IMG/VR virus record: IMGVR_UViG_3300020442_000005 | Location: 209,026-273,025 of that record | Direction: 5' to 3' (one strand) | DNA length: 64,000 nt | Shown here: one piece after another, positions 1-64,000 of the stretch | Numbering within the stretch: position 1 is the first letter of the stretch | How the letters are laid out: each line of letters starts with the position of its first letter | The notes under the pieces: generated by a model | Told to the model about the DNA's origin: nothing | The model's input: the letters and a program-made list of their open reading frames with translations, nothing else | The model's database searches: none | Translations under genes and position numbers: made by a program

Positions 1-123
1 AAGAGATCCAGAATCTAGAACAGCTTTTAGAACGTGATGACTTATTAGATTATGAGAAAAAGGTTTATGAAATGGCATTGCAGATTAAAGAAGAAGAACT
101 ACAAAATTTTTTAGGTATTCCAG

Positions 124-351
124 ATGATAGAAAAAATACGAATGATAAATTATCTGAAACGTAGATACGACGAGTACTCGCCAAAGAGATTAGGATCTGC
201 AATGGAGTCAATCATAAATAGACTTCTAGAAAGCGGCCACTATGAAAAAGAATTTTTATTGGACGTGATTGAAGATTTAAGTCAGCGAAAATGGACGAAA
301 GCTAAGATAGTAGCCTATCTAGACATTCTTGATGTTGAGGAGAGAACATGA
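124..351 (+). CDS. hypothetical protein
   Basis: ORF in a tightly overlapping + strand run; start may be the later ATG (MINYLK). Confidence 0.6.
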   Translation: MIEKIRMINYLKRRYDEYSPKRLGSAMESIINRLLESGHYEKEFLLDVIEDLSQRKWTKAKIVAYLDILDVEERT

Positions 352-650
352 AAAAAAACGGCAAGCATGAGGCTCAAGTAATTGATATAACTGAACATAT
401 CAAGAAAAGAAAGCTTCAAAACGCAATAAAGCAAGAGCAGCTCAATGATACGGAAAGCGATTTGAGCGAACTCATTGAATTAATGGAACTGGGTACCGAC
501 GATATAGCCGGAACACTAGTCGCGCGACACATATACAATGTTGACTTGTTGCCTGGAATATCAACTCAAGACTTAATGAAAGAACTTAAAATTAGAGTAG
601 TACATCACACAACTCTTTTAGAAGATCTTGAGGATAAACTTAATGATTGA
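348..650 (+). CDS. hypothetical protein
   Basis: ATGA overlap with upstream gene, GAGGAG SD. Confidence 0.7.
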   Translation: MKKNGKHEAQVIDITEHIKKRKLQNAIKQEQLNDTESDLSELIELMELGTDDIAGTLVARHIYNVDLLPGISTQDLMKELKIRVVHHTTLLEDLEDKLND

Positions 651-945
651 CCACATTGCAATCCAAGTTGAGTCTATCGAAGATTCTGTAAAATGGTATT
701 GTGATAGATTCGGCGGTGAAATATTATACTCGGACGAAACTTGGGCAATGATAGATATGGGAAACGTAAAATTGGCATTAACGATTCCATCGCAACACCC
801 GCCACACATTGCAATAAAAATTAAATCGATCGATGATTTTCCCAAAAACAAAAAAATAAAGACCCACCGTGACGGGTCTTTGTTTGTTTATCAATCTGAC
901 GATTGTGGTAATGTTATTGAATATATCTACTATCCAGAATCTTAA
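643..945 (+). CDS. VOC/glyoxalase family protein
   Basis: MIDHIAIQV...WY..FGG...HIAIK...D.CGNVIE pattern typical of VOC fold; GAGG SD before ATG 643. Confidence 0.75.
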   Translation: MIDHIAIQVESIEDSVKWYCDRFGGEILYSDETWAMIDMGNVKLALTIPSQHPPHIAIKIKSIDDFPKNKKIKTHRDGSLFVYQSDDCGNVIEYIYYPES

Positions 946-1547
946 CCTTCGACTTCTGCAGCTGAGTCAACAACGCTTTCAGGTACTTGTTCACCCTCTT
1001 TGTCTCCACCCGGAAGATACTTGAGAATCATATCGATGCCTGGTACAACACTTAAAACTTCGCTCCAGGATAGATTGCAAAGAGAATCAGCAACTTTTTC
1101 AGCCATTTCCTCCGCCGGCTCCCCAAAAATAGTTTGCAGCTTTTGCGAAAACTCTCCATCTTTATCTAATCCCAACGTTTTTGGAATGTCCTGCACGATC
1201 AAACCTATTAGAGTTGAAGAAAACTTCTGTAGGGTTTCTTTGCAGCCACCTTTACCCATTACGATATTGGCAATATCTTTGATACCCGATTTCTCAAAGA
1301 ACTTTGTGATTGCAGTGGCACCGATTCCTTTAGGTTCAATTTTAAGCATGTCAACGACTGCTTTACCAACTGCCTTTTTAACTCCACCAAAAGCTCCATC
1401 AGCCAAATCTGTAAAGAAATCAAATATTCCTTCGTTGAGTGACCGGATTCTTTGAGTTTCTCTGTATTCCAGCAAGATTGAATGTCTTACGTATGATCTT
1501 ATTTGAGATTCAATAATAAGATCTCGTCTACTTTGCGTGTAGTACAT
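942..1547 (-). CDS. putative virion protein with leader-like motif (QIRSYVRHSILLE)
   Basis: GGAG SD; motif similar to the array leader, repeated LxE sites. Confidence 0.65.
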   Translation of the reverse strand: MYYTQSRRDLIIESQIRSYVRHSILLEYRETQRIRSLNEGIFDFFTDLADGAFGGVKKAVGKAVVDMLKIEPKGIGATAITKFFEKSGIKDIANIVMGKGGCKETLQKFSSTLIGLIVQDIPKTLGLDKDGEFSQKLQTIFGEPAEEMAEKVADSLCNLSWSEVLSVVPGIDMILKYLPGGDKEGEQVPESVVDSAAEVEG

Positions 1548-1603
1548 TGTTTATACTCCTCATTTATACTTGTATAATTATATGGCTAATGAGCAAAATG
1601 TAA

Positions 1604-2335
1604 TTATTTTTTCTTTGATGACTTCTTCTTCTTGCCACCTTTCTTTTTCTTAACTACAGCCCATGATTTTGATGGAGTAGCAGAATTAACTCTTGCATGT
1701 GCCCATTGGTGTTGTGACATCCCTTTTCGCGAACCGCTGCTCGCCCAAGCTGCAAGTCCTTTTTCGAACTCTCTATATACGGAGCTACGGGTTAAACCAC
1801 GTTTGTCTGCTTTTTTATCGAGTGATTTTTTTGTTTTGGCTGAAAGTTTTTCCAACAAAATTTTGCGAACTAATGCACGTGCATAAGCCTCGTTCTTTCG
1901 TTCCTTCTTTTCCATTTTTTCTCTCCTGTTGTATGCTCTCTGTTCCAGTTCTTTGGCCTTTCCGGTTTTGCCTTGTTTCCGAAGTTTTTTGGCTTTTTTT
2001 AAATCTTCTTGGGTTTTATCTAGTTGTTTGTCCCTTTTTGATCCTTCGGGGGCACCATATTGTTTTAAGTGTCCTGACGAATCCTTTGCAGCCTCTGTAA
2101 GTTCGTCGATTTCTTCAAGCAATTCGTCTAGTGTTTCGTCAACTTCTCGTGGCCCGCCTTCAATAGCAGCGCGCTGTCCGGATGCGCCTTTTTTTGACGT
2201 GTGGCAACCGGCTTTTACATAGCCTTGACTGTCTTTCTTTTTCTTTGTCGGACTTTTAGGTTTATACTTGAGGACGTATTTTCCTTTTTTACCATCCGAT
2301 CTAGTACAATTCTGTTTAACTGTTTTATATGGCAT
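1604..2335 (-). CDS. highly basic putative virion/DNA-binding protein, modular
   Basis: Lys-rich; internal leader ARALVRKILLE followed by a module with AWASSGSRKG...QWAHARVNS. Confidence 0.7.
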   Translation of the reverse strand: MPYKTVKQNCTRSDGKKGKYVLKYKPKSPTKKKKDSQGYVKAGCHTSKKGASGQRAAIEGGPREVDETLDELLEEIDELTEAAKDSSGHLKQYGAPEGSKRDKQLDKTQEDLKKAKKLRKQGKTGKAKELEQRAYNRREKMEKKERKNEAYARALVRKILLEKLSAKTKKSLDKKADKRGLTRSSVYREFEKGLAAWASSGSRKGMSQHQWAHARVNSATPSKSWAVVKKKKGGKKKKSSKKK

Positions 2336-2352
2336 TATTAACTCCTGAGATC

Positions 2353-2751
2353 CTATCGCACGCCGTGCATTGATCTTAAGGCTTCTATGTTTGGAATCTT
2401 TTGTGCTGCATTTGGTCTCACGATAGACAAAAGAACGGCCTCTAATTGAACGCGTTCTTTTTCTTCCGGGTTGAACATTCTGAAAGTCGGAGACATAAGT
2501 GGAGCGGAAGCTAGGTATTGTGGATCTATGCTTCGTATGAAATCTTGGAGATTTAATCCTTCAAATTCACCATTGTATCCACTAAAGGCAACCCTTGCCT
2601 TTTCGTAGAAATCTGGATATTTACTTTGGATATCAGCCCATTCTTGAAATTTGCCAAACCCGCCCATTGGTCGGTTGCCTCTTCGGCCGTAGCTAGAATT
2701 AAACGTCTCTAAAATAATTCTTCTAATTTGGGTTCTTGTTAATTTCATCAT
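2353..2751 (-). CDS. putative virion protein with MKLTRTQIRRIILE leader
   Basis: leader motif; overlaps stop of upstream gene. Confidence 0.7.
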   Translation of the reverse strand: MMKLTRTQIRRIILETFNSSYGRRGNRPMGGFGKFQEWADIQSKYPDFYEKARVAFSGYNGEFEGLNLQDFIRSIDPQYLASAPLMSPTFRMFNPEEKERVQLEAVLLSIVRPNAAQKIPNIEALRSMHGVR

Positions 2752-3635
2752 GAACTCCACGTCTCTGGCCGAGGACCACCTCTGTAAAATCCTATTCTCA
2801 TCTGATCAACAACATTGAAGGCTTTAGTGAATCCTTTCACCGCATCTCTCTCGTCTTGAGAATTTTTAATTAGATGATCCATCATAGAATACTTTTCAAT
2901 ATCTCTCATTACGCCTTCTCTACTGGGATTTTGTCCAGCAAAACCCATGCCAGGAACTCGATTGGTCTCGGCAACTCTTCGGAAGAACGTATAGTATCCA
3001 ACTTTGTAGGCTTGGCTTCTGTTGTATCGATCCATCGTTTTAAATCTAGGAGATCCAAACATGTCATCGTAATCAAGAATATCCTGCCATGCAATGTCGA
3101 GAGCAATTGAAAGCTCTGTTGGTCGACCATTATTGTGATATGCCGACATCAGATCTGGCTGGTAGTGTTTTTGTCGAGCCTCACCTATTATGCCTTCTTC
3201 GATTATTCGCTCACCCCGAGGCATATCCTCATCGAATCCTTGTGGACCAGGGTCTGTTTTACGGTATTCGTCAACAAGATATTCGTATGCGCCTTCTTCG
3301 AATTCTCTTTCATAGGGCGCAAAAGCATATTCATCTACGGGATGGTCATCACCATAAAACTTCATGAAGTTGTACCCCATTATGTACGCAAACTCATAAC
3401 CATCCGAATCTGCATTTAAATGTCCACCCTTGTTAAGCCAATCCATTATCTGGCCTATTAAACCTGCATGATCGATTTTATAAGCATCTGCCAGACTAAT
3501 GGCTTGCAGATGATCACTTTTTCTGCCGGTGTAGTATTGATACAATTTCTTAAGTTGATGATCTGGTATGACGTACAGCTGTTGCTCAATTGATTCTCTA
3601 ATGATCTGCCTAAGTTGTCTTTTTGTGATTTTCAT
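2748..3635 (-). CDS. putative virion protein with MKITKRQLRQIIRE leader
   Basis: start placed at 3635 (leader motif, directly after stop of 3637 gene); internal IIEE/IIGE sites. Confidence 0.7.
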   Translation of the reverse strand: MKITKRQLRQIIRESIEQQLYVIPDHQLKKLYQYYTGRKSDHLQAISLADAYKIDHAGLIGQIMDWLNKGGHLNADSDGYEFAYIMGYNFMKFYGDDHPVDEYAFAPYEREFEEGAYEYLVDEYRKTDPGPQGFDEDMPRGERIIEEGIIGEARQKHYQPDLMSAYHNNGRPTELSIALDIAWQDILDYDDMFGSPRFKTMDRYNRSQAYKVGYYTFFRRVAETNRVPGMGFAGQNPSREGVMRDIEKYSMMDHLIKNSQDERDAVKGFTKAFNVVDQMRIGFYRGGPRPETWSS

Positions 3636-3636
3636 A

Positions 3637-4074
3637 TTACCATAAATCCTTGCAAGCCCAGTGTCTAGCTGAAAGTTTATTATTCTTAGTTGATTGTAAA
3701 TCACACTTGTGTCTGGCTCTGAAGCTTTTTCGTCTTTTGGGATCTTTGTGCTGACTAAAATGCTGCATACCTCGATGTCCGTAATGGATGATTTTTTCTT
3801 TCCCATCTTGACATGCTTTTACGGTTTTCTTTTTCTTACTTCCGGCAGCAGCCCTACGCGGTTTATTACATTTCATTTTGTCTTTATCAAGTTTCTTCTT
3901 TTTTGCTTCGTCGACATCAGCTTCCCGAAGATCTGTCTCGTTTTTTGGAACGCAGTTTGGCACAAGTCGGTTTCCTTTTTTCTTCATTCCAACTTGCTTG
4001 TGGCTCTTCCAACAGGCTTCAAGAATTACTGTTCTGATTGCTCTTCGCAGCTTCATTTCATTTCTATAATTCAT
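3637..4074 (-). CDS. basic Cys-containing phage protein with leader (MKLRRAIRTVILE)
   Basis: modules CWKSHKQVGMKKKG..VPNCVP and RRKSFRARHKC...ARHWACK.LW recur in aquatic virus proteins (recalled, not searched). Confidence 0.7.
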   Translation of the reverse strand: MNYRNEMKLRRAIRTVILEACWKSHKQVGMKKKGNRLVPNCVPKNETDLREADVDEAKKKKLDKDKMKCNKPRRAAAGSKKKKTVKACQDGKEKIIHYGHRGMQHFSQHKDPKRRKSFRARHKCDLQSTKNNKLSARHWACKDLW

Positions 4075-4177
4075 GTGTAAAATTCCAAAAAATCATCTAT
4101 AATAATGTGTGTGTATTATATAGTCTAATTATATTCTATATACGGAATCTTCATAATTATTTACAAAGGAGTCAACT

Positions 4178-5116
4178 ATGTCCGGTTCAATTAATCTTGG
4201 TTACGCATGTATCAACATGTATTTGTCAGAAACAGAAAAAAATACACCAGCTCGAACGTGTCGCAAAGCAACGTTTCTGGAAAAAGGTTTGCCTCATGTC
4301 GGTATGTTGTTCGAACAAAACATTTGCAATCTCATTGCGATTCTCAAGTGGAATTACCGCAATGGTTTCACTTTGTACCGTATGTCATCAGATATGGCTC
4401 CATGGTGTTCAGAATACAACCTAGAAGACCTTCCAAACTGGGAAACATGTAAAGACTTACTCGCCAAAGCCGGCGCGTACGCTCGCGAAACTGGACAACG
4501 TTTGTCATTCCATCCCGGGGCATTTACCGTTCTAGCAGGTAAAAATCCAGCAACACTAAAGAAATCACTCCATGAGCTTGAAATCCATGGCAAAATTATG
4601 GATACGATGGGATTACCACGTTCCCGATATGCAAAAATCAACATTCATCTTGGTGGTGCATATGGCGACAAAGACGCAGCAATTGCTCGGTTTATTGAGA
4701 ACTACAAAAAGCTATCACCAGCGGTTACTACACGTCTGACGCTAGAAAACGATGATCGACCCAATCTGTATACAACGCGTGATCTTGTTGAAAAAGTTTT
4801 TCCACACACAGGCATCCCAGTCGTGTTTGACTATCATCATCACTTATGCCATCCTGGTGACGACACAGCCGAGCAGGCTCTTGATCTTGCAGTTTCTACG
4901 TGGGGCGACGTGAAACCAGTTACCCATTATTCTGAGACTGCGCAAAAGGACAAGCCCAAAGCTGTCTTCCGTGCGCACAGCATCATGGTCGAAGGCTATA
5001 TCAATACGTACGGCCATGACATCGATTGTGTAATCGAAGCTAAAGGTAAAGAGCGCGCTGTGCAAGGTTATCTAGCTCTATACGGCAAGGAAAACACGTG
5101 TCCTGAGGTTGCGTAA
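4178..5116 (+). CDS. uvsE: UV DNA damage endonuclease UvsE/UVDE
   Basis: LGYACIN, YRMSSD, RLSFHPG, INIHLGG.YGDK, LTLENDD, VFDYHHH, HYSE, IEAK.KE motifs. Confidence 0.93.
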   Translation: MSGSINLGYACINMYLSETEKNTPARTCRKATFLEKGLPHVGMLFEQNICNLIAILKWNYRNGFTLYRMSSDMAPWCSEYNLEDLPNWETCKDLLAKAGAYARETGQRLSFHPGAFTVLAGKNPATLKKSLHELEIHGKIMDTMGLPRSRYAKINIHLGGAYGDKDAAIARFIENYKKLSPAVTTRLTLENDDRPNLYTTRDLVEKVFPHTGIPVVFDYHHHLCHPGDDTAEQALDLAVSTWGDVKPVTHYSETAQKDKPKAVFRAHSIMVEGYINTYGHDIDCVIEAKGKERAVQGYLALYGKENTCPEVA

Positions 5117-5487
5117 TGCCGGCCAAAAAAGTTAAAAAACCGATAAAAAACAACAATCTAGATTTTATTGCAACCTATTTGTTTGAGTATCCCGGTTCGT
5201 CTGCAACCGATGTTCGCCGAGCGCTTTGGATATATCGTAATAGAAAATGGTCAGACATCGATCAGAAAGGTTTTTCGGAAAGAACAACATACGTATCGTA
5301 TTTCCACATTTCGAAAGGACAATCCCACCGCGGTTATGCTGGAAAATTTTGGGTGAAGCGGAATAGAAACAGTTGGATACTCACTGCTGATGGATTGTAT
5401 CGCGTAAGGCAGAAATTAATTAAACGTGTACATTCAATTAATAGAAAAATTGTTAAGCAAAAAATGTGTAGGCGTGGCGCAAACTAG
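5116..5487 (+). CDS. hypothetical protein (paralog of 57902-58198), possibly winged-helix
   Basis: NNLDFIATYL...SYF...Y.GK.WVK...LT..G shared with 57902 gene. Confidence 0.65.
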   Translation: MPAKKVKKPIKNNNLDFIATYLFEYPGSSATDVRRALWIYRNRKWSDIDQKGFSERTTYVSYFHISKGQSHRGYAGKFWVKRNRNSWILTADGLYRVRQKLIKRVHSINRKIVKQKMCRRGAN

Positions 5488-5518
5488 ATAAATTATATAT
5501 GTAAGGAGAAACCTTGCA
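5465..5518 (+). promoter_or_regulatory. conserved early promoter plus 5' hairpin (copy 1)
   Basis: TGTGTA-N18-TAAATTATATATGTAAGGAGAAACCTTGCA, near-identical at 37168 and 55568. Confidence 0.8.
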
Positions 5519-5537
5519 GGTACATTATGGAGTAAAT

Positions 5538-5834
5538 ATGCCGAAGAAAGTCCCAGCCCGCGCGAAAACAATCGCTTTCGCAAACCCAGAAGTCGATGCA
5601 AAAATCACTAAATTAATAAATGAAAAACGATGGCCTCTCAGTCGTTTTGACATCAGAGATCTTGCCAAACAAATCCAACGTGTTCTTGAGCCTGTGTATG
5701 TCGGACCAACAAAAGGAGTCTACTTGAAAGGAGACGCTATCAGCCGACTCACTGCAAAGGAAGACGCAGCTGCGTTAGCCGCTTTGGTTGGACGCACACA
5801 CAAAAGACTTCAACCTCATCTCTACAACAAGTAA
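5538..5834 (+). CDS. hypothetical protein, tandem paralog A
   Basis: GGAG SD; shares YVGP...RL.AKEDA...PHLYNK with next gene. Confidence 0.75.
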   Translation: MPKKVPARAKTIAFANPEVDAKITKLINEKRWPLSRFDIRDLAKQIQRVLEPVYVGPTKGVYLKGDAISRLTAKEDAAALAALVGRTHKRLQPHLYNK

Positions 5835-5847
5835 CAAGGGAGACATC

Positions 5848-6135
5848 ATGCCTAATATGAATCGCGCAAAGACAGCAGCTTGCACCATTCCTGAGCTCAA
5901 AGCTGAGCTTGAGAGACACATGAATTTTCATAGACCTATCTATCAAGGTGATGTCATAGCCTTAGCAAAAGAGATTCGAGATAGTATCGTAGATATCTAT
6001 GTTGGCCCGGGTCCTCACACCGTCTTGGAATGGAAACACCGGAACAGACTCGCTGCTAAAGAAGATGCAAGGGCTCTTGCAAATGCAATCGCAGCACACC
6101 ATCGCAAAGTCAAACCACATCTCTACAACAAGTAA
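5848..6135 (+). CDS. hypothetical protein, tandem paralog B
   Basis: GGAG SD; YVGP...RLAAKEDA...PHLYNK. Confidence 0.75.
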   Translation: MPNMNRAKTAACTIPELKAELERHMNFHRPIYQGDVIALAKEIRDSIVDIYVGPGPHTVLEWKHRNRLAAKEDARALANAIAAHHRKVKPHLYNK

Positions 6136-6154
6136 GCCAAAACCTGGAGGCAAT

Positions 6155-6376
6155 ATGACAGAACAACCTAGATTCAATCCTGGCGATCGCGTCGCTGTCG
6201 AAATCACCCAAAATCCAGACGTTAAGCATGGCGACGGTGGCATTGTGGTCAACGTCCGGCAAAGCACCTACGGCGGTGGCTGGTATTATGACGTTATTCT
6301 TGATACCGGCATCAAGCTCGGTAACTATCATGAGGGAATCTTTATCAAAGAAGACAATAATCAAAACCGGAGATAA
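6155..6376 (+). CDS. small SH3/KOW-like phage protein
   Basis: GGAGG SD; FNPGDRV...G.VV...YDV pattern. Confidence 0.65.
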   Translation: MTEQPRFNPGDRVAVEITQNPDVKHGDGGIVVNVRQSTYGGGWYYDVILDTGIKLGNYHEGIFIKEDNNQNRR

Positions 6377-6377
6377 T

Positions 6378-7142
6378 ATGGCTAAAAGAAAATCAGCTCA
6401 GAAAAGATTCGACGAAATGAAGTCTCTGATAGAATCATATTCTACGGTTGAAAGAGAATTCTTTTCCTGGGATATAAAATTTATGAACGCAATGATGGAA
6501 AGAATATGGCTTGGTCAAGCGTTGTCTAAAAAGATGCGTGCCAAAATTGATGAACTAGTCGATATCGGAAAAAAAGAACTACCATTGAAGACGCCTAGAA
6601 TCGTCGAGCTGGAAAATGCAGTTCCATTTCACAACGAAAGAGAACAACAGATATTGAGAAGTTTTATTACCACTCTATATAAAAGATGGAAGCTGAGTGA
6701 AAAACAATCAAAACTTGCAGATGATCTAGTTGAGCAGGCCGGCCGACCTCCTTGGATCCCATCGGCAGAAGAGGAAGCAGACATCGATATTATTTGCACC
6801 ATTGCCGTAACTTATGACGCGATGTGGTATGGAAATAATCCATCAGCAAAACGTGTACTCGATAAGCTGCAAGATTACAAGATTCAAGGTGCCAGAATTA
6901 CATATCAGGACTACGAGTTCGCAAAGAAGAAATTCGCAGGTGGATTTAGAAAGATGAAAACACCTAGGTTTCAGAGTGGAGACAAGGCCTTCACTTCGGT
7001 TGATTGCGCCTGGAATGAACCAAAAAGATTTTGTCTTGTACTTGAAGGACCGTATGTAAAAGGCCGGCATATAGTTTATGATGTAATGCTTGACGGTACA
7101 ATTACAACAATTACCAATGATCAATTATACAAAAGGAGATAA
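6378..7142 (+). CDS. hypothetical protein
   Basis: GGAG SD before ATG 6378; repeated LS(K/E)K helical motif, C-terminal SH3-like part. Confidence 0.7.
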   Translation: MAKRKSAQKRFDEMKSLIESYSTVEREFFSWDIKFMNAMMERIWLGQALSKKMRAKIDELVDIGKKELPLKTPRIVELENAVPFHNEREQQILRSFITTLYKRWKLSEKQSKLADDLVEQAGRPPWIPSAEEEADIDIICTIAVTYDAMWYGNNPSAKRVLDKLQDYKIQGARITYQDYEFAKKKFAGGFRKMKTPRFQSGDKAFTSVDCAWNEPKRFCLVLEGPYVKGRHIVYDVMLDGTITTITNDQLYKRR

Positions 7143-7145
7143 CAA

Positions 7146-7397
7146 ATGTCAGCAACACAACAAGAAATCAACGATACAGTAGAGCATTTCAAGATTTTGA
7201 GAGCTGGAATGCGCCAATCGGTAGAAGTACAATTCATGCATATGGCAAAAGGCGGAGACGGCTCAGCCGCATTAGAAGGTGCAATCCGGAAGGAGTATTA
7301 CCCTACATGGACAACCGCAGACTTTCAAAAAGTGTGTGATATGATGGGCTGGGATTATAACAATGCAAGAATCCAATCACCGGAGACATCACCATGA
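7146..7397 (+). CDS. hypothetical protein
   Basis: AGGAG SD, operon context. Confidence 0.7.
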   Translation: MSATQQEINDTVEHFKILRAGMRQSVEVQFMHMAKGGDGSAALEGAIRKEYYPTWTTADFQKVCDMMGWDYNNARIQSPETSP

Positions 7398-8227
7398 AAG
7401 AAGAAACAGAACGCAAAAAATACAGGGAATTAAGTATTGCCGAGATAACAAAATTTATAAAGTTGATGAGCAAGAAAAAATTTAAGTATGAAGATTACGT
7501 AAAATCAGAAGAGGACTGGTGGGATTTGACAAATTTCGTAGCCCAGTTTGGCAACAACAACTCTCCTAGAACCATGTGGCTCAAGTTGGCGGACAAGAAC
7601 GAGGCCACCCGGGAATGGCTGGGCGAATATTCTTGTGGAGACTCTGGTTTAGAAAGCGCGATCGCTGATATCTTCTTTTCTAGCGAGGGTGGCCAATCCT
7701 CATATAGGAACTATTGGCCTCAAGGCCGTCGGCAGTCTTTTACTTATAAGTACAATAGAATTATTAGTGCGATTCAACATTTCCATCGTATGGAGCTTCG
7801 AAACCCTGATCGTGATCATGGGTACATGTATGGAAGCCGAACATGTTTTCGAAAGTCGTTTGACATTACGTCATTGTGGGTTTCTCAACATCGACACTAC
7901 GGGAGTATAGATAACGGCTACTTAGGTGTAGCAGACGCAAAAGACATAGAAGAAGCGTTAATGCAGTTTAAAATGTTTGTATACCCATTAATTGGGCTCA
8001 CTGAAGATAATCCGGATATTACACGCGTTGAAACCAGCTGGAAATGTTATGTTTCTCAAGAACAAAAGCTAGATGCATATATTGTTTTGAATGGAGAGTT
8101 AATTAAGAAACGTACGGAACACAACGATTCACACGATCAGGCACTTCATGATATACAAAAACGAATCGATTTCAATAACCGCATAATTGAAACTGCCCGG
8201 GGAAACCTATTGGCGAACATGGCATAG
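7394..8227 (+). CDS. hypothetical protein
   Basis: 277 aa ORF, ATGA overlap. Confidence 0.75.
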   Translation: MKEETERKKYRELSIAEITKFIKLMSKKKFKYEDYVKSEEDWWDLTNFVAQFGNNNSPRTMWLKLADKNEATREWLGEYSCGDSGLESAIADIFFSSEGGQSSYRNYWPQGRRQSFTYKYNRIISAIQHFHRMELRNPDRDHGYMYGSRTCFRKSFDITSLWVSQHRHYGSIDNGYLGVADAKDIEEALMQFKMFVYPLIGLTEDNPDITRVETSWKCYVSQEQKLDAYIVLNGELIKKRTEHNDSHDQALHDIQKRIDFNNRIIETARGNLLANMA

Positions 8228-8229
8228 GT

Positions 8230-8457
8230 TTGACAATGATTAAAGTTGGTGATAGAGTGTTTTACTATGAAGACAATTGCAAATGTACGGGTTTTGGACT
8301 AGTAATCGATGAGGTGCAAGAGAGTGAAAAATACAAAATCACAAAGAGCCATATCAAAAAAAACAATTTAAATGTCCAGATTTTTTTGATACTTAAGGAT
8401 AACGGGCAGCTCGAAGAATTTGTTGAAGTAGATTTAAAAAAGGTTGTGGACTTTTAG
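8230..8457 (+). CDS. small SH3/KOW-like protein (IKVGDRV)
   Basis: N-terminal KVGD.V motif. Confidence 0.6.
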   Translation: MTMIKVGDRVFYYEDNCKCTGFGLVIDEVQESEKYKITKSHIKKNNLNVQIFLILKDNGQLEEFVEVDLKKVVDF

Positions 8458-8459
8458 AC

Positions 8460-8666
8460 ATGTCAAAAATGGTAAAGATATCTCAAGATTACGTAAAGCA
8501 ACGGCAGCTGCCATCAGATATAGGGCTGGTTATCAGAGGTCCGTATGAACATGTTATGAAACTGACGCAGAATCTTGAAAGCTGCGAAGTGATGTATGAT
8601 GTTTTAATTGACGGAAATATAGTTAATCTCATTCCAGTGGTTTACTGTCAAAAATTAAAGCGGTAA
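8460..8666 (+). CDS. small SH3-like protein
   Basis: GLVIRGPYE...YDVLIDG similar to C-terminus of 6378 gene. Confidence 0.6.
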   Translation: MSKMVKISQDYVKQRQLPSDIGLVIRGPYEHVMKLTQNLESCEVMYDVLIDGNIVNLIPVVYCQKLKR

Positions 8667-8678
8667 AATAGTCTCTAA

Positions 8679-8990
8679 ATGGAGATTATTTTGAGCCAAC
8701 ATTTATATATCATTCAATCAGATAAAACGGGATCCTTAAAAATTGGAAGAAGCAAAGATCCAGAAAAAAGATTAAAACAGCTTCAGACGGGATCCCCATA
8801 TTCTTTGCGTTTAATATTGATTATCGAGAATAGCGGCCACATGGAAAAACAGCTGCACAATCACCTGAAGCGATATAAAGAAAGACGTCGTGGTGAATGG
8901 TTTGATTTTGAATGTGCAGGATCATTGCCCGACTGGATATGTGAAATGATAAACTGGGATGAAGCAAATGTCTGGTGGAACAAAAATTAA
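8679..8990 (+). CDS. GIY-YIG nuclease (T5orf172/MUG113-like)
   Basis: LYIIQ...KIGRS.DP.KRL.QLQTG.P...E..LH...GEWF. Confidence 0.88.
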   Translation: MEIILSQHLYIIQSDKTGSLKIGRSKDPEKRLKQLQTGSPYSLRLILIIENSGHMEKQLHNHLKRYKERRRGEWFDFECAGSLPDWICEMINWDEANVWWNKN

Positions 8991-9354
8991 TTATTATATG
9001 ATCTTTGGTGTTAAGCCTGATGCAGATCAATCTGAGATAAAGAGTCGCTATAAAAAACTGGCAATGCAGTTCCACCCAGACATGGCCACTGGTGACGAAG
9101 AGTATTTTAAACTAGTAACCCAAGCCTACTCAATCCTCAGCGATCCGTATAAACGTGCGGTATACAACATAGATCTATTTTCTGGTTCACTTTCTCATAT
9201 TGAAAACACCAAATCTTTATGCCCAGTGTGCAACGGGAATGGATCTTATGTTTCGAAAGTTAAATATGGAAGGTACAAAGTGGATTCAAAAATAGTTTGT
9301 ACAACATGCAGAGGGACTGGTATTATAGTAAGTGAAAATCCTATTGGAGAATAA
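8968..9354 (+). CDS. mini DnaJ: J domain plus CxxCxGxG zinc-finger repeats
   Basis: NYY...HPD J-domain; CPVCNGNG and CTTCRGTG. Confidence 0.85.
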   Translation: MSGGTKINYYMIFGVKPDADQSEIKSRYKKLAMQFHPDMATGDEEYFKLVTQAYSILSDPYKRAVYNIDLFSGSLSHIENTKSLCPVCNGNGSYVSKVKYGRYKVDSKIVCTTCRGTGIIVSENPIGE

Positions 9355-9492
9355 ATGTATTATGTTAGGAGCGTCGTTAGATTTATAAGTCAACGGCTAT
9401 GTAAACCAAAAACAATAAACAAAGAATTAGATCCGGAGTACTGTGATGCCTGTGAATGCACGCCCTGTGATTGCGGATTTGGGAGTTATTAA
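9355..9492 (+). CDS. small Cys-rich protein (45 aa, not in ORF track)
   Basis: GGAG SD; ends CDACECTPCDCGFGSY; TAATG coupling to metK. Confidence 0.55.
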   Translation: MYYVRSVVRFISQRLCKPKTINKELDPEYCDACECTPCDCGFGSY

Positions 9493-10475
9493 TGTCATTT
9501 AAAAATTATAGAACAGCAGAATGCGTCACACCAAAACATCCGGACAAAATTTGTGATACGATTTCTGACGCAATCTTAGACCATTGTCTTAAGTCAGATC
9601 CATATTCTCGAGTTGCCATTGAGACTGCTGGCGGCCATGGCCATATTCACATCACTGGTGAGATTACAACAAATGCCTTTTTGCCGCTTGAAGAAATTGC
9701 AACAGAGGTTTATGGAAAGCCAATCAAAGTTACGACCAATGTTGTACAACAAAGCAATGAGATCGCGCAAGGTGTTGACACAGGTGGAGCCGGAGATCAA
9801 GGGATTATGGTAGGCTATGCATGCGATCACAATCCAGAAATGATTCCAAACGAGTTGTTTCTTTCAAGACAGATCTGCAAAGAAATATTTAAAGCCTTTC
9901 CGTTTGATGGTAAAACACAGGTCACTCTAGAAAACAACAAAATCAAGACAGTTGTTGCCAGTTTTCAAAACGCTCCGAAAACAGAACTGACAAGAATCAT
10001 CAATGGTTGGCTAAGGTCTTGTAGTTTTCCAGTCGATGATAACGTTACCCTTCACTGTAACCCAGCTGGAGATTGGAAAGTCGGTGGCTTTGATGCGGAT
10101 GCCGGACTTACCGGTAGAAAGATCGTGATTGATAACTATGGCCCAGCTATCCCAGTCGGTGGAGGAGCATTCTCTGGTAAAGATCCAACAAAAGTAGATC
10201 GGTCCGCCGCATATATGGCTAGAAAAATTGCTGTAGATCACTTGCAACTTCTTCCAAAAAGAAAAGATGGAAACGAAATCTACGTTTATCTTGCTTATGC
10301 TATTGGCTATGACCAACCTGTACAAGCAACGATGATCGTTAACGGAAAAGAGAAATTAGTAACTGGATACGATTTAAGTCCGAACGGAATTATTGAGCAT
10401 CTGGATCTAAGAAAACCAAAGTACTTTGAAACTGCACGTTGGGGCCATATGGGCACTGACCAAACATGGGGATAA
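9492..10475 (+). CDS. metK: S-adenosylmethionine synthetase
   Basis: E.VT..HPDKICD.ISD, GAGDQG, GLTGRKI..D.YG, GGGAFSGKDPTKVDRS. Confidence 0.96.
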   Translation: MSFKNYRTAECVTPKHPDKICDTISDAILDHCLKSDPYSRVAIETAGGHGHIHITGEITTNAFLPLEEIATEVYGKPIKVTTNVVQQSNEIAQGVDTGGAGDQGIMVGYACDHNPEMIPNELFLSRQICKEIFKAFPFDGKTQVTLENNKIKTVVASFQNAPKTELTRIINGWLRSCSFPVDDNVTLHCNPAGDWKVGGFDADAGLTGRKIVIDNYGPAIPVGGGAFSGKDPTKVDRSAAYMARKIAVDHLQLLPKRKDGNEIYVYLAYAIGYDQPVQATMIVNGKEKLVTGYDLSPNGIIEHLDLRKPKYFETARWGHMGTDQTWG

Positions 10476-10476
10476 A

Positions 10477-10920
10477 ATGAGTTCTGAATCAACACCAAAA
10501 CCAAAAAGAAAAAGAAACTGGGCAAAGAACAGAGATATTCTGAAAGCTATACCAAACCCTTCCGGGGATGCGTATGAGATTAAAATGAAAATACCTGAGC
10601 TTACATTTGAAGGTGTTCGATCTCAGCCGGATTTTGCTAATCTGTATATCACTTTTTACCCGGGCAAAAAAGTTATTGAGCTTAAGTCATTGAAAGAATA
10701 TTTCTTTGCTTTTAGATCACAAATATATTCATATGAAAGAATCATCAATGTTATCTACGATGATATGATGGCTGTGTATGAACCAACAAGATTGCGACTG
10801 GTCATGACTTGTAATCCTCGTGGTGGGATCTCGTCTAAATTAACTGTAGATTCAGACTGGGGAGTTCGTGGTGGCAATGACCAGTTTATGGATTGGGTAG
10901 GGCAAAAAGAAGAATGGTAA
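10477..10920 (+). CDS. queF: QueF-family T-fold protein lacking the catalytic Cys
   Basis: PE.T...QPDFA, ELKSLK.Y, PRGGI motifs; CP.TG replaced by GVRS. Confidence 0.8.
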
Positions 10921-13900
10921 GTTTTGATAAAAATCAGATCTATATTATTGATGGTGCAATGGGCACCGAAATACAGAAAAGACAGGTTGAATCCAAATTC
11001 TTTAAATACGAAGGAATCGACTGCGATGGCTTTAATGATATTTTGGTGCTCACCAAACCCGGCCTGATAAAAGATATACACGGTGATTACATCAACTCCG
11101 GCGCAAATATCATTGAGACAAATACCTTTAACGCTAATTATATTTCAGCGTTAGATTACGGACTTAGTGATGGAGCGATCGATAAAATAAACTTTAGCGC
11201 TGCCAAAATTGCAAAACAGGCTGCAAAAAAATCTAAAGAAGAGGTGTATGTAGCCGGTGTTTTAGGCCCGACTTCAAAAACTTTAAGCATGTCACCAAAC
11301 GTTACAGATCCTTCTTATAGAGATATCACGTACCATGAATTACTCAATGCTTATAAAGCCGCAACTGAAAATCTAATTCGTGGTGGCGCAGATTTGATTT
11401 TAATCGAAACAGTCTTTGACACACTTAATGCCAAGGCTGCGATTGAGGCTGTGAGACTGGTAGGAGAAGATATTCCTATCATGATATCAGGTACAATCGT
11501 TGACATGTCTGGTCGGACTTTATCTGGCCAGACTGTCGAGGCTTTTTGGAATTCCATTAAACACGCAAGGCCTATTAGTGTTGGTTTGAATTGTGCGCTA
11601 GGTGCAAAGCAAATGGATCCATTTCTGCGGCGTCTAGCAGACGTCAGTGGTTGCGCAATCAGCGCACATCCGAACGCGGGGTTACCAAACGAATTAGGTG
11701 AATACGACCAATCCCCGTCTGATATGGCAAACTATATTAAGAACTGGGCAAAAGCCGGGATTGTAAATATAATAGGTGGATGTTGTGGGTCGACTCCGGA
11801 TCACATCAAAAAGATAGCCAACACCGTAAAAAAGTTTAAACCCAAAAGGCACATAACCAGAAGTTTTAATTTGGACCGGTCAATGATTCTTTCTGGTTTA
11901 GAGGTCTTTGATAGCAAAGGAAAGAACTTTATTAATATTGGCGAGCGAACAAACGTCACTGGGTCTTCAAGGTTTAAAAAATGTATCGTAGAAAAAAGAT
12001 ATGATGATGCGTTGAATATTGCTCGTTCGCAGATTCTAAATGGCGCCCAGATTATCGATATCAATATGGACGATGGACTCTTAGATTCTAAGAGTGAAAT
12101 GATTAATTTTTTAAAAATGTTGGCATGCGAGCCTGATATTGCAAAAGTACCAATCATGCTTGATTCTTCGAAGTGGGATATCCTATCGGAAGCCATGAGA
12201 TGGATACAAGGGAAAGGTATTGTAAATTCAATTTCTCTTAAAGATGGAGAATCAGACTTTCTTGCCCGGGCAAAAGAAATTGTTTCGTGCGGACACGCTT
12301 TTGTGGTAATGGCTTTTGATGAAAAAGGGCAGGCTGATACTTTTGATAGAAAAATAGAGATATGTGAACGCGCTTATTGGATTTTAGTTAACGCAGGAAT
12401 AAAGCCACAAGACATTATTTTTGATCCAAATATCTTTGCAATCGCCACCGGGATAGAAGAACACGACAACTATGCAGTCGACTTTATAACTGCTACTGCA
12501 TGGATTAAAAAGAACCTGCCTGGATGCTACGTCTCCGGAGGATTATCAAACCTATCATTCTCTTTCAGGGGAAATCCTCGCGTGAGAGAGATGATGCATT
12601 CCGTCTTTTTGTTTCATGCTATCAAAGCCGGGTTGGACATGGCGATTGTAAACGCAGGTCAACTAATGGTGTACGACCAGATCGATCAAGGCCATCGGGA
12701 CATTGTTGAATCTGTTATTTTAAATAAGCATGAAGAAGCATCGGCACAGCTTTTAGAATTAGCAAAATCTCTATCTGGTAAAACCCGAGTAGAATCTAAC
12801 GGGTTCCAAGAATGGCGTAACGAAGAGGTTGAAGAAAGAATATCTTTTGCCCTTATAAACGGTATCGATAAATTTATCGTCGAAGATGTCAAGGAATGTT
12901 ACAACAAAATAGGCTCGGCATTAAACGTTGTTGAAGGACCGTTGATGGATGGTATGAACGTAGTTGGAGACCTTTTTGGCTCCGGTAAAATGTTTTTACC
13001 TCAAGTAGTCAAGTCAGCGCGTGTAATGAAAAAAGCAGTCTCGTGGCTCGAGCCTTTTATGGTTGGCACAGATGAAGCAATACAGAGGGAAAAAATACTG
13101 CTTGCCACAGTTAAAGGCGACGTTCATGACATTGGAAAAAACATTGTTAGTATAGTTCTTCAATGTAATGGATACGAGATAGTTGATCTAGGAGTCATGG
13201 TTCCATTAGAAAAGATACTAGAGGAAGCTGATAAACACCAGGTTGCAGCAATCGGTCTTAGCGGATTGATTACACCAAGTTTAGATGAGATGGTTAAAGT
13301 TGCTCGAGCAATGAATGAAAGACAAATGGATATACCTTTACTAATTGGTGGAGCAACAACATCAAAAGTTCACACGGCAATCAAAATATCTCCGGAGTAC
13401 TCAAAAACAGTATATATACAAAATGCATCGATTGCAGTCGGAATTGTTAATGACGTGTTAAGTAAGAGTGATGCATTCGATAAGATTAATAGGGATTATG
13501 AAGAAACTAGGGAGAGAAGAAACTCGAGAAAGCAAACGTTTGTAAGTGTTTCTGATGCAAGAAGAAATGCATATCAGCTAAAAGGAAAGCCACAGATTCC
13601 AGATAACTTTGGAATGACTATCAAAAGCAAAGCTTCAGTTTCAGAGATCATACCATATATTGATTGGGCACCGTTTGCAATGACTTGGGGAATGAAACCA
13701 AAAGATCTTACAAGCCAAGTCGGTAAAGATCTAATGAAGGATGCCCGAGAAATGCTTCGAAAACTTGATGATAAGATTGTAGTTAACTATTCATTTGCTA
13801 TCGATAAATGTACAAAAACAAATAATGACGATGTACTGGTGAAAAGACCGGATAAATCAACGACTTTTAATTTCATGAGGCAAGCAACAAAAAAATCTCG

Positions 13901-14429
13901 GCCGAATCTTTGTTTGACAGATTTCTTACATCAGGAAGATTGGATAGGGTCTTTTGCGGTCTGGGTGTGCGGAATCGATAAGAGAGCAGACATGCTCAGA
14001 TTAGCCAACGATGATTACGGATCGATCATGATGCAAGCGCTTGGGGATAGACTCGCCGAAGCAACGGCTGAATGGCTACACGAGAGGGTTCGTAAGTCAT
14101 GGTGGGGTTACTCAAAAGACGAAAACTTGACAAATACCGACCTTATAAAAGAGCGTTACTTAGGAATCAGGCCAGCACCCGGATATCCAGCCTGTCCGGA
14201 TCATACCCAGAAGATAAAAATATTAAACTGGTTAGAAATTAGTGATACAATAGAGCTGACCGAGGGTTTAACAATGTCGCCAAAGTCCGCAATATGTGGT
14301 TGGTACTTTGCAAGTGCAGAATCAAAATACTTCGGTGTTGGAAAAATACCAGACGAATACGTAGAAGATTTAAAAGAAAGAAATCCATATCTAAAAAAAT
14401 ACAAAAATCATATAACGGGAGTTAGTTAA
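10914..14429 (+). CDS. metH: cobalamin-dependent methionine synthase
   Basis: [40 protein letters not shown] (DxHxxG), [12 protein letters not shown] activation domain. Confidence 0.97.
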
Positions 14430-14430
14430 C

Positions 14431-15759
14431 ATGGATAAATTTACAGATTACAAAGTCGCAGATACAAATCTATGGCGTTGGGGAAAAGACGAGGTAGAAT
14501 TAGCAGAACATGAAATGCCAGGCCTCATGGCACTGCGTGAAAAGTATGCAGCAGACAAACCACTTCAAGGAGCTAGAATTGCCGGGTGTTTGCATATGAC
14601 AATCCAGACCGCTGTTTTAATCGACACTCTTGTCGAGCTTGGCGCAGATGTACGTTGGATGACGTGTAATATCTATTCGACACAAGATCACGCCGCGGCA
14701 TACATTGCAGAGCAGCAAATCCCAGTGTTTGCTTGGAAGGGAATGACCGAGGATGACTATGAGGAATGTTTAGAAAAAGTCTTATGGTTCGATGAAGGCG
14801 TAGGTCCAAACATGATTCTAGATGACGGTGGTGACCTCACAGGATATATCCTGAAGAACCATCCGGATCTTTATAAGGATATTAAGGGTATCTCCGAAGA
14901 GACAACTACTGGTGTTTTAAGATTGGTAGAGTATCAAAACGATGGGGTCCTGCCGGTACCTTGCTTTAACGTTAACGATTCTGTTACTAAATCAAAGTTT
15001 GACAACAAGTACGGATGTCGTGAGTCGTGTGTTGATGCGATTCGAAGAGCGACAGACATCATGATGGCGGGAAAAGTTGCGACTGTGGCTGGCTATGGCG
15101 ACGTAGGTAAAGGTTCTGCTGCTAGTCTGTCCGCGGCTGGCTGTCGTGTTATTGTCACTGAGATCGATCCAATCTGTGCATTGCAAGCCGTAATGGACGG
15201 ATTCCAGGTTTTACCTATGGACGAAGCGGTTAAGCAATCCGACATTGTAGTTACAGCAACCGGTAATTGCGACGTGGTTAGATCAGAACATTTTTCCAAT
15301 ATGAAAGACAACGTTATCGTTTGTAACATTGGACATTTTGATAACGAGATCGATGTAGCATGGTTAAACGAGAACTTCGAATCCAAAAACGTAAAACCAC
15401 AGGTCGACGTATATTATCTTCCGTCCGGACTGACTGATAATAAACCAAATCCTCCGTACAAGAAGATCGTTCTGTTAGCACAGGGAAGACTAGTGAATCT
15501 AGGTTGCGCCACCGGGCATCCAAGCTTTGTTATGTCCTGTTCTTTTGCAAATCAGGTACTTGCACAGATCGAGTTATTTTTGAACTCTGATAATTATGAA
15601 AATAAAGTTTATGTGCTCCCAAAGATTCTTGACGAAGAGGTTGCCAGATTGCATCTCGATCACGTTGGCGCCAAACTCGATAAACTTTCAAACGTTCAGT
15701 CGAAATACATTGGCGTGAAACAAACCGGTCCATTTAAGTCTGACGAATATCGTTACTAG
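14431..15759 (+). CDS. ahcY: S-adenosylhomocysteine hydrolase
   Basis: [67 protein letters not shown]. Confidence 0.97.
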
Positions 15760-15780
15760 ATTTAAAACACTGCGCCAATG

Positions 15781-15807
15781 GAAAGGAGGGTTAATCCCTC
15801 CTTTCTT
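15781..15807 (+). terminator. intrinsic terminator after ahcY
   Basis: GAAAGGAGGG-TTAAT-CCCTCCTTTC-TT hairpin. Confidence 0.8.
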
Positions 15808-15809
15808 AA

Positions 15810-15842
15810 TTTGTAAAAATGCAGATTAGCTATTATATTATA
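15810..15842 (+). promoter_or_regulatory. sigma70-like promoter
   Basis: TTGTAA-N17-TATATT, same spacing as the promoter family. Confidence 0.6.
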
Positions 15843-15868
15843 GTACACGTTACTTATAGGGAGACATT

Positions 15869-17005
15869 ATGAAAACAATAGAGGAATATGATTTTACTGA
15901 GCTGGATAATAAGTTCGAATCAAAACTGAGACCAGACACCAAGAGAAAAATCATTCGAACAATTAACATGGGCAAGTCTGTTGATTATATACCAGACTTT
16001 AATAAGCCTCCTCAAGCTCGAGCATACTATCTAGATAATTTCCTAGTGTATGTTGATCACGAGGATAGAAAAAAAATACTGAATGTATATTGGAATAAAA
16101 AGCTAATTGACACTAAGCTGCGAGATATCGAAAATTTTGAGCTCAAAAAACCTTTAAGAATTTCCGGAAGAGATAGTAGCCACATCTTTTCTAGAACCAT
16201 TGCGCGAGTAATTTCCAAGAAAGAAATATTAAATTGCCTGGCTAACGGCGCACAAGTAAAGAACTTTAGTAAAACTCAGAAACCAGACGGATCATTTTAT
16301 GTTTTCTATGACAGATACTACTTTGCTGACGATGTGTGCGTCGTAGCTTCTGAGACTAAGAACTATATAAATGTACGTACTGTTTATCGAACAACTCCAA
16401 TCGCAGATCAACATTTTCTCGATTTGCTTCCCAAGCTCATTAATGAACTGAAAATAAATGAAAGTAGCAACGTAAGGGCTTCTATCGTAAACAACTCTGC
16501 CCGAATGAAATATCTGCAGACAAAGGAATACATGGACTTGCAATTATTCTTGAGAACTATCAGTGGCAACAATCCATTTGTACAAGAAGAATCACTTGAG
16601 AAAGTAATCGATCAAAAATCTGTTTTGATGCCTAAGATTCTCCAATCCGCGGCAGCTGCCCGATTAAGATGCAAAGATATCGAATATTATGTTGCAACAA
16701 CTGAAAACAGCGAAAGTCGATCAAATATAAATGATTTTGTTCTGGAGTCCAACAAATCCTACAGTCTCCAGCTGTCATTTGATAACGTGAATGATAAAAC
16801 CATCGACAAGAATAGAGCGGTTACACTTAGAGAGTACGGTATTGACATTGATAAATATGAACACAGTTTAAATATTGAAAACAACAAAGCGATTCTTACG
16901 ATTGATTTTAGTCATTTTTCTGCTGCAGAAAATCCTTGGGCCATCAGAAAGAACAAGAAAAACCTTTCATTTGGATCTTTTGATTTAGAGGAGAGCGAGG
17001 TATGA
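15869..17005 (+). CDS. hypothetical protein
   Basis: 378 aa ORF with GGAG SD. Confidence 0.75.
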   Translation: MKTIEEYDFTELDNKFESKLRPDTKRKIIRTINMGKSVDYIPDFNKPPQARAYYLDNFLVYVDHEDRKKILNVYWNKKLIDTKLRDIENFELKKPLRISGRDSSHIFSRTIARVISKKEILNCLANGAQVKNFSKTQKPDGSFYVFYDRYYFADDVCVVASETKNYINVRTVYRTTPIADQHFLDLLPKLINELKINESSNVRASIVNNSARMKYLQTKEYMDLQLFLRTISGNNPFVQEESLEKVIDQKSVLMPKILQSAAAARLRCKDIEYYVATTENSESRSNINDFVLESNKSYSLQLSFDNVNDKTIDKNRAVTLREYGIDIDKYEHSLNIENNKAILTIDFSHFSAAENPWAIRKNKKNLSFGSFDLEESEV

Positions 17006-17463
17006 AAAGATTGTGGAACCCACCGTTGCTCAATGAATGGGCTGAGCCTTTAATACAAGAGAGATATTTCCCGGATAGATGGAAGATGCTGGTATGTTGT
17101 CTAATGTTAAATCTGACGTCACATAAACAGGTCAATCCAATCATCGATGGCTTTTTCGAAAGATGGCCCACCGCTTTGAAAGCTTCTCAGGCTGATGAGT
17201 TAGAGATGAAAGAGTATCTAAAATCCTTGGGAATGTATAACAAGCGTGCAAAAACAATTATAAAAATGTCAAAACAGTTTCTAGAAGGCTTTTCTCAGCC
17301 AAAACAATTATATGGATGCGGTAAATACGCGTCAGACTCTGATCTTATATTCTATCAGGGAAGATGGAAAGAGGTTGAACCAACCGATGGCGCGCTCAAG
17401 AGATATATACGATTTATGAAAAACTATGAAAAAAACCGTGTACAATCGATCAAAACGGCTTAA
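17002..17463 (+). CDS. MBD4-like HhH-GPD DNA glycosylase
   Basis: WK.LV.C..LN.T...FF.RWP...LG.Y..RAKTIIK.S...LYG.GKY..DS...W..V.P.D..L..Y matches the MBD4 catalytic domain. Confidence 0.85.
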   Translation: MKRLWNPPLLNEWAEPLIQERYFPDRWKMLVCCLMLNLTSHKQVNPIIDGFFERWPTALKASQADELEMKEYLKSLGMYNKRAKTIIKMSKQFLEGFSQPKQLYGCGKYASDSDLIFYQGRWKEVEPTDGALKRYIRFMKNYEKNRVQSIKTA

Positions 17464-17469
17464 ATTATA
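17437..17469 (+). promoter_or_regulatory. conserved early promoter
   Basis: CGTGTA-N18-TAAATTATA. Confidence 0.7.
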
Positions 17470-17487
17470 ATATACCAAGGGGGTAAT

Positions 17488-18072
17488 ATGAACGAAATAC
17501 AACAAGCTTTCGACAATACTGATTCTTCCTACATGGAGGCATCACTCAAACAAAGAAATCCGGGTCCTGGATCTGCGGGAAGTACGTTTTTTGAGACGAC
17601 CACGTTTGAAGATCTAAAGTTCGCAGACTGGCAACCAGCAAACGATGATGCCATTACTGCTCCAGCTGAAGGATTTACAACAAACCAGTTCGGTGGATTA
17701 CTTGGGATTACAAGGTTAGAAAACCTTCCGCAAGACATGACCGTTGTTTTGCAACCAGCTCACGGTGGCAAAGCAAAGATTAGAGGTGGTGAATATGACG
17801 GTCAAAATCCTGCCGAATGTGCAGCGATTCTCACAGACAGTCAAAGAATGGCGGTTGATTTTACTACACTAATCATTGGACCTGACAAAGTAGATCCTAC
17901 CAAGAAAGTTGTTTGGACTTTTTTCCCGGGACCGGCGACATTCAAGTTTAAGGACATTCCTTTTTCAATGTTGCAGCAGAGATTTGGAACAGAAGATAAC
18001 CAAATTAGAATTACAGTTGCGGAAGCAATTGCGGTTGGTTACAACTTCTGCAAACACGTACCAACTCTATAA
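17488..18072 (+). CDS. hypothetical protein
   Basis: 194 aa ORF after promoter, GGGGG SD. Confidence 0.75.
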   Translation: MNEIQQAFDNTDSSYMEASLKQRNPGPGSAGSTFFETTTFEDLKFADWQPANDDAITAPAEGFTTNQFGGLLGITRLENLPQDMTVVLQPAHGGKAKIRGGEYDGQNPAECAAILTDSQRMAVDFTTLIIGPDKVDPTKKVVWTFFPGPATFKFKDIPFSMLQQRFGTEDNQIRITVAEAIAVGYNFCKHVPTL

Positions 18073-18122
18073 GGTACCGGTGTCAAAACACCAAACAGTT
18101 CTTTTAAATCGCAGTAAACTTT

Positions 18123-18206
18123 GCTCGGGTGGCGGAATCGGTAGACGCACCAGACTTAAAATCTGTTGTCCGTATGGGCGTGAGGGTTCAAGTCCCTCTT
18201 CGAGCA
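18123..18206 (+). tRNA. tRNA-Leu(TAA)
   Basis: cloverleaf with long variable arm, CT-TAA-AA loop, GGTTCAAGTCC T arm; no encoded CCA. Confidence 0.93.
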
Positions 18207-18366
18207 TTACAATAGGGAATACCTGAGGGGAAGGTATTTTAAATGAGATTGACCTGAAGCTAGATATTACGCTGGGATCCACAACGAACTTTTATATGAT
18301 CGACCGCTATAATCTAGAACATCCGCCCTTTCATTTCTTTAAACAATAATTAATTAGGTTATACAA

Positions 18367-18756
18367 ATGGAATTAACAAATGGCCAGATTGAGATAGGTA
18401 TAGTGTTTTTCTATGGCTTTGTAGCAGGATTAGTTGTCAGTATTCTGTATGCTCATGAGCGTTGGAAAAACTTCAACTACGACGAGGAACGACGGTTACA
18501 ATATCAAAAAGAAACGGATGAAAGAAGAAGGATACGCCTTGAGAAATATAAAGAGATGAGAAATCCTGAATCTCAGTTACGAGTGATACATAAGCAGGAA
18601 GAATATATAAGAGAATTACTCTTAGAGCAAGCTAGACTGCACAAACAACTCAATGCATTCGCTGGATGGCCTGAATATGAACACTTCCACGAAGATCTTA
18701 TGAAAAAAATCGACAAACGATTTGAATCTTTACGAATTGAACATGATAACATTTGA
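18367..18756 (+). CDS. hypothetical membrane protein
   Basis: N-terminal TM helix followed by coiled coil. Confidence 0.65.
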   Translation: MELTNGQIEIGIVFFYGFVAGLVVSILYAHERWKNFNYDEERRLQYQKETDERRRIRLEKYKEMRNPESQLRVIHKQEEYIRELLLEQARLHKQLNAFAGWPEYEHFHEDLMKKIDKRFESLRIEHDNI

Positions 18757-18781
18757 ACAACTACAGGACTATCTGTATAAT
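18752..18781 (+). promoter_or_regulatory. sigma70-like promoter of tRNA cluster
   Basis: TTGAAC-N17-TATAAT with TG just upstream of the -10. Confidence 0.65.
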
Positions 18782-18803
18782 AACTAGGTAAACAAAACTT
18801 CAT

Positions 18804-18877
18804 GCATCCATAGCTCAGCTGGATAGAGCATCCGCCTTCTAAGCGGACGGTCGCAGGTTCGAATCCTGCTGGATGTA
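18804..18877 (+). tRNA. tRNA-Arg(TCT)
   Basis: TCCGC-CTTCTAA-GCGGA anticodon arm, canonical D and T arms. Confidence 0.95.
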
Positions 18878-18881
18878 CTTT

Positions 18882-18953
18882 TGGTCTGTAGTGTAATAGG
18901 TAACACACCAGTTTTTGGCACTGGCGTTCTAGGTTCAAGTCCTGGCAGACCAG
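18882..18953 (+). tRNA. tRNA-Gln(TTG)
   Basis: TGGTCTG/CAGACCA acceptor, CCAGT-TTTTGGC-ACTGG anticodon arm. Confidence 0.92.
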
Positions 18954-18991
18954 CTTTTATACAACTTTAAACAATAGGGTATTATTATTTA

Positions 18992-19142
18992 TGGGTCTAG
19001 TTAACCTCGAGGGTTCGAACCCCTCTATGACCAAGCAGGCAGGGAGCAATGACTAGATGTCGCCAACAGAAAGATATTCACCAGTATCTCCTTTTGGTTG
19101 ATAAGCCTTGGGATAGGAAAGTGGTGAGTCCTATCCCAAAGT
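18992..19142 (+). ncRNA. candidate structured ncRNA containing a tRNA T-arm
   Basis: own promoter-like site 18956-18988; GAGGG-TTCGAAC-CCCTC T arm enclosed by GTCTAGTTA/TGACTAGAT; perfect 11-bp hairpin 19108-19139. Confidence 0.55.
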
Positions 19143-19164
19143 TCCATCCTTAACTTCATCACAC

Positions 19165-19237
<73 letters not shown>

Positions 19238-19240
19238 TAG

Positions 19241-19313
19241 GCGGGAATAGCTCAGTTGGTAGAGCACCACGTTGCCAACGTGGAAGTCGCGAGTTCAAGT
19301 CTCGTTTCCCGCT
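19241..19313 (+). tRNA. tRNA-Gly(GCC)
   Basis: GCGGGAA acceptor, CCACG-TTGCCAA-CGTGG. Confidence 0.95.
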
Positions 19314-19318
19314 CTTTT

Positions 19319-19391
19319 GGACACTTAGCTCAGCGGTCAGAGCATCCGACTCATAATCGGCAGGTCCAGGGTTCAATCCCCTGAGTGTCCA
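19319..19391 (+). tRNA. tRNA with CAT anticodon, probably Ile2 (lysidine, reads AUA) rather than Met
   Basis: GACTCATAATC anticodon arm and GG..C.TTAGCTCAG start resemble bacterial tRNA-Ile2; lacks the initiator GGG/CCC stem. Confidence 0.85.
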
Positions 19392-19396
19392 CTTTC

Positions 19397-19480
19397 GTTC
19401 GGCTGTACGGTTGCAGATAACTAACGTGGGCAGGCAATATTTAACGTTAGAATTGCGGGGTTCAAATCCCCGCCCGAACA
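19397..19480 (+). ncRNA. non-canonical tRNA-like RNA (6+6 bp acceptor/T stack, 16-nt anticodon-position loop)
   Basis: GTTCGG/CCGAAC-A; CTGTA-CGGT-TGCAG; CTAACGT-N16-ACGTTAG; GCGGGG-TTCAAAT-CCCCGC. Confidence 0.7.
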
Positions 19481-19537
19481 TTTTTTTGACATATATATAA
19501 TATACTATATATTACATGTTAGCGTCATGGAGAAATA

Positions 19538-20395
19538 ATGATCGGACATACACCATTCATCTGTATTGACAATGATGAAAGAATATGGGCAAAACTAGAA
19601 ACACACAATAAAACCGGATCTGTAAAAGATCGAATGATTGATTACATATGCGATAATGCTCTTGCAAATGGTGCAATCATTCCTGGAAAGACCCGGCTCA
19701 TTGAGGCAACCAGTGGAAATACTGGAATTGCTTTAGCCAGTTATGCAGCCTCAGTGGGATGCAAATGCCAAATCATAATGCCATGTAACATGTCGGAAGA
19801 AAGAAAACAAATGATGCATGCGTTCGGCGCCGAAATTATAGAAACCGGCCCAAACGAATTTGGACGTGCAATTGCGATGAGAGACTTGAAACTGCGGAAG
19901 TCTAACCCCGGAGAATATTTCTCGCCTCTTCAATTTAGTAATCCTTTAAATGTGGAATGTCACAGAACAACCACAGCGCCAGAGATTCACCAGAACATAA
20001 CAGACATTAAGTGTCTCGCTTGGGATGCATTCGTGCATGGCTCTGGAACTGGAGGGACTATGATGGGATTGAAGAGTTACATTGATGAGAATAGGTTAGG
20101 AGTGAAATGCGTCTTAACTCAGCCGGAAGAAGATAACGCATCCCATGGAATACAGGGCATTAACGATGGTGCTGATTTTCTATTAGATAAGTCATTGATG
20201 GATGAGTTTATATACGTGAAGACGTCCTCAGCAATTGAACGAATGAAGAGATTCTGGAAAGAAAATGGTATCCTGATCGGCATCAGTTCCGGGGCAAACA
20301 TTCTGGCTGCAGAAGAATACGTGAGAAAGCATGATCCAGCTGGAATCGTCGTCACTATTTTATGTGATCGTGGAGAAAGATATTTAAAATGTTGA
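19538..20395 (+). CDS. cysK: PLP-dependent cysteine synthase (CysK/CysM family)
   Basis: AKLE..N.TGSVKDR, EATSGNTGIALA, GSGTGGT, HGIQG, GISSGA, CDRGERY; TTGACA/TATATT promoter upstream. Confidence 0.9.
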   Translation: MIGHTPFICIDNDERIWAKLETHNKTGSVKDRMIDYICDNALANGAIIPGKTRLIEATSGNTGIALASYAASVGCKCQIIMPCNMSEERKQMMHAFGAEIIETGPNEFGRAIAMRDLKLRKSNPGEYFSPLQFSNPLNVECHRTTTAPEIHQNITDIKCLAWDAFVHGSGTGGTMMGLKSYIDENRLGVKCVLTQPEEDNASHGIQGINDGADFLLDKSLMDEFIYVKTSSAIERMKRFWKENGILIGISSGANILAAEEYVRKHDPAGIVVTILCDRGERYLKC

Positions 20396-20402
20396 GGATA
20401 AT

Positions 20403-20711
20403 ATGAAAGGATATAAAACAAGAGAAGAAATAGAAACCATGGTACCGAATCTTCTAGTTCCCTGGTTTATGATGGGAAGCTATGCTTACTATTCTTTGGG
20501 CATGCCATTAATGGAAGACCCAACCTTTGATTATCTTGTACAAAGGCTCAAAGAATGTTATGATGAAGTAGAACATATTCATAAAAAACACATCACAAAG
20601 GAACATCTAGATGCTGGAACTGGATACGATATAGATTATCCGGAGATGGCTAAGGGTGCTACTATACATTATTTAAAGGAGAGCGGATTATGGAACTTAT
20701 ATTTGGAATGA
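20403..20711 (+). CDS. stand-alone NAD+-dependent ligase Ia-like (NMN-binding) domain protein
   Basis: YAYY.LG.PLMED.TFD.L resembles the LigA YY..D.P.ISD.EYD.L motif. Confidence 0.6.
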   Translation: MKGYKTREEIETMVPNLLVPWFMMGSYAYYSLGMPLMEDPTFDYLVQRLKECYDEVEHIHKKHITKEHLDAGTGYDIDYPEMAKGATIHYLKESGLWNLYLE

Positions 20712-20775
20712 TGGTTTCAGTGGGGTTATTTGTTTTTGCCTGGTATTGGTTTTGCGATAAGATGGGATGGTTGTA

Positions 20776-20934
20776 ATGCAGTGGTTAGCTAGTAAAAATA
20801 TGTCACTGTTCTGTTTCGTTTTGAATTGCATCTTTGCGTTTTCAGCTTTAGTTGCAGGAGACGTACTATGGTTTTTTATAAGTGCTGGATTTGCAGCGCT
20901 TTGTTTCTACAATTATAACAACAGTACGGAGTAA
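20776..20934 (+). CDS. small membrane protein (not in ORF track)
   Basis: 52 aa, two hydrophobic segments, fills an operon gap. Confidence 0.5.
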   Translation: MQWLASKNMSLFCFVLNCIFAFSALVAGDVLWFFISAGFAALCFYNYNNSTE

Positions 20935-20937
20935 AAA

Positions 20938-21192
20938 ATGGAATACTTAAAAAGGCTTTGGGAAGTAATCAAATCAAACGCATTGCTTATTGTTCTCGCA
21001 ATTGCTTTTGCAATATATATTTGGGCCAACTATGCGGTTGAAAAGCAAAAGGCGCAAGTAAGCGAGAATGAATTCATGTGTGAAACAACATGTTTTCCAG
21101 CTCAGCATGAGTACATATATGCTGGCAAAGTTGGTTCATGTTGGTGTTATGAAAACAAGGACAGTTTGAAACGCATCAAAGACGAGGATTAA
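20938..21192 (+). CDS. membrane-anchored Cys-containing protein
   Basis: TM helix plus CxxxC...CxC; GGAG SD. Confidence 0.65.
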   Translation: MEYLKRLWEVIKSNALLIVLAIAFAIYIWANYAVEKQKAQVSENEFMCETTCFPAQHEYIYAGKVGSCWCYENKDSLKRIKDED

Positions 21193-21193
21193 A

Positions 21194-21451
21194 TTGGCGA
21201 ATAATATTCCATGGAAAAAACATGATCTTTATTTTGAGTTCGACGGTGATCAAGTGCATGCTGAAATTATTTGGTGGGCAAAAGACTATTACATTCTTAT
21301 CAAGAAGCCGTACGAAATGCATTTGAAGGGCCTGCATATGATGTATATGATTCCTGCAAAGTTCGTTATTGAGATCGATCCAAAAGACAAGCTGCATCAG
21401 GTTCCAATTCTTGACACATGCAAATCAATGATTATGGACGCGCTGTCATGA
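21194..21451 (+). CDS. hypothetical protein
   Basis: GAGG SD, TTG start, operon context. Confidence 0.6.
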   Translation: MANNIPWKKHDLYFEFDGDQVHAEIIWWAKDYYILIKKPYEMHLKGLHMMYMIPAKFVIEIDPKDKLHQVPILDTCKSMIMDALS

Positions 21452-21702
21452 AGGACTATTTTGTATACATTGTGGAATGCGCCGACGGCACTTACTATAC
21501 CGGCATAACGACTGATGTTGACAGACGAATACTAGAGCATAACTACTCTTTTAAGTCTGCAAAGTATACTAGATCCAGACGTCCAGTTAAACTTGTGTAC
21601 TCAAAGTTGGTTGGCAACAGATCAGAAGCTTCTAAGGAAGAATGCAGGATAAAAAAACTTAGCAGATCAGCTAAGAGCGCAATAATTAGAGATGATCAGT
21701 AA
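21448..21702 (+). CDS. GIY-YIG nuclease (YhbQ/YazA-like)
   Basis: YFVYIVEC.DGTYYTGITTD..RR..EHN...AKYTR.RRPV.LVY...A.KEE..IKKL. Confidence 0.9.
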   Translation: MKDYFVYIVECADGTYYTGITTDVDRRILEHNYSFKSAKYTRSRRPVKLVYSKLVGNRSEASKEECRIKKLSRSAKSAIIRDDQ

Positions 21703-21712
21703 GGAGTTTTTT

Positions 21713-23476
21713 ATGAGTAGCAGCAAGTACAGTCTTAGAATATTATTGGAAGATTTACAAGTTCCCAATTTTTTGCTCGAGGAAAAGTCAAGCGCCAAGT
21801 CTGGTGCTAGCAAGTTCAAAGGCGTATACACAGAATATGCTTGTGCAGATAAGCTGGCAACACATCTCGATCTAGATGTGACGGATGCAACAGGAAAAAA
21901 GATTAATGCAAATTCATTGGCCGATGATGAGTTGAAAAAATACGATGCAAACCGCGCAAAAGACCCAACTATTCCAGTGATGGAAAAATCTGACACGAAC
22001 GGGAAAAACCCTGCCGATAACCAATTTGAAGTTTTTAAAAAAGCAATTGAGGATGTTAAGGCGAGGGAAGAAGAAGCTGGTGTAGGTTCTTTCGCTGATT
22101 GCTTGGAAAGAGGCGACGCGCGCATTGAGTGCGTTGGCCAAAGCCCCGGGAAAGAGATAGCCCAAGAAGATATTCGAATACGCTGGCCTTTGAAGGGTGA
22201 CAACCCGAATTATTTATTATTCACTGCAAAAGCTGCCGGCAGCCAATTGACAAAAGCATCATCTACTCCAGGTCAGTTTTCGATGGCTTTAGCGGAAGGT
22301 GCAACATCAAACATGGTTCAGCAAGTTTTTGATTTTATAGAAACGCAATCAAAATCTGAACCTAACAAATCGACCCTTTTAGCAGTCAAAGAAGAATATG
22401 GATTATCAGCAACTGATCATCTGAAAAAAGCAAACGGCAGTTTGAATAGAGAATTGCCAAACAGTAAAATTTTATTCCCAGCCATGTCATCACTGTTAGC
22501 TGACGCGATTATAAAACAGATCACTTCTTGGTCACCAGAAACAGCTGCCGCTCAGATGAAAGTCGCATTTACTAAATATTATAAGAATTCAACCCCGGAA
22601 AAAATGGCAACAATGGCTAAAAATCCACCTCCATATTACTATGGCATCAAGCATGGGAGACGTCAATCAAAGCTTGTAAAAATGAGCGAAATGCATAACG
22701 CATTTCTTTCAGCGCTCGGTGACGTTTTAGTGAATGGAGGAGGAAGTCTAGGCTATGTAGTACCAAAGACCGGTGCAAAGTCAATAACGATTACTCATAA
22801 CAACAACGCTGTGCTTACGTTTCGTGTAGACTGTAGCATCAAGTCAAAAAAGTTTACTCTGGCAATAACATTAGGCCTACCAACAAAAAAGCCAGTATCC
22901 GCTACGACTTTCACCGGAAAAGGGACCGTTTCAGTTGAGGATGACGCGTTCGAGCTTGACTCAAAGGAACTTAAAGACGTTGCTGGAGAAGCAGTGGGCG
23001 CATTGGCAGCGGCCGTTGAAAAAACTATGGGAGTTGCCGATGATGAGTTTTCGACCTACGAATTTGGCCGGAAGTTAAAAGCTTTTTTTGTTGAGAAATC
23101 TACGAACTCGATTAAGTTGCTCAACCAACAGCGGGATAATGAATGGCAGATGTATCTACAATACATTCTCATGGATACATATGGGATATCCCCAGCAGCA
23201 AAAGAAGCGGGAATGATAGCAACAAAGCTGAAAGAGAAGGGATATGGGACATATGATGGTAGGCTTGGTACTTATAGCTTATCAAACAAATCGGTTTCAA
23301 AAAGTAAGCGCAACCTTGAGGGTTTTACCCAGGCGCTCTATGACTCAGTGGACGAATTAATTAAAGACGGTAAAATAAGTTACCAACTAACTGGACCTTT
23401 CGCCATGAGCGCAGATAAGGCACGAGAGTTGAGTCTGCTCGAGCGTTGGTCTAGACTAGCTGGATTGATTAAATAA
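21713..23476 (+). CDS. large putative virion protein
   Basis: AAGGAG SD; N-terminal KYSLRILLE and C-terminal LLERWSRLAGLIK motifs. Confidence 0.75.
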   Translation: MSSSKYSLRILLEDLQVPNFLLEEKSSAKSGASKFKGVYTEYACADKLATHLDLDVTDATGKKINANSLADDELKKYDANRAKDPTIPVMEKSDTNGKNPADNQFEVFKKAIEDVKAREEEAGVGSFADCLERGDARIECVGQSPGKEIAQEDIRIRWPLKGDNPNYLLFTAKAAGSQLTKASSTPGQFSMALAEGATSNMVQQVFDFIETQSKSEPNKSTLLAVKEEYGLSATDHLKKANGSLNRELPNSKILFPAMSSLLADAIIKQITSWSPETAAAQMKVAFTKYYKNSTPEKMATMAKNPPPYYYGIKHGRRQSKLVKMSEMHNAFLSALGDVLVNGGGSLGYVVPKTGAKSITITHNNNAVLTFRVDCSIKSKKFTLAITLGLPTKKPVSATTFTGKGTVSVEDDAFELDSKELKDVAGEAVGALAAAVEKTMGVADDEFSTYEFGRKLKAFFVEKSTNSIKLLNQQRDNEWQMYLQYILMDTYGISPAAKEAGMIATKLKEKGYGTYDGRLGTYSLSNKSVSKSKRNLEGFTQALYDSVDELIKDGKISYQLTGPFAMSADKARELSLLERWSRLAGLIK

Positions 23477-23534
23477 TCCTGTACATTTTGATCCCATAGG
23501 TTAATATAATGTATCCAAACAACAAGGAGACATT

Positions 23535-23780
23535 ATGTCAGATCAAAAAACAAATGTGGCTTTAAAGAACTTTATTGAAAAATATAAAACCATTGAAGCC
23601 GAAATTAAACTTTTGCAAGAAGATAAAAAAGCTCTAATTGATGACCTCAAAGAAAATCAAGGTATTGAACCAAAGGTTATCCGGAAAGCTATCCAGGTTG
23701 CAAAGATTCGAACCGGGATGGGCGACAACATCATCCAGTTGGACCAGATTGTTGATCAACTCGAAGGCACGATTGTGTGA
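23535..23780 (+). CDS. dsDNA-binding protein (GapR/DUF2312 or T4 DsbA-like)
   Basis: LK.FIE....E.EIK.L.ED.K....D.K...G..PK.IRK.I pattern; promoter 23478-23510. Confidence 0.7.
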   Translation: MSDQKTNVALKNFIEKYKTIEAEIKLLQEDKKALIDDLKENQGIEPKVIRKAIQVAKIRTGMGDNIIQLDQIVDQLEGTIV

Positions 23781-23788
23781 GGTGAACT

Positions 23789-24121
23789 GTGAAAAAGCGT
23801 ACTACAATTTGGCTTATTGATATTGATGGAACTGTTTGTGAGGATATTCCAAACGAACAAGCATATCTATTCGGTGCGGCAAAACCATTGCCTGGCGCAC
23901 TTGAGAAAGTAAAAGAGTTTTATGAACGTGGAGACCGAGTGACATTTTTTACATCACGCACTTCTGAACATGCGGAGATTACAGAAGCATGGCTCAAAAA
24001 TCATGGTTTCCCTTTTGAATCAGTTTGTTATAATAAACCTAGAATAAATGAAGGCGAAGAATACTGTTGGGTTGACAACAAGCCTGTCATGGCAATATAC
24101 CTACCAGAAGGTCTTAGATAA
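23789..24121 (+). CDS. HAD-superfamily phosphatase
   Basis: DIDGT, FFTSR, KP, VDN motifs. Confidence 0.85.
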   Translation: MKKRTTIWLIDIDGTVCEDIPNEQAYLFGAAKPLPGALEKVKEFYERGDRVTFFTSRTSEHAEITEAWLKNHGFPFESVCYNKPRINEGEEYCWVDNKPVMAIYLPEGLR

Positions 24122-24131
24122 AGGATTTAAC

Positions 24132-25055
24132 ATGTTGACAACACTATTTACATCTCTTCTGCTTGGGTGTGGTAGCGACATTGCTATCATAACCAGAGAC
24201 AAAGCAATTACTGATACAAATTCAGTATCAGATGTAGTCGAGGAAACCAGCACACCGGACGATACAGTAACAAACGAACCTGGCGACGATGAACCTTCTC
24301 AGCCATCGGCCGAACCATCTGATGAAATGACTGAGCTGACAATCGGATTTGCAGAATTATCGTTAACGCAAATTGCATGTCCGGCCTGTATGGGCGTTCC
24401 GTCTGAGTTTGATATATCAGCTAGTTTAAAACTGCATCAACCAACAACTGGCGGATACAGCGACATGCTGCAAGTTGGAACTTGCGTTACCCAGGAACTG
24501 GGTTCATATGTTAGCTCGACTCCTCTGAATGTATCTGGTGTTGCTTCATTTAACTCAATCCAGCTTTACCCATCTGGTCCTGGGGAATGGACTGCGGCAA
24601 ATCTTCAAGAGTTTCAAATCCCACGACGTGAACCGATCACTGTTGTAACCGATGCTGGTGTCATACCAAATGCATTTGAAACTCTTGAAGGCTTTGATGA
24701 TGTACAGCCATGGGAGCTAAGATATGTCGATCCATCATATGCTTTCGCGGCGGTGGTTTCAAAGCAAGGAACGACTTTCACATGGTATCCAGTGATTACG
24801 GGAGCTTTGTTTGAAGTCATGGTAGTAGTGTACACACCTGATGGTTCGCAGATACTCGGTTTAGTATCTTGTCTAGAGCCTGACATGGGTTACATGACTA
24901 TCCCCGGCTCATATTTCCAGTCGTACCCAACATGGGCTTTGACAGCAATTTATCTAACCCGCCACAGGATTGATAGACAGCCTGCATATGAGTTCAATGG
25001 TTACTTAGAATCACATCAAACATGGACTGTACTTGGTACAGGTCACATTGAATAA
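24132..25055 (+). CDS. putative lipoprotein
   Basis: MLTTLFTSLLLG-C lipobox, acidic/Pro linker, beta-rich domain. Confidence 0.7.
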   Translation: MLTTLFTSLLLGCGSDIAIITRDKAITDTNSVSDVVEETSTPDDTVTNEPGDDEPSQPSAEPSDEMTELTIGFAELSLTQIACPACMGVPSEFDISASLKLHQPTTGGYSDMLQVGTCVTQELGSYVSSTPLNVSGVASFNSIQLYPSGPGEWTAANLQEFQIPRREPITVVTDAGVIPNAFETLEGFDDVQPWELRYVDPSYAFAAVVSKQGTTFTWYPVITGALFEVMVVVYTPDGSQILGLVSCLEPDMGYMTIPGSYFQSYPTWALTAIYLTRHRIDRQPAYEFNGYLESHQTWTVLGTGHIE

Positions 25056-25122
25056 AAATACATAAAATAATATACAACAATAGAAACGTACATAATATAT
25101 AGAGAAATAAATGGAGGTGCTA

Positions 25123-25383
25123 ATGCGCATTTTAATCTTGGCTGCGACTCTTGCAGCATGTACAACAAAGAACGACACTGTTGAGACAACGGAAACAACC
25201 GAAACAACGGAAACAACGACAGAAGTTCTAAAAACCGATCAATCAGATGCGACGGTTTCGGGGAAAAAAACAAATACAACAACCGAAAATAAAACCGAGA
25301 CTACGACAAACGACGAAACTACCGTCACAACTGAAAAAACAGATAAAACTGAAAACAACACTAATGAGGTAACAAATGATTAG
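25123..25383 (+). CDS. Thr/Glu-rich lipoprotein
   Basis: LAA-C lipobox; ETT repeats; GGAGG SD. Confidence 0.75.
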   Translation: MRILILAATLAACTTKNDTVETTETTETTETTTEVLKTDQSDATVSGKKTNTTTENKTETTTNDETTVTTEKTDKTENNTNEVTND

Positions 25384-25552
25384 TTTACTATTAACAATGT
25401 TCTTGGCCTGCGGCGATAAAGAAAATGAAGATACGGCTGCCGAGGATGTAGCAGAAGACACCGCAGCAGAACTTGAAGATACAGGCGAAGAGCAATCCGA
25501 AGAATCCGAAGAATCAGAGGAATCCGAAGAGAGCGAAGAGCCGGCCGAGTAA
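25376..25552 (+). CDS. acidic lipoprotein, 58 aa (not in ORF track)
   Basis: MISLLLTMFLA-CGDKENEDTAAED...(EES)n; GAGG SD. Confidence 0.7.
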   Translation: MISLLLTMFLACGDKENEDTAAEDVAEDTAAELEDTGEEQSEESEESEESEESEEPAE

Positions 25553-25597
25553 TCGGTTTAAAAAAATACACAAACTCTCCCCCCAAAATGTGTTTTT

Positions 25598-25625
25598 AAG
25601 CCTAGGTTAATCCTAGGCTTTTTTT
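25598..25625 (+). terminator. intrinsic terminator
   Basis: AAGCCTAGG-TTAAT-CCTAGGCTT followed by T run. Confidence 0.85.
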
Positions 25626-25676
25626 GTAAAACGTGTTTTTGGTAGGTATATTATTAATACGAACAAGGAGTAATAA

Positions 25677-26096
25677 ATGTTAGATGACAAAACAAAAATG
25701 TTTTTAATCAAAGCAATGACTGAAGGAATTGAGTGCAATTTCCAGAACGAGGAAGCCAAAGATTATTTCATACATACGTTGCAAAAGACTGTCGACAAAA
25801 ACGAAAAGATTGGTTCGAAGTTGATAGGTGACTCGTATGGCTTATTGATGGAAGATTCAACCGGGGATCCGTACGGTATAGTCAAATTGTCAGACAATCT
25901 AGTTTTGTTTGCGTTGCTAATACCTGAACCTGATCTAACCAGTGAGCAATCTGTTGATTTTGGTAGAATAGTATTAGCAGTTCTTTCGACTTTCGCTTTG
26001 ATTGAAGCTGAGCAATCATTAGGAAAAACTGGCAGATCTGCCGCTAAGAGCGAATCTGTCAAGTTCAACATATCAGAAATCGGTGTAATTATTTAG
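25677..26096 (+). CDS. hypothetical protein
   Basis: promoter TTGTAA-N17-TATATT at 25624, AGGAG SD. Confidence 0.7.
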   Translation: MLDDKTKMFLIKAMTEGIECNFQNEEAKDYFIHTLQKTVDKNEKIGSKLIGDSYGLLMEDSTGDPYGIVKLSDNLVLFALLIPEPDLTSEQSVDFGRIVLAVLSTFALIEAEQSLGKTGRSAAKSESVKFNISEIGVII

Positions 26097-26105
26097 GAGA
26101 TAAAA

Positions 26106-26261
26106 ATGCCAAGACCTTTAAAGAATAATGAAATCAATGAAAAAATAGAAGACCTGAAATCTGTTGTCGATAACAATCAATACAAAGTCGGCCTTCAAGA
26201 TAAAATCAATATTGGATTTGCCTTTTTGATTTTGGTCTTGCTTGGTGCAACTTTTTTCTAA
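26106..26261 (+). CDS. small protein with C-terminal TM helix (not in ORF track)
   Basis: AGGAG SD, 51 aa. Confidence 0.55.
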   Translation: MPRPLKNNEINEKIEDLKSVVDNNQYKVGLQDKINIGFAFLILVLLGATFF

Positions 26262-26271
26262 TGGAGAGGTA

Positions 26272-26469
26272 ATGAATTATTCATCCGCAAAAATCAACTA
26301 CAAAAAGATAATTGAATATATTGCTAAAAGTCGTAGAAAAGACAAGGGTTTATACGACCGAGCTAAATCATATCTGTCACAGATGAATCCGGACTGGGAT
26401 AACGTGAAGCTTGAAACCAGCGTACTGTGGGACGTGAGGGATTATTTCAAAAGATCTTCTAAAAATTAG
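26272..26469 (+). CDS. hypothetical protein
   Basis: GAGG SD before ATG 26272. Confidence 0.6.
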   Translation: MNYSSAKINYKKIIEYIAKSRRKDKGLYDRAKSYLSQMNPDWDNVKLETSVLWDVRDYFKRSSKN

Positions 26470-26553
26470 AAACTGAAAAGTTTACCTTTTCACTGAACCA
26501 TACTTATAAATAGGGGGAGGGCAGCACGCAATACCTATTTTGGGTATGGTTCT

Positions 26554-26970
26554 TTGCTGGCATCAATGGATTTTAGGGAAAATGATCTAGTTGTAATAAA
26601 GGGCATGAAATATTCCGCGGATAAGGAAGAGATAGTTGCAGAAATATACAGAATATTATTTGTGGGTCTACACGATTTAATAGTAATCTCGAGAAAAAAG
26701 TATGGTAAAGTACCATTCAAGATCTCAAAATCTTCTTGCATATCTTTAAGAACAAAAATCAAAGAGACTAATCCAACAGGTGAAAATGAAATTAAACTAG
26801 GGTCACTTGTGCTTGGGATCGACGTAAATTATGATGGATCGATCCAAAAGAAAGTAGTTGGACATGTCATACAAATTATTGAAAACCACAACTCGATGAA
26901 ATACTATGTCATCAATTCAGATAACAAGGACACAATGTTCGAAAAAGACAAGGTTTTATTGTTGCAGTAG
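26554..26970 (+). CDS. hypothetical protein (tandem SH3-like)
   Basis: ORF; start probably ATG 26566. Confidence 0.6.
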   Translation: MLASMDFRENDLVVIKGMKYSADKEEIVAEIYRILFVGLHDLIVISRKKYGKVPFKISKSSCISLRTKIKETNPTGENEIKLGSLVLGIDVNYDGSIQKKVVGHVIQIIENHNSMKYYVINSDNKDTMFEKDKVLLLQ

Positions 26971-27015
26971 GTGTCAACTATATATTTATAAATGCACTAT
27001 TTCAAAGGGTTATTT

Positions 27016-28008
27016 ATGGAAAAATATGGTTGGAATCCTCTGTCAGGCCTAATAAAAGATATAAAGCTGTCAGGTGGATTTGTAAATGCGCACTCTCATT
27101 TGGACAGAGCACATACCGTTACACAAGAGATGATGGTAAAAACAAAAGACCATCTACACCAAAAATGGAAACTAGTTGACGACATTAAATTAAAAAGAAC
27201 TACTGATGATTACCGATTTGATATCAAACGTGCTCTAGATCATCAGAGACATATCGGAATCAACACTATATGTTCGTTTATAGACATTGACGAAGTAGTA
27301 GGTTACAAAGCTATCGATGGCGCTGTACTAGCGAGAAAAGATATTCACGACCAAATCGGTGTAGACGGAATGAATATCCAGTTTGCATGCCAAACCTTGA
27401 AAGGAGTTTTAGATCAGAATAATTTTGAGCTGATAAAAAATAGAATCCATTGTTTTGATATCATAGGATCACTGCCTGGCGCTGATAAAAATCGAGAAGC
27501 AGAACATTTGGATGTTGTGATGAAACTTGCAAAAGACCAAAACAAAATGTTGCATGTACACGTCGATCAACTCAACGACCCAAACGAGAAAGAGACGGAA
27601 CTCTTGTGTAGGAAAACAATCGAACACGGGTTAGAAGGAAAGGTCGTTGCAATACATTCAATTTCTCTTGCTGCGCATTCTAAACGATACAGACATGAAG
27701 TTTATAAAATGGCAAAGGACGCTGGTCTAATGTTTGTTACATGTCCGACCGCATGGATCGATCACCCAAGAAATGAAACTCTTATGCCTTTCCATAATGC
27801 TGTAACTCCAGTTGATGAATTACTTACTTATGATTTAACCATTGGAATCGGATCGGATAATATACATGATATCTATAAACCATATTCAGACGGAAACATG
27901 GAAACTGAATTAAGATTCTTGCTTGAATCTTGCAAGATATATGACGTTAACGTACTAAAAAACATTGCAACCATTGGTGGATTAAAAGTTTGCGGCATAA
28001 TTAAGTAA
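27016..28008 (+). CDS. amidohydrolase, cytosine deaminase (CodA)-like
   Basis: FVNAHSHLD (HxH), HVHVDQ, AIHS, GSDNI.D.Y.P. Confidence 0.82.
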   Translation: MEKYGWNPLSGLIKDIKLSGGFVNAHSHLDRAHTVTQEMMVKTKDHLHQKWKLVDDIKLKRTTDDYRFDIKRALDHQRHIGINTICSFIDIDEVVGYKAIDGAVLARKDIHDQIGVDGMNIQFACQTLKGVLDQNNFELIKNRIHCFDIIGSLPGADKNREAEHLDVVMKLAKDQNKMLHVHVDQLNDPNEKETELLCRKTIEHGLEGKVVAIHSISLAAHSKRYRHEVYKMAKDAGLMFVTCPTAWIDHPRNETLMPFHNAVTPVDELLTYDLTIGIGSDNIHDIYKPYSDGNMETELRFLLESCKIYDVNVLKNIATIGGLKVCGIIK

Positions 28009-28031
28009 TGAAAAAAGAAATGGAGTAAGTC

Positions 28032-28394
28032 ATGAGTAAAAAATGGTCTAGATCAGACGTGGTTAACTGGATGAGAATGATAAACGAGTGTGGCTGTGAG
28101 GACGAAAGCCACAGCGTACATGGTGATACGATGTTCAGCGTTTCGTTTGAGCCACAGATGTTGCGTGACGTCGTACAACAAAAGATGGGATCCATGAATG
28201 CAATGTGTCCTGAATCATATGAAATGGCAGCTGACTTTGTATGCCAAGATCCTCATGCAGTTCTGGAAATGATAAAGCCTTTAATGGCTCAGATTGGAAT
28301 AGGATGTCCCCAGTCATTTGCAAAAGCGATGGCAGATGTATTTTACGCCGGGCAGGACATGGGAATTGTTAAACCTTTCAACACAGAGAAATAA
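28032..28394 (+). CDS. hypothetical protein (putative virion, INE site)
   Basis: GGAG SD; MINECGC. Confidence 0.65.
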   Translation: MSKKWSRSDVVNWMRMINECGCEDESHSVHGDTMFSVSFEPQMLRDVVQQKMGSMNAMCPESYEMAADFVCQDPHAVLEMIKPLMAQIGIGCPQSFAKAMADVFYAGQDMGIVKPFNTEK

Positions 28395-28395
28395 A

Positions 28396-28800
28396 ATGAA
28401 GATTACAAAGAGCCAATTAAAAAGAATCATTCGAGAAGAATACACACGACTTATGCACAGTGGTTTACTAGCTGAAACTAATTACATGGCTATGGGTGCT
28501 CCATACGACAGTCAATTATTTGCCGATTGGTGCGATGCAGTAGACAGCTTGTACGATGACGTTCCATCTTGGACTACCAACGCGTTAGGGTACCTTTGGG
28601 AACAAGACATTGAAGAAATGTTAGATGAAGACGGGAATTATTATGTTAAGACCTTGTTTGCATCAACTGGCGCTTACGATGGTTGTGCATCTCTTGTGAA
28701 GTTGGCTATGGATAACGGATCAAAACCTAGACACGTAGAGTACCTTATGAATAAATTCTTAAAATTCGCAAGAGAAGAGCAAGGATACACTGTCGTCTAA
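28396..28800 (+). CDS. putative virion protein with MKITKSQLKRIIREE leader
   Basis: leader REEY.RL...GL..E shared with 28882 and 30707. Confidence 0.75.
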   Translation: MKITKSQLKRIIREEYTRLMHSGLLAETNYMAMGAPYDSQLFADWCDAVDSLYDDVPSWTTNALGYLWEQDIEEMLDEDGNYYVKTLFASTGAYDGCASLVKLAMDNGSKPRHVEYLMNKFLKFAREEQGYTVV

Positions 28801-28881
28801 AGACTGCATTTAATCTCATGAAAAAAGTGTATCCGGACTGTCTGAATTAATTTAAAAACCATTCAACAAAGAGCCAGTCAT

Positions 28882-29262
28882 ATGAAAATATCAAAACGAC
28901 AACTCAGAAGAATAATCAAAGAAGAATACTCACGACTTGCCCGGCATGGACTTATCAAAGAGGCGAACGAATTTTATGTAAGTGCAAGCGACCCGATCGT
29001 GATGGAAATTATCGATATTGCAAAAGATGCAGTGCAGCGTGGTAAGCCGGGTATCACATATCAAGATATTGAGTATGCATTTTACGAGGCTGCTGAGCCT
29101 GATGAGTTCGTTCATCCGGTTAGCTATGAAGACATCGACTTTGTAACGTCAATGAACGAGATGGATATTGAGAGTTTTTTGAATCACTTGGCTGGCATGG
29201 GTGTCCTGAGGTTGGTTTCAAGCCCTAGTAGCCGAGTTGCTATGTACGCAGCTGCCGTATAG
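28882..29262 (+). CDS. putative virion protein with MKISKRQLRRIIKEE leader
   Basis: leader plus acidic, possibly winged-helix domain. Confidence 0.75.
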   Translation: MKISKRQLRRIIKEEYSRLARHGLIKEANEFYVSASDPIVMEIIDIAKDAVQRGKPGITYQDIEYAFYEAAEPDEFVHPVSYEDIDFVTSMNEMDIESFLNHLAGMGVLRLVSSPSSRVAMYAAAV

Positions 29263-29271
29263 AGAGACAAA

Positions 29272-30396
29272 ATGTCAGAAAAAATACTTAGAGAGTATAT
29301 AAAAGGCCTTTTGCTGAGTAATTCTGACGTCCTTCTTGAGAGGGCTAAAAGAAAAAAAGCCAGACAGAACAATATAGATAAAGAGATAATGGCTGCAGCC
29401 AAATCAGCTGAAGCTGAAGGGCAGAGTTTTACTAGTCAATATTTTGCTGGCTACATTATGGATTCATATCCAGATTTTACTCATGTCCGCAGCCGAAAAG
29501 ACAAAAATTATCTAAATGACCTAGCTGAAGAACCAATAAGCTTGCAGGCGCTTCTGGACAGCTTGGTTGATTTTGATTTGCTAGAAGTGACCGGCCAGCA
29601 GAATAATTTTAAAATATATTCGATAACTGGCCGGCCCAAAACAAAACCGGATATTAAGAGGGGTGATTTTAACGGAGCCTCCGAGCAAGAGTTTTATAAT
29701 TATCTCCAGGAAATCTTAGATTCGGATAGTTATTTGACTGATATGAAAGAGGCCATGGAGCATTTCGGCGGCGGTCTTTTGTTTGATCTTTTCGTTAAAA
29801 ATCAAAATCCTGCATTTACGAGAAAAGTGACCCCACCCCAGGGTACTGATAACCGAACTGATAAATTAATAGACTATTCGACTATGTTTGATTTAAACGG
29901 CGCATTAGCTCGAAACGAATGGAGTGCGGTACTTACTCCTCAATTCAAATTCAGAAATAATAGTAGGACAAAGAAAGTAAGGGGAGTTTTTGTCCGCTTC
30001 AATCACGTGCATTCTCTAATGGAACCATGGCAACTTCTTATTCGAATGGTTGATAAGGCAATTTTTGATTTCCTTAAGAGTCGACCAACATTTGCAAATA
30101 AGGAAGAGTTTAGATTACGACTTTTAGATTCGTTCTGGCAGTTTCCGCTCGAGGTTGATGCCGGCGGTTTACACTTAGAATTGACAAATTTGCCGATTCC
30201 TGGAAAACCATATTACTTTCATACCGCTGATGTGTTGACATCAGCAAATATAAATAAAGCAATCTCATGGCTTGACTCGAATGGAACTGACCCTGAAGAT
30301 CAAATATATCTGGTGCTTCGTAACGCAAACAACGAAACAGTGGTAAATCGAATATCTCAGGCCGCCAAACATAAACAAAAAGAAGAAGCCAGATAA
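29272..30396 (+). CDS. putative virion protein with leader (ILREYIKGLLL...LLE)
   Basis: leader-like N-terminus. Confidence 0.72.
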   Translation: MSEKILREYIKGLLLSNSDVLLERAKRKKARQNNIDKEIMAAAKSAEAEGQSFTSQYFAGYIMDSYPDFTHVRSRKDKNYLNDLAEEPISLQALLDSLVDFDLLEVTGQQNNFKIYSITGRPKTKPDIKRGDFNGASEQEFYNYLQEILDSDSYLTDMKEAMEHFGGGLLFDLFVKNQNPAFTRKVTPPQGTDNRTDKLIDYSTMFDLNGALARNEWSAVLTPQFKFRNNSRTKKVRGVFVRFNHVHSLMEPWQLLIRMVDKAIFDFLKSRPTFANKEEFRLRLLDSFWQFPLEVDAGGLHLELTNLPIPGKPYYFHTADVLTSANINKAISWLDSNGTDPEDQIYLVLRNANNETVVNRISQAAKHKQKEEAR

Positions 30397-30425
30397 AATA
30401 TCATTAAATTAAAATTGGAGTTCAA

Positions 30426-30620
30426 GTGATTAAAGTAGGAAATCAAGTAAGTTTATTCAACAACATCGGAAAAGAAGGCATCGTCATTGGCCTTAAACCC
30501 GTAAAGATCAACACAAGTTTTACCAACGGTACAGCCACAAATTCATGGGCAATTATTATACAGTGGAAAGACGGAACAACAGGTACATATCCTATTGGCG
30601 ATGTAATGAGAATAGACTAA
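30426..30620 (+). CDS. small SH3/KOW-like protein
   Basis: GGAG SD, GTG start, IKVG..V...G.VI...W.DG. Confidence 0.65.
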   Translation: MIKVGNQVSLFNNIGKEGIVIGLKPVKINTSFTNGTATNSWAIIIQWKDGTTGTYPIGDVMRID

Positions 30621-30706
30621 TTTTTTTTTGGATATATAAAATTTAATTTATAATTAATATAGAACATCAACCACCAATTATTTTCATGGAACATAAGGAA
30701 AATAAA

Positions 30707-31021
30707 ATGAAAGTATCAAAAAGACAATTGAAAAGAATCATTCGAGAAGAATATTCAAGGCTAAAACGATCTGGACTTCTTAACGAAGCCATGGGACTAG
30801 GTAACGACATGTATGTCGAGCAAATCATGGAAGAGCTTCGTGATGGTGACGAACTGTCCTATATGGAATTATCAAGAGCATTGAGTCCAATCATACCAGG
30901 CTTTGATGAAGCTGAATTAGGAAATGCAATTGATCACGCTTTGCAAAGGGGAATGATTCAAGCTCGTATGGGAAGAGATGGATTAGGCGTGTTTATGGTG
31001 TCACCCCAGTACATGATGTAA
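30707..31021 (+). CDS. putative virion protein with MKVSKRQLKRIIREE leader
   Basis: leader plus acidic, possibly winged-helix domain. Confidence 0.75.
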   Translation: MKVSKRQLKRIIREEYSRLKRSGLLNEAMGLGNDMYVEQIMEELRDGDELSYMELSRALSPIIPGFDEAELGNAIDHALQRGMIQARMGRDGLGVFMVSPQYMM

Positions 31022-31044
31022 ATAACTTACATTTGCCTGATTTA

Positions 31045-31068
31045 AAATAGACGCTTCGGCGTCTATTT
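31045..31068 (+). terminator. hairpin terminator
   Basis: AAATAGACGC-TTCG-GCGTCTATTT. Confidence 0.75.
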
Positions 31069-31111
31069 CTAATTTGTTTGTATACTTATAATTATACGGG
31101 GGTAATTATGT

Positions 31112-31336
31112 ATGCAATTTTTGGGAGACAACATATATGGATTTAGGCCGGGCCAAATTATATACTATGCAAAAAGTCATTTGGCTTTACTGATTAAGCC
31201 TGAAGACGGTGAAGACGTATGGCAGCCGGGTTTGTTCGTAAGATATTTAAACGGATCAAAAGAAAACTGTATAATAACAGACATACACGGAACGAAACTC
31301 GAATGTCCTACATATATGATCCAGAAGGTGTACTAG
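31112..31336 (+). CDS. small hypothetical protein
   Basis: GGGGG SD, ORF. Confidence 0.55.
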   Translation: MQFLGDNIYGFRPGQIIYYAKSHLALLIKPEDGEDVWQPGLFVRYLNGSKENCIITDIHGTKLECPTYMIQKVY

Positions 31337-31569
31337 ACGCTCACAGCTTTATTTATCTGACTATAGGCAGCCTTGTGTACTATGGTCCAGTAACAAATGT
31401 CGGGAAAGAGCGGCATATCGGCATAATTATCGATGCGAACTATTCTAATATTGTCGCTGGTGAATGCATATTCCACGTATACGCTGACGGTAATATAATA
31501 GAGACAGCCATTGTTTATCCAGTTGCAGAGGAAGTTTTACATGAAAAAATTGTACGAATCGAGTCTTGA
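31303..31569 (+). CDS. small SH3-like protein
   Basis: IGSLVY...GIII pattern; start uncertain. Confidence 0.45.
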   Translation: MSYIYDPEGVLDAHSFIYLTIGSLVYYGPVTNVGKERHIGIIIDANYSNIVAGECIFHVYADGNIIETAIVYPVAEEVLHEKIVRIES

Positions 31570-34375
31570 TGAGGGTTTCATGGATCATCTCAAAAAGCTT
31601 ACAAAGCTCGGAGAGATGGGATCAAAGGCCAAGGCAATATTTACAGCATTAACTAGTTTCAAGGATGGCGACGCCACAGAAGCTACAATAGCAATAATAG
31701 ATCTTATGCCTGACAGTGAAGATTCTAAAGGTTTTAAAAGTAAACTTTCTAAGTTCGTAGAAGACAATGGCGAAATAATTTCACAGATCAGATCTGCAGC
31801 CGATGCCAAGAAAGCTATTCAAGATATTGGTCCGGAAAAGATTGCAAAGTTTTCAGAAAGTGATGAAGGTTCTTGGCTAAGGGATTTTAAAGCATTTGTC
31901 GTAAAAAATTCTGAAAAGTTTGAACAGATACTACAAACTATTTCCAGTGGAGAGCTTGAAGATTTTGAGGAGCTAGCTGACTTTGAAGTACCCAGTATGG
32001 TAAGATCAAAAGCCCAACAGCTTCTTAGCAATGTCGCGGAGAAGGCCGGTGAACAAGCCGACAAGATTTCTGGGTTCTTAGATATGGTCGCAGAACTACC
32101 GATCGCAGATGCTGAAGTGCAGACTGAGTCTCGCAATCTCTTTGTTGCAATGTCGGATTCTGCGTTGAATGAATCGATTAAGATTCTAGCTGAAAAGTGT
32201 TCGAACATTGGCAATGGATATATTGAGGTTGAAATACCGCTCAACAGTTATCCAGACGAGCACACATCAGAAGACGGCAGGATGCTTGACTACGGCGGAA
32301 CAAAGTCAGATTCTCATGAGGGTCGAATGACTAAAGCAAAACTGTTCAGGCTTGCTCAAATGGCGCAAAGCCTGCACGATAGAATGGAGGATGGCGATGA
32401 TCTGCCTGAATGGGTTCAGGATAAGATTACAACTTCTGAAGATAGGATAAGCTCCGCCCATGATTATATTGATTATAAATTACGAAGAATTAATGAAGGT
32501 GCGACTCTGTCCGAGATAATATTTGAAAGCCTTAGAAGATCTGCTGGTTTGAATCTTATTGCGATTGAAAACAAAGAAGCCGTCGAGGGAAACAAGGATT
32601 ATATCTATAAACCGTTAGCTTCAAACCGAGTCAAAGTTTATCCAGCTACTGCGCTTGAAGACGTTTTTCCAACATATGGTAATACATATAAGCAAGCAAG
32701 ATTAGACAAAGCCAGACAATCGACTGATGCAAAACTTAAAGCGCTTCCTGCAAACTACGCAGACTTAAAATCATATCAGAAGGTTGTTTTGGGTATGAGT
32801 TCCGATCGTGCTAGCTCACATTCCGGAGGAGTAAAAGAAGATTTTATTGATTTGTTAACTCCATTTGGAATCTTTGATATTACAGCAGACACTGTTGTTC
32901 CTGGAGCTGCAAGACTTACAAGACGGTTTGATTCGAGTTTAGCTGAGGAAGTTCCTTACAACCCAACCCAAGACTCTGCAGTAATGTTGAGAACCGACGA
33001 AAGTGATTTTTTGCTAACAATCGGCGATGAAACTTTTGTAAAAGGCAGGATTTATAATCTGCTTAATAAAACTTTAAAACGTCGGCTGAAAGGTATTGAT
33101 TATACACAAAGATATTATGTCAAGCTAGACACATTGTTTACAGAATCCCCAACGGCAGCTGGTGGGTTAGCTTCTCAATCGGCAGTAACAAACGCATTAC
33201 AGGTGTATAATGCTTTAACTACTAGTCAAAAAACAGGAATAGCCCAGCTTCTTCAAGTTGATGGACCTTTTGTGAATTGGTCAGATGCATTTCGTACTTT
33301 GTACAGTAGCGGCCCAGCACCAATCTTTAAAATGCCTAATAGCGATGATATACCTATTTCATCAACATCAAATTGGGGAAATCTATTTAAAAAGAAAACC
33401 GACGATGCTGGAAAGGGTGAATATTTGGCGGCGGCTTTGTTTCCAAACTTGGTTGCAATCGGTGGCGCAGGTGCAGTTGCTGGTGTTGATCTTTATGATG
33501 CAAATTCTGGCGACAAATATGAAGTGAAAGAACCGAACTTTAGATCCGGAACAAAAGGTCGGACAAAACCATCTCAAGTTATCAAAAGTGTTGAGTCTGC
33601 ATACGCAGATTTGATCGATGGAATAGCAACGATTAAGGCTACAATAGAAGACGAGTTTGATGTTGCAACAGTCACATCAGAACTTCCCCAGAATGCGCAA
33701 AGAGCACAAAAGGTTGAGTATATTAGAACAAAACTAAAATATACCGATGCAGTTCCCGATGACAAGAGAGCCGTAATATTTGGTTACTTTGATGCAGCAC
33801 ACAGCGGCAAAGACATTGATGGTGAAGTAATTTCCATGCGGGAAAGGGAAAGTTATTTGAAAACGGCGGTAGAGCTTTTATACGGTCAAATACTTGACGT
33901 TCTTACTGCAGAAAGCGATTATGTCTTGCGTGGTGAACTTCCGGTTTCTAGAATAAACATACTAAGAACAACTTTTGAGGTGTTAGATATTGCAAAACAC
34001 TTCAGCGCACTTAGCCGATCAAAACTTAAAAACAATCCGCTTTTCAAAGACGTAATCAAGCGGAATAGAATCGATTTTGCAAAGTTTAACGCGAACGTCA
34101 GGGACGCATATCTGGCAGCTATCAACCCACAAGATGCTTTTGCCGGCGTGACTGGTATAATGATCGTAACTAAAGATGGCTATCGTATATTTAGCCAAGT
34201 CATGCTTAAAGAAATGATTATCGATAATTTTGATTCAATCCTAACGAGGGATCAACAAAGAACGTCACTCGGAGCTAGCGCAAATATCACCCAGGGATTG
34301 GTCGGAATGACAGTTAAAAATTGGGAAGCAACAAGAGCGCGTTCTGCAAACAGAAGAAGAAGACCCCAACCATAA
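31541..34375 (+). CDS. large modular putative virion protein with a possible PD-(D/E)XK nuclease-like domain
   Basis: multiple (L/I)xE sites; module HEGRM.K..L...DDLPEWVQ.KI; GKGE...VDL...YEVK. Confidence 0.75.
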   Translation: MKKLYESSLDEGFMDHLKKLTKLGEMGSKAKAIFTALTSFKDGDATEATIAIIDLMPDSEDSKGFKSKLSKFVEDNGEIISQIRSAADAKKAIQDIGPEKIAKFSESDEGSWLRDFKAFVVKNSEKFEQILQTISSGELEDFEELADFEVPSMVRSKAQQLLSNVAEKAGEQADKISGFLDMVAELPIADAEVQTESRNLFVAMSDSALNESIKILAEKCSNIGNGYIEVEIPLNSYPDEHTSEDGRMLDYGGTKSDSHEGRMTKAKLFRLAQMAQSLHDRMEDGDDLPEWVQDKITTSEDRISSAHDYIDYKLRRINEGATLSEIIFESLRRSAGLNLIAIENKEAVEGNKDYIYKPLASNRVKVYPATALEDVFPTYGNTYKQARLDKARQSTDAKLKALPANYADLKSYQKVVLGMSSDRASSHSGGVKEDFIDLLTPFGIFDITADTVVPGAARLTRRFDSSLAEEVPYNPTQDSAVMLRTDESDFLLTIGDETFVKGRIYNLLNKTLKRRLKGIDYTQRYYVKLDTLFTESPTAAGGLASQSAVTNALQVYNALTTSQKTGIAQLLQVDGPFVNWSDAFRTLYSSGPAPIFKMPNSDDIPISSTSNWGNLFKKKTDDAGKGEYLAAALFPNLVAIGGAGAVAGVDLYDANSGDKYEVKEPNFRSGTKGRTKPSQVIKSVESAYADLIDGIATIKATIEDEFDVATVTSELPQNAQRAQKVEYIRTKLKYTDAVPDDKRAVIFGYFDAAHSGKDIDGEVISMRERESYLKTAVELLYGQILDVLTAESDYVLRGELPVSRINILRTTFEVLDIAKHFSALSRSKLKNNPLFKDVIKRNRIDFAKFNANVRDAYLAAINPQDAFAGVTGIMIVTKDGYRIFSQVMLKEMIIDNFDSILTRDQQRTSLGASANITQGLVGMTVKNWEATRARSANRRRRPQP

Positions 34376-34389
34376 ACTGGACCATAAAA

Positions 34390-35076
34390 ATGATTTTAAC
34401 TAGAAGCGAATTAAGATATCTTATAAAAGAGGCCGTTGAACAGAAACAGGCAAATGAGTTGGAAAAAAGATATGATCAATTTTTCGACAAGGCCGAAGTA
34501 GCTGGAGCAGATTTCCTTGAAGATCTTGCTAAAGAAATGAAAGCCGCGGCCGCAGAAGAAAGCCAGAGCTTAGACGAAGTGGATCCAATTATTTTGGGTG
34601 CCAGTTTCGCCGCAGCAATGCCTATTCTAATGAAGGGAGTTGAGAAGCTTATTGCGTCTATAGCTTCAGGTCTGAAGGGTATCGATAATTTAGTGATAGG
34701 TCGTGGACGGCTTTACGATGCTGGCGAGCGAATGGATCAATGGGTTGATTGGTGGGCAACAAAATCTGAGGAACTTCATCATGCTTATATTGGTGGAATC
34801 GAAAAAATAATCGATGCAGCTTGTTTTATAACTCGCAAAAACCCACCGCAAGAAAGTCGTCACAAAGCAGCTAAAGCAATATGGACAATGATTGTCGCGT
34901 ATTTAATGGTTCAGTCTGGAATCGGTGTTCTTAAAGCTGTCGGTCATCACGCTTATGGTATTGCCGGTATTGAAGGAGTTTTAGCAACGATTAAAGCCGG
35001 AGAGATTGGCGTATACCTTTACGACGTGTTTGAAACTCTACTGGCCGCCGGGACTGTGGCGGTTTTAGCAACATAA
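34390..35076 (+). CDS. putative virion protein with MILTRSELRYLIKE leader, hydrophobic helices
   Basis: leader; SLDE site; amphipathic or TM segments. Confidence 0.72.
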   Translation: MILTRSELRYLIKEAVEQKQANELEKRYDQFFDKAEVAGADFLEDLAKEMKAAAAEESQSLDEVDPIILGASFAAAMPILMKGVEKLIASIASGLKGIDNLVIGRGRLYDAGERMDQWVDWWATKSEELHHAYIGGIEKIIDAACFITRKNPPQESRHKAAKAIWTMIVAYLMVQSGIGVLKAVGHHAYGIAGIEGVLATIKAGEIGVYLYDVFETLLAAGTVAVLAT

Positions 35077-35104
35077 AAAAGAGCCGGCTCTCTCGAACCG
35101 ACTC
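35075..35104 (-). terminator. intrinsic terminator of the methyltransferase gene
   Basis: minus strand GAGTCGGTTC-GAGA-GAGCCGGCTC-TTTTTT. Confidence 0.75.
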
Positions 35105-35128
35105 GTACAAATGAAAGAACTCTTAGGT

Positions 35129-36064
35129 TTAGCGACCTGCGAGTTCTTTCCAGTTTTCGTTGTTGCTCCATGGACCTTCAACAAATGGCAATCCTGGGAA
35201 ACGTCGTGTATAGTTTGGACTTTGTTTCTTACGAAGCTTCCATAACGCGTTTCGGCTATTCTCGGCTCCCACAACAGGTGCTAGCATATTTGAAACAAGT
35301 GTCGTATCATAATATGCAGACAGCTTATCAAAGAAGTCCTTAGGAATCACTGTGCCAATCAAGTGTTTATAATCTTTCTGAGAGGCAAAAGTTCCATAAA
35401 CCTCTTCGATCTCAAAACCCAAATCTTCCATCAAAGCGCCTAGTGCTTCATATGTCATTTCATTGGGATGGTTATCAGCCGCACCAGTCTTCTCATCGTA
35501 GCAAGGAGTAGAAACCCAGAAAACAGATTCGTCGTGCATCAGGTCCTGGCCTCGTCGAAGAAACTCGTTCGCTTGCCATGGTTGTACGTGCTCAATAACT
35601 TCTAAGCAAACAATGGTATCAAATGTTTTGTTCTCACCAAACTCATGAGTCAAAAAATCTGCACGTGCATGAAGCTGTACGTTTTTAAGTGAGTTTGATT
35701 TACCAGACAGAACAGTGTTTTCCAATCGTTCTGTCCCTCTTGTCTTAAACTTATCAGCAGCTTCCAGACCAACGTATTCCGAACATTTTACTCGGTTACA
35801 GTGCATTGAATTAAGAAGCTGAAGTTCTGGTCCACATCCAATGTCTAGAACGGATGGTCCATTACCTTCATTTAGTTTACGAGTCTTTGTAGAAAGAAGA
35901 TGTTTTCCTACGACGTGTGAATAACGAGCGGCATGTGCGATATAGTCGCGGTGTAATTGAACGCGTTGCATTGCGGTCTCCACTGATAGATGTGTACGAT
36001 TAAACTCTTCGCGATATCGCTTGAGTTCCTCTTTGTTGATTTGTTTAGTTTCAATAACTGACAT
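35129..36064 (-). CDS. class I SAM-dependent methyltransferase
   Basis: H.ARY, VLDIGCG, FDTIVCLEVIEHV, VSTP; AGGAG SD. Confidence 0.88.
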   Translation of the reverse strand: MSVIETKQINKEELKRYREEFNRTHLSVETAMQRVQLHRDYIAHAARYSHVVGKHLLSTKTRKLNEGNGPSVLDIGCGPELQLLNSMHCNRVKCSEYVGLEAADKFKTRGTERLENTVLSGKSNSLKNVQLHARADFLTHEFGENKTFDTIVCLEVIEHVQPWQANEFLRRGQDLMHDESVFWVSTPCYDEKTGAADNHPNEMTYEALGALMEDLGFEIEEVYGTFASQKDYKHLIGTVIPKDFFDKLSAYYDTTLVSNMLAPVVGAENSRNALWKLRKKQSPNYTRRFPGLPFVEGPWSNNENWKELAGR

Positions 36065-36153
36065 TTGTTCTCCTTGTGAGTATTAACAGTTATATTCTAA
36101 TGATACACGGTTAAATGTACATGTAGAATATTTTTAAAAAATTTTTGTATTTT

Positions 36154-36190
36154 CGTGTGCTCGTCGCCCTAGTGGGGTAAATTATATATG
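36154..36190 (+). promoter_or_regulatory. conserved early promoter
   Basis: CGTGTG-N18-TAAATTATATATG. Confidence 0.72.
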
Positions 36191-36206
36191 AACGCAAACC
36201 AGGAGA

Positions 36207-36398
36207 ATGATTATGACTGAATGGAAAATTTATTGGGTTAGAGTGAATGATGACAAGACCGTGGAAAGAGGCGTGAAGATGATTCTTGCCTCAGACGAAC
36301 AGGATGCTCGCGAGCGTGGAGACGTTCTCAGCAAGTTGTTTTACACATCTAGATGGTCAATTGAAAAAATCGTTGAAGTAAAGAAGGAGAATGCATGA
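36207..36398 (+). CDS. hypothetical protein
   Basis: AGGAG SD. Confidence 0.65.
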   Translation: MIMTEWKIYWVRVNDDKTVERGVKMILASDEQDARERGDVLSKLFYTSRWSIEKIVEVKKENA

Positions 36399-36619
36399 TC
36401 AAAAAAGGAAAGTTATATAGATACGCCGAAAACAGTGACACTAATGTTCCATTGGTTGAGGTAAACAAAACTTGGGATAAACCAGACATCGACCCATATT
36501 GTCCAGAGTCTGTGGCAATCGTTGGCATGGTTACCTTTACCTATCTTAGCGGTCCAAAAATCGGAAAAACAAGATCAGTTCGAAGAAGAGTATTTTCAAC
36601 AGTAGCACAGGAGCAATAA
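36395..36619 (+). CDS. hypothetical protein
   Basis: AGGAG SD, ATGA overlap. Confidence 0.65.
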   Translation: MIKKGKLYRYAENSDTNVPLVEVNKTWDKPDIDPYCPESVAIVGMVTFTYLSGPKIGKTRSVRRRVFSTVAQEQ

Positions 36620-36804
36620 TGAAAAATTTTGAATATGTCAATGACAATGACATCGTTAGCGTCGCAGTGGGATTTTTCTTCGCTGTATTTATTGGATTGA
36701 TTTTTTCTTACGCCATGATTTGGTCAATCGAAAAAGAAATCCAACTTGGGATTCACGGCAAGTCATCCGAATCATTAATCAACGGGAAAGGGAGTCGAAA
36801 ATGA
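36619..36804 (+). CDS. small membrane protein
   Basis: single TM helix, AGGAG SD. Confidence 0.6.
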   Translation: MKNFEYVNDNDIVSVAVGFFFAVFIGLIFSYAMIWSIEKEIQLGIHGKSSESLINGKGSRK

Positions 36805-36932
36805 CAAGAGAAACAGAGGACACGATTATGGGCTGGTATATCATTATGGCTGCATTGCTCTTTGCGATTGCAATTTTTAATGCAACACCAGTTTTGAAAA
36901 CCAAAACATGCGAATGTACTGAGGTAAACTAA
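36801..36932 (+). CDS. small membrane protein
   Basis: MTRETED... TM helix, GGAG SD, ATGA overlap. Confidence 0.55.
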   Translation: MTRETEDTIMGWYIIMAALLFAIAIFNATPVLKTKTCECTEVN

Positions 36933-37165
36933 TGGCGATAAGAAAGAAAGAAGATAGAAAAAATCATGTGATCGACATTGATTTGACAGGTCCAGAGGGC
37001 AACGCGTTTGTGCTGATTGGATATGCGAAACGTTTTTGCAAGCAGCTTGGCTACACCCAGTATAAAACTGATCTGATTGTACAAGAAATGATGCTTACGG
37101 ACTACGAAGGTCTGTTGCATACTTTTGATCGTGAATTTGGAACATTTGTTAATTTGTGGCGATAA
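36932..37165 (+). CDS. conserved phage protein (IDLTGPEGNAF)
   Basis: G.dGNAF.lig...M...DY..LL..F family often seen in phages. Confidence 0.75.
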   Translation: MAIRKKEDRKNHVIDIDLTGPEGNAFVLIGYAKRFCKQLGYTQYKTDLIVQEMMLTDYEGLLHTFDREFGTFVNLWR

Positions 37166-37167
37166 TT

Positions 37168-37222
37168 TGTGTGGCCACCTGACCAACAAGATACATTATA
37201 TATGTAAGGAGAAACCTTGCAA
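37168..37222 (+). promoter_or_regulatory. conserved early promoter plus 5' hairpin (copy 2)
   Basis: TGTGTG-N18-TACATTATATATGTAAGGAGAAACCTTGCAA. Confidence 0.8.
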
Positions 37223-37237
37223 GTTCATGGAGTAAAT

Positions 37238-37645
37238 ATGAAAAAAGATATTATTTCGGCCATTCATGCTGCGCGCGGTAATCGCCCAGCCCTTCTCGCC
37301 CTCGCCTCGTTTGAGACGTTAGATCTTGTCGCTGCGGCTTACAATGTCAGCCCGCAATATGCCGCGCCCAAAGTAGCTCAGCGTCTGTTTGATGCAAAGT
37401 CGGTCACAATCAAAGGCTCAAGCCAAACATACGGCAGACGATTCAGTAAGCGATACGATCTCACCGACCAAAATCAAGCGTGTCAAGCTCTTAAAACCTG
37501 GGGTGTGCGATCTCTCTCAAACCGGGTATGGCATCAAGTCGGCAAAGACATCGATGCTTACTATGCGGCTTTTGAAGCTGACAAAACAGATCTTTTGTCA
37601 AGACACACCACTGTCGAGCTCGAGCTCATTCGTCACAGCAAATAA
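37238..37645 (+). CDS. hypothetical early protein
   Basis: GGAGTAAATATG start as at 5538. Confidence 0.75.
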   Translation: MKKDIISAIHAARGNRPALLALASFETLDLVAAAYNVSPQYAAPKVAQRLFDAKSVTIKGSSQTYGRRFSKRYDLTDQNQACQALKTWGVRSLSNRVWHQVGKDIDAYYAAFEADKTDLLSRHTTVELELIRHSK

Positions 37646-37659
37646 CCCGGGAGTTATCA

Positions 37660-38022
37660 ATGGCTAAATATAATCCAGCAAATAACCAGCATCAGGCTTG
37701 GCTCGCGCAAAACGTTTTAAGCACTCTCAAAAAGTGGGGTTTCGTCATCGATGAGGAATGTTCAAAAACCTCATGGGAGTTTGTTTGCTCTCGTGTCGAT
37801 AGATTCGATGCATCCAAACGCATAATCGTTTACACGTCCATTGACAAAACGTCTGGTGCAATGCGAGACAACGGAATGGACAGAATAAGAGTTGTCGTCA
37901 AGAAAGATTCTGATAAAACCGGTTTTGCAACTCGTGTTGGGCGTATCAATCGGGTTGGCGAGTTCAAAGCAATCACAAGTCGTTTGTGTGAATGCATAAT
38001 CAAAGCACAAAAAATCAAGTAA
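37660..38022 (+). CDS. hypothetical protein
   Basis: GGAG SD; VYTSI...R..G.D.IRV...RINR motif. Confidence 0.72.
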   Translation: MAKYNPANNQHQAWLAQNVLSTLKKWGFVIDEECSKTSWEFVCSRVDRFDASKRIIVYTSIDKTSGAMRDNGMDRIRVVVKKDSDKTGFATRVGRINRVGEFKAITSRLCECIIKAQKIK

Positions 38023-38031
38023 GGAGAAAAC

Positions 38032-38364
38032 ATGATTAAAGTTTGTAAACACTGTGGCGAAGATTTTGAAACAACATCCTATGCCAAGAAACAAGCCGGC
38101 GGCTATATCAACGAATGCGCTGATTGTGTTGTTGAACTTGGTACTGAGACTGCGGTTCGTTATCGTGGCGTAATCTCGGGCGATGGAAAAATGGCTGCAA
38201 TCTCTATCGTGCGTTTTGATAGCGAAGATGATGCAGAGGCATATGTCAAGTCATTCAATGCTAGCGGTGCTTTTGGCGGCAGAAAAACAAACACATGCAA
38301 TACAATCAATCACTATCATGTGGGCGCAAATATTGCAAACTCAAATCACAAGGGGAAAAAATAA
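38032..38364 (+). CDS. zinc-finger protein
   Basis: CKHC...CADC; AGGAG SD. Confidence 0.72.
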   Translation: MIKVCKHCGEDFETTSYAKKQAGGYINECADCVVELGTETAVRYRGVISGDGKMAAISIVRFDSEDDAEAYVKSFNASGAFGGRKTNTCNTINHYHVGANIANSNHKGKK

Positions 38365-38376
38365 TATGCGGAATTC

Positions 38377-38430
38377 CGTGTAATCATATGACCAGTGTGG
38401 TAAATTATATATGTAAGAAAAAAACTTACA
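38377..38430 (+). promoter_or_regulatory. conserved early promoter plus variant 5' hairpin
   Basis: CGTGTA-N18-TAAATTATATA then TGTAAG-AAAAAAA-CTTACA. Confidence 0.78.
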
Positions 38431-38459
38431 CCTACTAAACCTAGTTCAATGGAGAAACC

Positions 38460-39302
38460 ATGAATACAATTAAAATGCTCAATCCCGAGACAAATGAAGT
38501 CTCAAACGTCCCAGCTGTACAAGTAACAGATTATCTCGTTTCCGGCTGGATCATCACTGAAGGCGCGCTTACTGAATGGTGGGAAACCCAAGGCAAAGAA
38601 ATCTATGATGACGAGCCTACGGAAACTTACTACGAAGAGGACGTCGACGCCAACGAAGCAATCGATCGCGATTTTGCGGCTGCTGTCTTTGAAGACGAGA
38701 CGGACCAAGCTCCGGAGCATACCAAAGAAAATGTTATCCAGGCTCTTCTCGACAACAACATTCTCAATGCGGCTGTTGCTCACCTTGGCGACTTGCAAAC
38801 TGCTGACGAGCTAGCTGCTGGCGTGACTAGTCACAATAACGGCGCCGGCTTCTCAGCCGCATATGCGCGCACCGGTCGTCGATTGTGGCAATGGGTTACT
38901 GGTAAAGACGCTAAGTCGATGGAAGAACGTTGGGACAAGAAGTGTCTCAGCCATACTCGAGCCAACGCAGCTTTTCAGCGCCAAGTTCGCAACTATGATT
39001 TTGATACGGCTGTAGAGCTGGCAAGATATGTTTGTTCGTTTCACTGGCGTCAACTGTCTCATATTCTTGAGCCTGATTTCGCAGGAATGGATCTACCAAA
39101 AGTGGATGAGAAAAAGCGAAACAACTTCGTGCCATCAAAGTGGCTTGATATTACCGGTGCAAAAGTGCTAACAATCAAAGGCAACGGTACACAAATCTTG
39201 TGGGACAGCCGAAAGATCTGGCTTCCTTCTAGCCAGTTTAAGAATGCAAACGGTAAGATGAGTATTCCTATGTGGTTGGCTCAGAAGAATGACATGATTT
39301 AA
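38460..39302 (+). CDS. hypothetical early protein
   Basis: QT.DE...T...N..GF motif; GGAG SD; higher GC3 codons. Confidence 0.78.
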   Translation: MNTIKMLNPETNEVSNVPAVQVTDYLVSGWIITEGALTEWWETQGKEIYDDEPTETYYEEDVDANEAIDRDFAAAVFEDETDQAPEHTKENVIQALLDNNILNAAVAHLGDLQTADELAAGVTSHNNGAGFSAAYARTGRRLWQWVTGKDAKSMEERWDKKCLSHTRANAAFQRQVRNYDFDTAVELARYVCSFHWRQLSHILEPDFAGMDLPKVDEKKRNNFVPSKWLDITGAKVLTIKGNGTQILWDSRKIWLPSSQFKNANGKMSIPMWLAQKNDMI

Positions 39303-39324
39303 GGATCGACTTGTTCTGTCGACG

Positions 39325-39348
39325 GGAGGTGCTTGCACCTCCTTTTTT
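39325..39348 (+). terminator. intrinsic terminator
   Basis: GGAGGTG-CTTG-CACCTCC-TTTTTT. Confidence 0.85.
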
Positions 39349-39420
39349 ATTATGGTTTTCATATACTTTTGTCCTCAAACTGTATAATTATACTTTGTTA
39401 ATGATGGGCTGAGATGTTTC

Positions 39421-40227
39421 ATGAAAAATTATGTTTTAAGAAAAATCATATCAAATTTGATTGTTGAGAACTTTAAGGTCAGAGGTTATATAAAGCCGGC
39501 TGAGAGTTTTCACTCCCTTGGCGAATTACAGGCCATGGCAAATTATGTTTTAAATCTTCAGCGTGCTGGCTATGACGCGAGGGATAAAAATTCTGGACTG
39601 TTATTGAATTTGCTCTACGAATATATGCCCCATATTGAAGACGATATAGAAAGATACGGTGCGAGATTTGACATAACAAATGTATATAACTTTTTAGAAG
39701 ATTTTGCAAACCATCGAGTCTGGTCCTTTGAAGACCAGTTTGGCCAATATTTCCCGGACATAGGTAGTTTAAGATTCTCGTATTTTTATTCTAGGGGAGA
39801 CATGGAACCATATGTGCTTCTGGATGAGAACTACACAAAGCAATTGTATGGATCCACAGATAATGTATACACTGTGAAACATTATACTACCGAAGCTGGA
39901 TTGCAAAACATAGAAGCATCAATCCAAACTGGAAAACCTTTTGATATATCATGCTTCACTGCCATGAAAAAGGAATACTTTGACAAGAAATCAAATATTT
40001 TATTGACGCTCAAAGGTAACGTGAGGGCTGGCTTTAGATCTGACGTAAAATCTTTTGCTGTCGACAACGGTAGGAGAGCATGCAACTTATTTAGACTCGG
40101 ATATCCGGGGGAAGAAACAAATATCTGCGAAAACTTAGATGGATGCGAAGACAATGCTACGTCTATTTGGAATGAATATATCGCGACACCATTAGAAATT
40201 ATCAAAGTAGAGGTATTAAACAGATGA
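39421..40227 (+). CDS. leader-bearing protein, possible ART-fold domain
   Basis: VLRKIISNLIVE leader; KHYT...ISCFT...WNEYI (H-S-E spacing). Confidence 0.6.
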   Translation: MKNYVLRKIISNLIVENFKVRGYIKPAESFHSLGELQAMANYVLNLQRAGYDARDKNSGLLLNLLYEYMPHIEDDIERYGARFDITNVYNFLEDFANHRVWSFEDQFGQYFPDIGSLRFSYFYSRGDMEPYVLLDENYTKQLYGSTDNVYTVKHYTTEAGLQNIEASIQTGKPFDISCFTAMKKEYFDKKSNILLTLKGNVRAGFRSDVKSFAVDNGRRACNLFRLGYPGEETNICENLDGCEDNATSIWNEYIATPLEIIKVEVLNR

Positions 40228-40580
40228 GAACATGGAAACCATTATTTTTTGAAAACAGTTCGCTGCCATTGATTCTTTCCGTAGTGGCGCCAATTGATAT
40301 CGGAGCTATCACACTTGGACCATTCGTATTTTCGCGTGGAGAAATGTCTGAGGTCACTAAAAATCATGAAGCAATCCATTGGCAGCAATATATAGAAACC
40401 GGGATTATTGGTTTTGTGTTGCTATACTTGCTTTACTGGGTGATTGGTTTGATAAAATACAGAGATGGACAAAAGGCATACTACCAGATACCCTTTGAAC
40501 AAGAGGCATATGAAAATCACGAGGATATGGAATATTGCCTAACCAGAAAAAGATATGAATGGTTCCGGAGAAGCATCTAA
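40224..40580 (+). CDS. small zincin-like HExxH membrane-associated protein
   Basis: AITLGPFVF...HEAIH..Q...AY..I.FE.EAY. Confidence 0.7.
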   Translation: MRTWKPLFFENSSLPLILSVVAPIDIGAITLGPFVFSRGEMSEVTKNHEAIHWQQYIETGIIGFVLLYLLYWVIGLIKYRDGQKAYYQIPFEQEAYENHEDMEYCLTRKRYEWFRRSI

Positions 40581-42157
40581 TGTGGCAGCTAAGAAAATAC
40601 ATACGGAATTTATTGTTTGAAAATTTATCAGACGCAACTATTCCACCTCCACCAAAGGAATCAATCGAAGAGTTAAGTTCGGTTATTAACCAGTACTACG
40701 ACCGTGTTAACGATGATTCTGTTCAGTACGATTTAGACGAAAGGATGGAATTGCTGTTTAACGAAGTGGTCGAAAAGAACAGTGGGGAAAACGTTGTTGA
40801 ATATGTCAAGGAACTAAAGACGCATCCACTGGAAATAGTGTCAGCACTCAAGGAATACTTTGCAAGAAAAAGACCCGAAGATGTCGCCGCAGATTTTGGT
40901 ATTGACTGGAAGAGTGATAGCGTTGATATGAAAACTATTAACAACAGTTATTCATATCCATCCGGTCACACTGCTCAATCTTATTATGTTGCACTTAAAC
41001 TATGTGATAGATATCCACAGCTTAGGAATGAGTTGTTTGAAGTAGCAGAAGCAGTTGCGCAATCTAGAATCGATCGTGGCGTACATTTTCCTTCTGATTT
41101 AGATGCTGGTCGAATTGTAGCAAATCAGCTATACCAACAAAATAAAACAAGCACTCCTGTAATTCTTGAGGGCATGGTAAGTCCAAACTCCGTATCAGGA
41201 AAATATGCAATATGGGCAGACATATCAGCGGATCAGGCTGGAAACCTCGACGAAGATTTGACGTCAATTGATTTTCTAATGTACGACTGGTCTGCCGCGG
41301 TTAAACACATTGAAGACGAGCTCAAAGAAGCCACCGCAGACGGTCGCCCAGGCGCACTAGAAATGGTCAGGGACTACGGGATTCTTGAAGCCATTACAGA
41401 TAGCGCTGTTGCATGCATGCGAGTGAGACCGTACGGCGATTACGAAGGATGCAATAGTGCTTGGGAAGTTATTAGATCAGCGGCAGATGGCGGTTTGGGT
41501 CCGACAATGTACGATTTAATTATGTCAATCGCTCCGAATGGTTTGTTTGCTGATAGATCAGAAGTTTCTCCGGCTGCTCAAAGTGTGTATCATTTTTATG
41601 CAAACAGACGAACCAGCGTAGATAAAGATTTTCTCGACCCGGGTGGATTCACAGATACAGAATATGATGACTGTAGGACCTACGGTCGCAGAGCTGATCC
41701 GTTACGTTATGCGACTAGAATGATGGCAATGGATTATTTTGATACCGAATGGCCAGACGAGCACACTCAGTTTAAGGACAATGCTGACCTTTCAGTTCTA
41801 GAACAAGCCGGCAGCGGAGATGCTGACACCTATTTCAGAGTTGTGTCAGAATGGATTATTGATAATGTGGATCCCGACTGGGATGAAGATACCTGGTACG
41901 AATGGAAAGTAGACGGTGAGCTTGATCTAATGCGTTATTGGAAGTCCGGCCCAGATCCAACCTTCGAAGATCCGGATTATTTAAATCTTTCGTACAATAC
42001 AAACTATGCGGTTTCTAGTTTCGAAGAGATGGAAGAAAACCATATGGCATTTATAAATGAAATATCAGATATGATACCAGGCTCAGAGGAAAGATTTTAT
42101 GAAGATCCCGAAGCCTTACATTTTGCTGTCAGAGATTTTTTCAGGGAGAGAGTTTGA
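40580..42157 (+). CDS. leader plus PAP2 phosphatase plus GNAT-like fusion
   Basis: MWQLRKYIRNLLFE; K..F.R.RP, SYPSGH, SR...GVHFPSD; then VILE; GLGPTMYD...GLFADR..VS.AA. Confidence 0.78.
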   Translation: MWQLRKYIRNLLFENLSDATIPPPPKESIEELSSVINQYYDRVNDDSVQYDLDERMELLFNEVVEKNSGENVVEYVKELKTHPLEIVSALKEYFARKRPEDVAADFGIDWKSDSVDMKTINNSYSYPSGHTAQSYYVALKLCDRYPQLRNELFEVAEAVAQSRIDRGVHFPSDLDAGRIVANQLYQQNKTSTPVILEGMVSPNSVSGKYAIWADISADQAGNLDEDLTSIDFLMYDWSAAVKHIEDELKEATADGRPGALEMVRDYGILEAITDSAVACMRVRPYGDYEGCNSAWEVIRSAADGGLGPTMYDLIMSIAPNGLFADRSEVSPAAQSVYHFYANRRTSVDKDFLDPGGFTDTEYDDCRTYGRRADPLRYATRMMAMDYFDTEWPDEHTQFKDNADLSVLEQAGSGDADTYFRVVSEWIIDNVDPDWDEDTWYEWKVDGELDLMRYWKSGPDPTFEDPDYLNLSYNTNYAVSSFEEMEENHMAFINEISDMIPGSEERFYEDPEALHFAVRDFFRERV

Positions 42158-43368
42158 TGGCAAATAAAAGAATACCAAGAAAGAAGGGTCAAAGAAGAAA
42201 CAGTAAAAAGCATTCTGATCTGTACACTGATGAAAACCCAAAAGGAACTATAAAAGGTTTGAAGTTTGCGACTGTCAAAGATGCAAAGGCTAGCGTGAGT
42301 AAAATTAAAAAGTCCTCGCGTTCACATAATCACAAGACACAAGCTGCAATTGCAATGGAACAACGAGCAAAAGCAGCCGGCAAGAAATCGGCTGCAGCAG
42401 TTTATAGAAAGTTTATTGAGCAACAAAAGAAGAAAACTAAAGCAAAAAACGAAACTACGAGGGCTGATCTGTTTTTGGATAGACCAACGTCTCATGTTGA
42501 CTACGACGAGTCTGTAAACGATCAAATAGCTGATTACATGGTCGATATGATGCTTATCAGAGAATACATACGGGACATTATTGTTGAGAATATGGTTTCT
42601 GTTGCAGGCGATACTATGATAACAAAGTTCAGGGAGCTTATCAATCGGTACGACGCACCAACGGGGTGGCAAGTCGAGGATCCACATTTCTTTGAGTCCG
42701 GTGGAGGAAATAGCTTGATTGGCCAAATACGTTTGCAAGGCACAAGGGAAGCACTTCCGAATCTTGACAGTGAGGTCGAAAAGCAAAAACTAAGCGCAAT
42801 ATACGCTCCATTTGCAAACCGCCGAGGTTGGAATCTTCTTCAAGTACGTGAGGAACCATTGCCATCTAGAAACCCAATTATTATGTACGAGTTAAAGTTT
42901 GATAAACAACCAAACACAAAAAATACAAACTATTTCATGTCAACTCAAGAACTACAAATCAAAGAGCAAGTGCTTCTTCATCTTACTAAGGAAAGTTATC
43001 TAAAGTCAATTCAGTCAGGCGGTTTTAAACCGGCAAGAAGCTCGTCAGACGGAATAAACTTTGGTAACGGCCGAGCCTATTTTGTATCGTGCTCTAGAAT
43101 GGATTGGGAAGATTCAAGAGATGCTGCAATTGGCTGGTTTTCTCGCGCGACAGAAACTGAGGGTTTTGCTGGAATCGACCCAACAGAAAAGCAAGTCTTG
43201 TTGGTAATTGATCCAGAGAAGATGAGGAACAACATACAATTTTACGTTGATACAGAATTTGGCTACGGTTCGGGTACAGTAGGTTATTCCGGAGTTTGGG
43301 GCGGGAAAGCAATTTATACCCCGGGGCACATACGGGCAACTGCAATTGAAGAGGTTATAGATTTATGA
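42157..43368 (+). CDS. basic N-terminal module plus internal leader plus putative ART-fold domain
   Basis: HSDLYTDENPKGTI module; internal LIREYIRDIIVE; LLHLT...I...GFKP...AYF...LLVID...IYT..HI. Confidence 0.65.
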   Translation: MANKRIPRKKGQRRNSKKHSDLYTDENPKGTIKGLKFATVKDAKASVSKIKKSSRSHNHKTQAAIAMEQRAKAAGKKSAAAVYRKFIEQQKKKTKAKNETTRADLFLDRPTSHVDYDESVNDQIADYMVDMMLIREYIRDIIVENMVSVAGDTMITKFRELINRYDAPTGWQVEDPHFFESGGGNSLIGQIRLQGTREALPNLDSEVEKQKLSAIYAPFANRRGWNLLQVREEPLPSRNPIIMYELKFDKQPNTKNTNYFMSTQELQIKEQVLLHLTKESYLKSIQSGGFKPARSSSDGINFGNGRAYFVSCSRMDWEDSRDAAIGWFSRATETEGFAGIDPTEKQVLLVIDPEKMRNNIQFYVDTEFGYGSGTVGYSGVWGGKAIYTPGHIRATAIEEVIDL

Positions 43369-44129
43369 GCACACTTAGAAAAACAATACGAAAAATATTA
43401 CTAGAGTCGGCTGTGTTGGCGGACGAACAGGCAATTGCCGTAATGAAAAAAGAAGATTTGATCTTCGTAGTTAGCATGTTAGCACCTTATGAAGGAACTA
43501 TAGCTCTTTTGCGAAGGAAATACTATGACATCGAAAACGACGATTACAACCTGTCCGATGCGGTTGGGCAGATTCAATTAGGTTCTGCGGGCGAAGAAAC
43601 AATGCAGGTTTCATTCTCTGAACTTTACCGTCAATTTCGAAACAAAGGTCTGGGCAAGCTATTATATAACGTTGCTTTGATGGCATGCACTGACGAAAAC
43701 GTTTGGCTTATGTCTGACAGGAACGATGTTTCATCCAAGGCTCAAAGGATTTGGCAAACTTGGAGCAAGCTTCCTGAATTATATGATATCGAGCAAATGG
43801 ATCATGACATGATAGGCGATGATTATTTTTTGACTGATGACGAAGATGATGATATGGTGCAAAACTCTTTCAACAATGACCAATGGCGTCCGGTATCCCC
43901 TCGAATCGAGCGCTTGCCTGACGAAGCGTACACAAGTCACGAGATGTCCGACGGTCGTTTTTTCACGGTTGAAAAAGATTCATGGTTCTTCTATGACCCA
44001 GATTACAAAAAACAGTATTTGGATTCTGGATTAACAAAAAGATTCCAGATGAAAGATGCGTACGCATTGTCAAGTTATCTAGAACAAGAAGGTTTACTTT
44101 ACTACTCGTACGAGGGACCTGCTTCATGA
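43365..44129 (+). CDS. leader plus GNAT-like acetyltransferase
   Basis: LRKTIRKILLE; FRNKGLGKLLY (motif A), LMSDR..VS..A..IW. Confidence 0.75.
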   Translation: MSTLRKTIRKILLESAVLADEQAIAVMKKEDLIFVVSMLAPYEGTIALLRRKYYDIENDDYNLSDAVGQIQLGSAGEETMQVSFSELYRQFRNKGLGKLLYNVALMACTDENVWLMSDRNDVSSKAQRIWQTWSKLPELYDIEQMDHDMIGDDYFLTDDEDDDMVQNSFNNDQWRPVSPRIERLPDEAYTSHEMSDGRFFTVEKDSWFFYDPDYKKQYLDSGLTKRFQMKDAYALSSYLEQEGLLYYSYEGPAS

Positions 44130-44740
44130 AAAATTTAAGACGATACATAAGGAGCACGCTTTTAACTGAGGTTTGTGCCGGTGCAACAGCGCAGATTCAG
44201 AAAGGTCTAGACGTTATTGAACAAAGAGACCTTAGAGTTGAAGTCTACATAGATGGAAACGATGGATATGATGTGATTCTAGTGTCAGGAGATGGGATAA
44301 GACGTGGACGGTTTGAGGTTACGACAGTCAAGAATTGCCCGGCTTATTCGACTATGTGGACCGAAGTTGATTGGAATCTAAAAAAAACCGGCGTTGGGGC
44401 TGTAATGTATGACATTGCAGTAGAGGTTGCTACAAAACTTGGCGGACACTTGGCGTGTGATAGAGGATCTGTGAGCGATTCCGCGAAGCGCATGTGGAGA
44501 TACTATACTTCATCGGATGATTACGAAGCATTCCAGTTAGACACACCAGACTCTACTTTTACGCCGATAAAAAGTGATGATTGTCAACAGTACATTTTTC
44601 ACAGAGAAACAAAATTATATAGTGGTGATGAAGGTTTCGAACAAGAATTTATGGCATCGCCTTTTACAAAAGCTTTTCGAAAAAAGAAAATAACGACAAT
44701 TCCATGTTTGGGTAATCGATACTCGGAGATTAGAGTATGA
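44126..44740 (+). CDS. leader plus GNAT-like acetyltransferase
   Basis: MKNLRRYIRSTLLTE; LKKTGVGAVMYD, LACDR.SVS..A...W. Confidence 0.72.
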   Translation: MKNLRRYIRSTLLTEVCAGATAQIQKGLDVIEQRDLRVEVYIDGNDGYDVILVSGDGIRRGRFEVTTVKNCPAYSTMWTEVDWNLKKTGVGAVMYDIAVEVATKLGGHLACDRGSVSDSAKRMWRYYTSSDDYEAFQLDTPDSTFTPIKSDDCQQYIFHRETKLYSGDEGFEQEFMASPFTKAFRKKKITTIPCLGNRYSEIRV

Positions 44741-45693
44741 AAAATTTAAGACAATACATAAGAAAGATTTTGATAGAGTCTGCCAATACAATACACCCAA
44801 AGATTAAAAGCATGCTTGACGAGCTAGAAGAAAATTATGGAGAGATTAACATCCAAAATTATCCCAACCAGGGGCAACTTGTTGAGATAAGGTTTTATGC
44901 TGGCGCTCAGCATGGTGATAGGTATTATAACACTGGTGTTGGCGGTGGATCTGATGCTGGCGCCGTGTTCGCAATGTATTCCAAGGATAGTGTTGTTCCA
45001 TCTATGTCTACGAAAATAGGCAATTGCAATGGTGCAGTGCCCATCGGTGGTGTAGATGGCAGTCAGATCGCAGTAGAATATGGCTTTGGTCCGTTGCTTT
45101 ATGATGTTCTTTTTGATGCGGCAGTTATGCTGAGTGGAGCTACTGGGCTGACTTGCGATTACTATTCCGTAAGCGACGAAGCATACAACGTTTGGAATTA
45201 TTATCTAAAAAACCGGCCAGATATGATTGCAAAACAAAAAGACTTGACACAATATCCTCGCACTCCCGATGAATCCGATGATTGTACCGGGCCTGGTGCC
45301 GGCGGAAGTTTTGGATATAGATCCGTTGCGAAGCGGTTCGGCTTTGATAAATCTTACGGTGTAAAAGCGTCAGACAAGGATGGCATGCCGGTCCGGACCG
45401 GAGAACTTACACCGGAGTTTATCGATCATTGGTTCGACCCGGAAAACCCTCTTTCGAAAACCTATCATAGGAAAAGCGGTGGCACACCGGTCATCGATTA
45501 CTTGCGATCAAATTTTCTTTTAAACCCTAAGGCTGCAAAAGTCATAGGGCAACCGTACTCTCCGGCTGAGCTAAAAAAAGTATGGGACAGAACCATAGGC
45601 ATAGAAGAGGCCGGATATCCAGATTACATGGCAAAAAAAGCAAAGCAATGGCAGCAAAACTTTGGAGCAAACGCCGAGGATCTATTAGCATGA
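44737..45693 (+). CDS. leader plus GNAT-like acetyltransferase
   Basis: MKNLRQYIRKILIE; GFGPLLYD, GLTCD..SVS.EA..VW. Confidence 0.7.
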   Translation: MKNLRQYIRKILIESANTIHPKIKSMLDELEENYGEINIQNYPNQGQLVEIRFYAGAQHGDRYYNTGVGGGSDAGAVFAMYSKDSVVPSMSTKIGNCNGAVPIGGVDGSQIAVEYGFGPLLYDVLFDAAVMLSGATGLTCDYYSVSDEAYNVWNYYLKNRPDMIAKQKDLTQYPRTPDESDDCTGPGAGGSFGYRSVAKRFGFDKSYGVKASDKDGMPVRTGELTPEFIDHWFDPENPLSKTYHRKSGGTPVIDYLRSNFLLNPKAAKVIGQPYSPAELKKVWDRTIGIEEAGYPDYMAKKAKQWQQNFGANAEDLLA

Positions 45694-46382
45694 ACCAATT
45701 GAGAAATTACATAAGGCAAGTTTTAGTTGAAATGGCTGCACCGCGACCAATTGACTTAGATGCTGTATATTATCATGGGACACCTACGAAGGCAAATGCC
45801 GAGGATATAATGATCAATGGTATAAAGGCACCTGATTTGTCGTCCAGAGAAGGCTATCTTCGACCAGTTGAAGGAAAAGTTTATCTCACAAGAGATTTGG
45901 CATACGCTCAAATCTATGCTTTGGGCGGTGACCTTGCAGGCAAAAATGTTCCTGATTCGTTTAAGGGATATGGACAATACGGGTATGTTTTTGTTGTCGA
46001 CGGCAAACAGCTAAAAGACATACAACCAGATGAAGACAGTGTTGGCGAATTGGTATATAACGAGGAAATAGATTGGCTTGATGAGTTAGCTAAGGATATC
46101 CTTAAATACGAAGAATACGATGACTTCGGGCAGGATCTTGGCTATAGAAACCTTTACGATGCGATAATTGGCGGCGAATACGACGCATGGGCTGCCGGAG
46201 GCAAAATTTTGTTAGATGAAATGTCTGATGATCAAAAACTTAATCTACTCGATTATGGTGCCCATGTTGCACACACAGGAAATCTCATACCAAAAGAAAC
46301 ATGGAGAATAGAAAGAAATAAAACACCCGAATTGCAGAAAGATGGTTCGAACTTTTTTGATCTAGCGGAGCGGATAAAGTGA
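45690..46382 (+). CDS. leader plus putative ADP-ribosyltransferase-fold protein
   Basis: MNQLRNYIRQVLVE; YYHGT...I...GI...VYLT...A..YA...PDED. Confidence 0.65.
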   Translation: MNQLRNYIRQVLVEMAAPRPIDLDAVYYHGTPTKANAEDIMINGIKAPDLSSREGYLRPVEGKVYLTRDLAYAQIYALGGDLAGKNVPDSFKGYGQYGYVFVVDGKQLKDIQPDEDSVGELVYNEEIDWLDELAKDILKYEEYDDFGQDLGYRNLYDAIIGGEYDAWAAGGKILLDEMSDDQKLNLLDYGAHVAHTGNLIPKETWRIERNKTPELQKDGSNFFDLAERIK

Positions 46383-47050
46383 AAGTGTTAAGGCAATACG
46401 TAAGACAGATACTTCTGACAGAAGCAATGAAAACAGAAACGGATCTACCCGACGATATCGGCGTTGAAATTTACGATTATAAAAAATCGGCTGCCTATAT
46501 TGGCTTTTGCGAAATTGATAAAAACGGAAATTACGTAAAAAGTTTATCTCCCGGACTTGAAGTAGCTGAAAATACAATTTTTAGTTCAGAACCAGAACCT
46601 TTACCCGAGAAGTTTCGGCATCCCTCCGGTATTTTTGGCACCGTTGGAATAGAACTATTGAGAGACTGGGGAGATCCGGACTGTGATGGCGCATGGATCA
46701 TAACTAACACGGTAGCGACACCAGGCTACGGTCCATTACTTTACGATGTTGCAATTGAATGGGCTACCATGCATGGCACCGGCCTTGTGTCTGATCGATA
46801 TAATGTTTCAGATGACGCGCGAAAAGTTTGGGCAAAGTATGCGGCACGGATTGATGTCGACAAGTTTCAATGTGACGACGAAAACAATGCATTAACACCT
46901 ATTGACTCTGATAACTTAGAGCAACATGCCGCAAGGAAAAACTTGCCAGGTGGTTCAGACTTTACCAGTAGTCCTTTGAGCAAACGCTATTCAAAGAGTC
47001 CCACAAGAATAAATAGCCTTAAGTCCCTCAGAAAACTGTTTTTTACATAA
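46379..47050 (+). CDS. leader plus GNAT-like acetyltransferase
   Basis: VLRQYVRQILLTE-AMKT; GYGPLLYDVAIEWA, GLVSDR..VS..A..VW. Confidence 0.72.
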   Translation: MKVLRQYVRQILLTEAMKTETDLPDDIGVEIYDYKKSAAYIGFCEIDKNGNYVKSLSPGLEVAENTIFSSEPEPLPEKFRHPSGIFGTVGIELLRDWGDPDCDGAWIITNTVATPGYGPLLYDVAIEWATMHGTGLVSDRYNVSDDARKVWAKYAARIDVDKFQCDDENNALTPIDSDNLEQHAARKNLPGGSDFTSSPLSKRYSKSPTRINSLKSLRKLFFT

Positions 47051-47063
47051 ATGAGATTACAAA

Positions 47064-47894
47064 ATGAAATACTTACAACAATATATAAGGCAGCTGCTCA
47101 TAGAAGTATACGAACTGGATGACCAGCAGAAAGTGAATAGGGATAGTCTAATCAGAATGGACTACGGTGGAAAAGAAATGGCACACGTTGCGGGTCTAGA
47201 CACGGCTGAAGAACAACGTGAAGATCGGGAACTTCTTCGAAGATATCAAGAAGGACTGCTGTCTACAAGCCATGGTAAAAAATTGATTAGAGCCTTTCGA
47301 AACGGTGACGTCACGATCTTGCATGATATCACATACGAGGGCGCCGCGGCAAGATCAGGTTTAGGAGGAACAAAAAATAAAAAAGCTTTAGCTTCTGACT
47401 GGATCCGTAAATATGGAAGATCTGGTAACGACACTCTCTCGACAATTGCTTGTTATCTTCCTCCTACCGAGTCACTTCCCGGCATAGAACTCCATGGTAA
47501 TTCCAAGTTTGTCATGTCTAACAGGGGAATGATCATGAAAGGTTATCCAGTATTTGTTGCAAAAGAAGATGTGATGTCACAGACGATCGGCGCATTAGAC
47601 GACAAAATGAAAGCACACTGGAAAACCTCCGGCATGCCAAAGAGGCCGGCAAAATCTAGAGTACGATTCGATGATTTTGGTGATATGGAAGGAATCCAGG
47701 GCTTGCGGCATCTTAAAAAGTTGCTTGTATCCAATGAAACTCTTCTAGATAATTGGACAATAATAGGCACATACATTGGTAGTAGTGGAAATTCTGACAA
47801 TGATGTACAAGCATGGATAGCAGATTCCCTTAGCCTTGGATTGCCCTGTAACGTATATAATCAATATGGCAACCTAACGAGGTATGAACCATGA
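47064..47894 (+). CDS. leader plus LDNW-family protein (putative ART fold)
   Basis: MKYLQQYIRQLLIE; ILH...LST...KGYPV...DVMSQT...NETLLDNW. Confidence 0.6.
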   Translation: MKYLQQYIRQLLIEVYELDDQQKVNRDSLIRMDYGGKEMAHVAGLDTAEEQREDRELLRRYQEGLLSTSHGKKLIRAFRNGDVTILHDITYEGAAARSGLGGTKNKKALASDWIRKYGRSGNDTLSTIACYLPPTESLPGIELHGNSKFVMSNRGMIMKGYPVFVAKEDVMSQTIGALDDKMKAHWKTSGMPKRPAKSRVRFDDFGDMEGIQGLRHLKKLLVSNETLLDNWTIIGTYIGSSGNSDNDVQAWIADSLSLGLPCNVYNQYGNLTRYEP

Positions 47895-48604
47895 AAAACT
47901 TAAGAGAATACATAAGACAAATACTGACTGAATCAGCATATAACAGACGAGACGCGTTCATCGCGGATTTATCCAGCGCAAATTTCGATCATCACTACCG
48001 TGAAAAAGGACAAGATGATGAGGCGTATAGACGGATGTCTGCCACTGGACGTCAACTAAAGAAGGCTTTTACTTCACACGCGGACAGGGATTGGCTGAAC
48101 AGTCTAGTATATGTCCACTGGACAAGAAAGAGACGAAAAGCACTTGCGTTTCTTGCCCCGGAAATAATTAAAGATGTAAGGGTTCAATCTTCACGCGATG
48201 AATTAAGCACAATGGTGTATAAACCTGGCGCTGTGGATGGAAGCGGTTATGATTTCGGCAAATACGGATTACTTATTCGTGGCTTTGTTACACTGTTAAG
48301 CAACGACATGAACTCCGTTGATAGTGGGTACACAGGAGGCTACGCACAAGCCGATCCACAAAGGGTAGCCTCGTCCGGTGCGAATAAGGGGATTGGAGTA
48401 GCAGTCGTTGACGACATAGCTTTAGATGAGAGCGAATGGGCTCCTGTCTTCGACGGAGGCGGTAACGAAGCATTCGTCGACAACTGGAATATTTATGGAG
48501 TGATTGTTCCAGACGAAGAACACGAAACGTTTTCTAGATTCCTAGAAAAAATCAAACAACAAACAGGAAGAGAATACTTATTACTAAAAGGGAGTGAACT
48601 CTGA
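47891..48604 (+). CDS. leader plus DNW-family protein (putative ART fold)
   Basis: MKNLREYIRQILTE; YVHW...DELST...NEAFVDNW. Confidence 0.6.
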   Translation: MKNLREYIRQILTESAYNRRDAFIADLSSANFDHHYREKGQDDEAYRRMSATGRQLKKAFTSHADRDWLNSLVYVHWTRKRRKALAFLAPEIIKDVRVQSSRDELSTMVYKPGAVDGSGYDFGKYGLLIRGFVTLLSNDMNSVDSGYTGGYAQADPQRVASSGANKGIGVAVVDDIALDESEWAPVFDGGGNEAFVDNWNIYGVIVPDEEHETFSRFLEKIKQQTGREYLLLKGSEL

Positions 48605-49035
48605 TGAAAAAATTACGTAAATTTATAAGAAAAACATTGCTCAACGAGAATCCAGGCGCAAAGTTTGGTTTAGACAAATGGACTTACGACTCGTATCTAG
48701 ATAAAATTGCAGATTTAATCATGAGCGGTAAACTTGGGCTGATGGAATCTGGTCTTATGATGGCAGAGACATATGGATTAATCGAGGATAAGCCGCCCTT
48801 TAAGGTCGTGAATGAAATTGAGGGTCCTTACAATTACGGATTGACTTTTATATCAAAGAACCTATTCCTTGTCGATGTGACCATACTGGATCCGGATCTT
48901 GGAAACCGGATTTGGGCAAAAAGAAATGCCAGGAATGCACCTATGATCCAAGAGCCACCAACACACGGACCAGCGGCACGTCAGCCTTTACAGTTTCCGC
49001 TGCGCATCATATTTGGATATCTGGAAAGAGAATAA
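48604..49035 (+). CDS. leader plus unknown domain
   Basis: MKKLRKFIRKTLLNE; KIADLI..G similar to 50366 gene. Confidence 0.68.
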   Translation: MKKLRKFIRKTLLNENPGAKFGLDKWTYDSYLDKIADLIMSGKLGLMESGLMMAETYGLIEDKPPFKVVNEIEGPYNYGLTFISKNLFLVDVTILDPDLGNRIWAKRNARNAPMIQEPPTHGPAARQPLQFPLRIIFGYLERE

Positions 49036-49038
49036 ACC

Positions 49039-49668
49039 ATGAAGTACTTGCGGCAATACATAAGAAAGATACTTTTGACGGAAGCGATGAAAACACCAGC
49101 AGATCTGCCGGATGACATCGTCGTTGTAATTGACGCCGATAGTAAAGAAGCATCAATTTATTATGGTCTGGCCAATAATCCTTCCGAGTACGCACCTGAG
49201 CTGAAACCTGAGCTCTATGGTCTCAGCTCAACCGACTACATGGGCGCGATAGACATATATTCACCAGCAAAGGGGCTTTTTTATCCTTGGTATGGGAATT
49301 GTGGCGACGCTTGGATGGTCGGCGGCTCTGCTGCTCAAGAAGGCTTCGGGCCTTTGCTCTATGATATAGCAATTGAGTGGGCTACACAAAATGGTGGTGG
49401 ACTTATTTCTGACAGAAGCAGCGTATCCCCCGATGCTCAGGACGTTTGGTCCTACTACGAACGAAACAGAGATGACGTAACAGCCCATCAGCTTGATGAC
49501 CTTGAGAATACTCTTACACCTGAAGATGAAGATAACTGCGATCAAAAGATTGGCAGGTCAACCGTATCGGGGATGTATGATACCTGGCAAGATAGTCAAT
49601 TAAGTAAGCGTTATACAAAGCCACCAACAACAATGCAAGCGCTTGGCAAAAAACTGGTGATCCTATGA
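49039..49668 (+). CDS. leader plus GNAT-like acetyltransferase
   Basis: MKYLRQYIRKILLTE-AMKTP; GFGPLLYDIAIEWATQNGGGLISDR. Confidence 0.72.
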   Translation: MKYLRQYIRKILLTEAMKTPADLPDDIVVVIDADSKEASIYYGLANNPSEYAPELKPELYGLSSTDYMGAIDIYSPAKGLFYPWYGNCGDAWMVGGSAAQEGFGPLLYDIAIEWATQNGGGLISDRSSVSPDAQDVWSYYERNRDDVTAHQLDDLENTLTPEDEDNCDQKIGRSTVSGMYDTWQDSQLSKRYTKPPTTMQALGKKLVIL

Positions 49669-50336
49669 AACAATTACGGCAATACATAAGAAAGACTCTT
49701 CTTACGGAAGCAATGAAGATGCCGGCTGATCTCACAGAGAACATGTATGTTCTTATCGAAGAGAATCGCGCAGGTGACTACTTTGAAGTTACGATTAATG
49801 ATGCAAAACCAGCACAAAGATACCCAAGATCTGGCATAATAGCGGAGCTGATGGTCGGAAAGGCAGAGGACCACAACGGCCTGAATTGTGATGGAGCTTG
49901 GGTAATCATGAGTTCCGAGGCAGAGCAAGGTTATGGTCCTCTAGTTTATGACATTGCAATGGAATACGTTGGAGACGATGGGCTAATGTGCGATCGATCC
50001 GATGTGTCCTTCGAAGCTGCAGATGTTTGGGATTTTTATCTTAATTCTAGACCCGACGTCAAAGCGGTGCAGCTTGATTTTCACGAAAAACCTTTCCTCA
50101 CTCCAGATAACATGAAAGATGATTGCGACGGCCAAGTTACCCTAGCCAGGCACGTTGATAGATGGTCAAGTATGGAAGCTGGATTCGACCCTGACGATCC
50201 GTACCATAATCACCAATGGATGGATCATTGGTCGACAAAGAAATATGTTAAGCAGGGGACACCTATAATGGACGAGCTTAGGATGCGAGGGGCAATCTAT
50301 TTCGACAGGGATGACACCGGTCACTACTACTTTTAA
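49665..50336 (+). CDS. leader plus GNAT-like acetyltransferase
   Basis: MKQLRQYIRKTLLTE; GYGPLVYDIAME, GLMCDR..VS..A..VW. Confidence 0.72.
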   Translation: MKQLRQYIRKTLLTEAMKMPADLTENMYVLIEENRAGDYFEVTINDAKPAQRYPRSGIIAELMVGKAEDHNGLNCDGAWVIMSSEAEQGYGPLVYDIAMEYVGDDGLMCDRSDVSFEAADVWDFYLNSRPDVKAVQLDFHEKPFLTPDNMKDDCDGQVTLARHVDRWSSMEAGFDPDDPYHNHQWMDHWSTKKYVKQGTPIMDELRMRGAIYFDRDDTGHYYF

Positions 50337-50365
50337 CTTAGTAAACAATGAGGCAAAAGACAGCA

Positions 50366-50857
50366 ATGAAACTACTAAGAGGGACAATCAGAAAAATACT
50401 TCTGCAAGAGATGGCTCAAAGACCACCCCATATCCCAACAACTGATCCTGAAATGGAAAGAAAAGTTGCGGATTTATTAACAGGCACCATACGAGACATA
50501 GCTCTGGGTGTAGAGTTTATGAAGACTATAGACCTTACTAAAGGCGTGAAAGCCCCCGATTCATACATAAAATTTGATATCGGCCGGAAGAAAATTAAAA
50601 TGACTGAATATCACTTCAAGGTCACCCAATCTTTTTACGATGCGATCGTGGACCAACTTAAAATCAAACGACGTAAAGCCAACCCAAAGTATCACCATCA
50701 TTTGATGATTGGCCGATGGACCGAGGGTGACGCTATAATTTCAATCTCGATACCGTATGACCTCATTGGACGCGACAAATACAGAGCGGTCATGTTACGG
50801 TCTGACGAACCATACGTCGAGCACTTGCACATTGAAATTAAAGAGCCGGCTGGGTAA
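50366..50857 (+). CDS. leader plus unknown domain
   Basis: MKLLRGTIRKILLQE; alternative start 50348. Confidence 0.68.
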   Translation: MKLLRGTIRKILLQEMAQRPPHIPTTDPEMERKVADLLTGTIRDIALGVEFMKTIDLTKGVKAPDSYIKFDIGRKKIKMTEYHFKVTQSFYDAIVDQLKIKRRKANPKYHHHLMIGRWTEGDAIISISIPYDLIGRDKYRAVMLRSDEPYVEHLHIEIKEPAG

Positions 50858-50871
50858 TTAGGAAAGCCACA

Positions 50872-51441
50872 ATGAAAAATTTACGACAATACATAAGACG
50901 GATAATAAGCGAAGCCTTAGATGGAAGTGGCAATCAGCAAGAAGCAGCGTACGCTGTAATATACACCGCTGGTTACCTCGACTCATCTGACAGAGGGCTT
51001 GGTCAGCTTATCAACAAAAATCCAAAGCTTGGCGAGCAGGGTGATAAGTGGATTCCGCTCGATGATGCCCTTGCTAACGTGCATTCTGCTTTAATTGCAG
51101 CGGCTTCTGCTATTAAAAGAGAAAATCCAGAACTCGACCTTTCGGAGGAGAGTAGTATTCTTCGAGAGGGTCAGGCTGCTGGTCAGGCAGACTTCCGCGA
51201 AAGCATATACAAGTACATTGAACAAGTAGAATCTCTTGTCAATAGAGAATCGCCTATGGGAATGAGTGCTGCTGAAGGCTTGAGAGTCTTTGGAGTCAAA
51301 ACTCTGTCTCCCGGGGTTACGCTGGCAGATACCGCAGTCGCAGACGTGAGAGATCTGATCTCTTTAATGGACGACGACAATGTTCTGAGCTGGCTGGACG
51401 AAGTTGAAACCATGAAACAGTACGGTGAGCTCAAACTATAA
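50872..51441 (+). CDS. leader plus unknown helical domain
   Basis: MKNLRQYIRRIISE. Confidence 0.7.
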   Translation: MKNLRQYIRRIISEALDGSGNQQEAAYAVIYTAGYLDSSDRGLGQLINKNPKLGEQGDKWIPLDDALANVHSALIAAASAIKRENPELDLSEESSILREGQAAGQADFRESIYKYIEQVESLVNRESPMGMSAAEGLRVFGVKTLSPGVTLADTAVADVRDLISLMDDDNVLSWLDEVETMKQYGELKL

Positions 51442-52055
51442 TGAAACATTTAAGAAATTACATAAGAAAGATTCTTCTAACTGAAGCAATGAAAACCCCA
51501 GCCATGCTACCAGATGACACTGTCATTGTAATAAAACCAGTACGTCATTATATAACAATTTATTACGGTAAAGCTGATAATCCTTCTAGTAAGAGTGGAA
51601 CTGATGGTGTTGGAATCCTTGGAACAATTTCTATATTTCCAACCGGTCGACGCTCACCGGACGGCTACTTTGTCGGACTTGGTAACTGCGATGGAGCTTG
51701 GATGGTCGGACTTGCAGCTGCATCCGACGGTTGGGGTCCGCTGTTATATGACGTCGCAATCGAATGGGCAACTCAAAACGGCGGAGGACTAATTTCCGAT
51801 CGTGGAGCTGTAAGTGTACCAGCTCAAAAAGTATGGTCCTACTACGAGCAAAACAGAGATGACGTGACAGCCCACCAGCTTGATGACCTCAATAATACTC
51901 TTACACCTGAGGAGGAAGATAACTGCGATCAATCGATTGGTAGGCGGACAATAACTGGTATGTATAATACCTGGCAAGACAGTCAATTAAGTAAGCGGTA
52001 TACAAAGCCGCCCACAACAATGAACGCATTAGGCGATAAACTAGTGATTTTATGA
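51441..52055 (+). CDS. leader plus GNAT-like acetyltransferase (close paralog of 49039)
   Basis: MKHLRNYIRKILLTE; C-terminal half nearly identical to 49039 gene. Confidence 0.72.
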   Translation: MKHLRNYIRKILLTEAMKTPAMLPDDTVIVIKPVRHYITIYYGKADNPSSKSGTDGVGILGTISIFPTGRRSPDGYFVGLGNCDGAWMVGLAAASDGWGPLLYDVAIEWATQNGGGLISDRGAVSVPAQKVWSYYEQNRDDVTAHQLDDLNNTLTPEEEDNCDQSIGRRTITGMYNTWQDSQLSKRYTKPPTTMNALGDKLVIL

Positions 52056-52774
52056 AGAACTTGCGGCAATACATAAGACAGACAATTCTCGAGAATAAGG
52101 AGGCATTTTTAGATGATCTCCTGTCAAATCCAAATTGGGATGAAGGTGCTCGCGATGCATTTAGTGACGAAACATACGATGACTATATTCAAAAATATCC
52201 TAAAGCCAGGAAACGCGGCAGATTAGTCAAGCAGGTGTGGGCTAAACACGTGGATAGAGAATATATTAATTCACTCATATACATTCACTGGGGCGGTATT
52301 TCAAGTATATACAATATTTTAAAATCGTCAATCGATGGCAGTCCAAAGAAGGATGAATTAGCATGCTCAGGTTATGAACCAGGAAAAGTCGCTGAAAGAA
52401 ACAGAGTCGGCAGTACAGGTTTGGTTATTGAAGGGCATGTCTCTTTGTTTGGAAACCACATGAACGACGTATTTTCAGGCGAGCTAGATCTAATTAAAAA
52501 GTTTAATCCAGAAATGGGTCCAACATCAGGCTACAACAGAGGTACTCTTTCGGCAATTGCCGACACGTTTATCTTGGACAGAGAATCTTTTATCCATCGA
52601 AACAATCCGGATCAAAACCGTACTGAGGCTTTTTTAGACAATTGGAAGATCAAAGCATTAGTGTTCGAGCCTGATAGTGATCTCTGGCGAGGTCAGGCGC
52701 AAAAGGATTTGGTAAATTCAATCCGCACAGAATTCAAGTTAGACATCCCCATCCTTAGACCTAGAGATCTGTAA
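52052..52774 (+). CDS. leader plus DNW-family protein (putative ART fold; paralog of 47891)
   Basis: MKNLRQYIRQTILE; H.DRE..NSL.Y.HW...DELAC...TEAFLDNW. Confidence 0.6.
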   Translation: MKNLRQYIRQTILENKEAFLDDLLSNPNWDEGARDAFSDETYDDYIQKYPKARKRGRLVKQVWAKHVDREYINSLIYIHWGGISSIYNILKSSIDGSPKKDELACSGYEPGKVAERNRVGSTGLVIEGHVSLFGNHMNDVFSGELDLIKKFNPEMGPTSGYNRGTLSAIADTFILDRESFIHRNNPDQNRTEAFLDNWKIKALVFEPDSDLWRGQAQKDLVNSIRTEFKLDIPILRPRDL

Positions 52775-53439
52775 TGAAACATTTGCGACAATACATAAGA
52801 GGAATACTTCTAACTGAAGGTATGAAAACAGAGGCCGATCTGCCTGACGGCATTGGTATTATAATCAGGCAAAGAGCCTGGGAAGACAATCCGTCTAATA
52901 TTGTAATATCGTACTACAACTTGAATACAGAATATCCTCTGGAAACCGACAGAGAAAACATCATCCCATGGGGTATGGTCACCCTCGGCTTAGTATATCC
53001 ATATGAGCCGGCATACAACGGGCAAGATGAACGTTTCAATCTCCCGGAAGATACTAGTAATCTTACATGCGGAAATGCTTTTCAGATTTTCACCACCGAT
53101 GCTGCTGATGGATGGGGTCCCTTACTTTATGACGTCGCAATCGAATGGGCTACAATGAATGGTAACGGACTAATATCTGATCGATCTGGCGTGTCCGAGG
53201 ATGCTCAAGCCGTTTGGGAATACTACATGTACAATAGACCGGACGTCCAAAAGTTCCAATGCGATGATCACTTAAACACCTTAACTGCCACGTTAGATGA
53301 TAACGTCGATATGAATATACCCATGGCTGACGGCCGCTCATATTTTCCGGAAGATTTAGAGAATGATCCCCTAGGAAAAAGATACACGAAGGAACCGACA
53401 CGGATAAGACAATTAGGCGATAAACTGGTGATCCGATGA
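52774..53439 (+). CDS. leader plus GNAT-like acetyltransferase
   Basis: MKHLRQYIRGILLTE; GWGPLLYDVAIEWA, GLISDR..VS..A..VW. Confidence 0.72.
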   Translation: MKHLRQYIRGILLTEGMKTEADLPDGIGIIIRQRAWEDNPSNIVISYYNLNTEYPLETDRENIIPWGMVTLGLVYPYEPAYNGQDERFNLPEDTSNLTCGNAFQIFTTDAADGWGPLLYDVAIEWATMNGNGLISDRSGVSEDAQAVWEYYMYNRPDVQKFQCDDHLNTLTATLDDNVDMNIPMADGRSYFPEDLENDPLGKRYTKEPTRIRQLGDKLVIR

Positions 53440-53807
53440 AACACTTGCGGCAATACATAAGATTATTATTGGAAAATAACGACGAGATGATAGAGCACAT
53501 TAATGGAATCATCGAAGATTATAAGCTTAGTGATATAGGTCCGGACCACTGGAACCAACTTGACGATATGATCGAAGATATCTTCCCAGGCACAAAACCG
53601 CCAAACATGAAAGTCTGGTCTGCCGCCCATCCATTGAATGGTGAGGTTTTCGAATCGTATGTGACACAAGAAGAAGCCTTGACCGTTCACCTTAGAGATG
53701 CAAACATTGTGCCGGCCGATAATGATGGCACCGAAGTTCAAACGCCAGAGATTCTAGATTGGGATCCAACTGGATATGCTTACATTATGAGTTGGGAAAT
53801 CAAATGA
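53436..53807 (+). CDS. leader plus acidic unknown domain
   Basis: MKHLRQYIRLLLE. Confidence 0.7.
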   Translation: MKHLRQYIRLLLENNDEMIEHINGIIEDYKLSDIGPDHWNQLDDMIEDIFPGTKPPNMKVWSAAHPLNGEVFESYVTQEEALTVHLRDANIVPADNDGTEVQTPEILDWDPTGYAYIMSWEIK

Positions 53808-54637
53808 AAAACTTGCGGCAATACATAAGAAAGATACTATCAGAAGTGTACGAGCTCACACCAGAAGAAGACAAGACTCGGCGAGAAGATTTTGCTTATC
53901 AATCTGCAGCTAGACGCTCCTTAGGCCTTCAAACATCGGCCGAGATTATAGAAGACAGGGAAGAATTGCAGAATTACCAGGCGCGACTTAAAAGCTCGAC
54001 GGAAGGTAAAGAACTAATCCGAAGATTTATGAAAGGAACAGACGTCACTATCATGCACAGCATAAACTATTCCGGATATGCTGCTTTAAGAGGTTATAAA
54101 TCCTTCGATAGAGTCGATAAAAGTATGCCTTTCCAAAGATGGATTGGGCAACACGGCCGAAAGGGAAAAGACGTGCTCTCATGTGTAGCATCCGACCAAC
54201 CGCTCGGTATGGACTTCTTAATCGGAAATGATAATCCAGCTGCAGCTCACGGATTCGGCTTCATTATGAAAGGATACCCGGTCTACATTTCCGAAACAGA
54301 CGTAATGTCTCAAACACTAGGAGCTATCCCGCCAGGTTTAGTAAAGCACCAAGAACAATCCGGTGTGGCAAAACGACCCGGTGACACTTCCGCAGGAATA
54401 ATCGAATTGGATTTCGGCTGGGCTGGAGAAGTGCTGCTCGACAACTGGACGATCATCGGCACGTACATGGATATAAGCGGCAACAATGATTTAGCTGTAT
54501 TTGAGACACTTGCTCGGGATTCGATCAGCATGTTCAAACCCGTCCCTTTCTATGTTTACGATGACGGATATTTTGTCGGCAAAATAACAGATAAAGATTC
54601 TATGTTTGAGGTAAGAGAAAAACTATTCGGATTTTAA
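53804..54637 (+). CDS. leader plus LDNW-family protein (putative ART fold; paralog of 47064)
   Basis: MKNLRQYIRKILSE-VYEL; IMH...LSC...KGYPV...DVMSQT...GEVLLDNW. Confidence 0.6.
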   Translation: MKNLRQYIRKILSEVYELTPEEDKTRREDFAYQSAARRSLGLQTSAEIIEDREELQNYQARLKSSTEGKELIRRFMKGTDVTIMHSINYSGYAALRGYKSFDRVDKSMPFQRWIGQHGRKGKDVLSCVASDQPLGMDFLIGNDNPAAAHGFGFIMKGYPVYISETDVMSQTLGAIPPGLVKHQEQSGVAKRPGDTSAGIIELDFGWAGEVLLDNWTIIGTYMDISGNNDLAVFETLARDSISMFKPVPFYVYDDGYFVGKITDKDSMFEVREKLFGF

Positions 54638-54663
54638 AACCAAAAAAACCGCGGCTAAACATC

Positions 54664-55068
54664 ATGAACTACGTTCCCAAAACCAACGACCTTATTCTCT
54701 TCACAGAACCCACCTCAGGAATCCTATCAGACTTTGGTATCAATGACAAACACTACAACTGGTCCCACTCCATTGTAAACGTAGAACCTAACCAATCCGC
54801 CCTTGTCATTGACACCTATACTATAGACAACAACCGTTCCAACCGCTCCTTCACCAACCCCACTCTTTCCAATACTCTCAACATTGCTATAGAACTTACA
54901 AGACACCACAAACCCTACATTCCACAACCTCCCACCATTCTCATTGTCTCCCTTTCAGACCTCATCATTGAAGTCCTATTCGATCCAGACCTACTTCAAC
55001 CCATTCCCCACCCGTCTAACCTACTCCCACCTAAACATCCTCCCCTACAAATGACCCTGGCTAGATAA
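54664..55068 (+). CDS. hypothetical protein in extremely G-poor DNA
   Basis: 134 aa ORF; composition atypical. Confidence 0.45.
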   Translation: MNYVPKTNDLILFTEPTSGILSDFGINDKHYNWSHSIVNVEPNQSALVIDTYTIDNNRSNRSFTNPTLSNTLNIAIELTRHHKPYIPQPPTILIVSLSDLIIEVLFDPDLLQPIPHPSNLLPPKHPPLQMTLAR

Positions 55069-55227
55069 CCATAGGACATGGCTAAACCATATACCACCTT
55101 GCATACCTAGCATTCACACAAAAGCACCCTAAGGATTCGCAAGAATGAAAAGTGACTAGGTGTATAGGCTACCGGGCTTAGCTCCCTCTCACGCGACCTC
55201 GGGCATCTATCGGTTCGGTCACTCTCG

Positions 55228-55416
55228 GTGTAACAGAAACAGAAACAATTTGTTTCACTTGTTACACTTTGCTCGCTCATCCGAAAGCATGGCGGTTCCA
55301 TAATAGTAGGACAGGCCTGTCAAAGCAATTGTTTCATGAAACATGTTTCTGTTTCTTTGGTGTTTCACTATAATTGAAATTGGTTTTGGTTTCGCTATAA
55401 TTGAAATTGATTTCAC
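55228..55416. repeat. cluster of GAAACA/TGTTTC inverted and direct repeats (left)
   Basis: GTGTAACA..TGTTACAC inverted repeat 55228-55267; TGTTTCATGAAACA palindrome; 21-nt direct repeat at 55362 and 55389. Confidence 0.8.
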
Positions 55417-55567
55417 TTGCAAAAGTTATCGGCCCCCTACAAAAGCAGTCAGGTTCCGGCAGGTGATACGCGACTATGGAAAGCAGGGATGGATGAAAAG
55501 CCGGGATAGGGTTGCCGTAGAGCAGATGGAGAAAAAGAGAAATAAAGAGAAATAAAATGTGAAAGTT

Positions 55568-55622
55568 TGTGTAAGCTGCTCTACGGCGGGATACATTATA
55601 AGTGTAAGGAGAAACCTTGCAA
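55568..55622 (+). promoter_or_regulatory. conserved early promoter plus 5' hairpin (copy 3)
   Basis: TGTGTA-N18-TACATTATAAGTGTAAGGAGAAACCTTGCAA. Confidence 0.8.
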
Positions 55623-55655
55623 GTAACTTTCAATCCTAGTAAAAGCGGAGTTCAT

Positions 55656-56408
55656 ATGAACCTATCAAATGTGACTGACATTGCATTCGGCACTAACATC
55701 CTAAACATTGAGATCCCTGAGCATCTCAAGCGCAAGTTCGCTACCGGCCTCGATTATTTCGACGGCGCACTCGGCGGTGAGGGTCTGACCCCATCTTGTG
55801 TAACTCTTTTCACCGGTACTCCTGGCGCAGGTAAGACCACCATGATGCTGACCATGGCTGATTCAATCACCAAGCGTGGCGGCGTGTGTCTCTTCAATAC
55901 TGCCGAAGAGTCTCTCTATCAGACTGCCATGACTGCACAGCGTTTGCGTCTCAAGAATGGTTTCGTCACCGGTAACACTGCCGATGTTCGGGAGCTGATC
56001 AAGGGTGCTCGCGAGATCATGAACAAGCGCGGCAACAAAGGCAAGCAGTTCGTTATGGTCGTCGATTCTCTTCAGTGTCTTGATGACGGTAAGTACTCTT
56101 CAGGTGTGAAGACCTCGGGTACGGCGATTCGTTGTCTTGAGCTGATCACTGACTTCTGTAAAGAGACTGGTGCTAGCGCGGTTATCATCAACCAGGTAAA
56201 CAAGCAAGGTAAGATGGCCGGTTCGAACAAGCTCAAGCATATGGTCGATGCTCACATGCACTTGTCTGTCGAGCAGAAAGAGACTGACCTGATTGGCTGT
56301 CGCGTGCTTGAGACTCAGAAGAACCGATTCGGTGGTTGTGGCCACATCTTCTTCTTGCACATGGGTAAGCGTGGTTTCAAGACTGTTGCTAAAGTCTCGG
56401 CCAGCTAA
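55656..56408 (+). CDS. radA: RadA/Sms-like ATPase (RecA fold only; no Zn finger, no Lon-like domain)
   Basis: GTPGAGKTT Walker A, AEES, VVDSLQ, K.G..AG...L.HMVD, KNRFG signature. Confidence 0.85.
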   Translation: MNLSNVTDIAFGTNILNIEIPEHLKRKFATGLDYFDGALGGEGLTPSCVTLFTGTPGAGKTTMMLTMADSITKRGGVCLFNTAEESLYQTAMTAQRLRLKNGFVTGNTADVRELIKGAREIMNKRGNKGKQFVMVVDSLQCLDDGKYSSGVKTSGTAIRCLELITDFCKETGASAVIINQVNKQGKMAGSNKLKHMVDAHMHLSVEQKETDLIGCRVLETQKNRFGGCGHIFFLHMGKRGFKTVAKVSAS

Positions 56409-56512
56409 CTGGTCAAGGTCCGGCAGGTACCTTAAAACCTGCTCTTGCAATTCTAATTTACTGGCCCGATTGCGGGTGTATAGAAAAAAGTTCAATAAAA
56501 ATGGAGTTCAAT

Positions 56513-57013
56513 ATGGATACTAAAATGGGAATGAGAGAGTTCAAAGTGATTTACACGGCCGATCAGAAGAGAAGGGACGAGGTACTTATCGTTGCAACAT
56601 GTGCCTTGGATGCTAAGCAGAGAGCCTGGCACCTTTTGCGCATGAACGGTGTTCCAAATCCTCATTGCATTAAGGCAATCGATAACAGCAAACCAACAAG
56701 TGGAGACAGTATGCATTATCCCAACTACACGCTCAGCGCGGCAATGATCGTTGACAGCCTCAAAGGTTTCGCGGATATGAGTCCGGAAGAGACCCTAGGC
56801 GATACACTTAACTTCAAAGTCAAAACAACTGAAGACCTTAAGGGGATCAAAGATGCCGCGGTCAAGTATGGCTGGTCTATCGAGTGGAACTGTAACGGCC
56901 GGTCCCCAAGCGACAAGCGTGCAGACTTTATGGATCCTCGCGCGGCTACTAGATCGATGACTAGCATCATCAACCTGTATTGCACAAAGACCAAGTCTGT
57001 AAAAGTAGCATAA
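56513..57013 (+). CDS. hypothetical early protein
   Basis: GGAG SD before ATG 56513; N-domain F.V.YTAD...AIDNS paralogous to 57033 gene. Confidence 0.7.
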   Translation: MDTKMGMREFKVIYTADQKRRDEVLIVATCALDAKQRAWHLLRMNGVPNPHCIKAIDNSKPTSGDSMHYPNYTLSAAMIVDSLKGFADMSPEETLGDTLNFKVKTTEDLKGIKDAAVKYGWSIEWNCNGRSPSDKRADFMDPRAATRSMTSIINLYCTKTKSVKVA

Positions 57014-57032
57014 CCAACCACCAGGAGTTCAC

Positions 57033-57209
57033 ATGAAACAGTTCAGAGTATTTTACACAGCCGATCGTCCTAATGGATCCCGATTCGAAGGCGAGATTAT
57101 CGTCGAAGCCATTGACAAGCCCGATGCCAAAGTCGCGGCTAAGCAGTGGTTGGAACAGACAGACCAGTGCGATAACGTGCGTAACCTGCAAGCGATCGAC
57201 AACAGCTGA
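57033..57209 (+). CDS. 58-aa protein (not in ORF track), paralog of 56513 N-domain
   Basis: AGGAG SD; MKQFRVFYTADRP...DAK..A...L.....AIDNS. Confidence 0.72.
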   Translation: MKQFRVFYTADRPNGSRFEGEIIVEAIDKPDAKVAAKQWLEQTDQCDNVRNLQAIDNS

Positions 57210-57318
57210 TGAAACAGAAACAAGTGAAACATATGTTACAGTTACACGAACAGAAAGCCGAATCATTTCAATGCTTTAGCAGCACAGAAACAAAAACAAT
57301 TGTTTCACTTGTTTCACT
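57209..57318. repeat. cluster of GAAACA/TGTTTC repeats (right)
   Basis: 57284-57318 nearly identical to 55233-55268. Confidence 0.8.
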
Positions 57319-57723
57319 CGCGGCAATAAGGAGTAGAGAGCATGGATACCAGGAAGCCAGAGAGGAAGAAGAGAGGATGGACCAACCGGTACGGGAAGAG
57401 GAGAGAATGCAGAGGAGAAGAGGCCGCATGACCAGCCCAGCACTACCAGCGACAAGCCCACCAGCAGGCCCCTCAGCCCTACCAGAAACGGCCCCCTTTC
57501 AGGCCCCAAATTTGGCCAAAAAAGGGCCCTCTCTAGGGCCCCTCTGGCATACTCAGTGGGAGCCTCTCGGGCCAGCCGGCGCTAAGCCTCGAAATTTTTT
57601 CCGGCGGAATTTTTTCAAACCAAACCAACTTTCATAGGAGAACATCGTGAATACAATTCTATTACTAGTCATCATTTACCTACTAATATGGTCATACAAT
57701 CCACCACATAAAAGGAGATAACC

Positions 57724-57909
57724 ATGTCACTTACATTTAGCGACGGAATGACATTCAACACAAGCGGACCATTAAGACTTGCGCATAGACAAGACGGTTG
57801 GTACGTAGTTGGCGACGGAATGTTGATCCCAGTTGACAGTCCAGAAGAAGGCGAGAGATTTATTGCAATACTGCAAAAGAAGGAAAACAAGGAGAATAAC
57901 CATGAATAA
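57724..57909 (+). CDS. small conserved phage protein
   Basis: AGGAG SD; FSDG..F.T.G.LR...R.DGWYVVG.G.LIPV.S.EE. Confidence 0.7.
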   Translation: MSLTFSDGMTFNTSGPLRLAHRQDGWYVVGDGMLIPVDSPEEGERFIAILQKKENKENNHE

Positions 57910-58198
57910 CCTAGAGTTCATAGCGACACACATACATAATAACCCAGATAACGCAACCTTTAGCGAGATACGTTTTAACTTGATGCTATACAAAGGATGG
58001 TCAGTGCAGAAAGCCATGGATCCAAGAAATCGAGGATGGAACAGCTGTTATTTCTCAAAGGGATACAAGCGACGATACCATGGAAAATTGTGGGTAAAGA
58101 CCGATCCGAACAATAGAAGATCCGGGTACATGCTCACAGAAAAGGGTAAAGAATATGTTGTAAATACAACGAAACCAGAATATAATAAAAGTGCATAG
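57902..58198 (+). CDS. hypothetical protein (paralog of 5116-5487)
   Basis: AGGAG SD; NNLEFIATHI...YF...Y.GKLWVK...LT.KG. Confidence 0.7.
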   Translation: MNNLEFIATHIHNNPDNATFSEIRFNLMLYKGWSVQKAMDPRNRGWNSCYFSKGYKRRYHGKLWVKTDPNNRRSGYMLTEKGKEYVVNTTKPEYNKSA

Positions 58199-58412
58199 GG
58201 GAGGCATATATGACATTACAAGAGTTCGTCGATTCATATCGTATCGCAACGGCAGGAAGCTATTATGAAAGACTTGATGAGGCACAGCTGTTCGTTTCAG
58301 ACGCAGAAGGAGAAGTGTCTGAGTCATTGTCAGAAATAGTTGCGTACGCTGCAGCAATATATGACGTAAAGAAATCAGATATCTAACAACAATAATCATG
58401 ATAGGAGAAAAC

Positions 58413-58841
58413 ATGAAATTTCATACAGAAGAAGTAAACGTAAAAATCTGCAAAAACCTGGCTCGCGACGCTAGCGCGTCAGTACTAGAAAAGGTCAAAG
58501 AGGCGCGCGCATTCCTTGAAGGCATGATTGCTGCAGGAGCCATGGCTCCGGGTGAGTATGTAATCTCTCGTAAGGGACTTAAAGGAAATGGTTCTGGACC
58601 ACTCAATCACGGCGGGGACCGATATGGCCATTACCACAGTACGGGTGAGTTTGGTCATACTCTAGAGTCTGCACTGCGAAACAACTGGGATCCAGCTGCA
58701 AACTGGTCTGGTGACCATACGAGCCTTTGGGTTAATCGTATTGATGGTACTCCTTGTTTTATGACAAGAAAAGGGCATGAGAAATCTTATTGCGCCTTAT
58801 CAACCGCAACTCGAAGACGATTCACTTCATCAGGTCTCTAA
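58413..58841 (+). CDS. hypothetical protein
   Basis: AGGAG SD before ATG 58413. Confidence 0.68.
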   Translation: MKFHTEEVNVKICKNLARDASASVLEKVKEARAFLEGMIAAGAMAPGEYVISRKGLKGNGSGPLNHGGDRYGHYHSTGEFGHTLESALRNNWDPAANWSGDHTSLWVNRIDGTPCFMTRKGHEKSYCALSTATRRRFTSSGL

Positions 58842-58965
58842 AAGGTAAACGTGATTTTCTCCGGAGAAGCCTAAAAACTCAAAAATTTCCGGAGAAAATT
58901 TTGCCAAACTTTTCAGTTATCAATCTTAATCAACTACAACAATAAAACCATCAAATGGAGAAAAC

Positions 58966-59454
58966 ATGACATTTATTAAACTTACGCCACATATGGACTT
59001 ACGGATGAGTACAGAAATCTTAGGTAAAAATGGCGATCACATCCCGATTAATCAGTTAAAGGATCCAAAGACCGGTTTTTCTTATACTGATTCTGCGACC
59101 GTACCTTGTATGGTGAATGTAAATCAGGTTGCAAGAGTATACACGGGAAAGGTATTCACTAGCCAATCACTTAGCAGCTCACGTATACCAAATCCGGATG
59201 CACTGTTCTATGACAGTATGGAATATGCTCGAGATGAGCTAAAACATACAATTGTTGAGATGACTAATGGCCATTATTTTTCTGTCATTGAGTTACCTGA
59301 ATACGTTTCATATCTGATTGCAGGGCGTTCACCTCGAAACTGGCCAACCAACGTTAAGCGATACCATACTTTACCTTTGTCTAGAATGCAGGATGACGAA
59401 GAGGCAATCCCGGAGATGGATGAGATTCCGGTATCCCAAAACTACATCGGTTAA
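58966..59454 (+). CDS. hypothetical protein
   Basis: GGAG SD; FIKLT...VN..Q...T...M.NG...V.E pattern. Confidence 0.68.
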   Translation: MTFIKLTPHMDLRMSTEILGKNGDHIPINQLKDPKTGFSYTDSATVPCMVNVNQVARVYTGKVFTSQSLSSSRIPNPDALFYDSMEYARDELKHTIVEMTNGHYFSVIELPEYVSYLIAGRSPRNWPTNVKRYHTLPLSRMQDDEEAIPEMDEIPVSQNYIG

Positions 59455-59474
59455 GATACTACCCGGGAACTGTT

Positions 59475-59666
59475 ATGAAGATAGGTGATATGGTAAAAAA
59501 ATCTGATGGTTATGGATCCGAATGCAGACCACAGTGGGTTGGTTTGGTCGTTGATATAACGATCGAGAATATCCCTACTTCTGGCAGTTCCCGCCTTTAT
59601 TTAGACGTATTATTGCCAAGTGGAGAGATTGAATCTTGGCTAGCATCAATGTGTGAGGTTATATGA
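59475..59666 (+). CDS. small SH3/KOW-like protein (MKIGDMV)
   Basis: family motif. Confidence 0.65.
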   Translation: MKIGDMVKKSDGYGSECRPQWVGLVVDITIENIPTSGSSRLYLDVLLPSGEIESWLASMCEVI

Positions 59667-59839
59667 GTATTGGTGATTTAGTATCCTCGGCCTGGAATGG
59701 CAGAAATGGATGGATTGGAATAATTGTAGATAAAGTCCGAAGTTTGGGCTCGTCGACAAAGTACGTTGTTATGTGGGGAAACGGTCAGACAGATACAGTA
59801 TTCGGCCGAGATCTGATTCCTATCACGCCGGTGAAGTAA
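59663..59839 (+). CDS. small SH3/KOW-like protein (MSIGDLV; not in ORF track)
   Basis: GAGG SD, ATGA overlap, GIIV...V.W motif. Confidence 0.65.
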   Translation: MSIGDLVSSAWNGRNGWIGIIVDKVRSLGSSTKYVVMWGNGQTDTVFGRDLIPITPVK

Positions 59840-60039
59840 TGAAAGTCGGTGATTTAGTTTTCGAAGTGCCATTCGGAAAGGAGTGGTTTCAAAAAAACCC
59901 ATGGCTCACTTCTCCCGGTTTTGGTATTATTACTGAACTTATTAGCGAATATAAAGTAATGGTCTGGTGGTCAAGCGGTGAATATCAAGGTCGGCTCGAA
60001 GAGTATGATACTGATTACCTTGTTAAGGTGGAAGCATGA
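59839..60039 (+). CDS. small SH3/KOW-like protein (MKVGDLV)
   Basis: family motif, TAATG coupling. Confidence 0.65.
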   Translation: MKVGDLVFEVPFGKEWFQKNPWLTSPGFGIITELISEYKVMVWWSSGEYQGRLEEYDTDYLVKVEA

Positions 60040-60236
60040 AAGTCGGTGATTTAGTTATGCATAAGATTAAATACCAAGAGGGACGCGCTCGTCGCGAGTG
60101 GGGAGTCGGGTATGTGATCGAGGTGCATCGTGTCATGTACGAGAACCACATGCCTTTTGTGACTGTTATGTGGCCGAAGTGGAATAAGGAGACAAAGGGT
60201 TCTCAAGTTTATTTGGAGGTGATAAGTGAAGTTTAA
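60036..60236 (+). CDS. small SH3/KOW-like protein (MKVGDLV)
   Basis: family motif; first 21 nt identical to 59839 gene. Confidence 0.65.
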   Translation: MKVGDLVMHKIKYQEGRARREWGVGYVIEVHRVMYENHMPFVTVMWPKWNKETKGSQVYLEVISEV

Positions 60237-60435
60237 GATAGGTGATATGATTAAGATGCGTCGATTAGATCCGTATCAATACGGTATCTTAATAGAATCT
60301 GATTACGAAACATCAATCGGTACGCCGTTTGATTGGCTCGTTATGTTCTTTGACGGAAGTTTCGCCGGATGCGATGAAAGAGAGTTTGAGAGAATACAAA
60401 GTTTAAACATGGAGAAAAGTTATGAATTGGTTTAA
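60226..60435 (+). CDS. small SH3/KOW-like protein (KFKIGDMI)
   Basis: GGAGG SD, GTG start. Confidence 0.62.
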   Translation: MKFKIGDMIKMRRLDPYQYGILIESDYETSIGTPFDWLVMFFDGSFAGCDEREFERIQSLNMEKSYELV

Positions 60436-60643
60436 AAGACTATTTGGCTGGAAGACAACTGAAGAGAAGGAACTTGATAGATTACGCAAGAAGTGCGAAA
60501 AGCTTCAAAAGAAGGGCTTTGACGCACAACGAAACGGCAATCTTCGATTGGCCGGCGAGTACTATCAAGAGGCGCAACAAATAGAGGATAAGATAGTTGA
60601 GTTGACAACCAATGCTACGGTAGGTTTGAATGAGCCCGGGTGA
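60422..60643 (+). CDS. small helical protein
   Basis: F.AQRNG.LR.A...QEA..IE motif; GGAG SD. Confidence 0.65.
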   Translation: MNWFKRLFGWKTTEEKELDRLRKKCEKLQKKGFDAQRNGNLRLAGEYYQEAQQIEDKIVELTTNATVGLNEPG

Positions 60644-60851
60644 AGTCGTTATGTTTATAAATCGTAAGAGTCTATATGCAAAATGGTTTTACGGTCAATT
60701 GGGTATTGTCGAGAGTTATGTTCCGTACGGTGCTGATGGTTATTCACACTGTAGGGTGCGCTGGCTGAATCCTGTTAAGTATGGCGATAGGTTTGCAACA
60801 TATTCAAATTTTCGTGCTGACAATTTTACCAAGGAGTGGGGCGATGCTTGA
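60630..60851 (+). CDS. small SH3-like protein
   Basis: PGEVV...GIV...RVRW. Confidence 0.6.
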   Translation: MSPGEVVMFINRKSLYAKWFYGQLGIVESYVPYGADGYSHCRVRWLNPVKYGDRFATYSNFRADNFTKEWGDA

Positions 60852-61101
60852 TCTTGATTTTGCTGTAGGCGACCGGGTAAAAGTGGTATCTAAGATTTTA
60901 TCGGTGGATCCTTACAAGGCTGTTGAGACCCGGGTAGTGTCCAATGAGATGGTTGGCCTGGTTATAAACATAGACGCAAGGCTTAGGAAGGGAGCAACCT
61001 GGAAGAAGGCTGGCTACATAGTGTCTGTTTATGTGGATGAGGGTCTTGGATTGTGGGAGTTCGGGACTGATTATTGGAAGATTCGGAAGATAACGGAATG
61101 A
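60844..61101 (+). CDS. small SH3-like protein (FAVGDRV)
   Basis: AGGAG SD; family motif. Confidence 0.62.
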   Translation: MLDLDFAVGDRVKVVSKILSVDPYKAVETRVVSNEMVGLVINIDARLRKGATWKKAGYIVSVYVDEGLGLWEFGTDYWKIRKITE

Positions 61102-61265
61102 TTAGACCGCACGTGCCGATCGGTCAATTGGTTTTGGTAGGCGGTCAACTGCCTGGTATTATATTGGCCCGACTTGACGGGTATTGTTATTCTGTGTTCG
61201 TAATGGGTGGCGTGCATGTTATACATCGGGATGATATGATCATTGTCGATCCGGACGATTATTAG
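61098..61265 (+). CDS. small SH3-like protein
   Basis: IGQLV...GII...Y.V. Confidence 0.55.
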   Translation: MIRPHVPIGQLVLVGGQLPGIILARLDGYCYSVFVMGGVHVIHRDDMIIVDPDDY

Positions 61266-61307
61266 GTTGTACATTGGTTGTTCGGTATGTATAGTGGATT
61301 ATAGCAA

Positions 61308-61372
61308 TGGATTCGCGCTTATCCTGGGGGATAGCGCGAAAAGCTGGTGGGCCCCCTCGCCGCTTCGCGGCA
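61308..61372 (+). ncRNA. candidate structured leader or small RNA
   Basis: GC-rich hairpins TTCGCGCT(T)ATCC/GGATAGCGCGAA and GCCGC/GCGGC directly after promoter TTGTAC-N17-TATAGT. Confidence 0.45.
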
Positions 61373-61401
61373 TTTAAAAGATAAATCTTAAGGAGAAAAA
61401 A

Positions 61402-62082
61402 ATGAAAAAAGCAGAGTTGAAAGCATGGTTGAACAAGGACAAGGTAAATCGTCGATTTATACGTCGGATTGGTATACCTCAATATACACTTGTCGACATA
61501 ACCAACACTAAAGAGCTTGAGGACATAAAGAACGAGTTTATAAGAATCTGCAGAAGCGATAACCACTTTAAACAAGTAGAGAAGGAAAAGGGCAGTGATT
61601 TTAGCAAGTTGGTTTTAGATAGAATGTTTGACTCTAGTTTTTGGCAAGGCTATTGGTATAAAAGAAGACACGAGTCTCGTAATTTGCTGTCGACATGGAG
61701 TTATTTGTTGAAAAACGTGTTAGGTGATACAGCCCGGCCATGGGAAGCCAGATCAAAAGTGAGCAGATTTTTTAGCAACGTGCGATTATTCTTTCGAAAT
61801 AAAAAAGCAAAGTTGATTGAATCAAACACAGATATAGTATACACGGTGAAAAGCAACACATGGGGCGAGCTGGTTGAATCTAAGTTTCTTACAACCTGGA
61901 GTTATAAGAGAAACACAATCAAACCTGGCATGCCCATATTGTTCATAGAGAAGGACTATGCTAATCGTTATATATTCATGGTTGGTTCAGAATATGTTTG
62001 TTTGTCTTTGCCTTCGCTCATGAAAGTAAAAGAGTTGCAGCAAACAGATATAGCAGTAGCTCCAGAACTGAGAAACAAATGA
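61402..62082 (+). CDS. hypothetical protein
   Basis: AGGAG SD, 226 aa. Confidence 0.72.
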   Translation: MKKAELKAWLNKDKVNRRFIRRIGIPQYTLVDITNTKELEDIKNEFIRICRSDNHFKQVEKEKGSDFSKLVLDRMFDSSFWQGYWYKRRHESRNLLSTWSYLLKNVLGDTARPWEARSKVSRFFSNVRLFFRNKKAKLIESNTDIVYTVKSNTWGELVESKFLTTWSYKRNTIKPGMPILFIEKDYANRYIFMVGSEYVCLSLPSLMKVKELQQTDIAVAPELRNK

Positions 62083-62182
62083 AATATTTTCTTTGTTCAT
62101 ATAGAGGGATGCTGTTTATACTAGCTTTTTTATCTTTGCTTATTTTGTGCAATTACATTATCTTTAAAATAGGTGGTCAAAT

Positions 62183-62506
62183 ATGAATACTATGTTTATG
62201 AAAAAAGAAAACATGTTAACGTTAGATGATATTATACCCTGCTCAACAAAGAAGAAAAATGATTTTCTTGACCTGGTGCCTCTCGAGAAGTCCGTACGTG
62301 GTGACAGCGATTATTTTATTTTAGAAAGACTTAAGATAATAAGTCTCAAAAGCAAGTGGGATATAAACGAAGCAACGGTTGCTGTTCGAGAAGCATGTAT
62401 CAAAGAGTGGTATCGTCGTTATGGCGAAGGCGCGCCTATACCAGACGTAGAACTTAGTCCAGAGGCTTTGGCGCAGATCGAGGCAGACAAGGAGGTTTTG
62501 TTATGA
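62183..62506 (+). CDS. hypothetical protein
   Basis: ORF in operon. Confidence 0.62.
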   Translation: MNTMFMKKENMLTLDDIIPCSTKKKNDFLDLVPLEKSVRGDSDYFILERLKIISLKSKWDINEATVAVREACIKEWYRRYGEGAPIPDVELSPEALAQIEADKEVLL

Positions 62507-62799
62507 TTTCAAAAGAGCCCGGGCTTTATAAAGCTGGTGATAGGGTGTGGATAAATAAACTATTTGTTATGGGTGACGTTACCATGGAGGTAGTTGATTT
62601 AAAGAACCCTTTTATAGCAACCGTTAAGGAAGTTAAAGAACGCTGTTCAGAGCCATTTGGAGTGCCATACGTCATTAGTCTTCCAAAACATATTACGAAA
62701 AAACATAATTGTGCAAATGCATGTTATTGGGAGACAGACATAATTTGCAAAGTTGAGGATGAAGAGGATTTATTTTGGAAAGTTTGGGGAGATCAATGA
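62503..62799 (+). CDS. SH3-like protein
   Basis: AGGAGG SD; YK.GDRVWI. Confidence 0.65.
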   Translation: MISKEPGLYKAGDRVWINKLFVMGDVTMEVVDLKNPFIATVKEVKERCSEPFGVPYVISLPKHITKKHNCANACYWETDIICKVEDEEDLFWKVWGDQ

Positions 62800-63152
62800 T
62801 AATTAGTGATGGGATGCGATCGAAAGAAGAATCTGATAATGGAGTGTTTGGAAAAATGAACCGTGTACGAGCAGTCGAGCTTAGTTTAATCGCTCAAAGG
62901 GTGTATGATCCCGGAGATTATATTGCAGAGATCAAAGAGATATTCAGGTGTATCACTGAAAACAAAGAGTACGATGACGCTCCCGAGCTAAGTAAATCTC
63001 AACTTATAACCATCCTGGAGAATCTTACTGCTGATTCAAGTCATCCTGGTAAATACAGTATTAGACAGATACTTATAGAAGGTGAAAAAACTGAATCTTC
63101 GCGCGAAAGAAAAAAATACTTGGAAACAATACAAGCGATTCTGTTTGCGTGA
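62796..63152 (+). CDS. hypothetical protein
   Basis: GGAG SD, ATGA overlap. Confidence 0.62.
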   Translation: MIISDGMRSKEESDNGVFGKMNRVRAVELSLIAQRVYDPGDYIAEIKEIFRCITENKEYDDAPELSKSQLITILENLTADSSHPGKYSIRQILIEGEKTESSRERKKYLETIQAILFA

Positions 63153-63169
63153 GATAAGCGGAGACTGCA

Positions 63170-64000
63170 ATGCTTCATGATATATTAAAACTAGTTGACC
63201 AAGTACCGGTTACAGCTGATTGGAAAACAAAGGTCACCCGGAGTGATGGTGTCGATTTAGATCCCATGCCCGGTTTTGACGCTATGTTTACATTTAGAAT
63301 TGAGCCGAAAGGTGCAAAACTTAAGAAAGTCATAGATCAAATGGCGCAAGAGTCACCAAAGTATAGAAAGATTTTTGGCAATCTGCCGACTTCACGATCA
63401 AAGCTTTTAAGAATTTTGACTGATAGACAGCCTGGTGAATCAATTGATTTAGCAAACGCGAAAGCTGCAGCAATCAAAGCGTTTTACCGCGCTCAAAAAC
63501 CATTGCTTGATCAAATTGAGGAATCTCTTAAAACGAACTATCCGGGTAAAGCATTCATATTTAATCCTATTGAGTTTAAATATTCTGGCGCCGGTGATAC
63601 AGTATGGGAGGCCTATGTTTATTCTGAGTCTGATAAGCCTGCTGAATTGCCGGAGCCTATAGAATTACCGGTTGAAACAACTCCGGAAGATTTAGTAGTC
63701 GCACCAGAGCCACGGCAGCCAAAAGCCGAAGACCCTGATGAGCTAATTAAAGTTGAAAAGCATATCCTGTCTCGCGAAGAAATAGATGCCATTATAGACG
63801 GCATTGTTGTCAAGCTTGGTCTCAATCCAAATACTGATCTTACCGTAGTTAATGATGCCGCGACAGCCTTAAATGAGTATGAGGACATGAGATATAGTTC
63901 CGTATTGCCCAAGATACCAACCGTCGTAGTTTCTGATTCGTATAACACGAGAAATCCACGCAAAGAAACATATAAAGACGGAACTGAAATGATACACATT
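63170..64000 (+). CDS. hypothetical protein, truncated by window end (not in ORF track)
   Basis: GGAG SD; MLHDILKLVDQVPV... reads open toward the window end. Confidence 0.65.
   Translation, partial: MLHDILKLVDQVPVTADWKTKVTRSDGVDLDPMPGFDAMFTFRIEPKGAKLKKVIDQMAQESPKYRKIFGNLPTSRSKLLRILTDRQPGESIDLANAKAAAIKAFYRAQKPLLDQIEESLKTNYPGKAFIFNPIEFKYSGAGDTVWEAYVYSESDKPAELPEPIELPVETTPEDLVVAPEPRQPKAEDPDELIKVEKHILSREEIDAIIDGIVVKLGLNPNTDLTVVNDAATALNEYEDMRYSSVLPKIPTVVVSDSYNTRNPRKETYKDGTEMIHI

Follow-up and report, generated by a model that had tools for sequence, protein, structure and literature searches.

Why should a phage carry, within 15 kb, nine diverged copies of one putative acyltransferase gene, and why should these copies begin with the same few residues as neighbours to which they are otherwise unrelated? 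The question is raised by an array of about 20 genes (39421-54637; positions refer to the window, i.e. the whole 64-kb stretch of DNA that was analysed) in the 273-kb genome of an uncultured marine phage of T4 type, a jumbo member of the T4 superfamily. The array genes are translationally coupled (the start of g40580 overlaps the stop of the preceding gene in TAATG), and 19 consecutive ones carry a common N-terminal leader; the leader-bearing members comprise nine GNAT-fold genes, among them a fusion to a PAP2 phosphatase, ADP-ribosyltransferase (ART)-like candidates and unknowns (Table 1; genes are named after their first coordinate).

Libraries and deposited genomes are nearly silent about this locus. 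In Pfam, PHROGs and NCBIfam searches over all array proteins, the sole identification was PAP2, in g40580 (Pfam PAP2, 1.1e-11; NCBIfam PhoC, 2e-10; family HMM, 1e-19); megablast and tblastn searches with the array and g49039 against 50,697 deposited phage genomes gave zero matches, and in a search over "any" kind of source, sequence matches came from DNA metagenomes only. Among the other products, that of g45690, with zero Pfam matches, has PARP/DarT and Arr as named neighbours in the ESM Atlas, where the lead for g47064 is DUF3626/DUF3841/OspC; the latter gene forms with g53804 a second paralogue group, to which g47891 and g52052 are more distantly related. In the stretches reached by stepping outward from both ends of the window, and once more upstream, the genes were auxiliary ones only, such as those for GroEL, a sigma factor and peptide deformylase.

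Table 1. Features of the array and related genes in the window.
Feature	Coordinates	Strand	Evidence or remark
Gene outside array, leader-like segment near N-terminus IRSYVRHSILLEY	942..1547	-	
Gene outside array, leader-like N-terminus MSEKILREYIKGLLLSN	29272..30396	+	
Terminator-like hairpin, 8 bp stem and T run, ends upstream unit	39324..39343	+	
TATAAT box	39383-39388		32 nt 5' of first array gene
First array gene, 268 aa, shifted leader variant MKNYVLRKIISNLIVEN, without family match	39421..40227	+	
GNAT-fold copy 1: leader, PAP2 acid-phosphatase domain, C-terminal family domain	40580..42157	+	
404-aa protein, basic N-terminal region, phrog_727	42154..43368	+	
GNAT-fold copy 2, canonical motif A R-N-K-G-L-G	43365..44129	+	AF2, Foldseek, subfamily Pfam matches
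GNAT-fold copy 3	44126..44740	+	Alignment, BLASTP, family HMM
GNAT-fold copy 4, long C-terminal extension	44737..45693	+	Alignment, BLASTP, family HMM
230-aa leader-bearing protein, ADP-ribosyltransferase-like (lead only)	45690..46382	+	
GNAT-fold copy 5, GTG start	46379..47050	+	Alignment, BLASTP, family HMM
Leader-bearing protein, second paralogue group	47064..47894	+	BLASTP 7e-49 to g53804
Leader-bearing protein, paralogue of 52052	47891..48604	+	BLASTP 1e-30
Leader-bearing singleton, 143 aa	48604..49035	+	
GNAT-fold copy 6, reference copy	49039..49668	+	AF2, BFVD, 2i79 profile match
GNAT-fold copy 7	49665..50336	+	Alignment, BLASTP, family HMM
Leader-bearing singleton, 163 aa	50366..50857	+	
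Leader-bearing singleton, 189 aa	50872..51441	+	
GNAT-fold copy 8	51441..52055	+	BLASTP, MAFFT
Leader-bearing protein, paralogue of 47891	52052..52774	+	BLASTP
GNAT-fold copy 9	52774..53439	+	Alignment, BLASTP, family HMM
Leader-bearing singleton, 123 aa	53436..53807	+	
Leader-bearing protein, paralogue of 47064, final array gene	53804..54637	+	BLASTP

The nine paralogues and their fold

A first-pass annotation had recognised nine paralogous GNAT-like genes here, conserved in the core and hypervariable in the N-terminal half, and both observations hold: within the window, a family HMM (132 members) retrieves the nine ORFs and no others (E 1e-19 to 8e-79), all-against-all BLASTP connects the copies at E values from 1e-5 to 7e-98, and the motifs which it had listed recur as the invariant positions of the nine-copy MAFFT alignment (A1; numbering of g49039), namely G102, G104, Y108, L122, D125, V129, S130, A133, D153, T160 and D165. 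The upstream C.GAW, described as usual, is present in seven of the nine copies (the cysteine in eight); Cys88 and Cys167 were considered as an obligatory disulphide or catalytic pair and rejected, two of the nine having Cys88 only. Family-wide, column entropy exceeds 3 bits at residues 31-90, against 0.8-2.1 at 101-170, and between orthologues of about 82% identity most differences, a 9-residue indel among them, fall at 51-90; the variable segment, made up of the N-terminal sheet and loops, is on the acceptor side, as had been argued.

Two details of that annotation had to be given up. The C-terminal halves of g49039 and g51441, believed to be nearly identical in DNA, show 51-91% nucleotide identity per 15-codon block (the proteins are 66% identical by BLASTP and 69-70% by MAFFT, with 17-43% at residues 31-90), and the supposed shortening of motif A in some copies reduces to variation at the preceding Q/R position, which is absent in most copies, while G-x-G is invariant in all nine; g43365 does have the full canonical motif. 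Abundant in ocean metagenomes, the family as a whole falls into 2,643 clusters when grouped at 50% identity; it is undescribed in the libraries (Pfam, PHROGs, NCBIfam) and literature searched.

The GNAT assignment itself stands as far as the fold is concerned: models, Foldseek matches and profile register support placing the nine genes, which encode putative enzymes, on a strongly diverged branch of the GNAT (acyl-CoA N-acyltransferase) fold that is specific to this lineage. For the AF2 model of g43365 (pLDDT 87.4), the best 50 Foldseek matches in the PDB are all GNATs (probability 0.93-1.00; TM by target 0.35-0.49). The model of g49039 (pLDDT 87.7) finds viral NAT_SF proteins in BFVD at probability 0.98, and its PDB matches are ambiguous, weak GNAT matches standing beside those to ASKHA ATPases such as FtsA and acetate kinase; an ASKHA identity was rejected because of its low probabilities (<=0.13) and TM scores around 0.1. 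The same protein has PF00583 as named neighbours in the ESM Atlas and matches the profile of the GNAT 2i79 (E 0.033) in the motif A register, which is canonical also when a classical GNAT domain is aligned (hhalign); PDB sequence-profile searches with alignments A1 and A5 were uninformative. All copies stay below the gathering scores of the Pfam GNAT models, the best E value (4.3e-4) belonging to the g43365 subfamily, in which Acetyltransf_1 is matched below threshold by 6 of 14, Acetyltransf_10 by 5 of 14 and Acetyltransf_7 by 3 of 14; among other family members 3 of 132 match, at best with E 0.036 and below gathering. NCBIfam and PHROGs hold zero GNAT match for the family, and one homologue is labelled GNAT by JGI.

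The family shares with the GNATs (GCN5/PCAF, Ard1/Naa10, PaiA, AAC(6'), nourseothricin acetyltransferase) the core fold and the order of the elements from beta2 to beta7, the G-x-G pyrophosphate loop at the start of alpha3 (R-x-x-G-x-G in g43365) and a variable acceptor side. Unlike them, it stays under every curated threshold, appears from the models to have the alpha1-alpha2 arm replaced or reduced (strands 27-33, 37-44 and 47-51 and no alpha1-alpha2 in the g49039 model; one helix, 21-29, in that of g43365), and adds to the N-terminal leader a family-specific C-terminal extension, Q-L-D-D...L-T-P-x-x-x-D-N-C...S-K-R-Y-T-K.

A leader common to unrelated genes

The leader is not specific to the nine GNAT-fold genes: its consensus, M-K-x-L-R-Q-Y-I-R-x-x-L-L-(T)-E, 15 residues long, basic and amphipathic, is carried by 19 consecutive genes of at least nine unrelated families, and by two dispersed genes. 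It ends in [LIVF]-x-E in 18 of the 19 (consensus L-L-T-E|A), and its Leu and Arg positions are encoded by 4-6 synonymous codons, so that selection acts on the protein sequence of the leader. In related contigs, 168 leader-bearing ORFs were found, with PAP2, HAD, HD, DEDD exonuclease, AAA_33/zeta-like kinase, PolyA_pol, PS decarboxylase and more GNATs as their cargo. The leader may also be internal: g42154 contains a copy (MMLIREYIRDIIVEN) from nt 42556, and true fusions, such as that of HAD_SAK_1 with the domain (four contigs), have it internally and none at the N-terminus, a position for which the domain's own helix or a partner-docking helix would fit as well as a cleavage site. Searches of the literature on the leader peptide, on TMED69 and on GNATs as head proteins yielded no pertinent account.

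A separate observation concerns leader codons 7-9, which are under a synonymous-codon constraint, TAY-ATA-AGR: across phages, 105 of 118 leaders encode I8 by ATA and 111 of 118 encode R9 by AGR, a codon type used for R5 in only 20 of 127.

T4-type head genes and the cleavage motif

The contig of the window (L207) encodes homologues of the gp20 portal (1.5e-28), the gp21 protease (2e-21) and the gp23 major capsid protein (8.7e-32) of T4, the head module having been located via gp21 homologues. The motif [L/I]-x-E is that cleaved by the T4 gp21 prohead protease; the T4 record has cleavage sites in gp23 (FLTE65|A), gp24 (LRE-10), Alt (ITE-6), IPI (ITE-19) and gp21 (LIE-9). Published accounts give a propeptide of 65 residues for gp23, ITE-6 and LTE-619 for Alt and LIE-9 for gp21 (PMC5694885, PMC9026906), and describe T4 internal proteins as diverse, the capsid-targeting sequence being their sole common part (PMC3012670). 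Since a T4-type phage with a gp21-type protease has here a leader ending in [L/I]-x-E, the leader may act like the T4 capsid-targeting sequence; its presence, with a cleavage-type motif, on about 20 unrelated genes points to probable head-loaded cargo rather than to a cytoplasmic enzyme family.

We infer a course of packaging, cleavage, ejection and acyl transfer to host targets in which the leader would let the protein dock in the core of the prohead, the gp21-type protease would clip the leader off at LLTE|A, the mature enzyme would remain in the head and enter the host with the DNA, and the GNAT-fold paralogues would acylate molecules of the host, each with targets of its own. That the leader is such a capsid-targeting and cleavage tag, by which diversified enzymes are loaded into the head and delivered together with the DNA, is a reading which, on the comparison with T4, we hold with about as much confidence as doubt.

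The comparison extends to the genes around the head. Small ORFs beside the head module of the same contig carry a sister leader (MKITKRQLRQIIKEA), and gp21 homologues of marine far-T4 phages start with a leader-like ...LLREYYAL-C-x-GG-x-C-x-D-LLTE...; array and head module are both present in the relative NHDW01000006.1, and in IMGVR_UViG_3300045006_000427 the interval from portal to protease contains GNAT-fold genes, as does the stretch directly 3' of the major capsid protein. As in T4 IPI/IPII/IPIII and Alt, a short N-terminal propeptide ending in [L/I]-x-E (10-19 aa in T4, about 15 here) stands on unrelated, fast-diversifying proteins of a phage with gp20, gp21 and gp23 homologues, and an injected-type enzyme class is found in the cargo (the ART Alt in T4, ART-like candidates here). 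The differences are as plain: MKxLRQYIRxxLLTE here stands against MKTYQEFIAE in T4 (N-terminus of IPI, MKTFKEFTSTTTPVSTITE), with no similarity between the leader and the T4 sequence beyond M-K, the amphipathic character and the terminal x-E; about 20 tagged genes form one operon-like array, instead of a few dispersed genes; the cargo, whose packaging is here a proposal, consists mostly of acidic putative enzymes, that of T4 of small, basic proteins; and the leader is here also internal in fusions and constrained in its synonymous codons.

Head-packaged effectors are known elsewhere, as MuF-fused and polyvalent proteins, in the P1 Dar system and among the ejection proteins of phiKZ and SPN3US, which have long propeptides. 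These resemble the arrangement proposed here in being capsid-loaded enzymes delivered with the DNA, with propeptides removed by the prohead protease; unlike the MuF and phiKZ-type cases, where a domain fusion or a propeptide of >100 aa is found, the array would use a short portable tag, and Pfam detected no MuF, portal or polyvalent-protein scaffold fusion among the array and fusion proteins examined.

Several points speak against this picture of GNAT-fold enzymes packaged into the head. Some 100 kb separate the array from the head module, the T4 late-promoter motif TATAAATA shows no enrichment, and in a related far-T4 clade not one of 80 major-capsid-protein loci is accompanied by a family gene within 10 kb, so that a head-module position of family genes (L055/L061) is an exception. 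The mature array proteins are acidic (pI 4.2-5.3), in contrast to the basic T4 internal proteins; the internal leaders of the fusions, the sub-threshold Pfam scores, the mostly absent Q/R of motif A and the arm missing in the g49039 model also weigh on this side.

Alternative readings and significance

It is possible, if somewhat unlikely, that the proteins are early host-takeover or anti-defence enzymes acting in the cytoplasm and unpackaged, the leader being a common regulatory or docking module, either a helix binding one partner (chaperone, scaffold, membrane) or, through TAY-ATA-AGR, a translational timing element. The terminator and the sigma70-type TATAAT box directly 5' of the array would suit expression early in infection and in the cytoplasm (in generic scans, sigma70 promoters and terminators scored at or below shuffled expectation), and the distance of the head genes, the leader kept internally in real fusions, the position-specific codon bias across phages and the phage-encoded tRNA-Arg(TCT), CAT-anticodon tRNA (either Met or Ile2 after alignment to T4 tRNA-Ile), GroEL and DnaJ would be at home in such a scheme; it leaves unexplained, however, the gp21-type [L/I]-x-E end of the leader, its likeness to the gp21 N-terminus, the sister leaders by the head module and the GNAT-fold genes in the head module of a relative.

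The GNAT-fold proteins might be catalytically inert, i.e. binders, decoys or structural internal proteins which keep the fold and the shape of the CoA loop, and bind variable host targets or fill the capsid. This we consider improbable: G-x-G (beta4-alpha3 turn), D125/R126 (end of beta5), S130, A133 and W137 are invariant or nearly so in the 132 members (>=90% for G102 and G104), and such conservation of the cofactor side (beta4, G-x-G loop, alpha3, beta5, alpha4) is typical of an active site, a core which a mere binder would not need to conserve. The unmet Pfam threshold, the unconserved Q/R, the strong acidity of the proteins and their loops and the apparently non-canonical N-terminal arm are what an inert protein might show, and T4 IPI indeed works by binding rather than catalysis (PMC3012670). 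Very improbable is an action on RNA or tRNA ends (e.g. aminoacyl-tRNA acetylation, RNA repair or modification) within an RNA-repair/attack toolkit, as suggested by fusions or leader-sharing neighbours that include a PolyA_pol/CCA-type nucleotidyltransferase head with an RNA-binding domain, HAD_SAK_1 (the RNA-repair "Swiss army knife" HAD), an AAA_33/PNK-like kinase and a DEDD 3'-5' exoribonuclease, but the fusions keep the leader internally, so that they may be adjacent cargo genes joined end to end without functional coupling, other cargo (PAP2, PS decarboxylase, ART-like) is unconnected to RNA, and zero similarity to TacT/AtaT toxins was detected.

The capsid-tag reading can be extended to a dual-coded portable tag, which would be a capsid-targeting and gp21-cleavage signal at the protein level and, at the RNA level, a TAY-ATA-AGR gate on translation of the arsenal, the GNAT-fold family (about 2,600 clusters) then being a new class of injected acyltransferase effectors whose targets diversify; the codon gate may depend on phage tRNAs, timing cargo synthesis to prohead assembly. 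This extension is speculative and rather unlikely; if true, this widespread marine lineage would inject at least 20 enzymes, far above any characterised phage.

Independently of packaging, a 15-residue module is common to dozens of unrelated enzymes across phages, with a constraint at the nucleotide level on its codons 7-9. If the leader is a capsid-targeting tag, the T4 strategy of co-injecting proteins with the DNA would be pushed far, one operon delivering about 20 tagged enzymes, mostly of a fast-diversifying acyltransferase-fold family; the tag would offer a function-agnostic route to the cargo proteome of uncultured phages, each tagged ORF being a candidate, a second natural packaging tag for engineered protein delivery by phages, and a large new set of enzymes that are candidates for a role against host defences or in host takeover.

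The leader peptide and the genes that carry it

The short N-terminal tag M-K-x-L-R-Q-Y-I-R-x-x-L-L-(T)-E, here called the leader, is not confined to the GNAT-fold genes; when all six reading frames are scanned, it turns up at the start of 19 consecutive genes (the array), many of which are joined by ATGA or TAATG overlaps, and in looser form elsewhere in the window (see the table below). Besides the GNAT-fold paralogues, a second paralogue group of four genes and an ART-like candidate, the array has six singletons. The product of g42154 (genes are named by their start in the window) carries one complete leader copy mid-protein, preceded by a very basic region of 120 residues matching phrog_727 (E 9.5e-5), as if by fusion of a leader-bearing gene to the end of another domain. 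The leaders at 49039-49073, 50872-50906 and 51441-51496 act like short dispersed repeats: assembler contigs break or cross-match there. The array is followed by a 550-bp non-coding gap, with two tandem TTTC(A/G)CTATAATTGAAATTG units and sigma70-like promoter matches on both strands.

Features of the window, by position
Feature	Position	Strand	Remark
Looser leader	942-1547	-	outside the array
SAM synthetase (MetK)	9471-10475		methyl cycle (9471-15759)
QueF-like ORF	10426-10920		within the methyl-cycle region
B12-dependent methionine synthase (MetH)	10893-14429		full-length; methyl cycle
SAH hydrolase	14431-15759		methyl cycle
tRNA cluster	18122-19392		six tRNAs
Looser leader	29272	+	outside the array
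Strong terminator-like hairpin	39324-39343		5' of the array
TATAAT box	39383-39388		5' of the array
Leader-tagged array	39421-54637
g42154	42154-43368		internal leader at nt 42556
ART-like candidate	45690		Atlas leads PARP/DarT/Arr
Second paralogue group	47064, 53804, 47891, 52052
Non-coding gap	55069-55616		after the array
Tandem repeat units	near 55,360-55,420		in the gap
Sigma70-like promoter match	55374-55401	+
Sigma70-like promoter match	55622-55595	-

The Leu and Arg positions of the leader are each written with four to six synonymous codons, and the peptide is therefore selected at the protein level; its pI is mostly 10-11 (range 8.3-11.2), most of the mature parts being acidic. In addition, codons 7-9 (TAY-ATA-AGR) are under a nucleotide-level constraint that holds across phages (window 43365-54637; related loci L001-L083), the other leader codons varying freely, with a preference for CGN at Arg5. 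ATA is favoured at I8 (105/118 leaders; background 37%), AGR at R9 (111/118; background 54%) and TAC at Y7 (81/125; background 41%), and AGR is avoided at R5 (20/127; background 54%); the p-values of these biases are inflated, the leaders being mutually related. The source of the constraint on codons 7-9 may be translational gating, an RNA site or gene conversion; a tRNA-Arg(TCT) and a CAT-anticodon tRNA are encoded on the same phage.

Related contigs hold 168 leader-bearing ORFs, 66 of them GNAT-fold and 102 others falling into 43 clusters. The recognisable cargo consists of enzymes only: PAP2 phosphatase, AAA_33/zeta-like kinase, PolyA_pol/CCA-type nucleotidyltransferase, HAD_SAK_1, HD phosphohydrolase, DEDD exoribonuclease, phosphatidylserine decarboxylase and classical GNATs.

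The phage and its T4-type head module

The window is the final 64 kb of the 273,025-bp IMG/VR contig IMGVR_UViG_3300020442_000005, g49039 lying at contig position 258,064. The contig stems from metagenomes of marine origin, and its genotype turns up again in runs of another study; contigs of X2 and X3, from an independent marine study, show zero differences to window 48900-53500 (runs X1-X4 compared). Its genes in the window are densely packed on the + strand, with a GC content of about 41%, and few of their products match curated families; in addition to a phage-encoded methyl cycle, UvdE, a PLP enzyme, a methyltransferase and a RecA/RadA-like ATPase are recognisable. The six clustered tRNAs are Leu(TAA), Arg(TCT), Gln(TTG), Thr(TGT), Gly(GCC) and one with a CAT anticodon; T4 likewise has tRNAs for Leu, Arg, Gln, Thr and Gly, plus Ile, Ser and Pro. 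The CAT-anticodon tRNA is not an initiator, because its G1:C72 is paired, and could be elongator Met or the AUA-reading Ile2. Upstream of window position 1 (loci L004 and L165) lie genes for GroEL (Cpn60), a sigma70-like factor, peptide deformylase, DnaJ, Fe-SOD and pterin-4a-carbinolamine dehydratase. Among deposited phage genomes, none resembling the array was found at the DNA or protein level.

With the T4 head proteins of NC_000866 as queries, homologues of gp20 (portal), gp21 (prohead protease) and gp23 (major capsid protein) were found adjoining genes of the GNAT-fold family in IMGVR_UViG_3300045006_000427, where one GNAT-fold gene stands between portal and protease and another directly after the major capsid protein. 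In the head module of that contig (L061 9719-13507 and 16434-17045; L055 3973-12470) there are about ten pentapeptide-repeat proteins, each with a conserved ...MKPASRLEEIIQEELKRELKR tail, together with small ORFs starting MNL(K/R)QLIQEE and one GNAT-fold domain fused to pentapeptide repeats. An alignment of gp21 homologues led to NHDW01000006.1 (305 kb, binned as 'Methylococcaceae TMED69'), which has both a protease and a syntenic leader array, and from there to the window's own contig, whose protease was recovered at 115,400-136,002 (L207). This locus contains a large terminase, portal (1.5e-28 to gp20), protease (L207:10001-10612; 2e-21 to gp21), scaffold-like protein and major capsid protein (8.7e-32 to gp23); such T4-type head genes place the phage in the T4 superfamily. 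A sister leader, reading MKITKRQLRQIIKEA, MKITRRQLRGLIVEA or MKISKRQLKRIIREE, is found on six small ORFs that flank the head module (L207 536-1644 and 17046-18417), and the protease is followed by a 122-aa ORF and then by an ORF beginning MAKVKRSVLKQLIKECLVEILVEG (L207 10993-11439).

T4 gp21 cuts after [L/I]-x-E, the sites of the T4 record being gp23 FLTE65|A, gp24 LRE-10, Alt ITE-6, IPI ITE-19 and gp21 LIE-9; PMC5694885 and PMC9026906 likewise give the 65-residue propeptide of gp23, Alt ITE-6 (with LTE-619) and gp21 LIE-9. A motif of this type terminates 18 of the 19 array leaders, and the leader consensus LLTE|A matches the maturation site of T4 gp23. In T4, Alt and a diverse set of internal proteins reach the prohead core by way of N-terminal capsid-targeting sequences of 10-19 residues, which gp21 later removes (PMC9026906, PMC3012670), and the N-terminus of gp21 has itself been proposed to be a capsid-targeting sequence (PMC9026906). 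Marine far-T4 gp21 homologues (L086, L091, L093, L114, L156 and others; A4) start M-x-x-K-x-LLREYYAL-C-x-GG-x-C-x-D-LLTE-A-EK, which is similar to the leader but for 8 inserted residues; in these prohead proteases a Cys-x-G-G-x-Cys knuckle stands between two leader-like halves, the first of which aligns with T4 gp21 (MNEPQLLIETW).

A large family of GNAT-fold paralogues

The nine genes flagged in the first-pass annotation are true paralogues: BLASTP connects all nine, and an HMM built from 132 members picks exactly these nine ORFs of the window. Their alignment (MAFFT; A1) recovers the motifs proposed for them and has 11 invariant columns. A hypervariable N-terminal part is borne out family-wide, residues 31-90 (numbering of g49039) having an entropy above 3 bits and many indels; the conserved stretches are the leader (residues 1-20), residues 91-170 and residues 181-209. 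Orthologues about 82% identical differ mainly at residues 51-90, with a 9-residue indel. Two details of the annotation go too far, namely that g49039 and g51441 have C-terminal halves nearly identical in DNA (measured identity 51-91%) and that several copies have a shortened motif A (none of the nine does in A1). In one copy, g40580, a PAP2 phosphatase domain (Pfam 1.1e-11) is fused in between leader and family domain. With a nine-paralogue profile, the family numbers 2,643 representatives of 50% identity clusters at E <=1e-3 and 1,647 at <=1e-10, the labelled ones coming from marine and other environmental metagenomes; nine copies in about 20 kb is the highest number among the 76 related loci fetched, the rest having at most six. 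The 1367-aa called protein P0121 (two contigs, up to 124 kb) combines an HNH motif with three family domains and two classical GNAT domains (Acetyltransf_1, Acetyltransf_CG); it could represent a genuine polyprotein or a product of merged gene calls.

As for the GNAT fold itself, the best 50 PDB matches of the AF2 model of g43365 (pLDDT 87.4, pTM 0.84; 74-sequence alignment) in Foldseek are all GNAT acetyltransferases, including GCN5/PCAF, IAA acetyltransferase, nourseothricin acetyltransferase, Ard1 and AAC(6') (probability 0.93-1.00, E 2e-3 to 9e-3, TM by target 0.35-0.49). The model of g49039 (pLDDT 87.7) gives ambiguous matches in the PDB and, in BFVD, viral 'NAT_SF domain' proteins (probability 0.98). 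The sole match of a PDB sequence-profile search is the GNAT 2i79 (E 0.033), covering beta2-beta4, the G-x-G loop and alpha3, and an hhalign comparison with a classical GNAT domain (P0121:960-1130) falls in that register too (E 1.3e-3). Named neighbours in the ESM Atlas are PF00583 clusters, and one homologue is labelled 'GNAT superfamily N-acetyltransferase' by JGI. In the curated libraries no GNAT model reached threshold for the GNAT-fold genes, and none of them can be placed in a curated GNAT family; below threshold, the g43365 subfamily matches Acetyltransf_1 in 6/14 (best E 4.3e-4), Acetyltransf_10 in 5/14 and Acetyltransf_7 in 3/14 members. Since five lines of evidence agree, a GNAT fold is accepted for the nine paralogues as a prediction from models and profiles, with the canonical alpha1-alpha2 arm reduced or absent in the models. 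The cofactor side carries conserved G102, G104, D125, R126, S130, A133 and W137, a conservation suggestive of a working active site.

Proposed packaging and its rivals

By analogy with T4, the leader is probably a portable capsid-targeting and cleavage tag; the leader-like N-termini of the far-T4 gp21 homologues and the sister leaders around the head module agree with this. Several observations count against packaging: the array is about 100 kb away from the head genes and is preceded by a sigma70-like -10 box; the T4 late-promoter motif is not enriched; in a related clade, a family gene lies within 10 kb of the head locus in 0/80 cases; most mature proteins are acidic; and real fusions retain the leader internally, with none at the N-terminus (a HAD_SAK_1 fusion is represented by four members on four contigs). 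Because of the distance, promoter, head loci, acidity and internal leaders, three rivals stay alive: the products may be cytoplasmic early effectors, the leader being a docking or regulatory module; the GNAT fold may serve binding or a decoy function, not catalysis; or the products may act on RNA or tRNA, as the fusion partners suggest.

Neither capsid-targeting sequences nor GNATs are new in themselves; the searched libraries and literature hold no precedent for the leader, for a tagged array of this size and enzyme content, for this very large GNAT-fold family, still uncharacterised, or for the occurrence of all three in an abundant uncultured lineage of marine jumbo phages. If the leader is a capsid-targeting tag, the array would be a cargo operon: its products would enter the prohead core, lose the leader by cleavage at LLTE|A and leave the head together with the DNA. 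As for the GNAT-fold paralogues, they would be acyltransferases, their acceptor-side segment (residues 31-90) diversified plausibly against different host targets.

What the first reader, a model, noticed from the sequence alone, without database searches (positions are those of the whole stretch)
55228..57318. radA cassette bracketed by near-identical palindromic GAAACA/TGTTTC repeat clusters
Seen: ACAGAAACAGAAACAATTTGTTTCACTTGTTACACT (55233) and ACAGAAACAAAAACAATTGTTTCACTTGTTTCACT (57284) flank a 2-kb unit with the conserved promoter, radA and two paralogous genes. Many more GAAACA/GTAACA half-sites and a 21-nt repeat with 27-nt period lie in the largest non-coding stretches of the window. 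Inference: iteron-like protein binding arrays marking a replication origin, genome terminus/pac site or recombination boundaries.
Basis: partly seen in the sequence, partly recalled or inferred. Interest (0 to 1): 0.62.

Follow-up and report, generated by a model that had tools for sequence, protein, structure and literature searches.

The report
Conserved hexamer arrays flanking phage radA
Two dense clusters of the hexamer GAAACA/TGTTTC, found nowhere else in this 273-kb marine jumbo-phage genome, bracket a small RadA-like helicase module and are conserved under selection in related phages. They are almost certainly binding sites for a DNA-binding protein that controls this locus, not genome ends or a mobile element.

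Summary
Window 55230-55368 and 57211-57318 hold 10 and 7 G[AT]AACA/TGTT[AT]C half-sites per 200 nt. These are the only such clusters in the whole 273-kb phage genome; simulated genomes reach at most 5. The two outer elements match at 33 of 36 positions. They bracket a RadA/Sms ATPase-only gene and two paralogous small genes, in the genome's two largest non-coding stretches.

A 289-kb relative (RadA 77% identical) shows the same picture: two clusters genome-wide, both flanking radA. About 25 marine metagenome contigs keep the bracket at variable distances. Among close relatives the five fixed hexamer positions never vary (0 of 80 columns, against 47 of 201 in other non-coding columns). Spacing between inverted half-sites varies from 0 to 6 nt without compensatory change. 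This points to protein recognition, not hairpins.

The arrays interleave with promoter-like boxes. The right array abuts a single-copy conserved GC-rich/AT-rich element.

Best reading (0.4): operator-type arrays controlling two tandem transcription units. The main rival is a replication origin (0.25). Genome termini, recombination boundaries and transposon ends are disfavoured. No read-level test was possible.

The parts
55230..55268 (.). Left outer array A: GTAACA GAAACA GAAACA att TGTTTC act TGTTAC. It has three contiguous hexamers on one arm and two 9-nt-spaced hexamers on the other.
   Evidence: Hexamer core positions are invariant in close relatives.
55285..55311 (+). Conserved box AAGCATGGCGGTTCCATAATAGTAGGA between arrays A and B. 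It is promoter-like (ATAATA plus AGGA) and is analogous to the AAAAAGT..TAAAAT..CTTAGG boxes that sit between palindromes in relatives.
   Evidence: Invariant in the alignment. The architecture in relatives is shown. The promoter role is inferred.
55330..55368 (.). Left inner array B: TGTTTC at GAAACA TGTTTC TGTTTC tttgg TGTTTCAC. It includes the perfect 14-bp palindrome TGTTTCATGAAACA.
55362..55413 (+). Two tandem 27-nt units, each carrying a degenerate half-site plus TATAAT. Together they create a sigma-70-like promoter (TTGAAA at 55374-55379, 16-nt spacer, TATAAT at 55396-55401; 11 of 12 matches). This is a strain-specific 54-nt insertion.
   Evidence: Absent from L127-L130.
55430..55517 (.). 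Conserved long-range inverted repeat CGGCCCCCTAC ... TAGGG(TT)GCCG enclosing about 75 nt, between the left arrays and the promoter.
   Evidence: The stem sequence is invariant in 9 relatives with no compensatory changes, so RNA structure is unproven.
55567..55625 (+). Copy of the phage's recurrent promoter motif (GTGTAA ... GATACATTATAAGTGTAAGGAGAAACCTTGCA) directly upstream of radA.
   Evidence: 6-8 copies genome-wide, all but one on the + strand, each just before a start codon. Also present in L001.
55656..56408 (+). RadA/Sms-like RecA-superfamily ATPase, 250 aa. It has a Walker A motif (GTPGAGKT) and a KNRFG motif, but no zinc finger and no Lon-like domain.
   Evidence: Pfam KaiC/RecA/DnaB_C. 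tblastn hits to annotated RadA at about 30% identity. PDB RadA 5lkm residues 70-272, E 5e-16. It is the best-conserved gene of the region.
56513..57013 (+). 166-aa protein of unknown function. Its N-terminus is paralogous to the next gene. The gene is present or absent among relatives with 95-100% RadA identity.
   Evidence: no family match; paralogy; variable.
57033..57209 (+). 58-aa protein of unknown function, the last gene before the right arrays in the closest relatives.
57211..57245 (.). Right inner array B': GAAACA GAAACA agt GAAACA ta TGTTAC AGTTAC, starting 2 nt after the stop codon.
   Evidence: Copy number changes by whole 6-nt units among close relatives.
57287..57318 (.). Right outer array A': GAAACA AAAACA att(g) TGTTTC act TGTTTC AC, followed by conserved TCGCGGCA.
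57319..57650 (+). Conserved single-copy non-coding element. In order it has: a GA-rich stretch with an optional 29-aa ORF at about 57342-57431; 5-7 GGGCCC-type boxes; the invariant CATACTCAGTGG (57548-57559); GCTAAG; and two A/T tracts (AAATTTTTT at 57592-57600 and AATTTTTT at 57608-57615).
   Evidence: Alignments of 19-24 relatives. Single copy in the genome. No RNA-fold signal. It follows radA directly in relatives that lack arrays.
57902..58198 (+). 98-aa predicted winged-helix protein, conserved just right of the locus. It is a candidate binder of the arrays, but untested.
   Evidence: Homologues in 13 distinct relatives. AlphaFold2 model pLDDT 83. Nearly all top structural matches are winged-helix domains, mostly DNA-binding regulators, but they are weak: Foldseek E at least 0.3 and VIA Z at most 7.4. 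The protein is also present in three relatives without arrays, which counts against it.

Best explanation
The GAAACA/GTAACA hexamers are recognition sites for a sequence-specific DNA-binding protein. They are stacked in arrays of mixed orientation in two tandem intergenic control regions of an uncultured marine jumbo myovirus.

Each array is interleaved with promoter-like boxes and lies just upstream of a further conserved non-coding element and the next set of genes. The left array leads into the CCCTAC inverted repeat, the recurrent promoter and the radA module. The right array leads into the GC-rich/AT-rich element and the next genes.

I read the arrays as operator-type sites. A dedicated regulator would switch the promoters of these two neighbouring transcription units on or off. 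It could possibly bridge the two arrays and loop out the 2-kb radA module.

On this reading the 'bracketing' of radA follows from two adjacent units sharing one kind of upstream control array. It is not a cassette boundary.

Shown: the arrays are real, locus-specific, conserved and under selection at the hexamer core. Inferred: that a protein binds them, which protein it is, and the effect on transcription.
For: - Locus-specific in two independently assembled genomes. G000 and the 289-kb relative G001 each have only two clusters, both flanking radA.
- Conserved in about 25 contigs with RadA at least 70% identical and in a 58% clade.
- Purifying selection on sequence. Core hexamer columns vary in 0 of 80 cases, against 47 of 201 for other non-coding columns (Fisher 5e-8). 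The W position toggles freely.
- No base-pair covariation between arms (Fisher p = 0.21), and inverted-pair spacing varies from 0 to 6 nt. This argues against a selected hairpin and for recognition of individual hexamers.
- Arrays grow and shrink by whole 6- or 9-nt units.
- Palindromes alternate with promoter-like boxes. These are ATAAAAT/TATAAAT-type boxes with CTTAGG in relatives, and the ATAATAGTAGGA box plus a sigma-70-like TTGAAA-16-TATAAT in the window.
- A predicted winged-helix protein is encoded immediately to the right.
Against: - No binding protein is identified. The winged-helix match is weak, and that gene also occurs in relatives without arrays (L176, L179, L181).
- Variable spacing is unusual for classical dimeric operators.
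- Some related lineages keep radA, the promoter and the GC-rich element but have no arrays. The arrays are therefore dispensable for basic expression.
- No transcript data are available.
- The promoter-like boxes are identified by resemblance only.
- The coupling of the right array to a single-copy conserved element would equally suit a replication origin.
Confidence: 0.4

Rival explanations
1. Replication origin. The hexamer arrays are initiator-binding sites. Together with the adjacent GC-rich boxes, the invariant CATACTCAGTGG core and the paired A/T tracts they would form a single-copy origin. A second array 2 kb upstream would act as a cis partner, as in P4 ori/crr, the P1 or F iteron arrays flanking rep, or the DnaA-box clusters flanking dnaA in Bacillus subtilis (analogies from my own knowledge).
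For: - The arrays and the element are single-copy and sit in the two largest non-coding stretches of the genome.
- The non-coding element is better conserved than the neighbouring proteins. It stays linked to radA or the array across clades with RadA 58-100% identical, whatever genes flank it.
- It has no consensus RNA structure, so it probably acts as DNA.
- Promoters lie inside the region, and a recombination helicase gene sits in the middle.
Against: - The repeats are 6-bp units at 6- or 9-nt periods in mixed orientation. They are not 17-22-bp phased direct iterons.
- There are no DnaA boxes, and no window exceeds 78% A+T.
- No Rep-family protein is adjacent.
- The phage's DnaB-like helicase and DnaE polymerase lie 80-100 kb away.
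- GC skew shows only a local dip caused by C-rich ORFs. It is otherwise monotonic, which is uninformative.
- Arrays are absent from some lineages that keep the element.
Confidence: 0.25
2. Hairpin elements acting in RNA or single-stranded DNA. These would be 3'-end stem-loops that terminate or stabilise transcripts of the preceding genes, paired with promoters for the next genes. This resembles the composite promoter-terminator motifs (PeSLs) of T4-like phages.
For: - Both clusters start right after a stop codon.
- Array A folds at -16.5 kcal/mol (z -4.6). The whole right cluster folds at -34 kcal/mol (z -4.9).
- Loop lengths vary as expected for hairpins.
- The leftmost palindrome is often followed by a short T run in relatives.
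- PeSLs are stem-loop plus promoter composites, with degraded or duplicated copies near indels (PMC4122927).
- The window's 2 x 27-nt promoter duplication looks like slippage.
Against: - There are no compensatory changes. GTAACA pairs with TGTTTC more often than with TGTTAC (15 against 7), and the association is not significant (p = 0.21).
- Arrays B and B' alone do not fold better than shuffles.
- The stems are A/T-rich, and the conserved outer right element lacks a U tract.
- The stem sequence, not the pairing, is what is conserved.
- Palindromic units occur almost only at this locus, not as a series through variable regions.
Confidence: 0.12
3. Recombination boundaries. The two near-identical clusters would be substrates for homologous or site-specific exchange, swapping or excising the radA cassette.
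For: - The content between the clusters varies from about 1.6 to 4.5 kb among relatives.
- The two outer elements are 92% identical direct repeats.
- Several short metagenome contigs break inside the clusters.
Against: - Sliding identity against L127, L128 and L134 shows no step at either cluster. The replaced segment (56500-57000) is internal and bounded by promoter/Shine-Dalgarno repeats.
- No tyrosine or serine recombinase and no Y1 transposase was found in the genome.
- radA is a core gene that is also present where the arrays are absent.
- No contig with a deleted cassette was found among 160 loci.
- The outer flanks are not inverted repeats of each other.
Confidence: 0.07
4. Physical genome ends. 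The clusters would mark the boundaries of a roughly 2-kb direct terminal repeat, or a pac or cos site recognised by terminase.
For: - A collapsed terminal repeat would still assemble as a circle, so a circular assembly does not exclude it.
- radA lies within 13 kb of a contig end in 6 of 10 large related contigs.
Against: - The contig's own end overlap lies inside a 401-aa ORF.
- The one relative classed as having terminal repeats has a 141-bp overlap. That equals what I recall as MEGAHIT's default largest k-mer, so it looks like an assembly artefact.
- Distant relatives whose contigs end near radA have neither the arrays nor the element.
- Many contigs span both clusters with unique flanks on each side.
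- The portal and capsid are T4-like. From general knowledge that usually goes with headful packaging.
Confidence: 0.04

Closest known systems
Lambda OL/OR operator clusters flanking the cI-rex region (own knowledge)
   Same: Two clusters of near-identical short palindromic sites lie about 2 kb apart. They overlap or abut promoters and bracket a small gene module. Long-range looping between the clusters is the known mechanism there.
   Different: - Lambda operators are fixed 17-bp dyads bound by a repressor encoded inside the bracket.
- Here the units are 6-bp hexamers with variable spacing and orientation.
- Both clusters face the same way.
- No repressor is identified, and the only conserved bracketed gene is a RecA-family ATPase.
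Arrays of short contiguous repeats bound by ribbon-helix-helix proteins (omega repressor heptads of pSM19035; ParR/parC of plasmid R1) (own knowledge)
   Same: Very short repeat units (7-11 bp) are stacked contiguously in direct or inverted orientation. The arrays flank or overlap promoters. Copy number changes by whole units.
   Different: No ribbon-helix-helix protein, ParA or ParM was found. Those plasmid arrays also serve as centromeres, and there is no evidence of that here.
Bipartite origins with repeat clusters on both sides of a gene (P4 ori/crr; P1 incC-repA-incA; Bacillus subtilis oriC around dnaA) (own knowledge)
   Same: A gene is bracketed by two clusters of the same short protein-binding repeat, with an A/T-rich stretch beyond one cluster.
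   Different: - In those systems the bracketed gene encodes the protein that binds the repeats. Here it is a RadA-like ATPase with no DNA-reading domain.
- The repeats are far shorter.
- There are no DnaA boxes.
PeSL composite promoter-terminator motifs of T4-like phages (PMC2839356, PMC4122927)
   Same: - Stem-loop plus promoter composites sit next to small variable ORFs in a phage with T4-like structural genes.
- Duplicated or degraded copies occur near indels.
- The stem sequence is conserved within a phage group.
   Different: - PeSLs occur as a series across the hyperplastic regions. Here palindromic units are confined to one locus.
- Indel breakpoints do not coincide with the clusters.
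- There is no covariation or terminator-like U tract at the best-conserved element.
Chromosomal parS (TGTTNCACGTGAAACA) bound by ParB (own knowledge)
   Same: The half-sites TGTTTCAC and GTGAAACA are the two halves of the parS consensus.
   Different: - The arms are arranged and spaced differently. The best match to the 16-mer has 3 mismatches.
- No ParB N-terminal domain is encoded in the genome.

Membership tests
Iteron-type replication origin | Direct repeats of about 17-22 bp, phased at about one or two helical turns | tested here: not met
   The units are 6 bp. Tandem periods are 6 and 9 nt and the orientation is mixed.
Iteron-type replication origin | Adjacent A/T-rich unwinding element and host DnaA boxes | tested here: inconclusive
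   Two conserved A3T6-type tracts lie at 57592-57615. However, no 40-nt window exceeds 78% A+T, and there is no DnaA box with at most 1 mismatch in the locus.
Iteron-type replication origin | Cognate Rep initiator gene next to the repeats | tested here: inconclusive
   Only a 98-aa winged-helix-like protein is adjacent. No Rep family matched in Pfam, PHROGs or PDB sequences.
Iteron-type replication origin | Supports initiation of replication | not testable with these tools
   This needs infected cells or a cultured host. GC skew is uninformative because genes are co-oriented.
Operator clusters of a phage repressor (lambda OL/OR type) | Multiple near-identical sites overlapping or abutting promoters | tested here: inconclusive
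   Half-sites interleave with promoter-like boxes and with a sigma-70-like promoter. The promoters are predicted, not mapped.
Operator clusters of a phage repressor (lambda OL/OR type) | Fixed-length dyad-symmetric operator | tested here: not met
   The gap between inverted half-sites ranges from 0 to 6 nt with no preferred value.
Operator clusters of a phage repressor (lambda OL/OR type) | Repressor encoded within or next to the bracket | tested here: inconclusive
   The small genes inside the bracket are variable and match no family. The winged-helix candidate lies outside the bracket and also occurs without arrays.
PeSL promoter-terminator motifs | Composite of stem-loop and promoter | tested here: inconclusive
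   A palindrome-plus-box architecture is seen. Some units fold well, but there is no covariation.
PeSL promoter-terminator motifs | Many copies spread through hyperplastic regions, at indel breakpoints | tested here: not met
   Four of the 5 convergent units (G000) and 4 of 7 (G001) lie at this one locus. Identity profiles show no breakpoints at the clusters.
parS/ParB partition site | 16-bp palindrome TGTTNCACGTGAAACA and a ParB gene | tested here: not met
   The best match in the genome has 3 mismatches. There is no PF02195 hit in the genome.
Terminal repeat, pac or cos site | Physical DNA ends or doubled coverage at the boundaries | not testable with these tools
Indirect evidence is against it: an ORF spans the contig junction, and many contigs read through the clusters.
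Transposon, MITE or integron cassette | Recombinase or transposase, plus empty sites in relatives | tested here: not met
   There is no PF00589, PF00239 or PF01797 hit in the genome. Relatives without arrays still carry radA, and no excised form was seen.
RadA/Sms (the bracketed gene) | RecA-like ATPase core with Walker A and the KNRFG motif | tested here: met
   GTPGAGKT and QKNRFGG are both present in the translation. The protein matches RadA 5lkm residues 70-272 at E 5e-16.
RadA/Sms (the bracketed gene) | N-terminal C4 zinc finger and C-terminal Lon-like domain | tested here: not met
   The 250-aa protein covers only chain residues 70-272 of the 452-residue RadA. Pfam finds no such domains.

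The most novel reading that the evidence does not exclude
The arrays, the adjacent GC-rich/AT-rich single-copy element and the RadA-like helicase together would form the replication-initiation region of a cosmopolitan, uncultured lineage of marine jumbo phages. It would be a bipartite origin built from 6-bp recognition units. An unidentified protein bound to the arrays would hand the opened DNA to a recombination-type (RadA/RecA-family) helicase rather than to a classical initiator.
Probability: 0.12. Interest if true: 0.7.

Novelty: new member of a known kind. Interest (0 to 1): 0.4.

Why it matters
Cis-acting control DNA is almost unknown for uncultured marine jumbo phages. Here a specific hexamer code, its array architecture and a linked single-copy conserved element are defined across dozens of ocean metagenome contigs. 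This gives a concrete target for finding the phage's origin or a key regulator, and a DNA bait for identifying the binding protein. It also shows that a phage RadA-like ATPase-only helicase is a core gene that sits in the genome's most elaborate non-coding region. If the site proves to be an origin, it would give a replication landmark for this lineage. If it is an operator system, it is a lineage-specific regulatory circuit of ordinary kind.

Tried and rejected
- **Near-identical DNA in GenBank phages:** none found.
- **Rfam scan of the locus:** nothing credible.
- **RNA structure of the right non-coding element:** z-scores of -0.3 and -1.6, and RNAalifold gives zero consensus pairs over 24 relatives. 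The structured-RNA reading is rejected.
- **CCCTAC inverted repeat as RNA:** 9 conserved pairs but no compensatory change, so unproven.
- **The relatives' promoter box as a genome-wide motif in this genome:** absent.
- **Alternative hexamer clusters around radA in relatives below 62% identity, or in the 71-75% subclade:** none.
- **Outer flanks as large inverted repeats:** scores equal to shuffles.
- **Contig ends as termini:** rejected.
- **ParB, tyrosine recombinase, serine recombinase and Y1 transposase in the genome:** none.
- **DnaA boxes at the locus:** none.
- **Pfam and PHROGs on 20 neighbouring ORFs, including the small cassette genes:** no family.
- **Profile of the winged-helix family against PDB sequences, and the protein atlas:** nothing usable.
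- **Literature search for the hexamer pair in phages:** no paper.
- **Sequencing-run search:** I did not try to reach reads by another route, so coverage, read starts and excision junctions remain untested. Read laying, complex prediction and the large protein searches were not used.
Full report
**Context.** The window is the last 64 kb of a single 273,025-bp IMG/VR virus record.
- The record's first 165 bp repeat its last 165 bp with two mismatches. A 401-aa ORF runs across that junction. The record is therefore a circular assembly with an arbitrary break.
- It is a jumbo myovirus. It has a T4-like portal, a Gp23 capsid protein, a tail sheath, a DnaE-type polymerase, a DnaB-like helicase, ribonucleotide reductase, PrkA, a chaperonin, MetH, SAH hydrolase and six tRNAs.
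- About 95% of coding capacity is on the + strand.
- Relatives come from marine metagenomes, including Tara.

- Both quoted strings sit where stated and match at 33 of 36 columns.
- Counting G[AT]AACA and TGTT[AT]C on both strands, only two 200-nt windows in the whole genome reach 5 sites. They hold 10 and 7 sites and lie at window about 55.2 and 57.2 kb. Forty Markov simulations never exceeded 5.
- The bracket holds a copy of a promoter motif that recurs 6-8 times in the genome, a RadA-like gene and two paralogous small genes.
- The 27-nt-period repeat is two copies only. It is a 54-nt insertion private to this strain.
- Once two spurious ORFs are discounted, the stretches on either side of the module are the largest non-coding stretches of the genome.

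**The bracketed gene.**
- The 250-aa protein has a Walker A motif and the RadA-specific KNRFG motif.
- It matches Streptococcus pneumoniae RadA (5lkm) over residues 70-272 only.
- It hits annotated RadA genes at about 30% identity.
- It lacks the zinc finger and the Lon-like domain.
- RadA/Sms is a DnaB-type helicase that extends RecA D-loops (PMC5512693).
- The phage has a separate DnaB-like helicase 100 kb away, so this is an accessory recombination helicase, not the replicative one.
- It is the best-conserved gene in the region: 76-96% identical where its neighbours are 40-60%.

**Conservation of the bracket.**
- In the 288,697-bp relative G001 (RadA 77% identical, 36% G+C) there are again exactly two clusters genome-wide. 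Both flank radA.
- In contigs with RadA at least 70% identical and enough flank, clusters lie upstream at -230 to -2140 and downstream at +273 to +2038. The bracket is kept while the content between the clusters varies.
- A clade with RadA 58% identical has the right-hand array only.
- A 71-75% subclade, and all relatives below 58%, have no arrays and no substitute hexamer.

**What kind of element is it?**
- Selection acts on sequence. Among close relatives the five fixed positions of every hexamer are invariant (0 of 80 columns). The second (W) position varies in 4 of 16 columns, and the remaining non-coding columns in 47 of 201 (Fisher 5e-8).
- Arrays gain and lose whole 6- or 9-nt units.
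- Inverted pairs are separated by 0 to 6 nt with no preferred value. Tandem units sit at 6- or 9-nt periods.
- The two hexamer variants are not paired concordantly: GTAACA lies opposite TGTTTC 15 times and opposite TGTTAC 7 times (p = 0.21).
- Some units fold well as single strands. However, what is conserved is the sequence, not the pairing.
- Together this fits recognition of individual hexamers by a protein. It fits poorly with a selected hairpin.

**Architecture.**
- In relatives the palindromes alternate with boxes of the form AAAAAGT..TAAAAT..CTTAGG. Where a gene follows, these boxes sit directly before the start codon. They therefore look like promoter plus ribosome-binding modules.
- In the window the equivalent box is AAGCATGGCGGTTCCATAATAGTAGGA, between arrays A and B. 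It is invariant in close relatives.
- The private 2 x 27-nt insertion adds a near-consensus sigma-70-type promoter flanked by degenerate half-sites.
- To the right of the left arrays come a conserved long-range inverted repeat, the recurrent promoter and radA.
- To the right of the right arrays comes a conserved element. It has TCGCGGCA, a GA-rich stretch, 5-7 GGGCCC-type boxes, an invariant CATACTCAGTGG and two A/T tracts.
- That element is single-copy and has no RNA-structure signal.
- In array-free relatives the element follows radA directly. It therefore predates the arrays.

**Interpretation.** The two clusters are best seen as the same kind of control array placed ahead of two neighbouring transcription units.
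- I favour operator-type transcriptional control, possibly with bridging of the two arrays (confidence 0.4).
- A 98-aa protein encoded just to the right is predicted to be a winged helix (pLDDT 83). Nearly all of its top structural matches are winged-helix domains, mostly DNA-binding regulators. The scores are weak, with VIA Z at most 7.4, and the gene also occurs without arrays. It is a candidate only.

**Rivals.**
- *Replication origin (0.25).* This cannot be excluded. The locus is single-copy, sits in the largest non-coding DNA, and is coupled to a conserved GC-rich/AT-rich DNA element. Against it, the repeats are not classical iterons, DnaA boxes are absent, no Rep protein is adjacent, and skew is uninformative.
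- *Hairpin or PeSL-like elements (0.12).* They share the stem-loop-plus-promoter layout described for T4-like phages (PMC4122927). They fail on covariation and on being confined to one locus.
- *Recombination boundaries (0.07).* Identity profiles show no step at the clusters, and no recombinase or transposase is encoded.
- *Genome termini or pac (0.04).* The contig junction lies inside an ORF. A relative's 141-bp repeat equals what I recall as an assembler's largest k-mer. Many contigs read through both clusters. Distant relatives whose contigs end near radA lack the elements.

**Limits.**
Coverage, read starts and excision junctions could therefore not be examined, and I did not seek reads by another route.
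- All functional statements beyond 'conserved, locus-specific, sequence-selected hexamer arrays' are inference.
- Analogies to lambda OL/OR, omega and ParR arrays, P4 ori/crr, P1 and F iterons, Bacillus subtilis oriC and parS come from my own knowledge. They were tested only as listed in the membership table.

Noticed in passing
window 10893-15759 (+), 35129-36064 (-): The phage encodes a full-length methionine synthase MetH (1178 aa, about 50% identical to bacterial MetH). Immediately next to it is S-adenosylhomocysteine hydrolase, and a SAM-dependent methyltransferase lies nearby. Together these form a near-complete activated-methyl cycle carried by a virus.
   Followed up: partly
window 18122-19392: A cluster of six tRNA genes (Leu-TAA, Arg-TCT, Gln-TTG, Thr-TGT, Gly-GCC, Met-CAT), all on the + strand.
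   Followed up: no
window about 5485, 37188, 38401, 55588; genome 22073 and 182120: A recurrent promoter-like motif: GTGTnn, about 16 nt, then GATA(A/C)ATTATATATGTAAGGAGAAACCTTGCAGGT. The last part includes a short AAGG..CCTT hairpin. It has 6-8 copies, all but one on the + strand, each just upstream of a start codon. It is also present in relatives.
   Followed up: partly
window 57440-57650: A single-copy non-coding element with 5-7 GGGCCC-type boxes, an invariant CATACTCAGTGG and two A3T6-type tracts. It is conserved across relatives with RadA 58-100% identical, whatever the flanking genes. It has no consensus RNA structure.
   Followed up: yes
window 55430-55517: A conserved inverted repeat (CCCTACRAA ... 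TTYGTAGGG) encloses about 75 variable nucleotides between the left arrays and the radA promoter. The stem sequence is invariant in 9 relatives, so neither structure nor protein binding is proven.
   Followed up: partly
window about 57342-57431: A small basic ORF (29 aa, MDTRKP...CRGEEAA) lies in the GA-rich stretch. Its start and end are conserved in some relatives (L141, L147, L180), but a 56-nt gap removes it in L127 and L128.
   Followed up: no
window 63170-64000 joined to genome start: The record's 165-bp terminal overlap (2 mismatches) lies inside a 401-aa ORF that spans the junction. IMG/VR classes the record as linear and 82% complete, but it assembles as a circle.
   Followed up: yes
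L059/L067 (IMGVR_UViG_3300020469_000008) and L056/L079 (IMGVR_UViG_3300006802_000087): Some more distant relatives carry two RadA-like paralogues 16-19 kb apart on one contig.
   Followed up: no
window 51441-52055 and 52774-53439: Two paralogous genes of unknown function lie upstream of the locus. Both hit the same ORF in relatives.
   Followed up: no
window 53000-56000: A local reversal of GC skew occurs although the ORFs here are on the + strand. The 134-aa ORF at 54664-55068 is unusually C-rich and G-poor, yet it has homologues in 15 related loci.
   Followed up: partly
L201 about 2610-2685, L199 about 1207-1280: In the clade with RadA 58% identical, a sequence that looks like a tRNA gene sits between radA and the right-hand array. 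This is by eye only; no tRNA scan was run on these loci.
   Followed up: no
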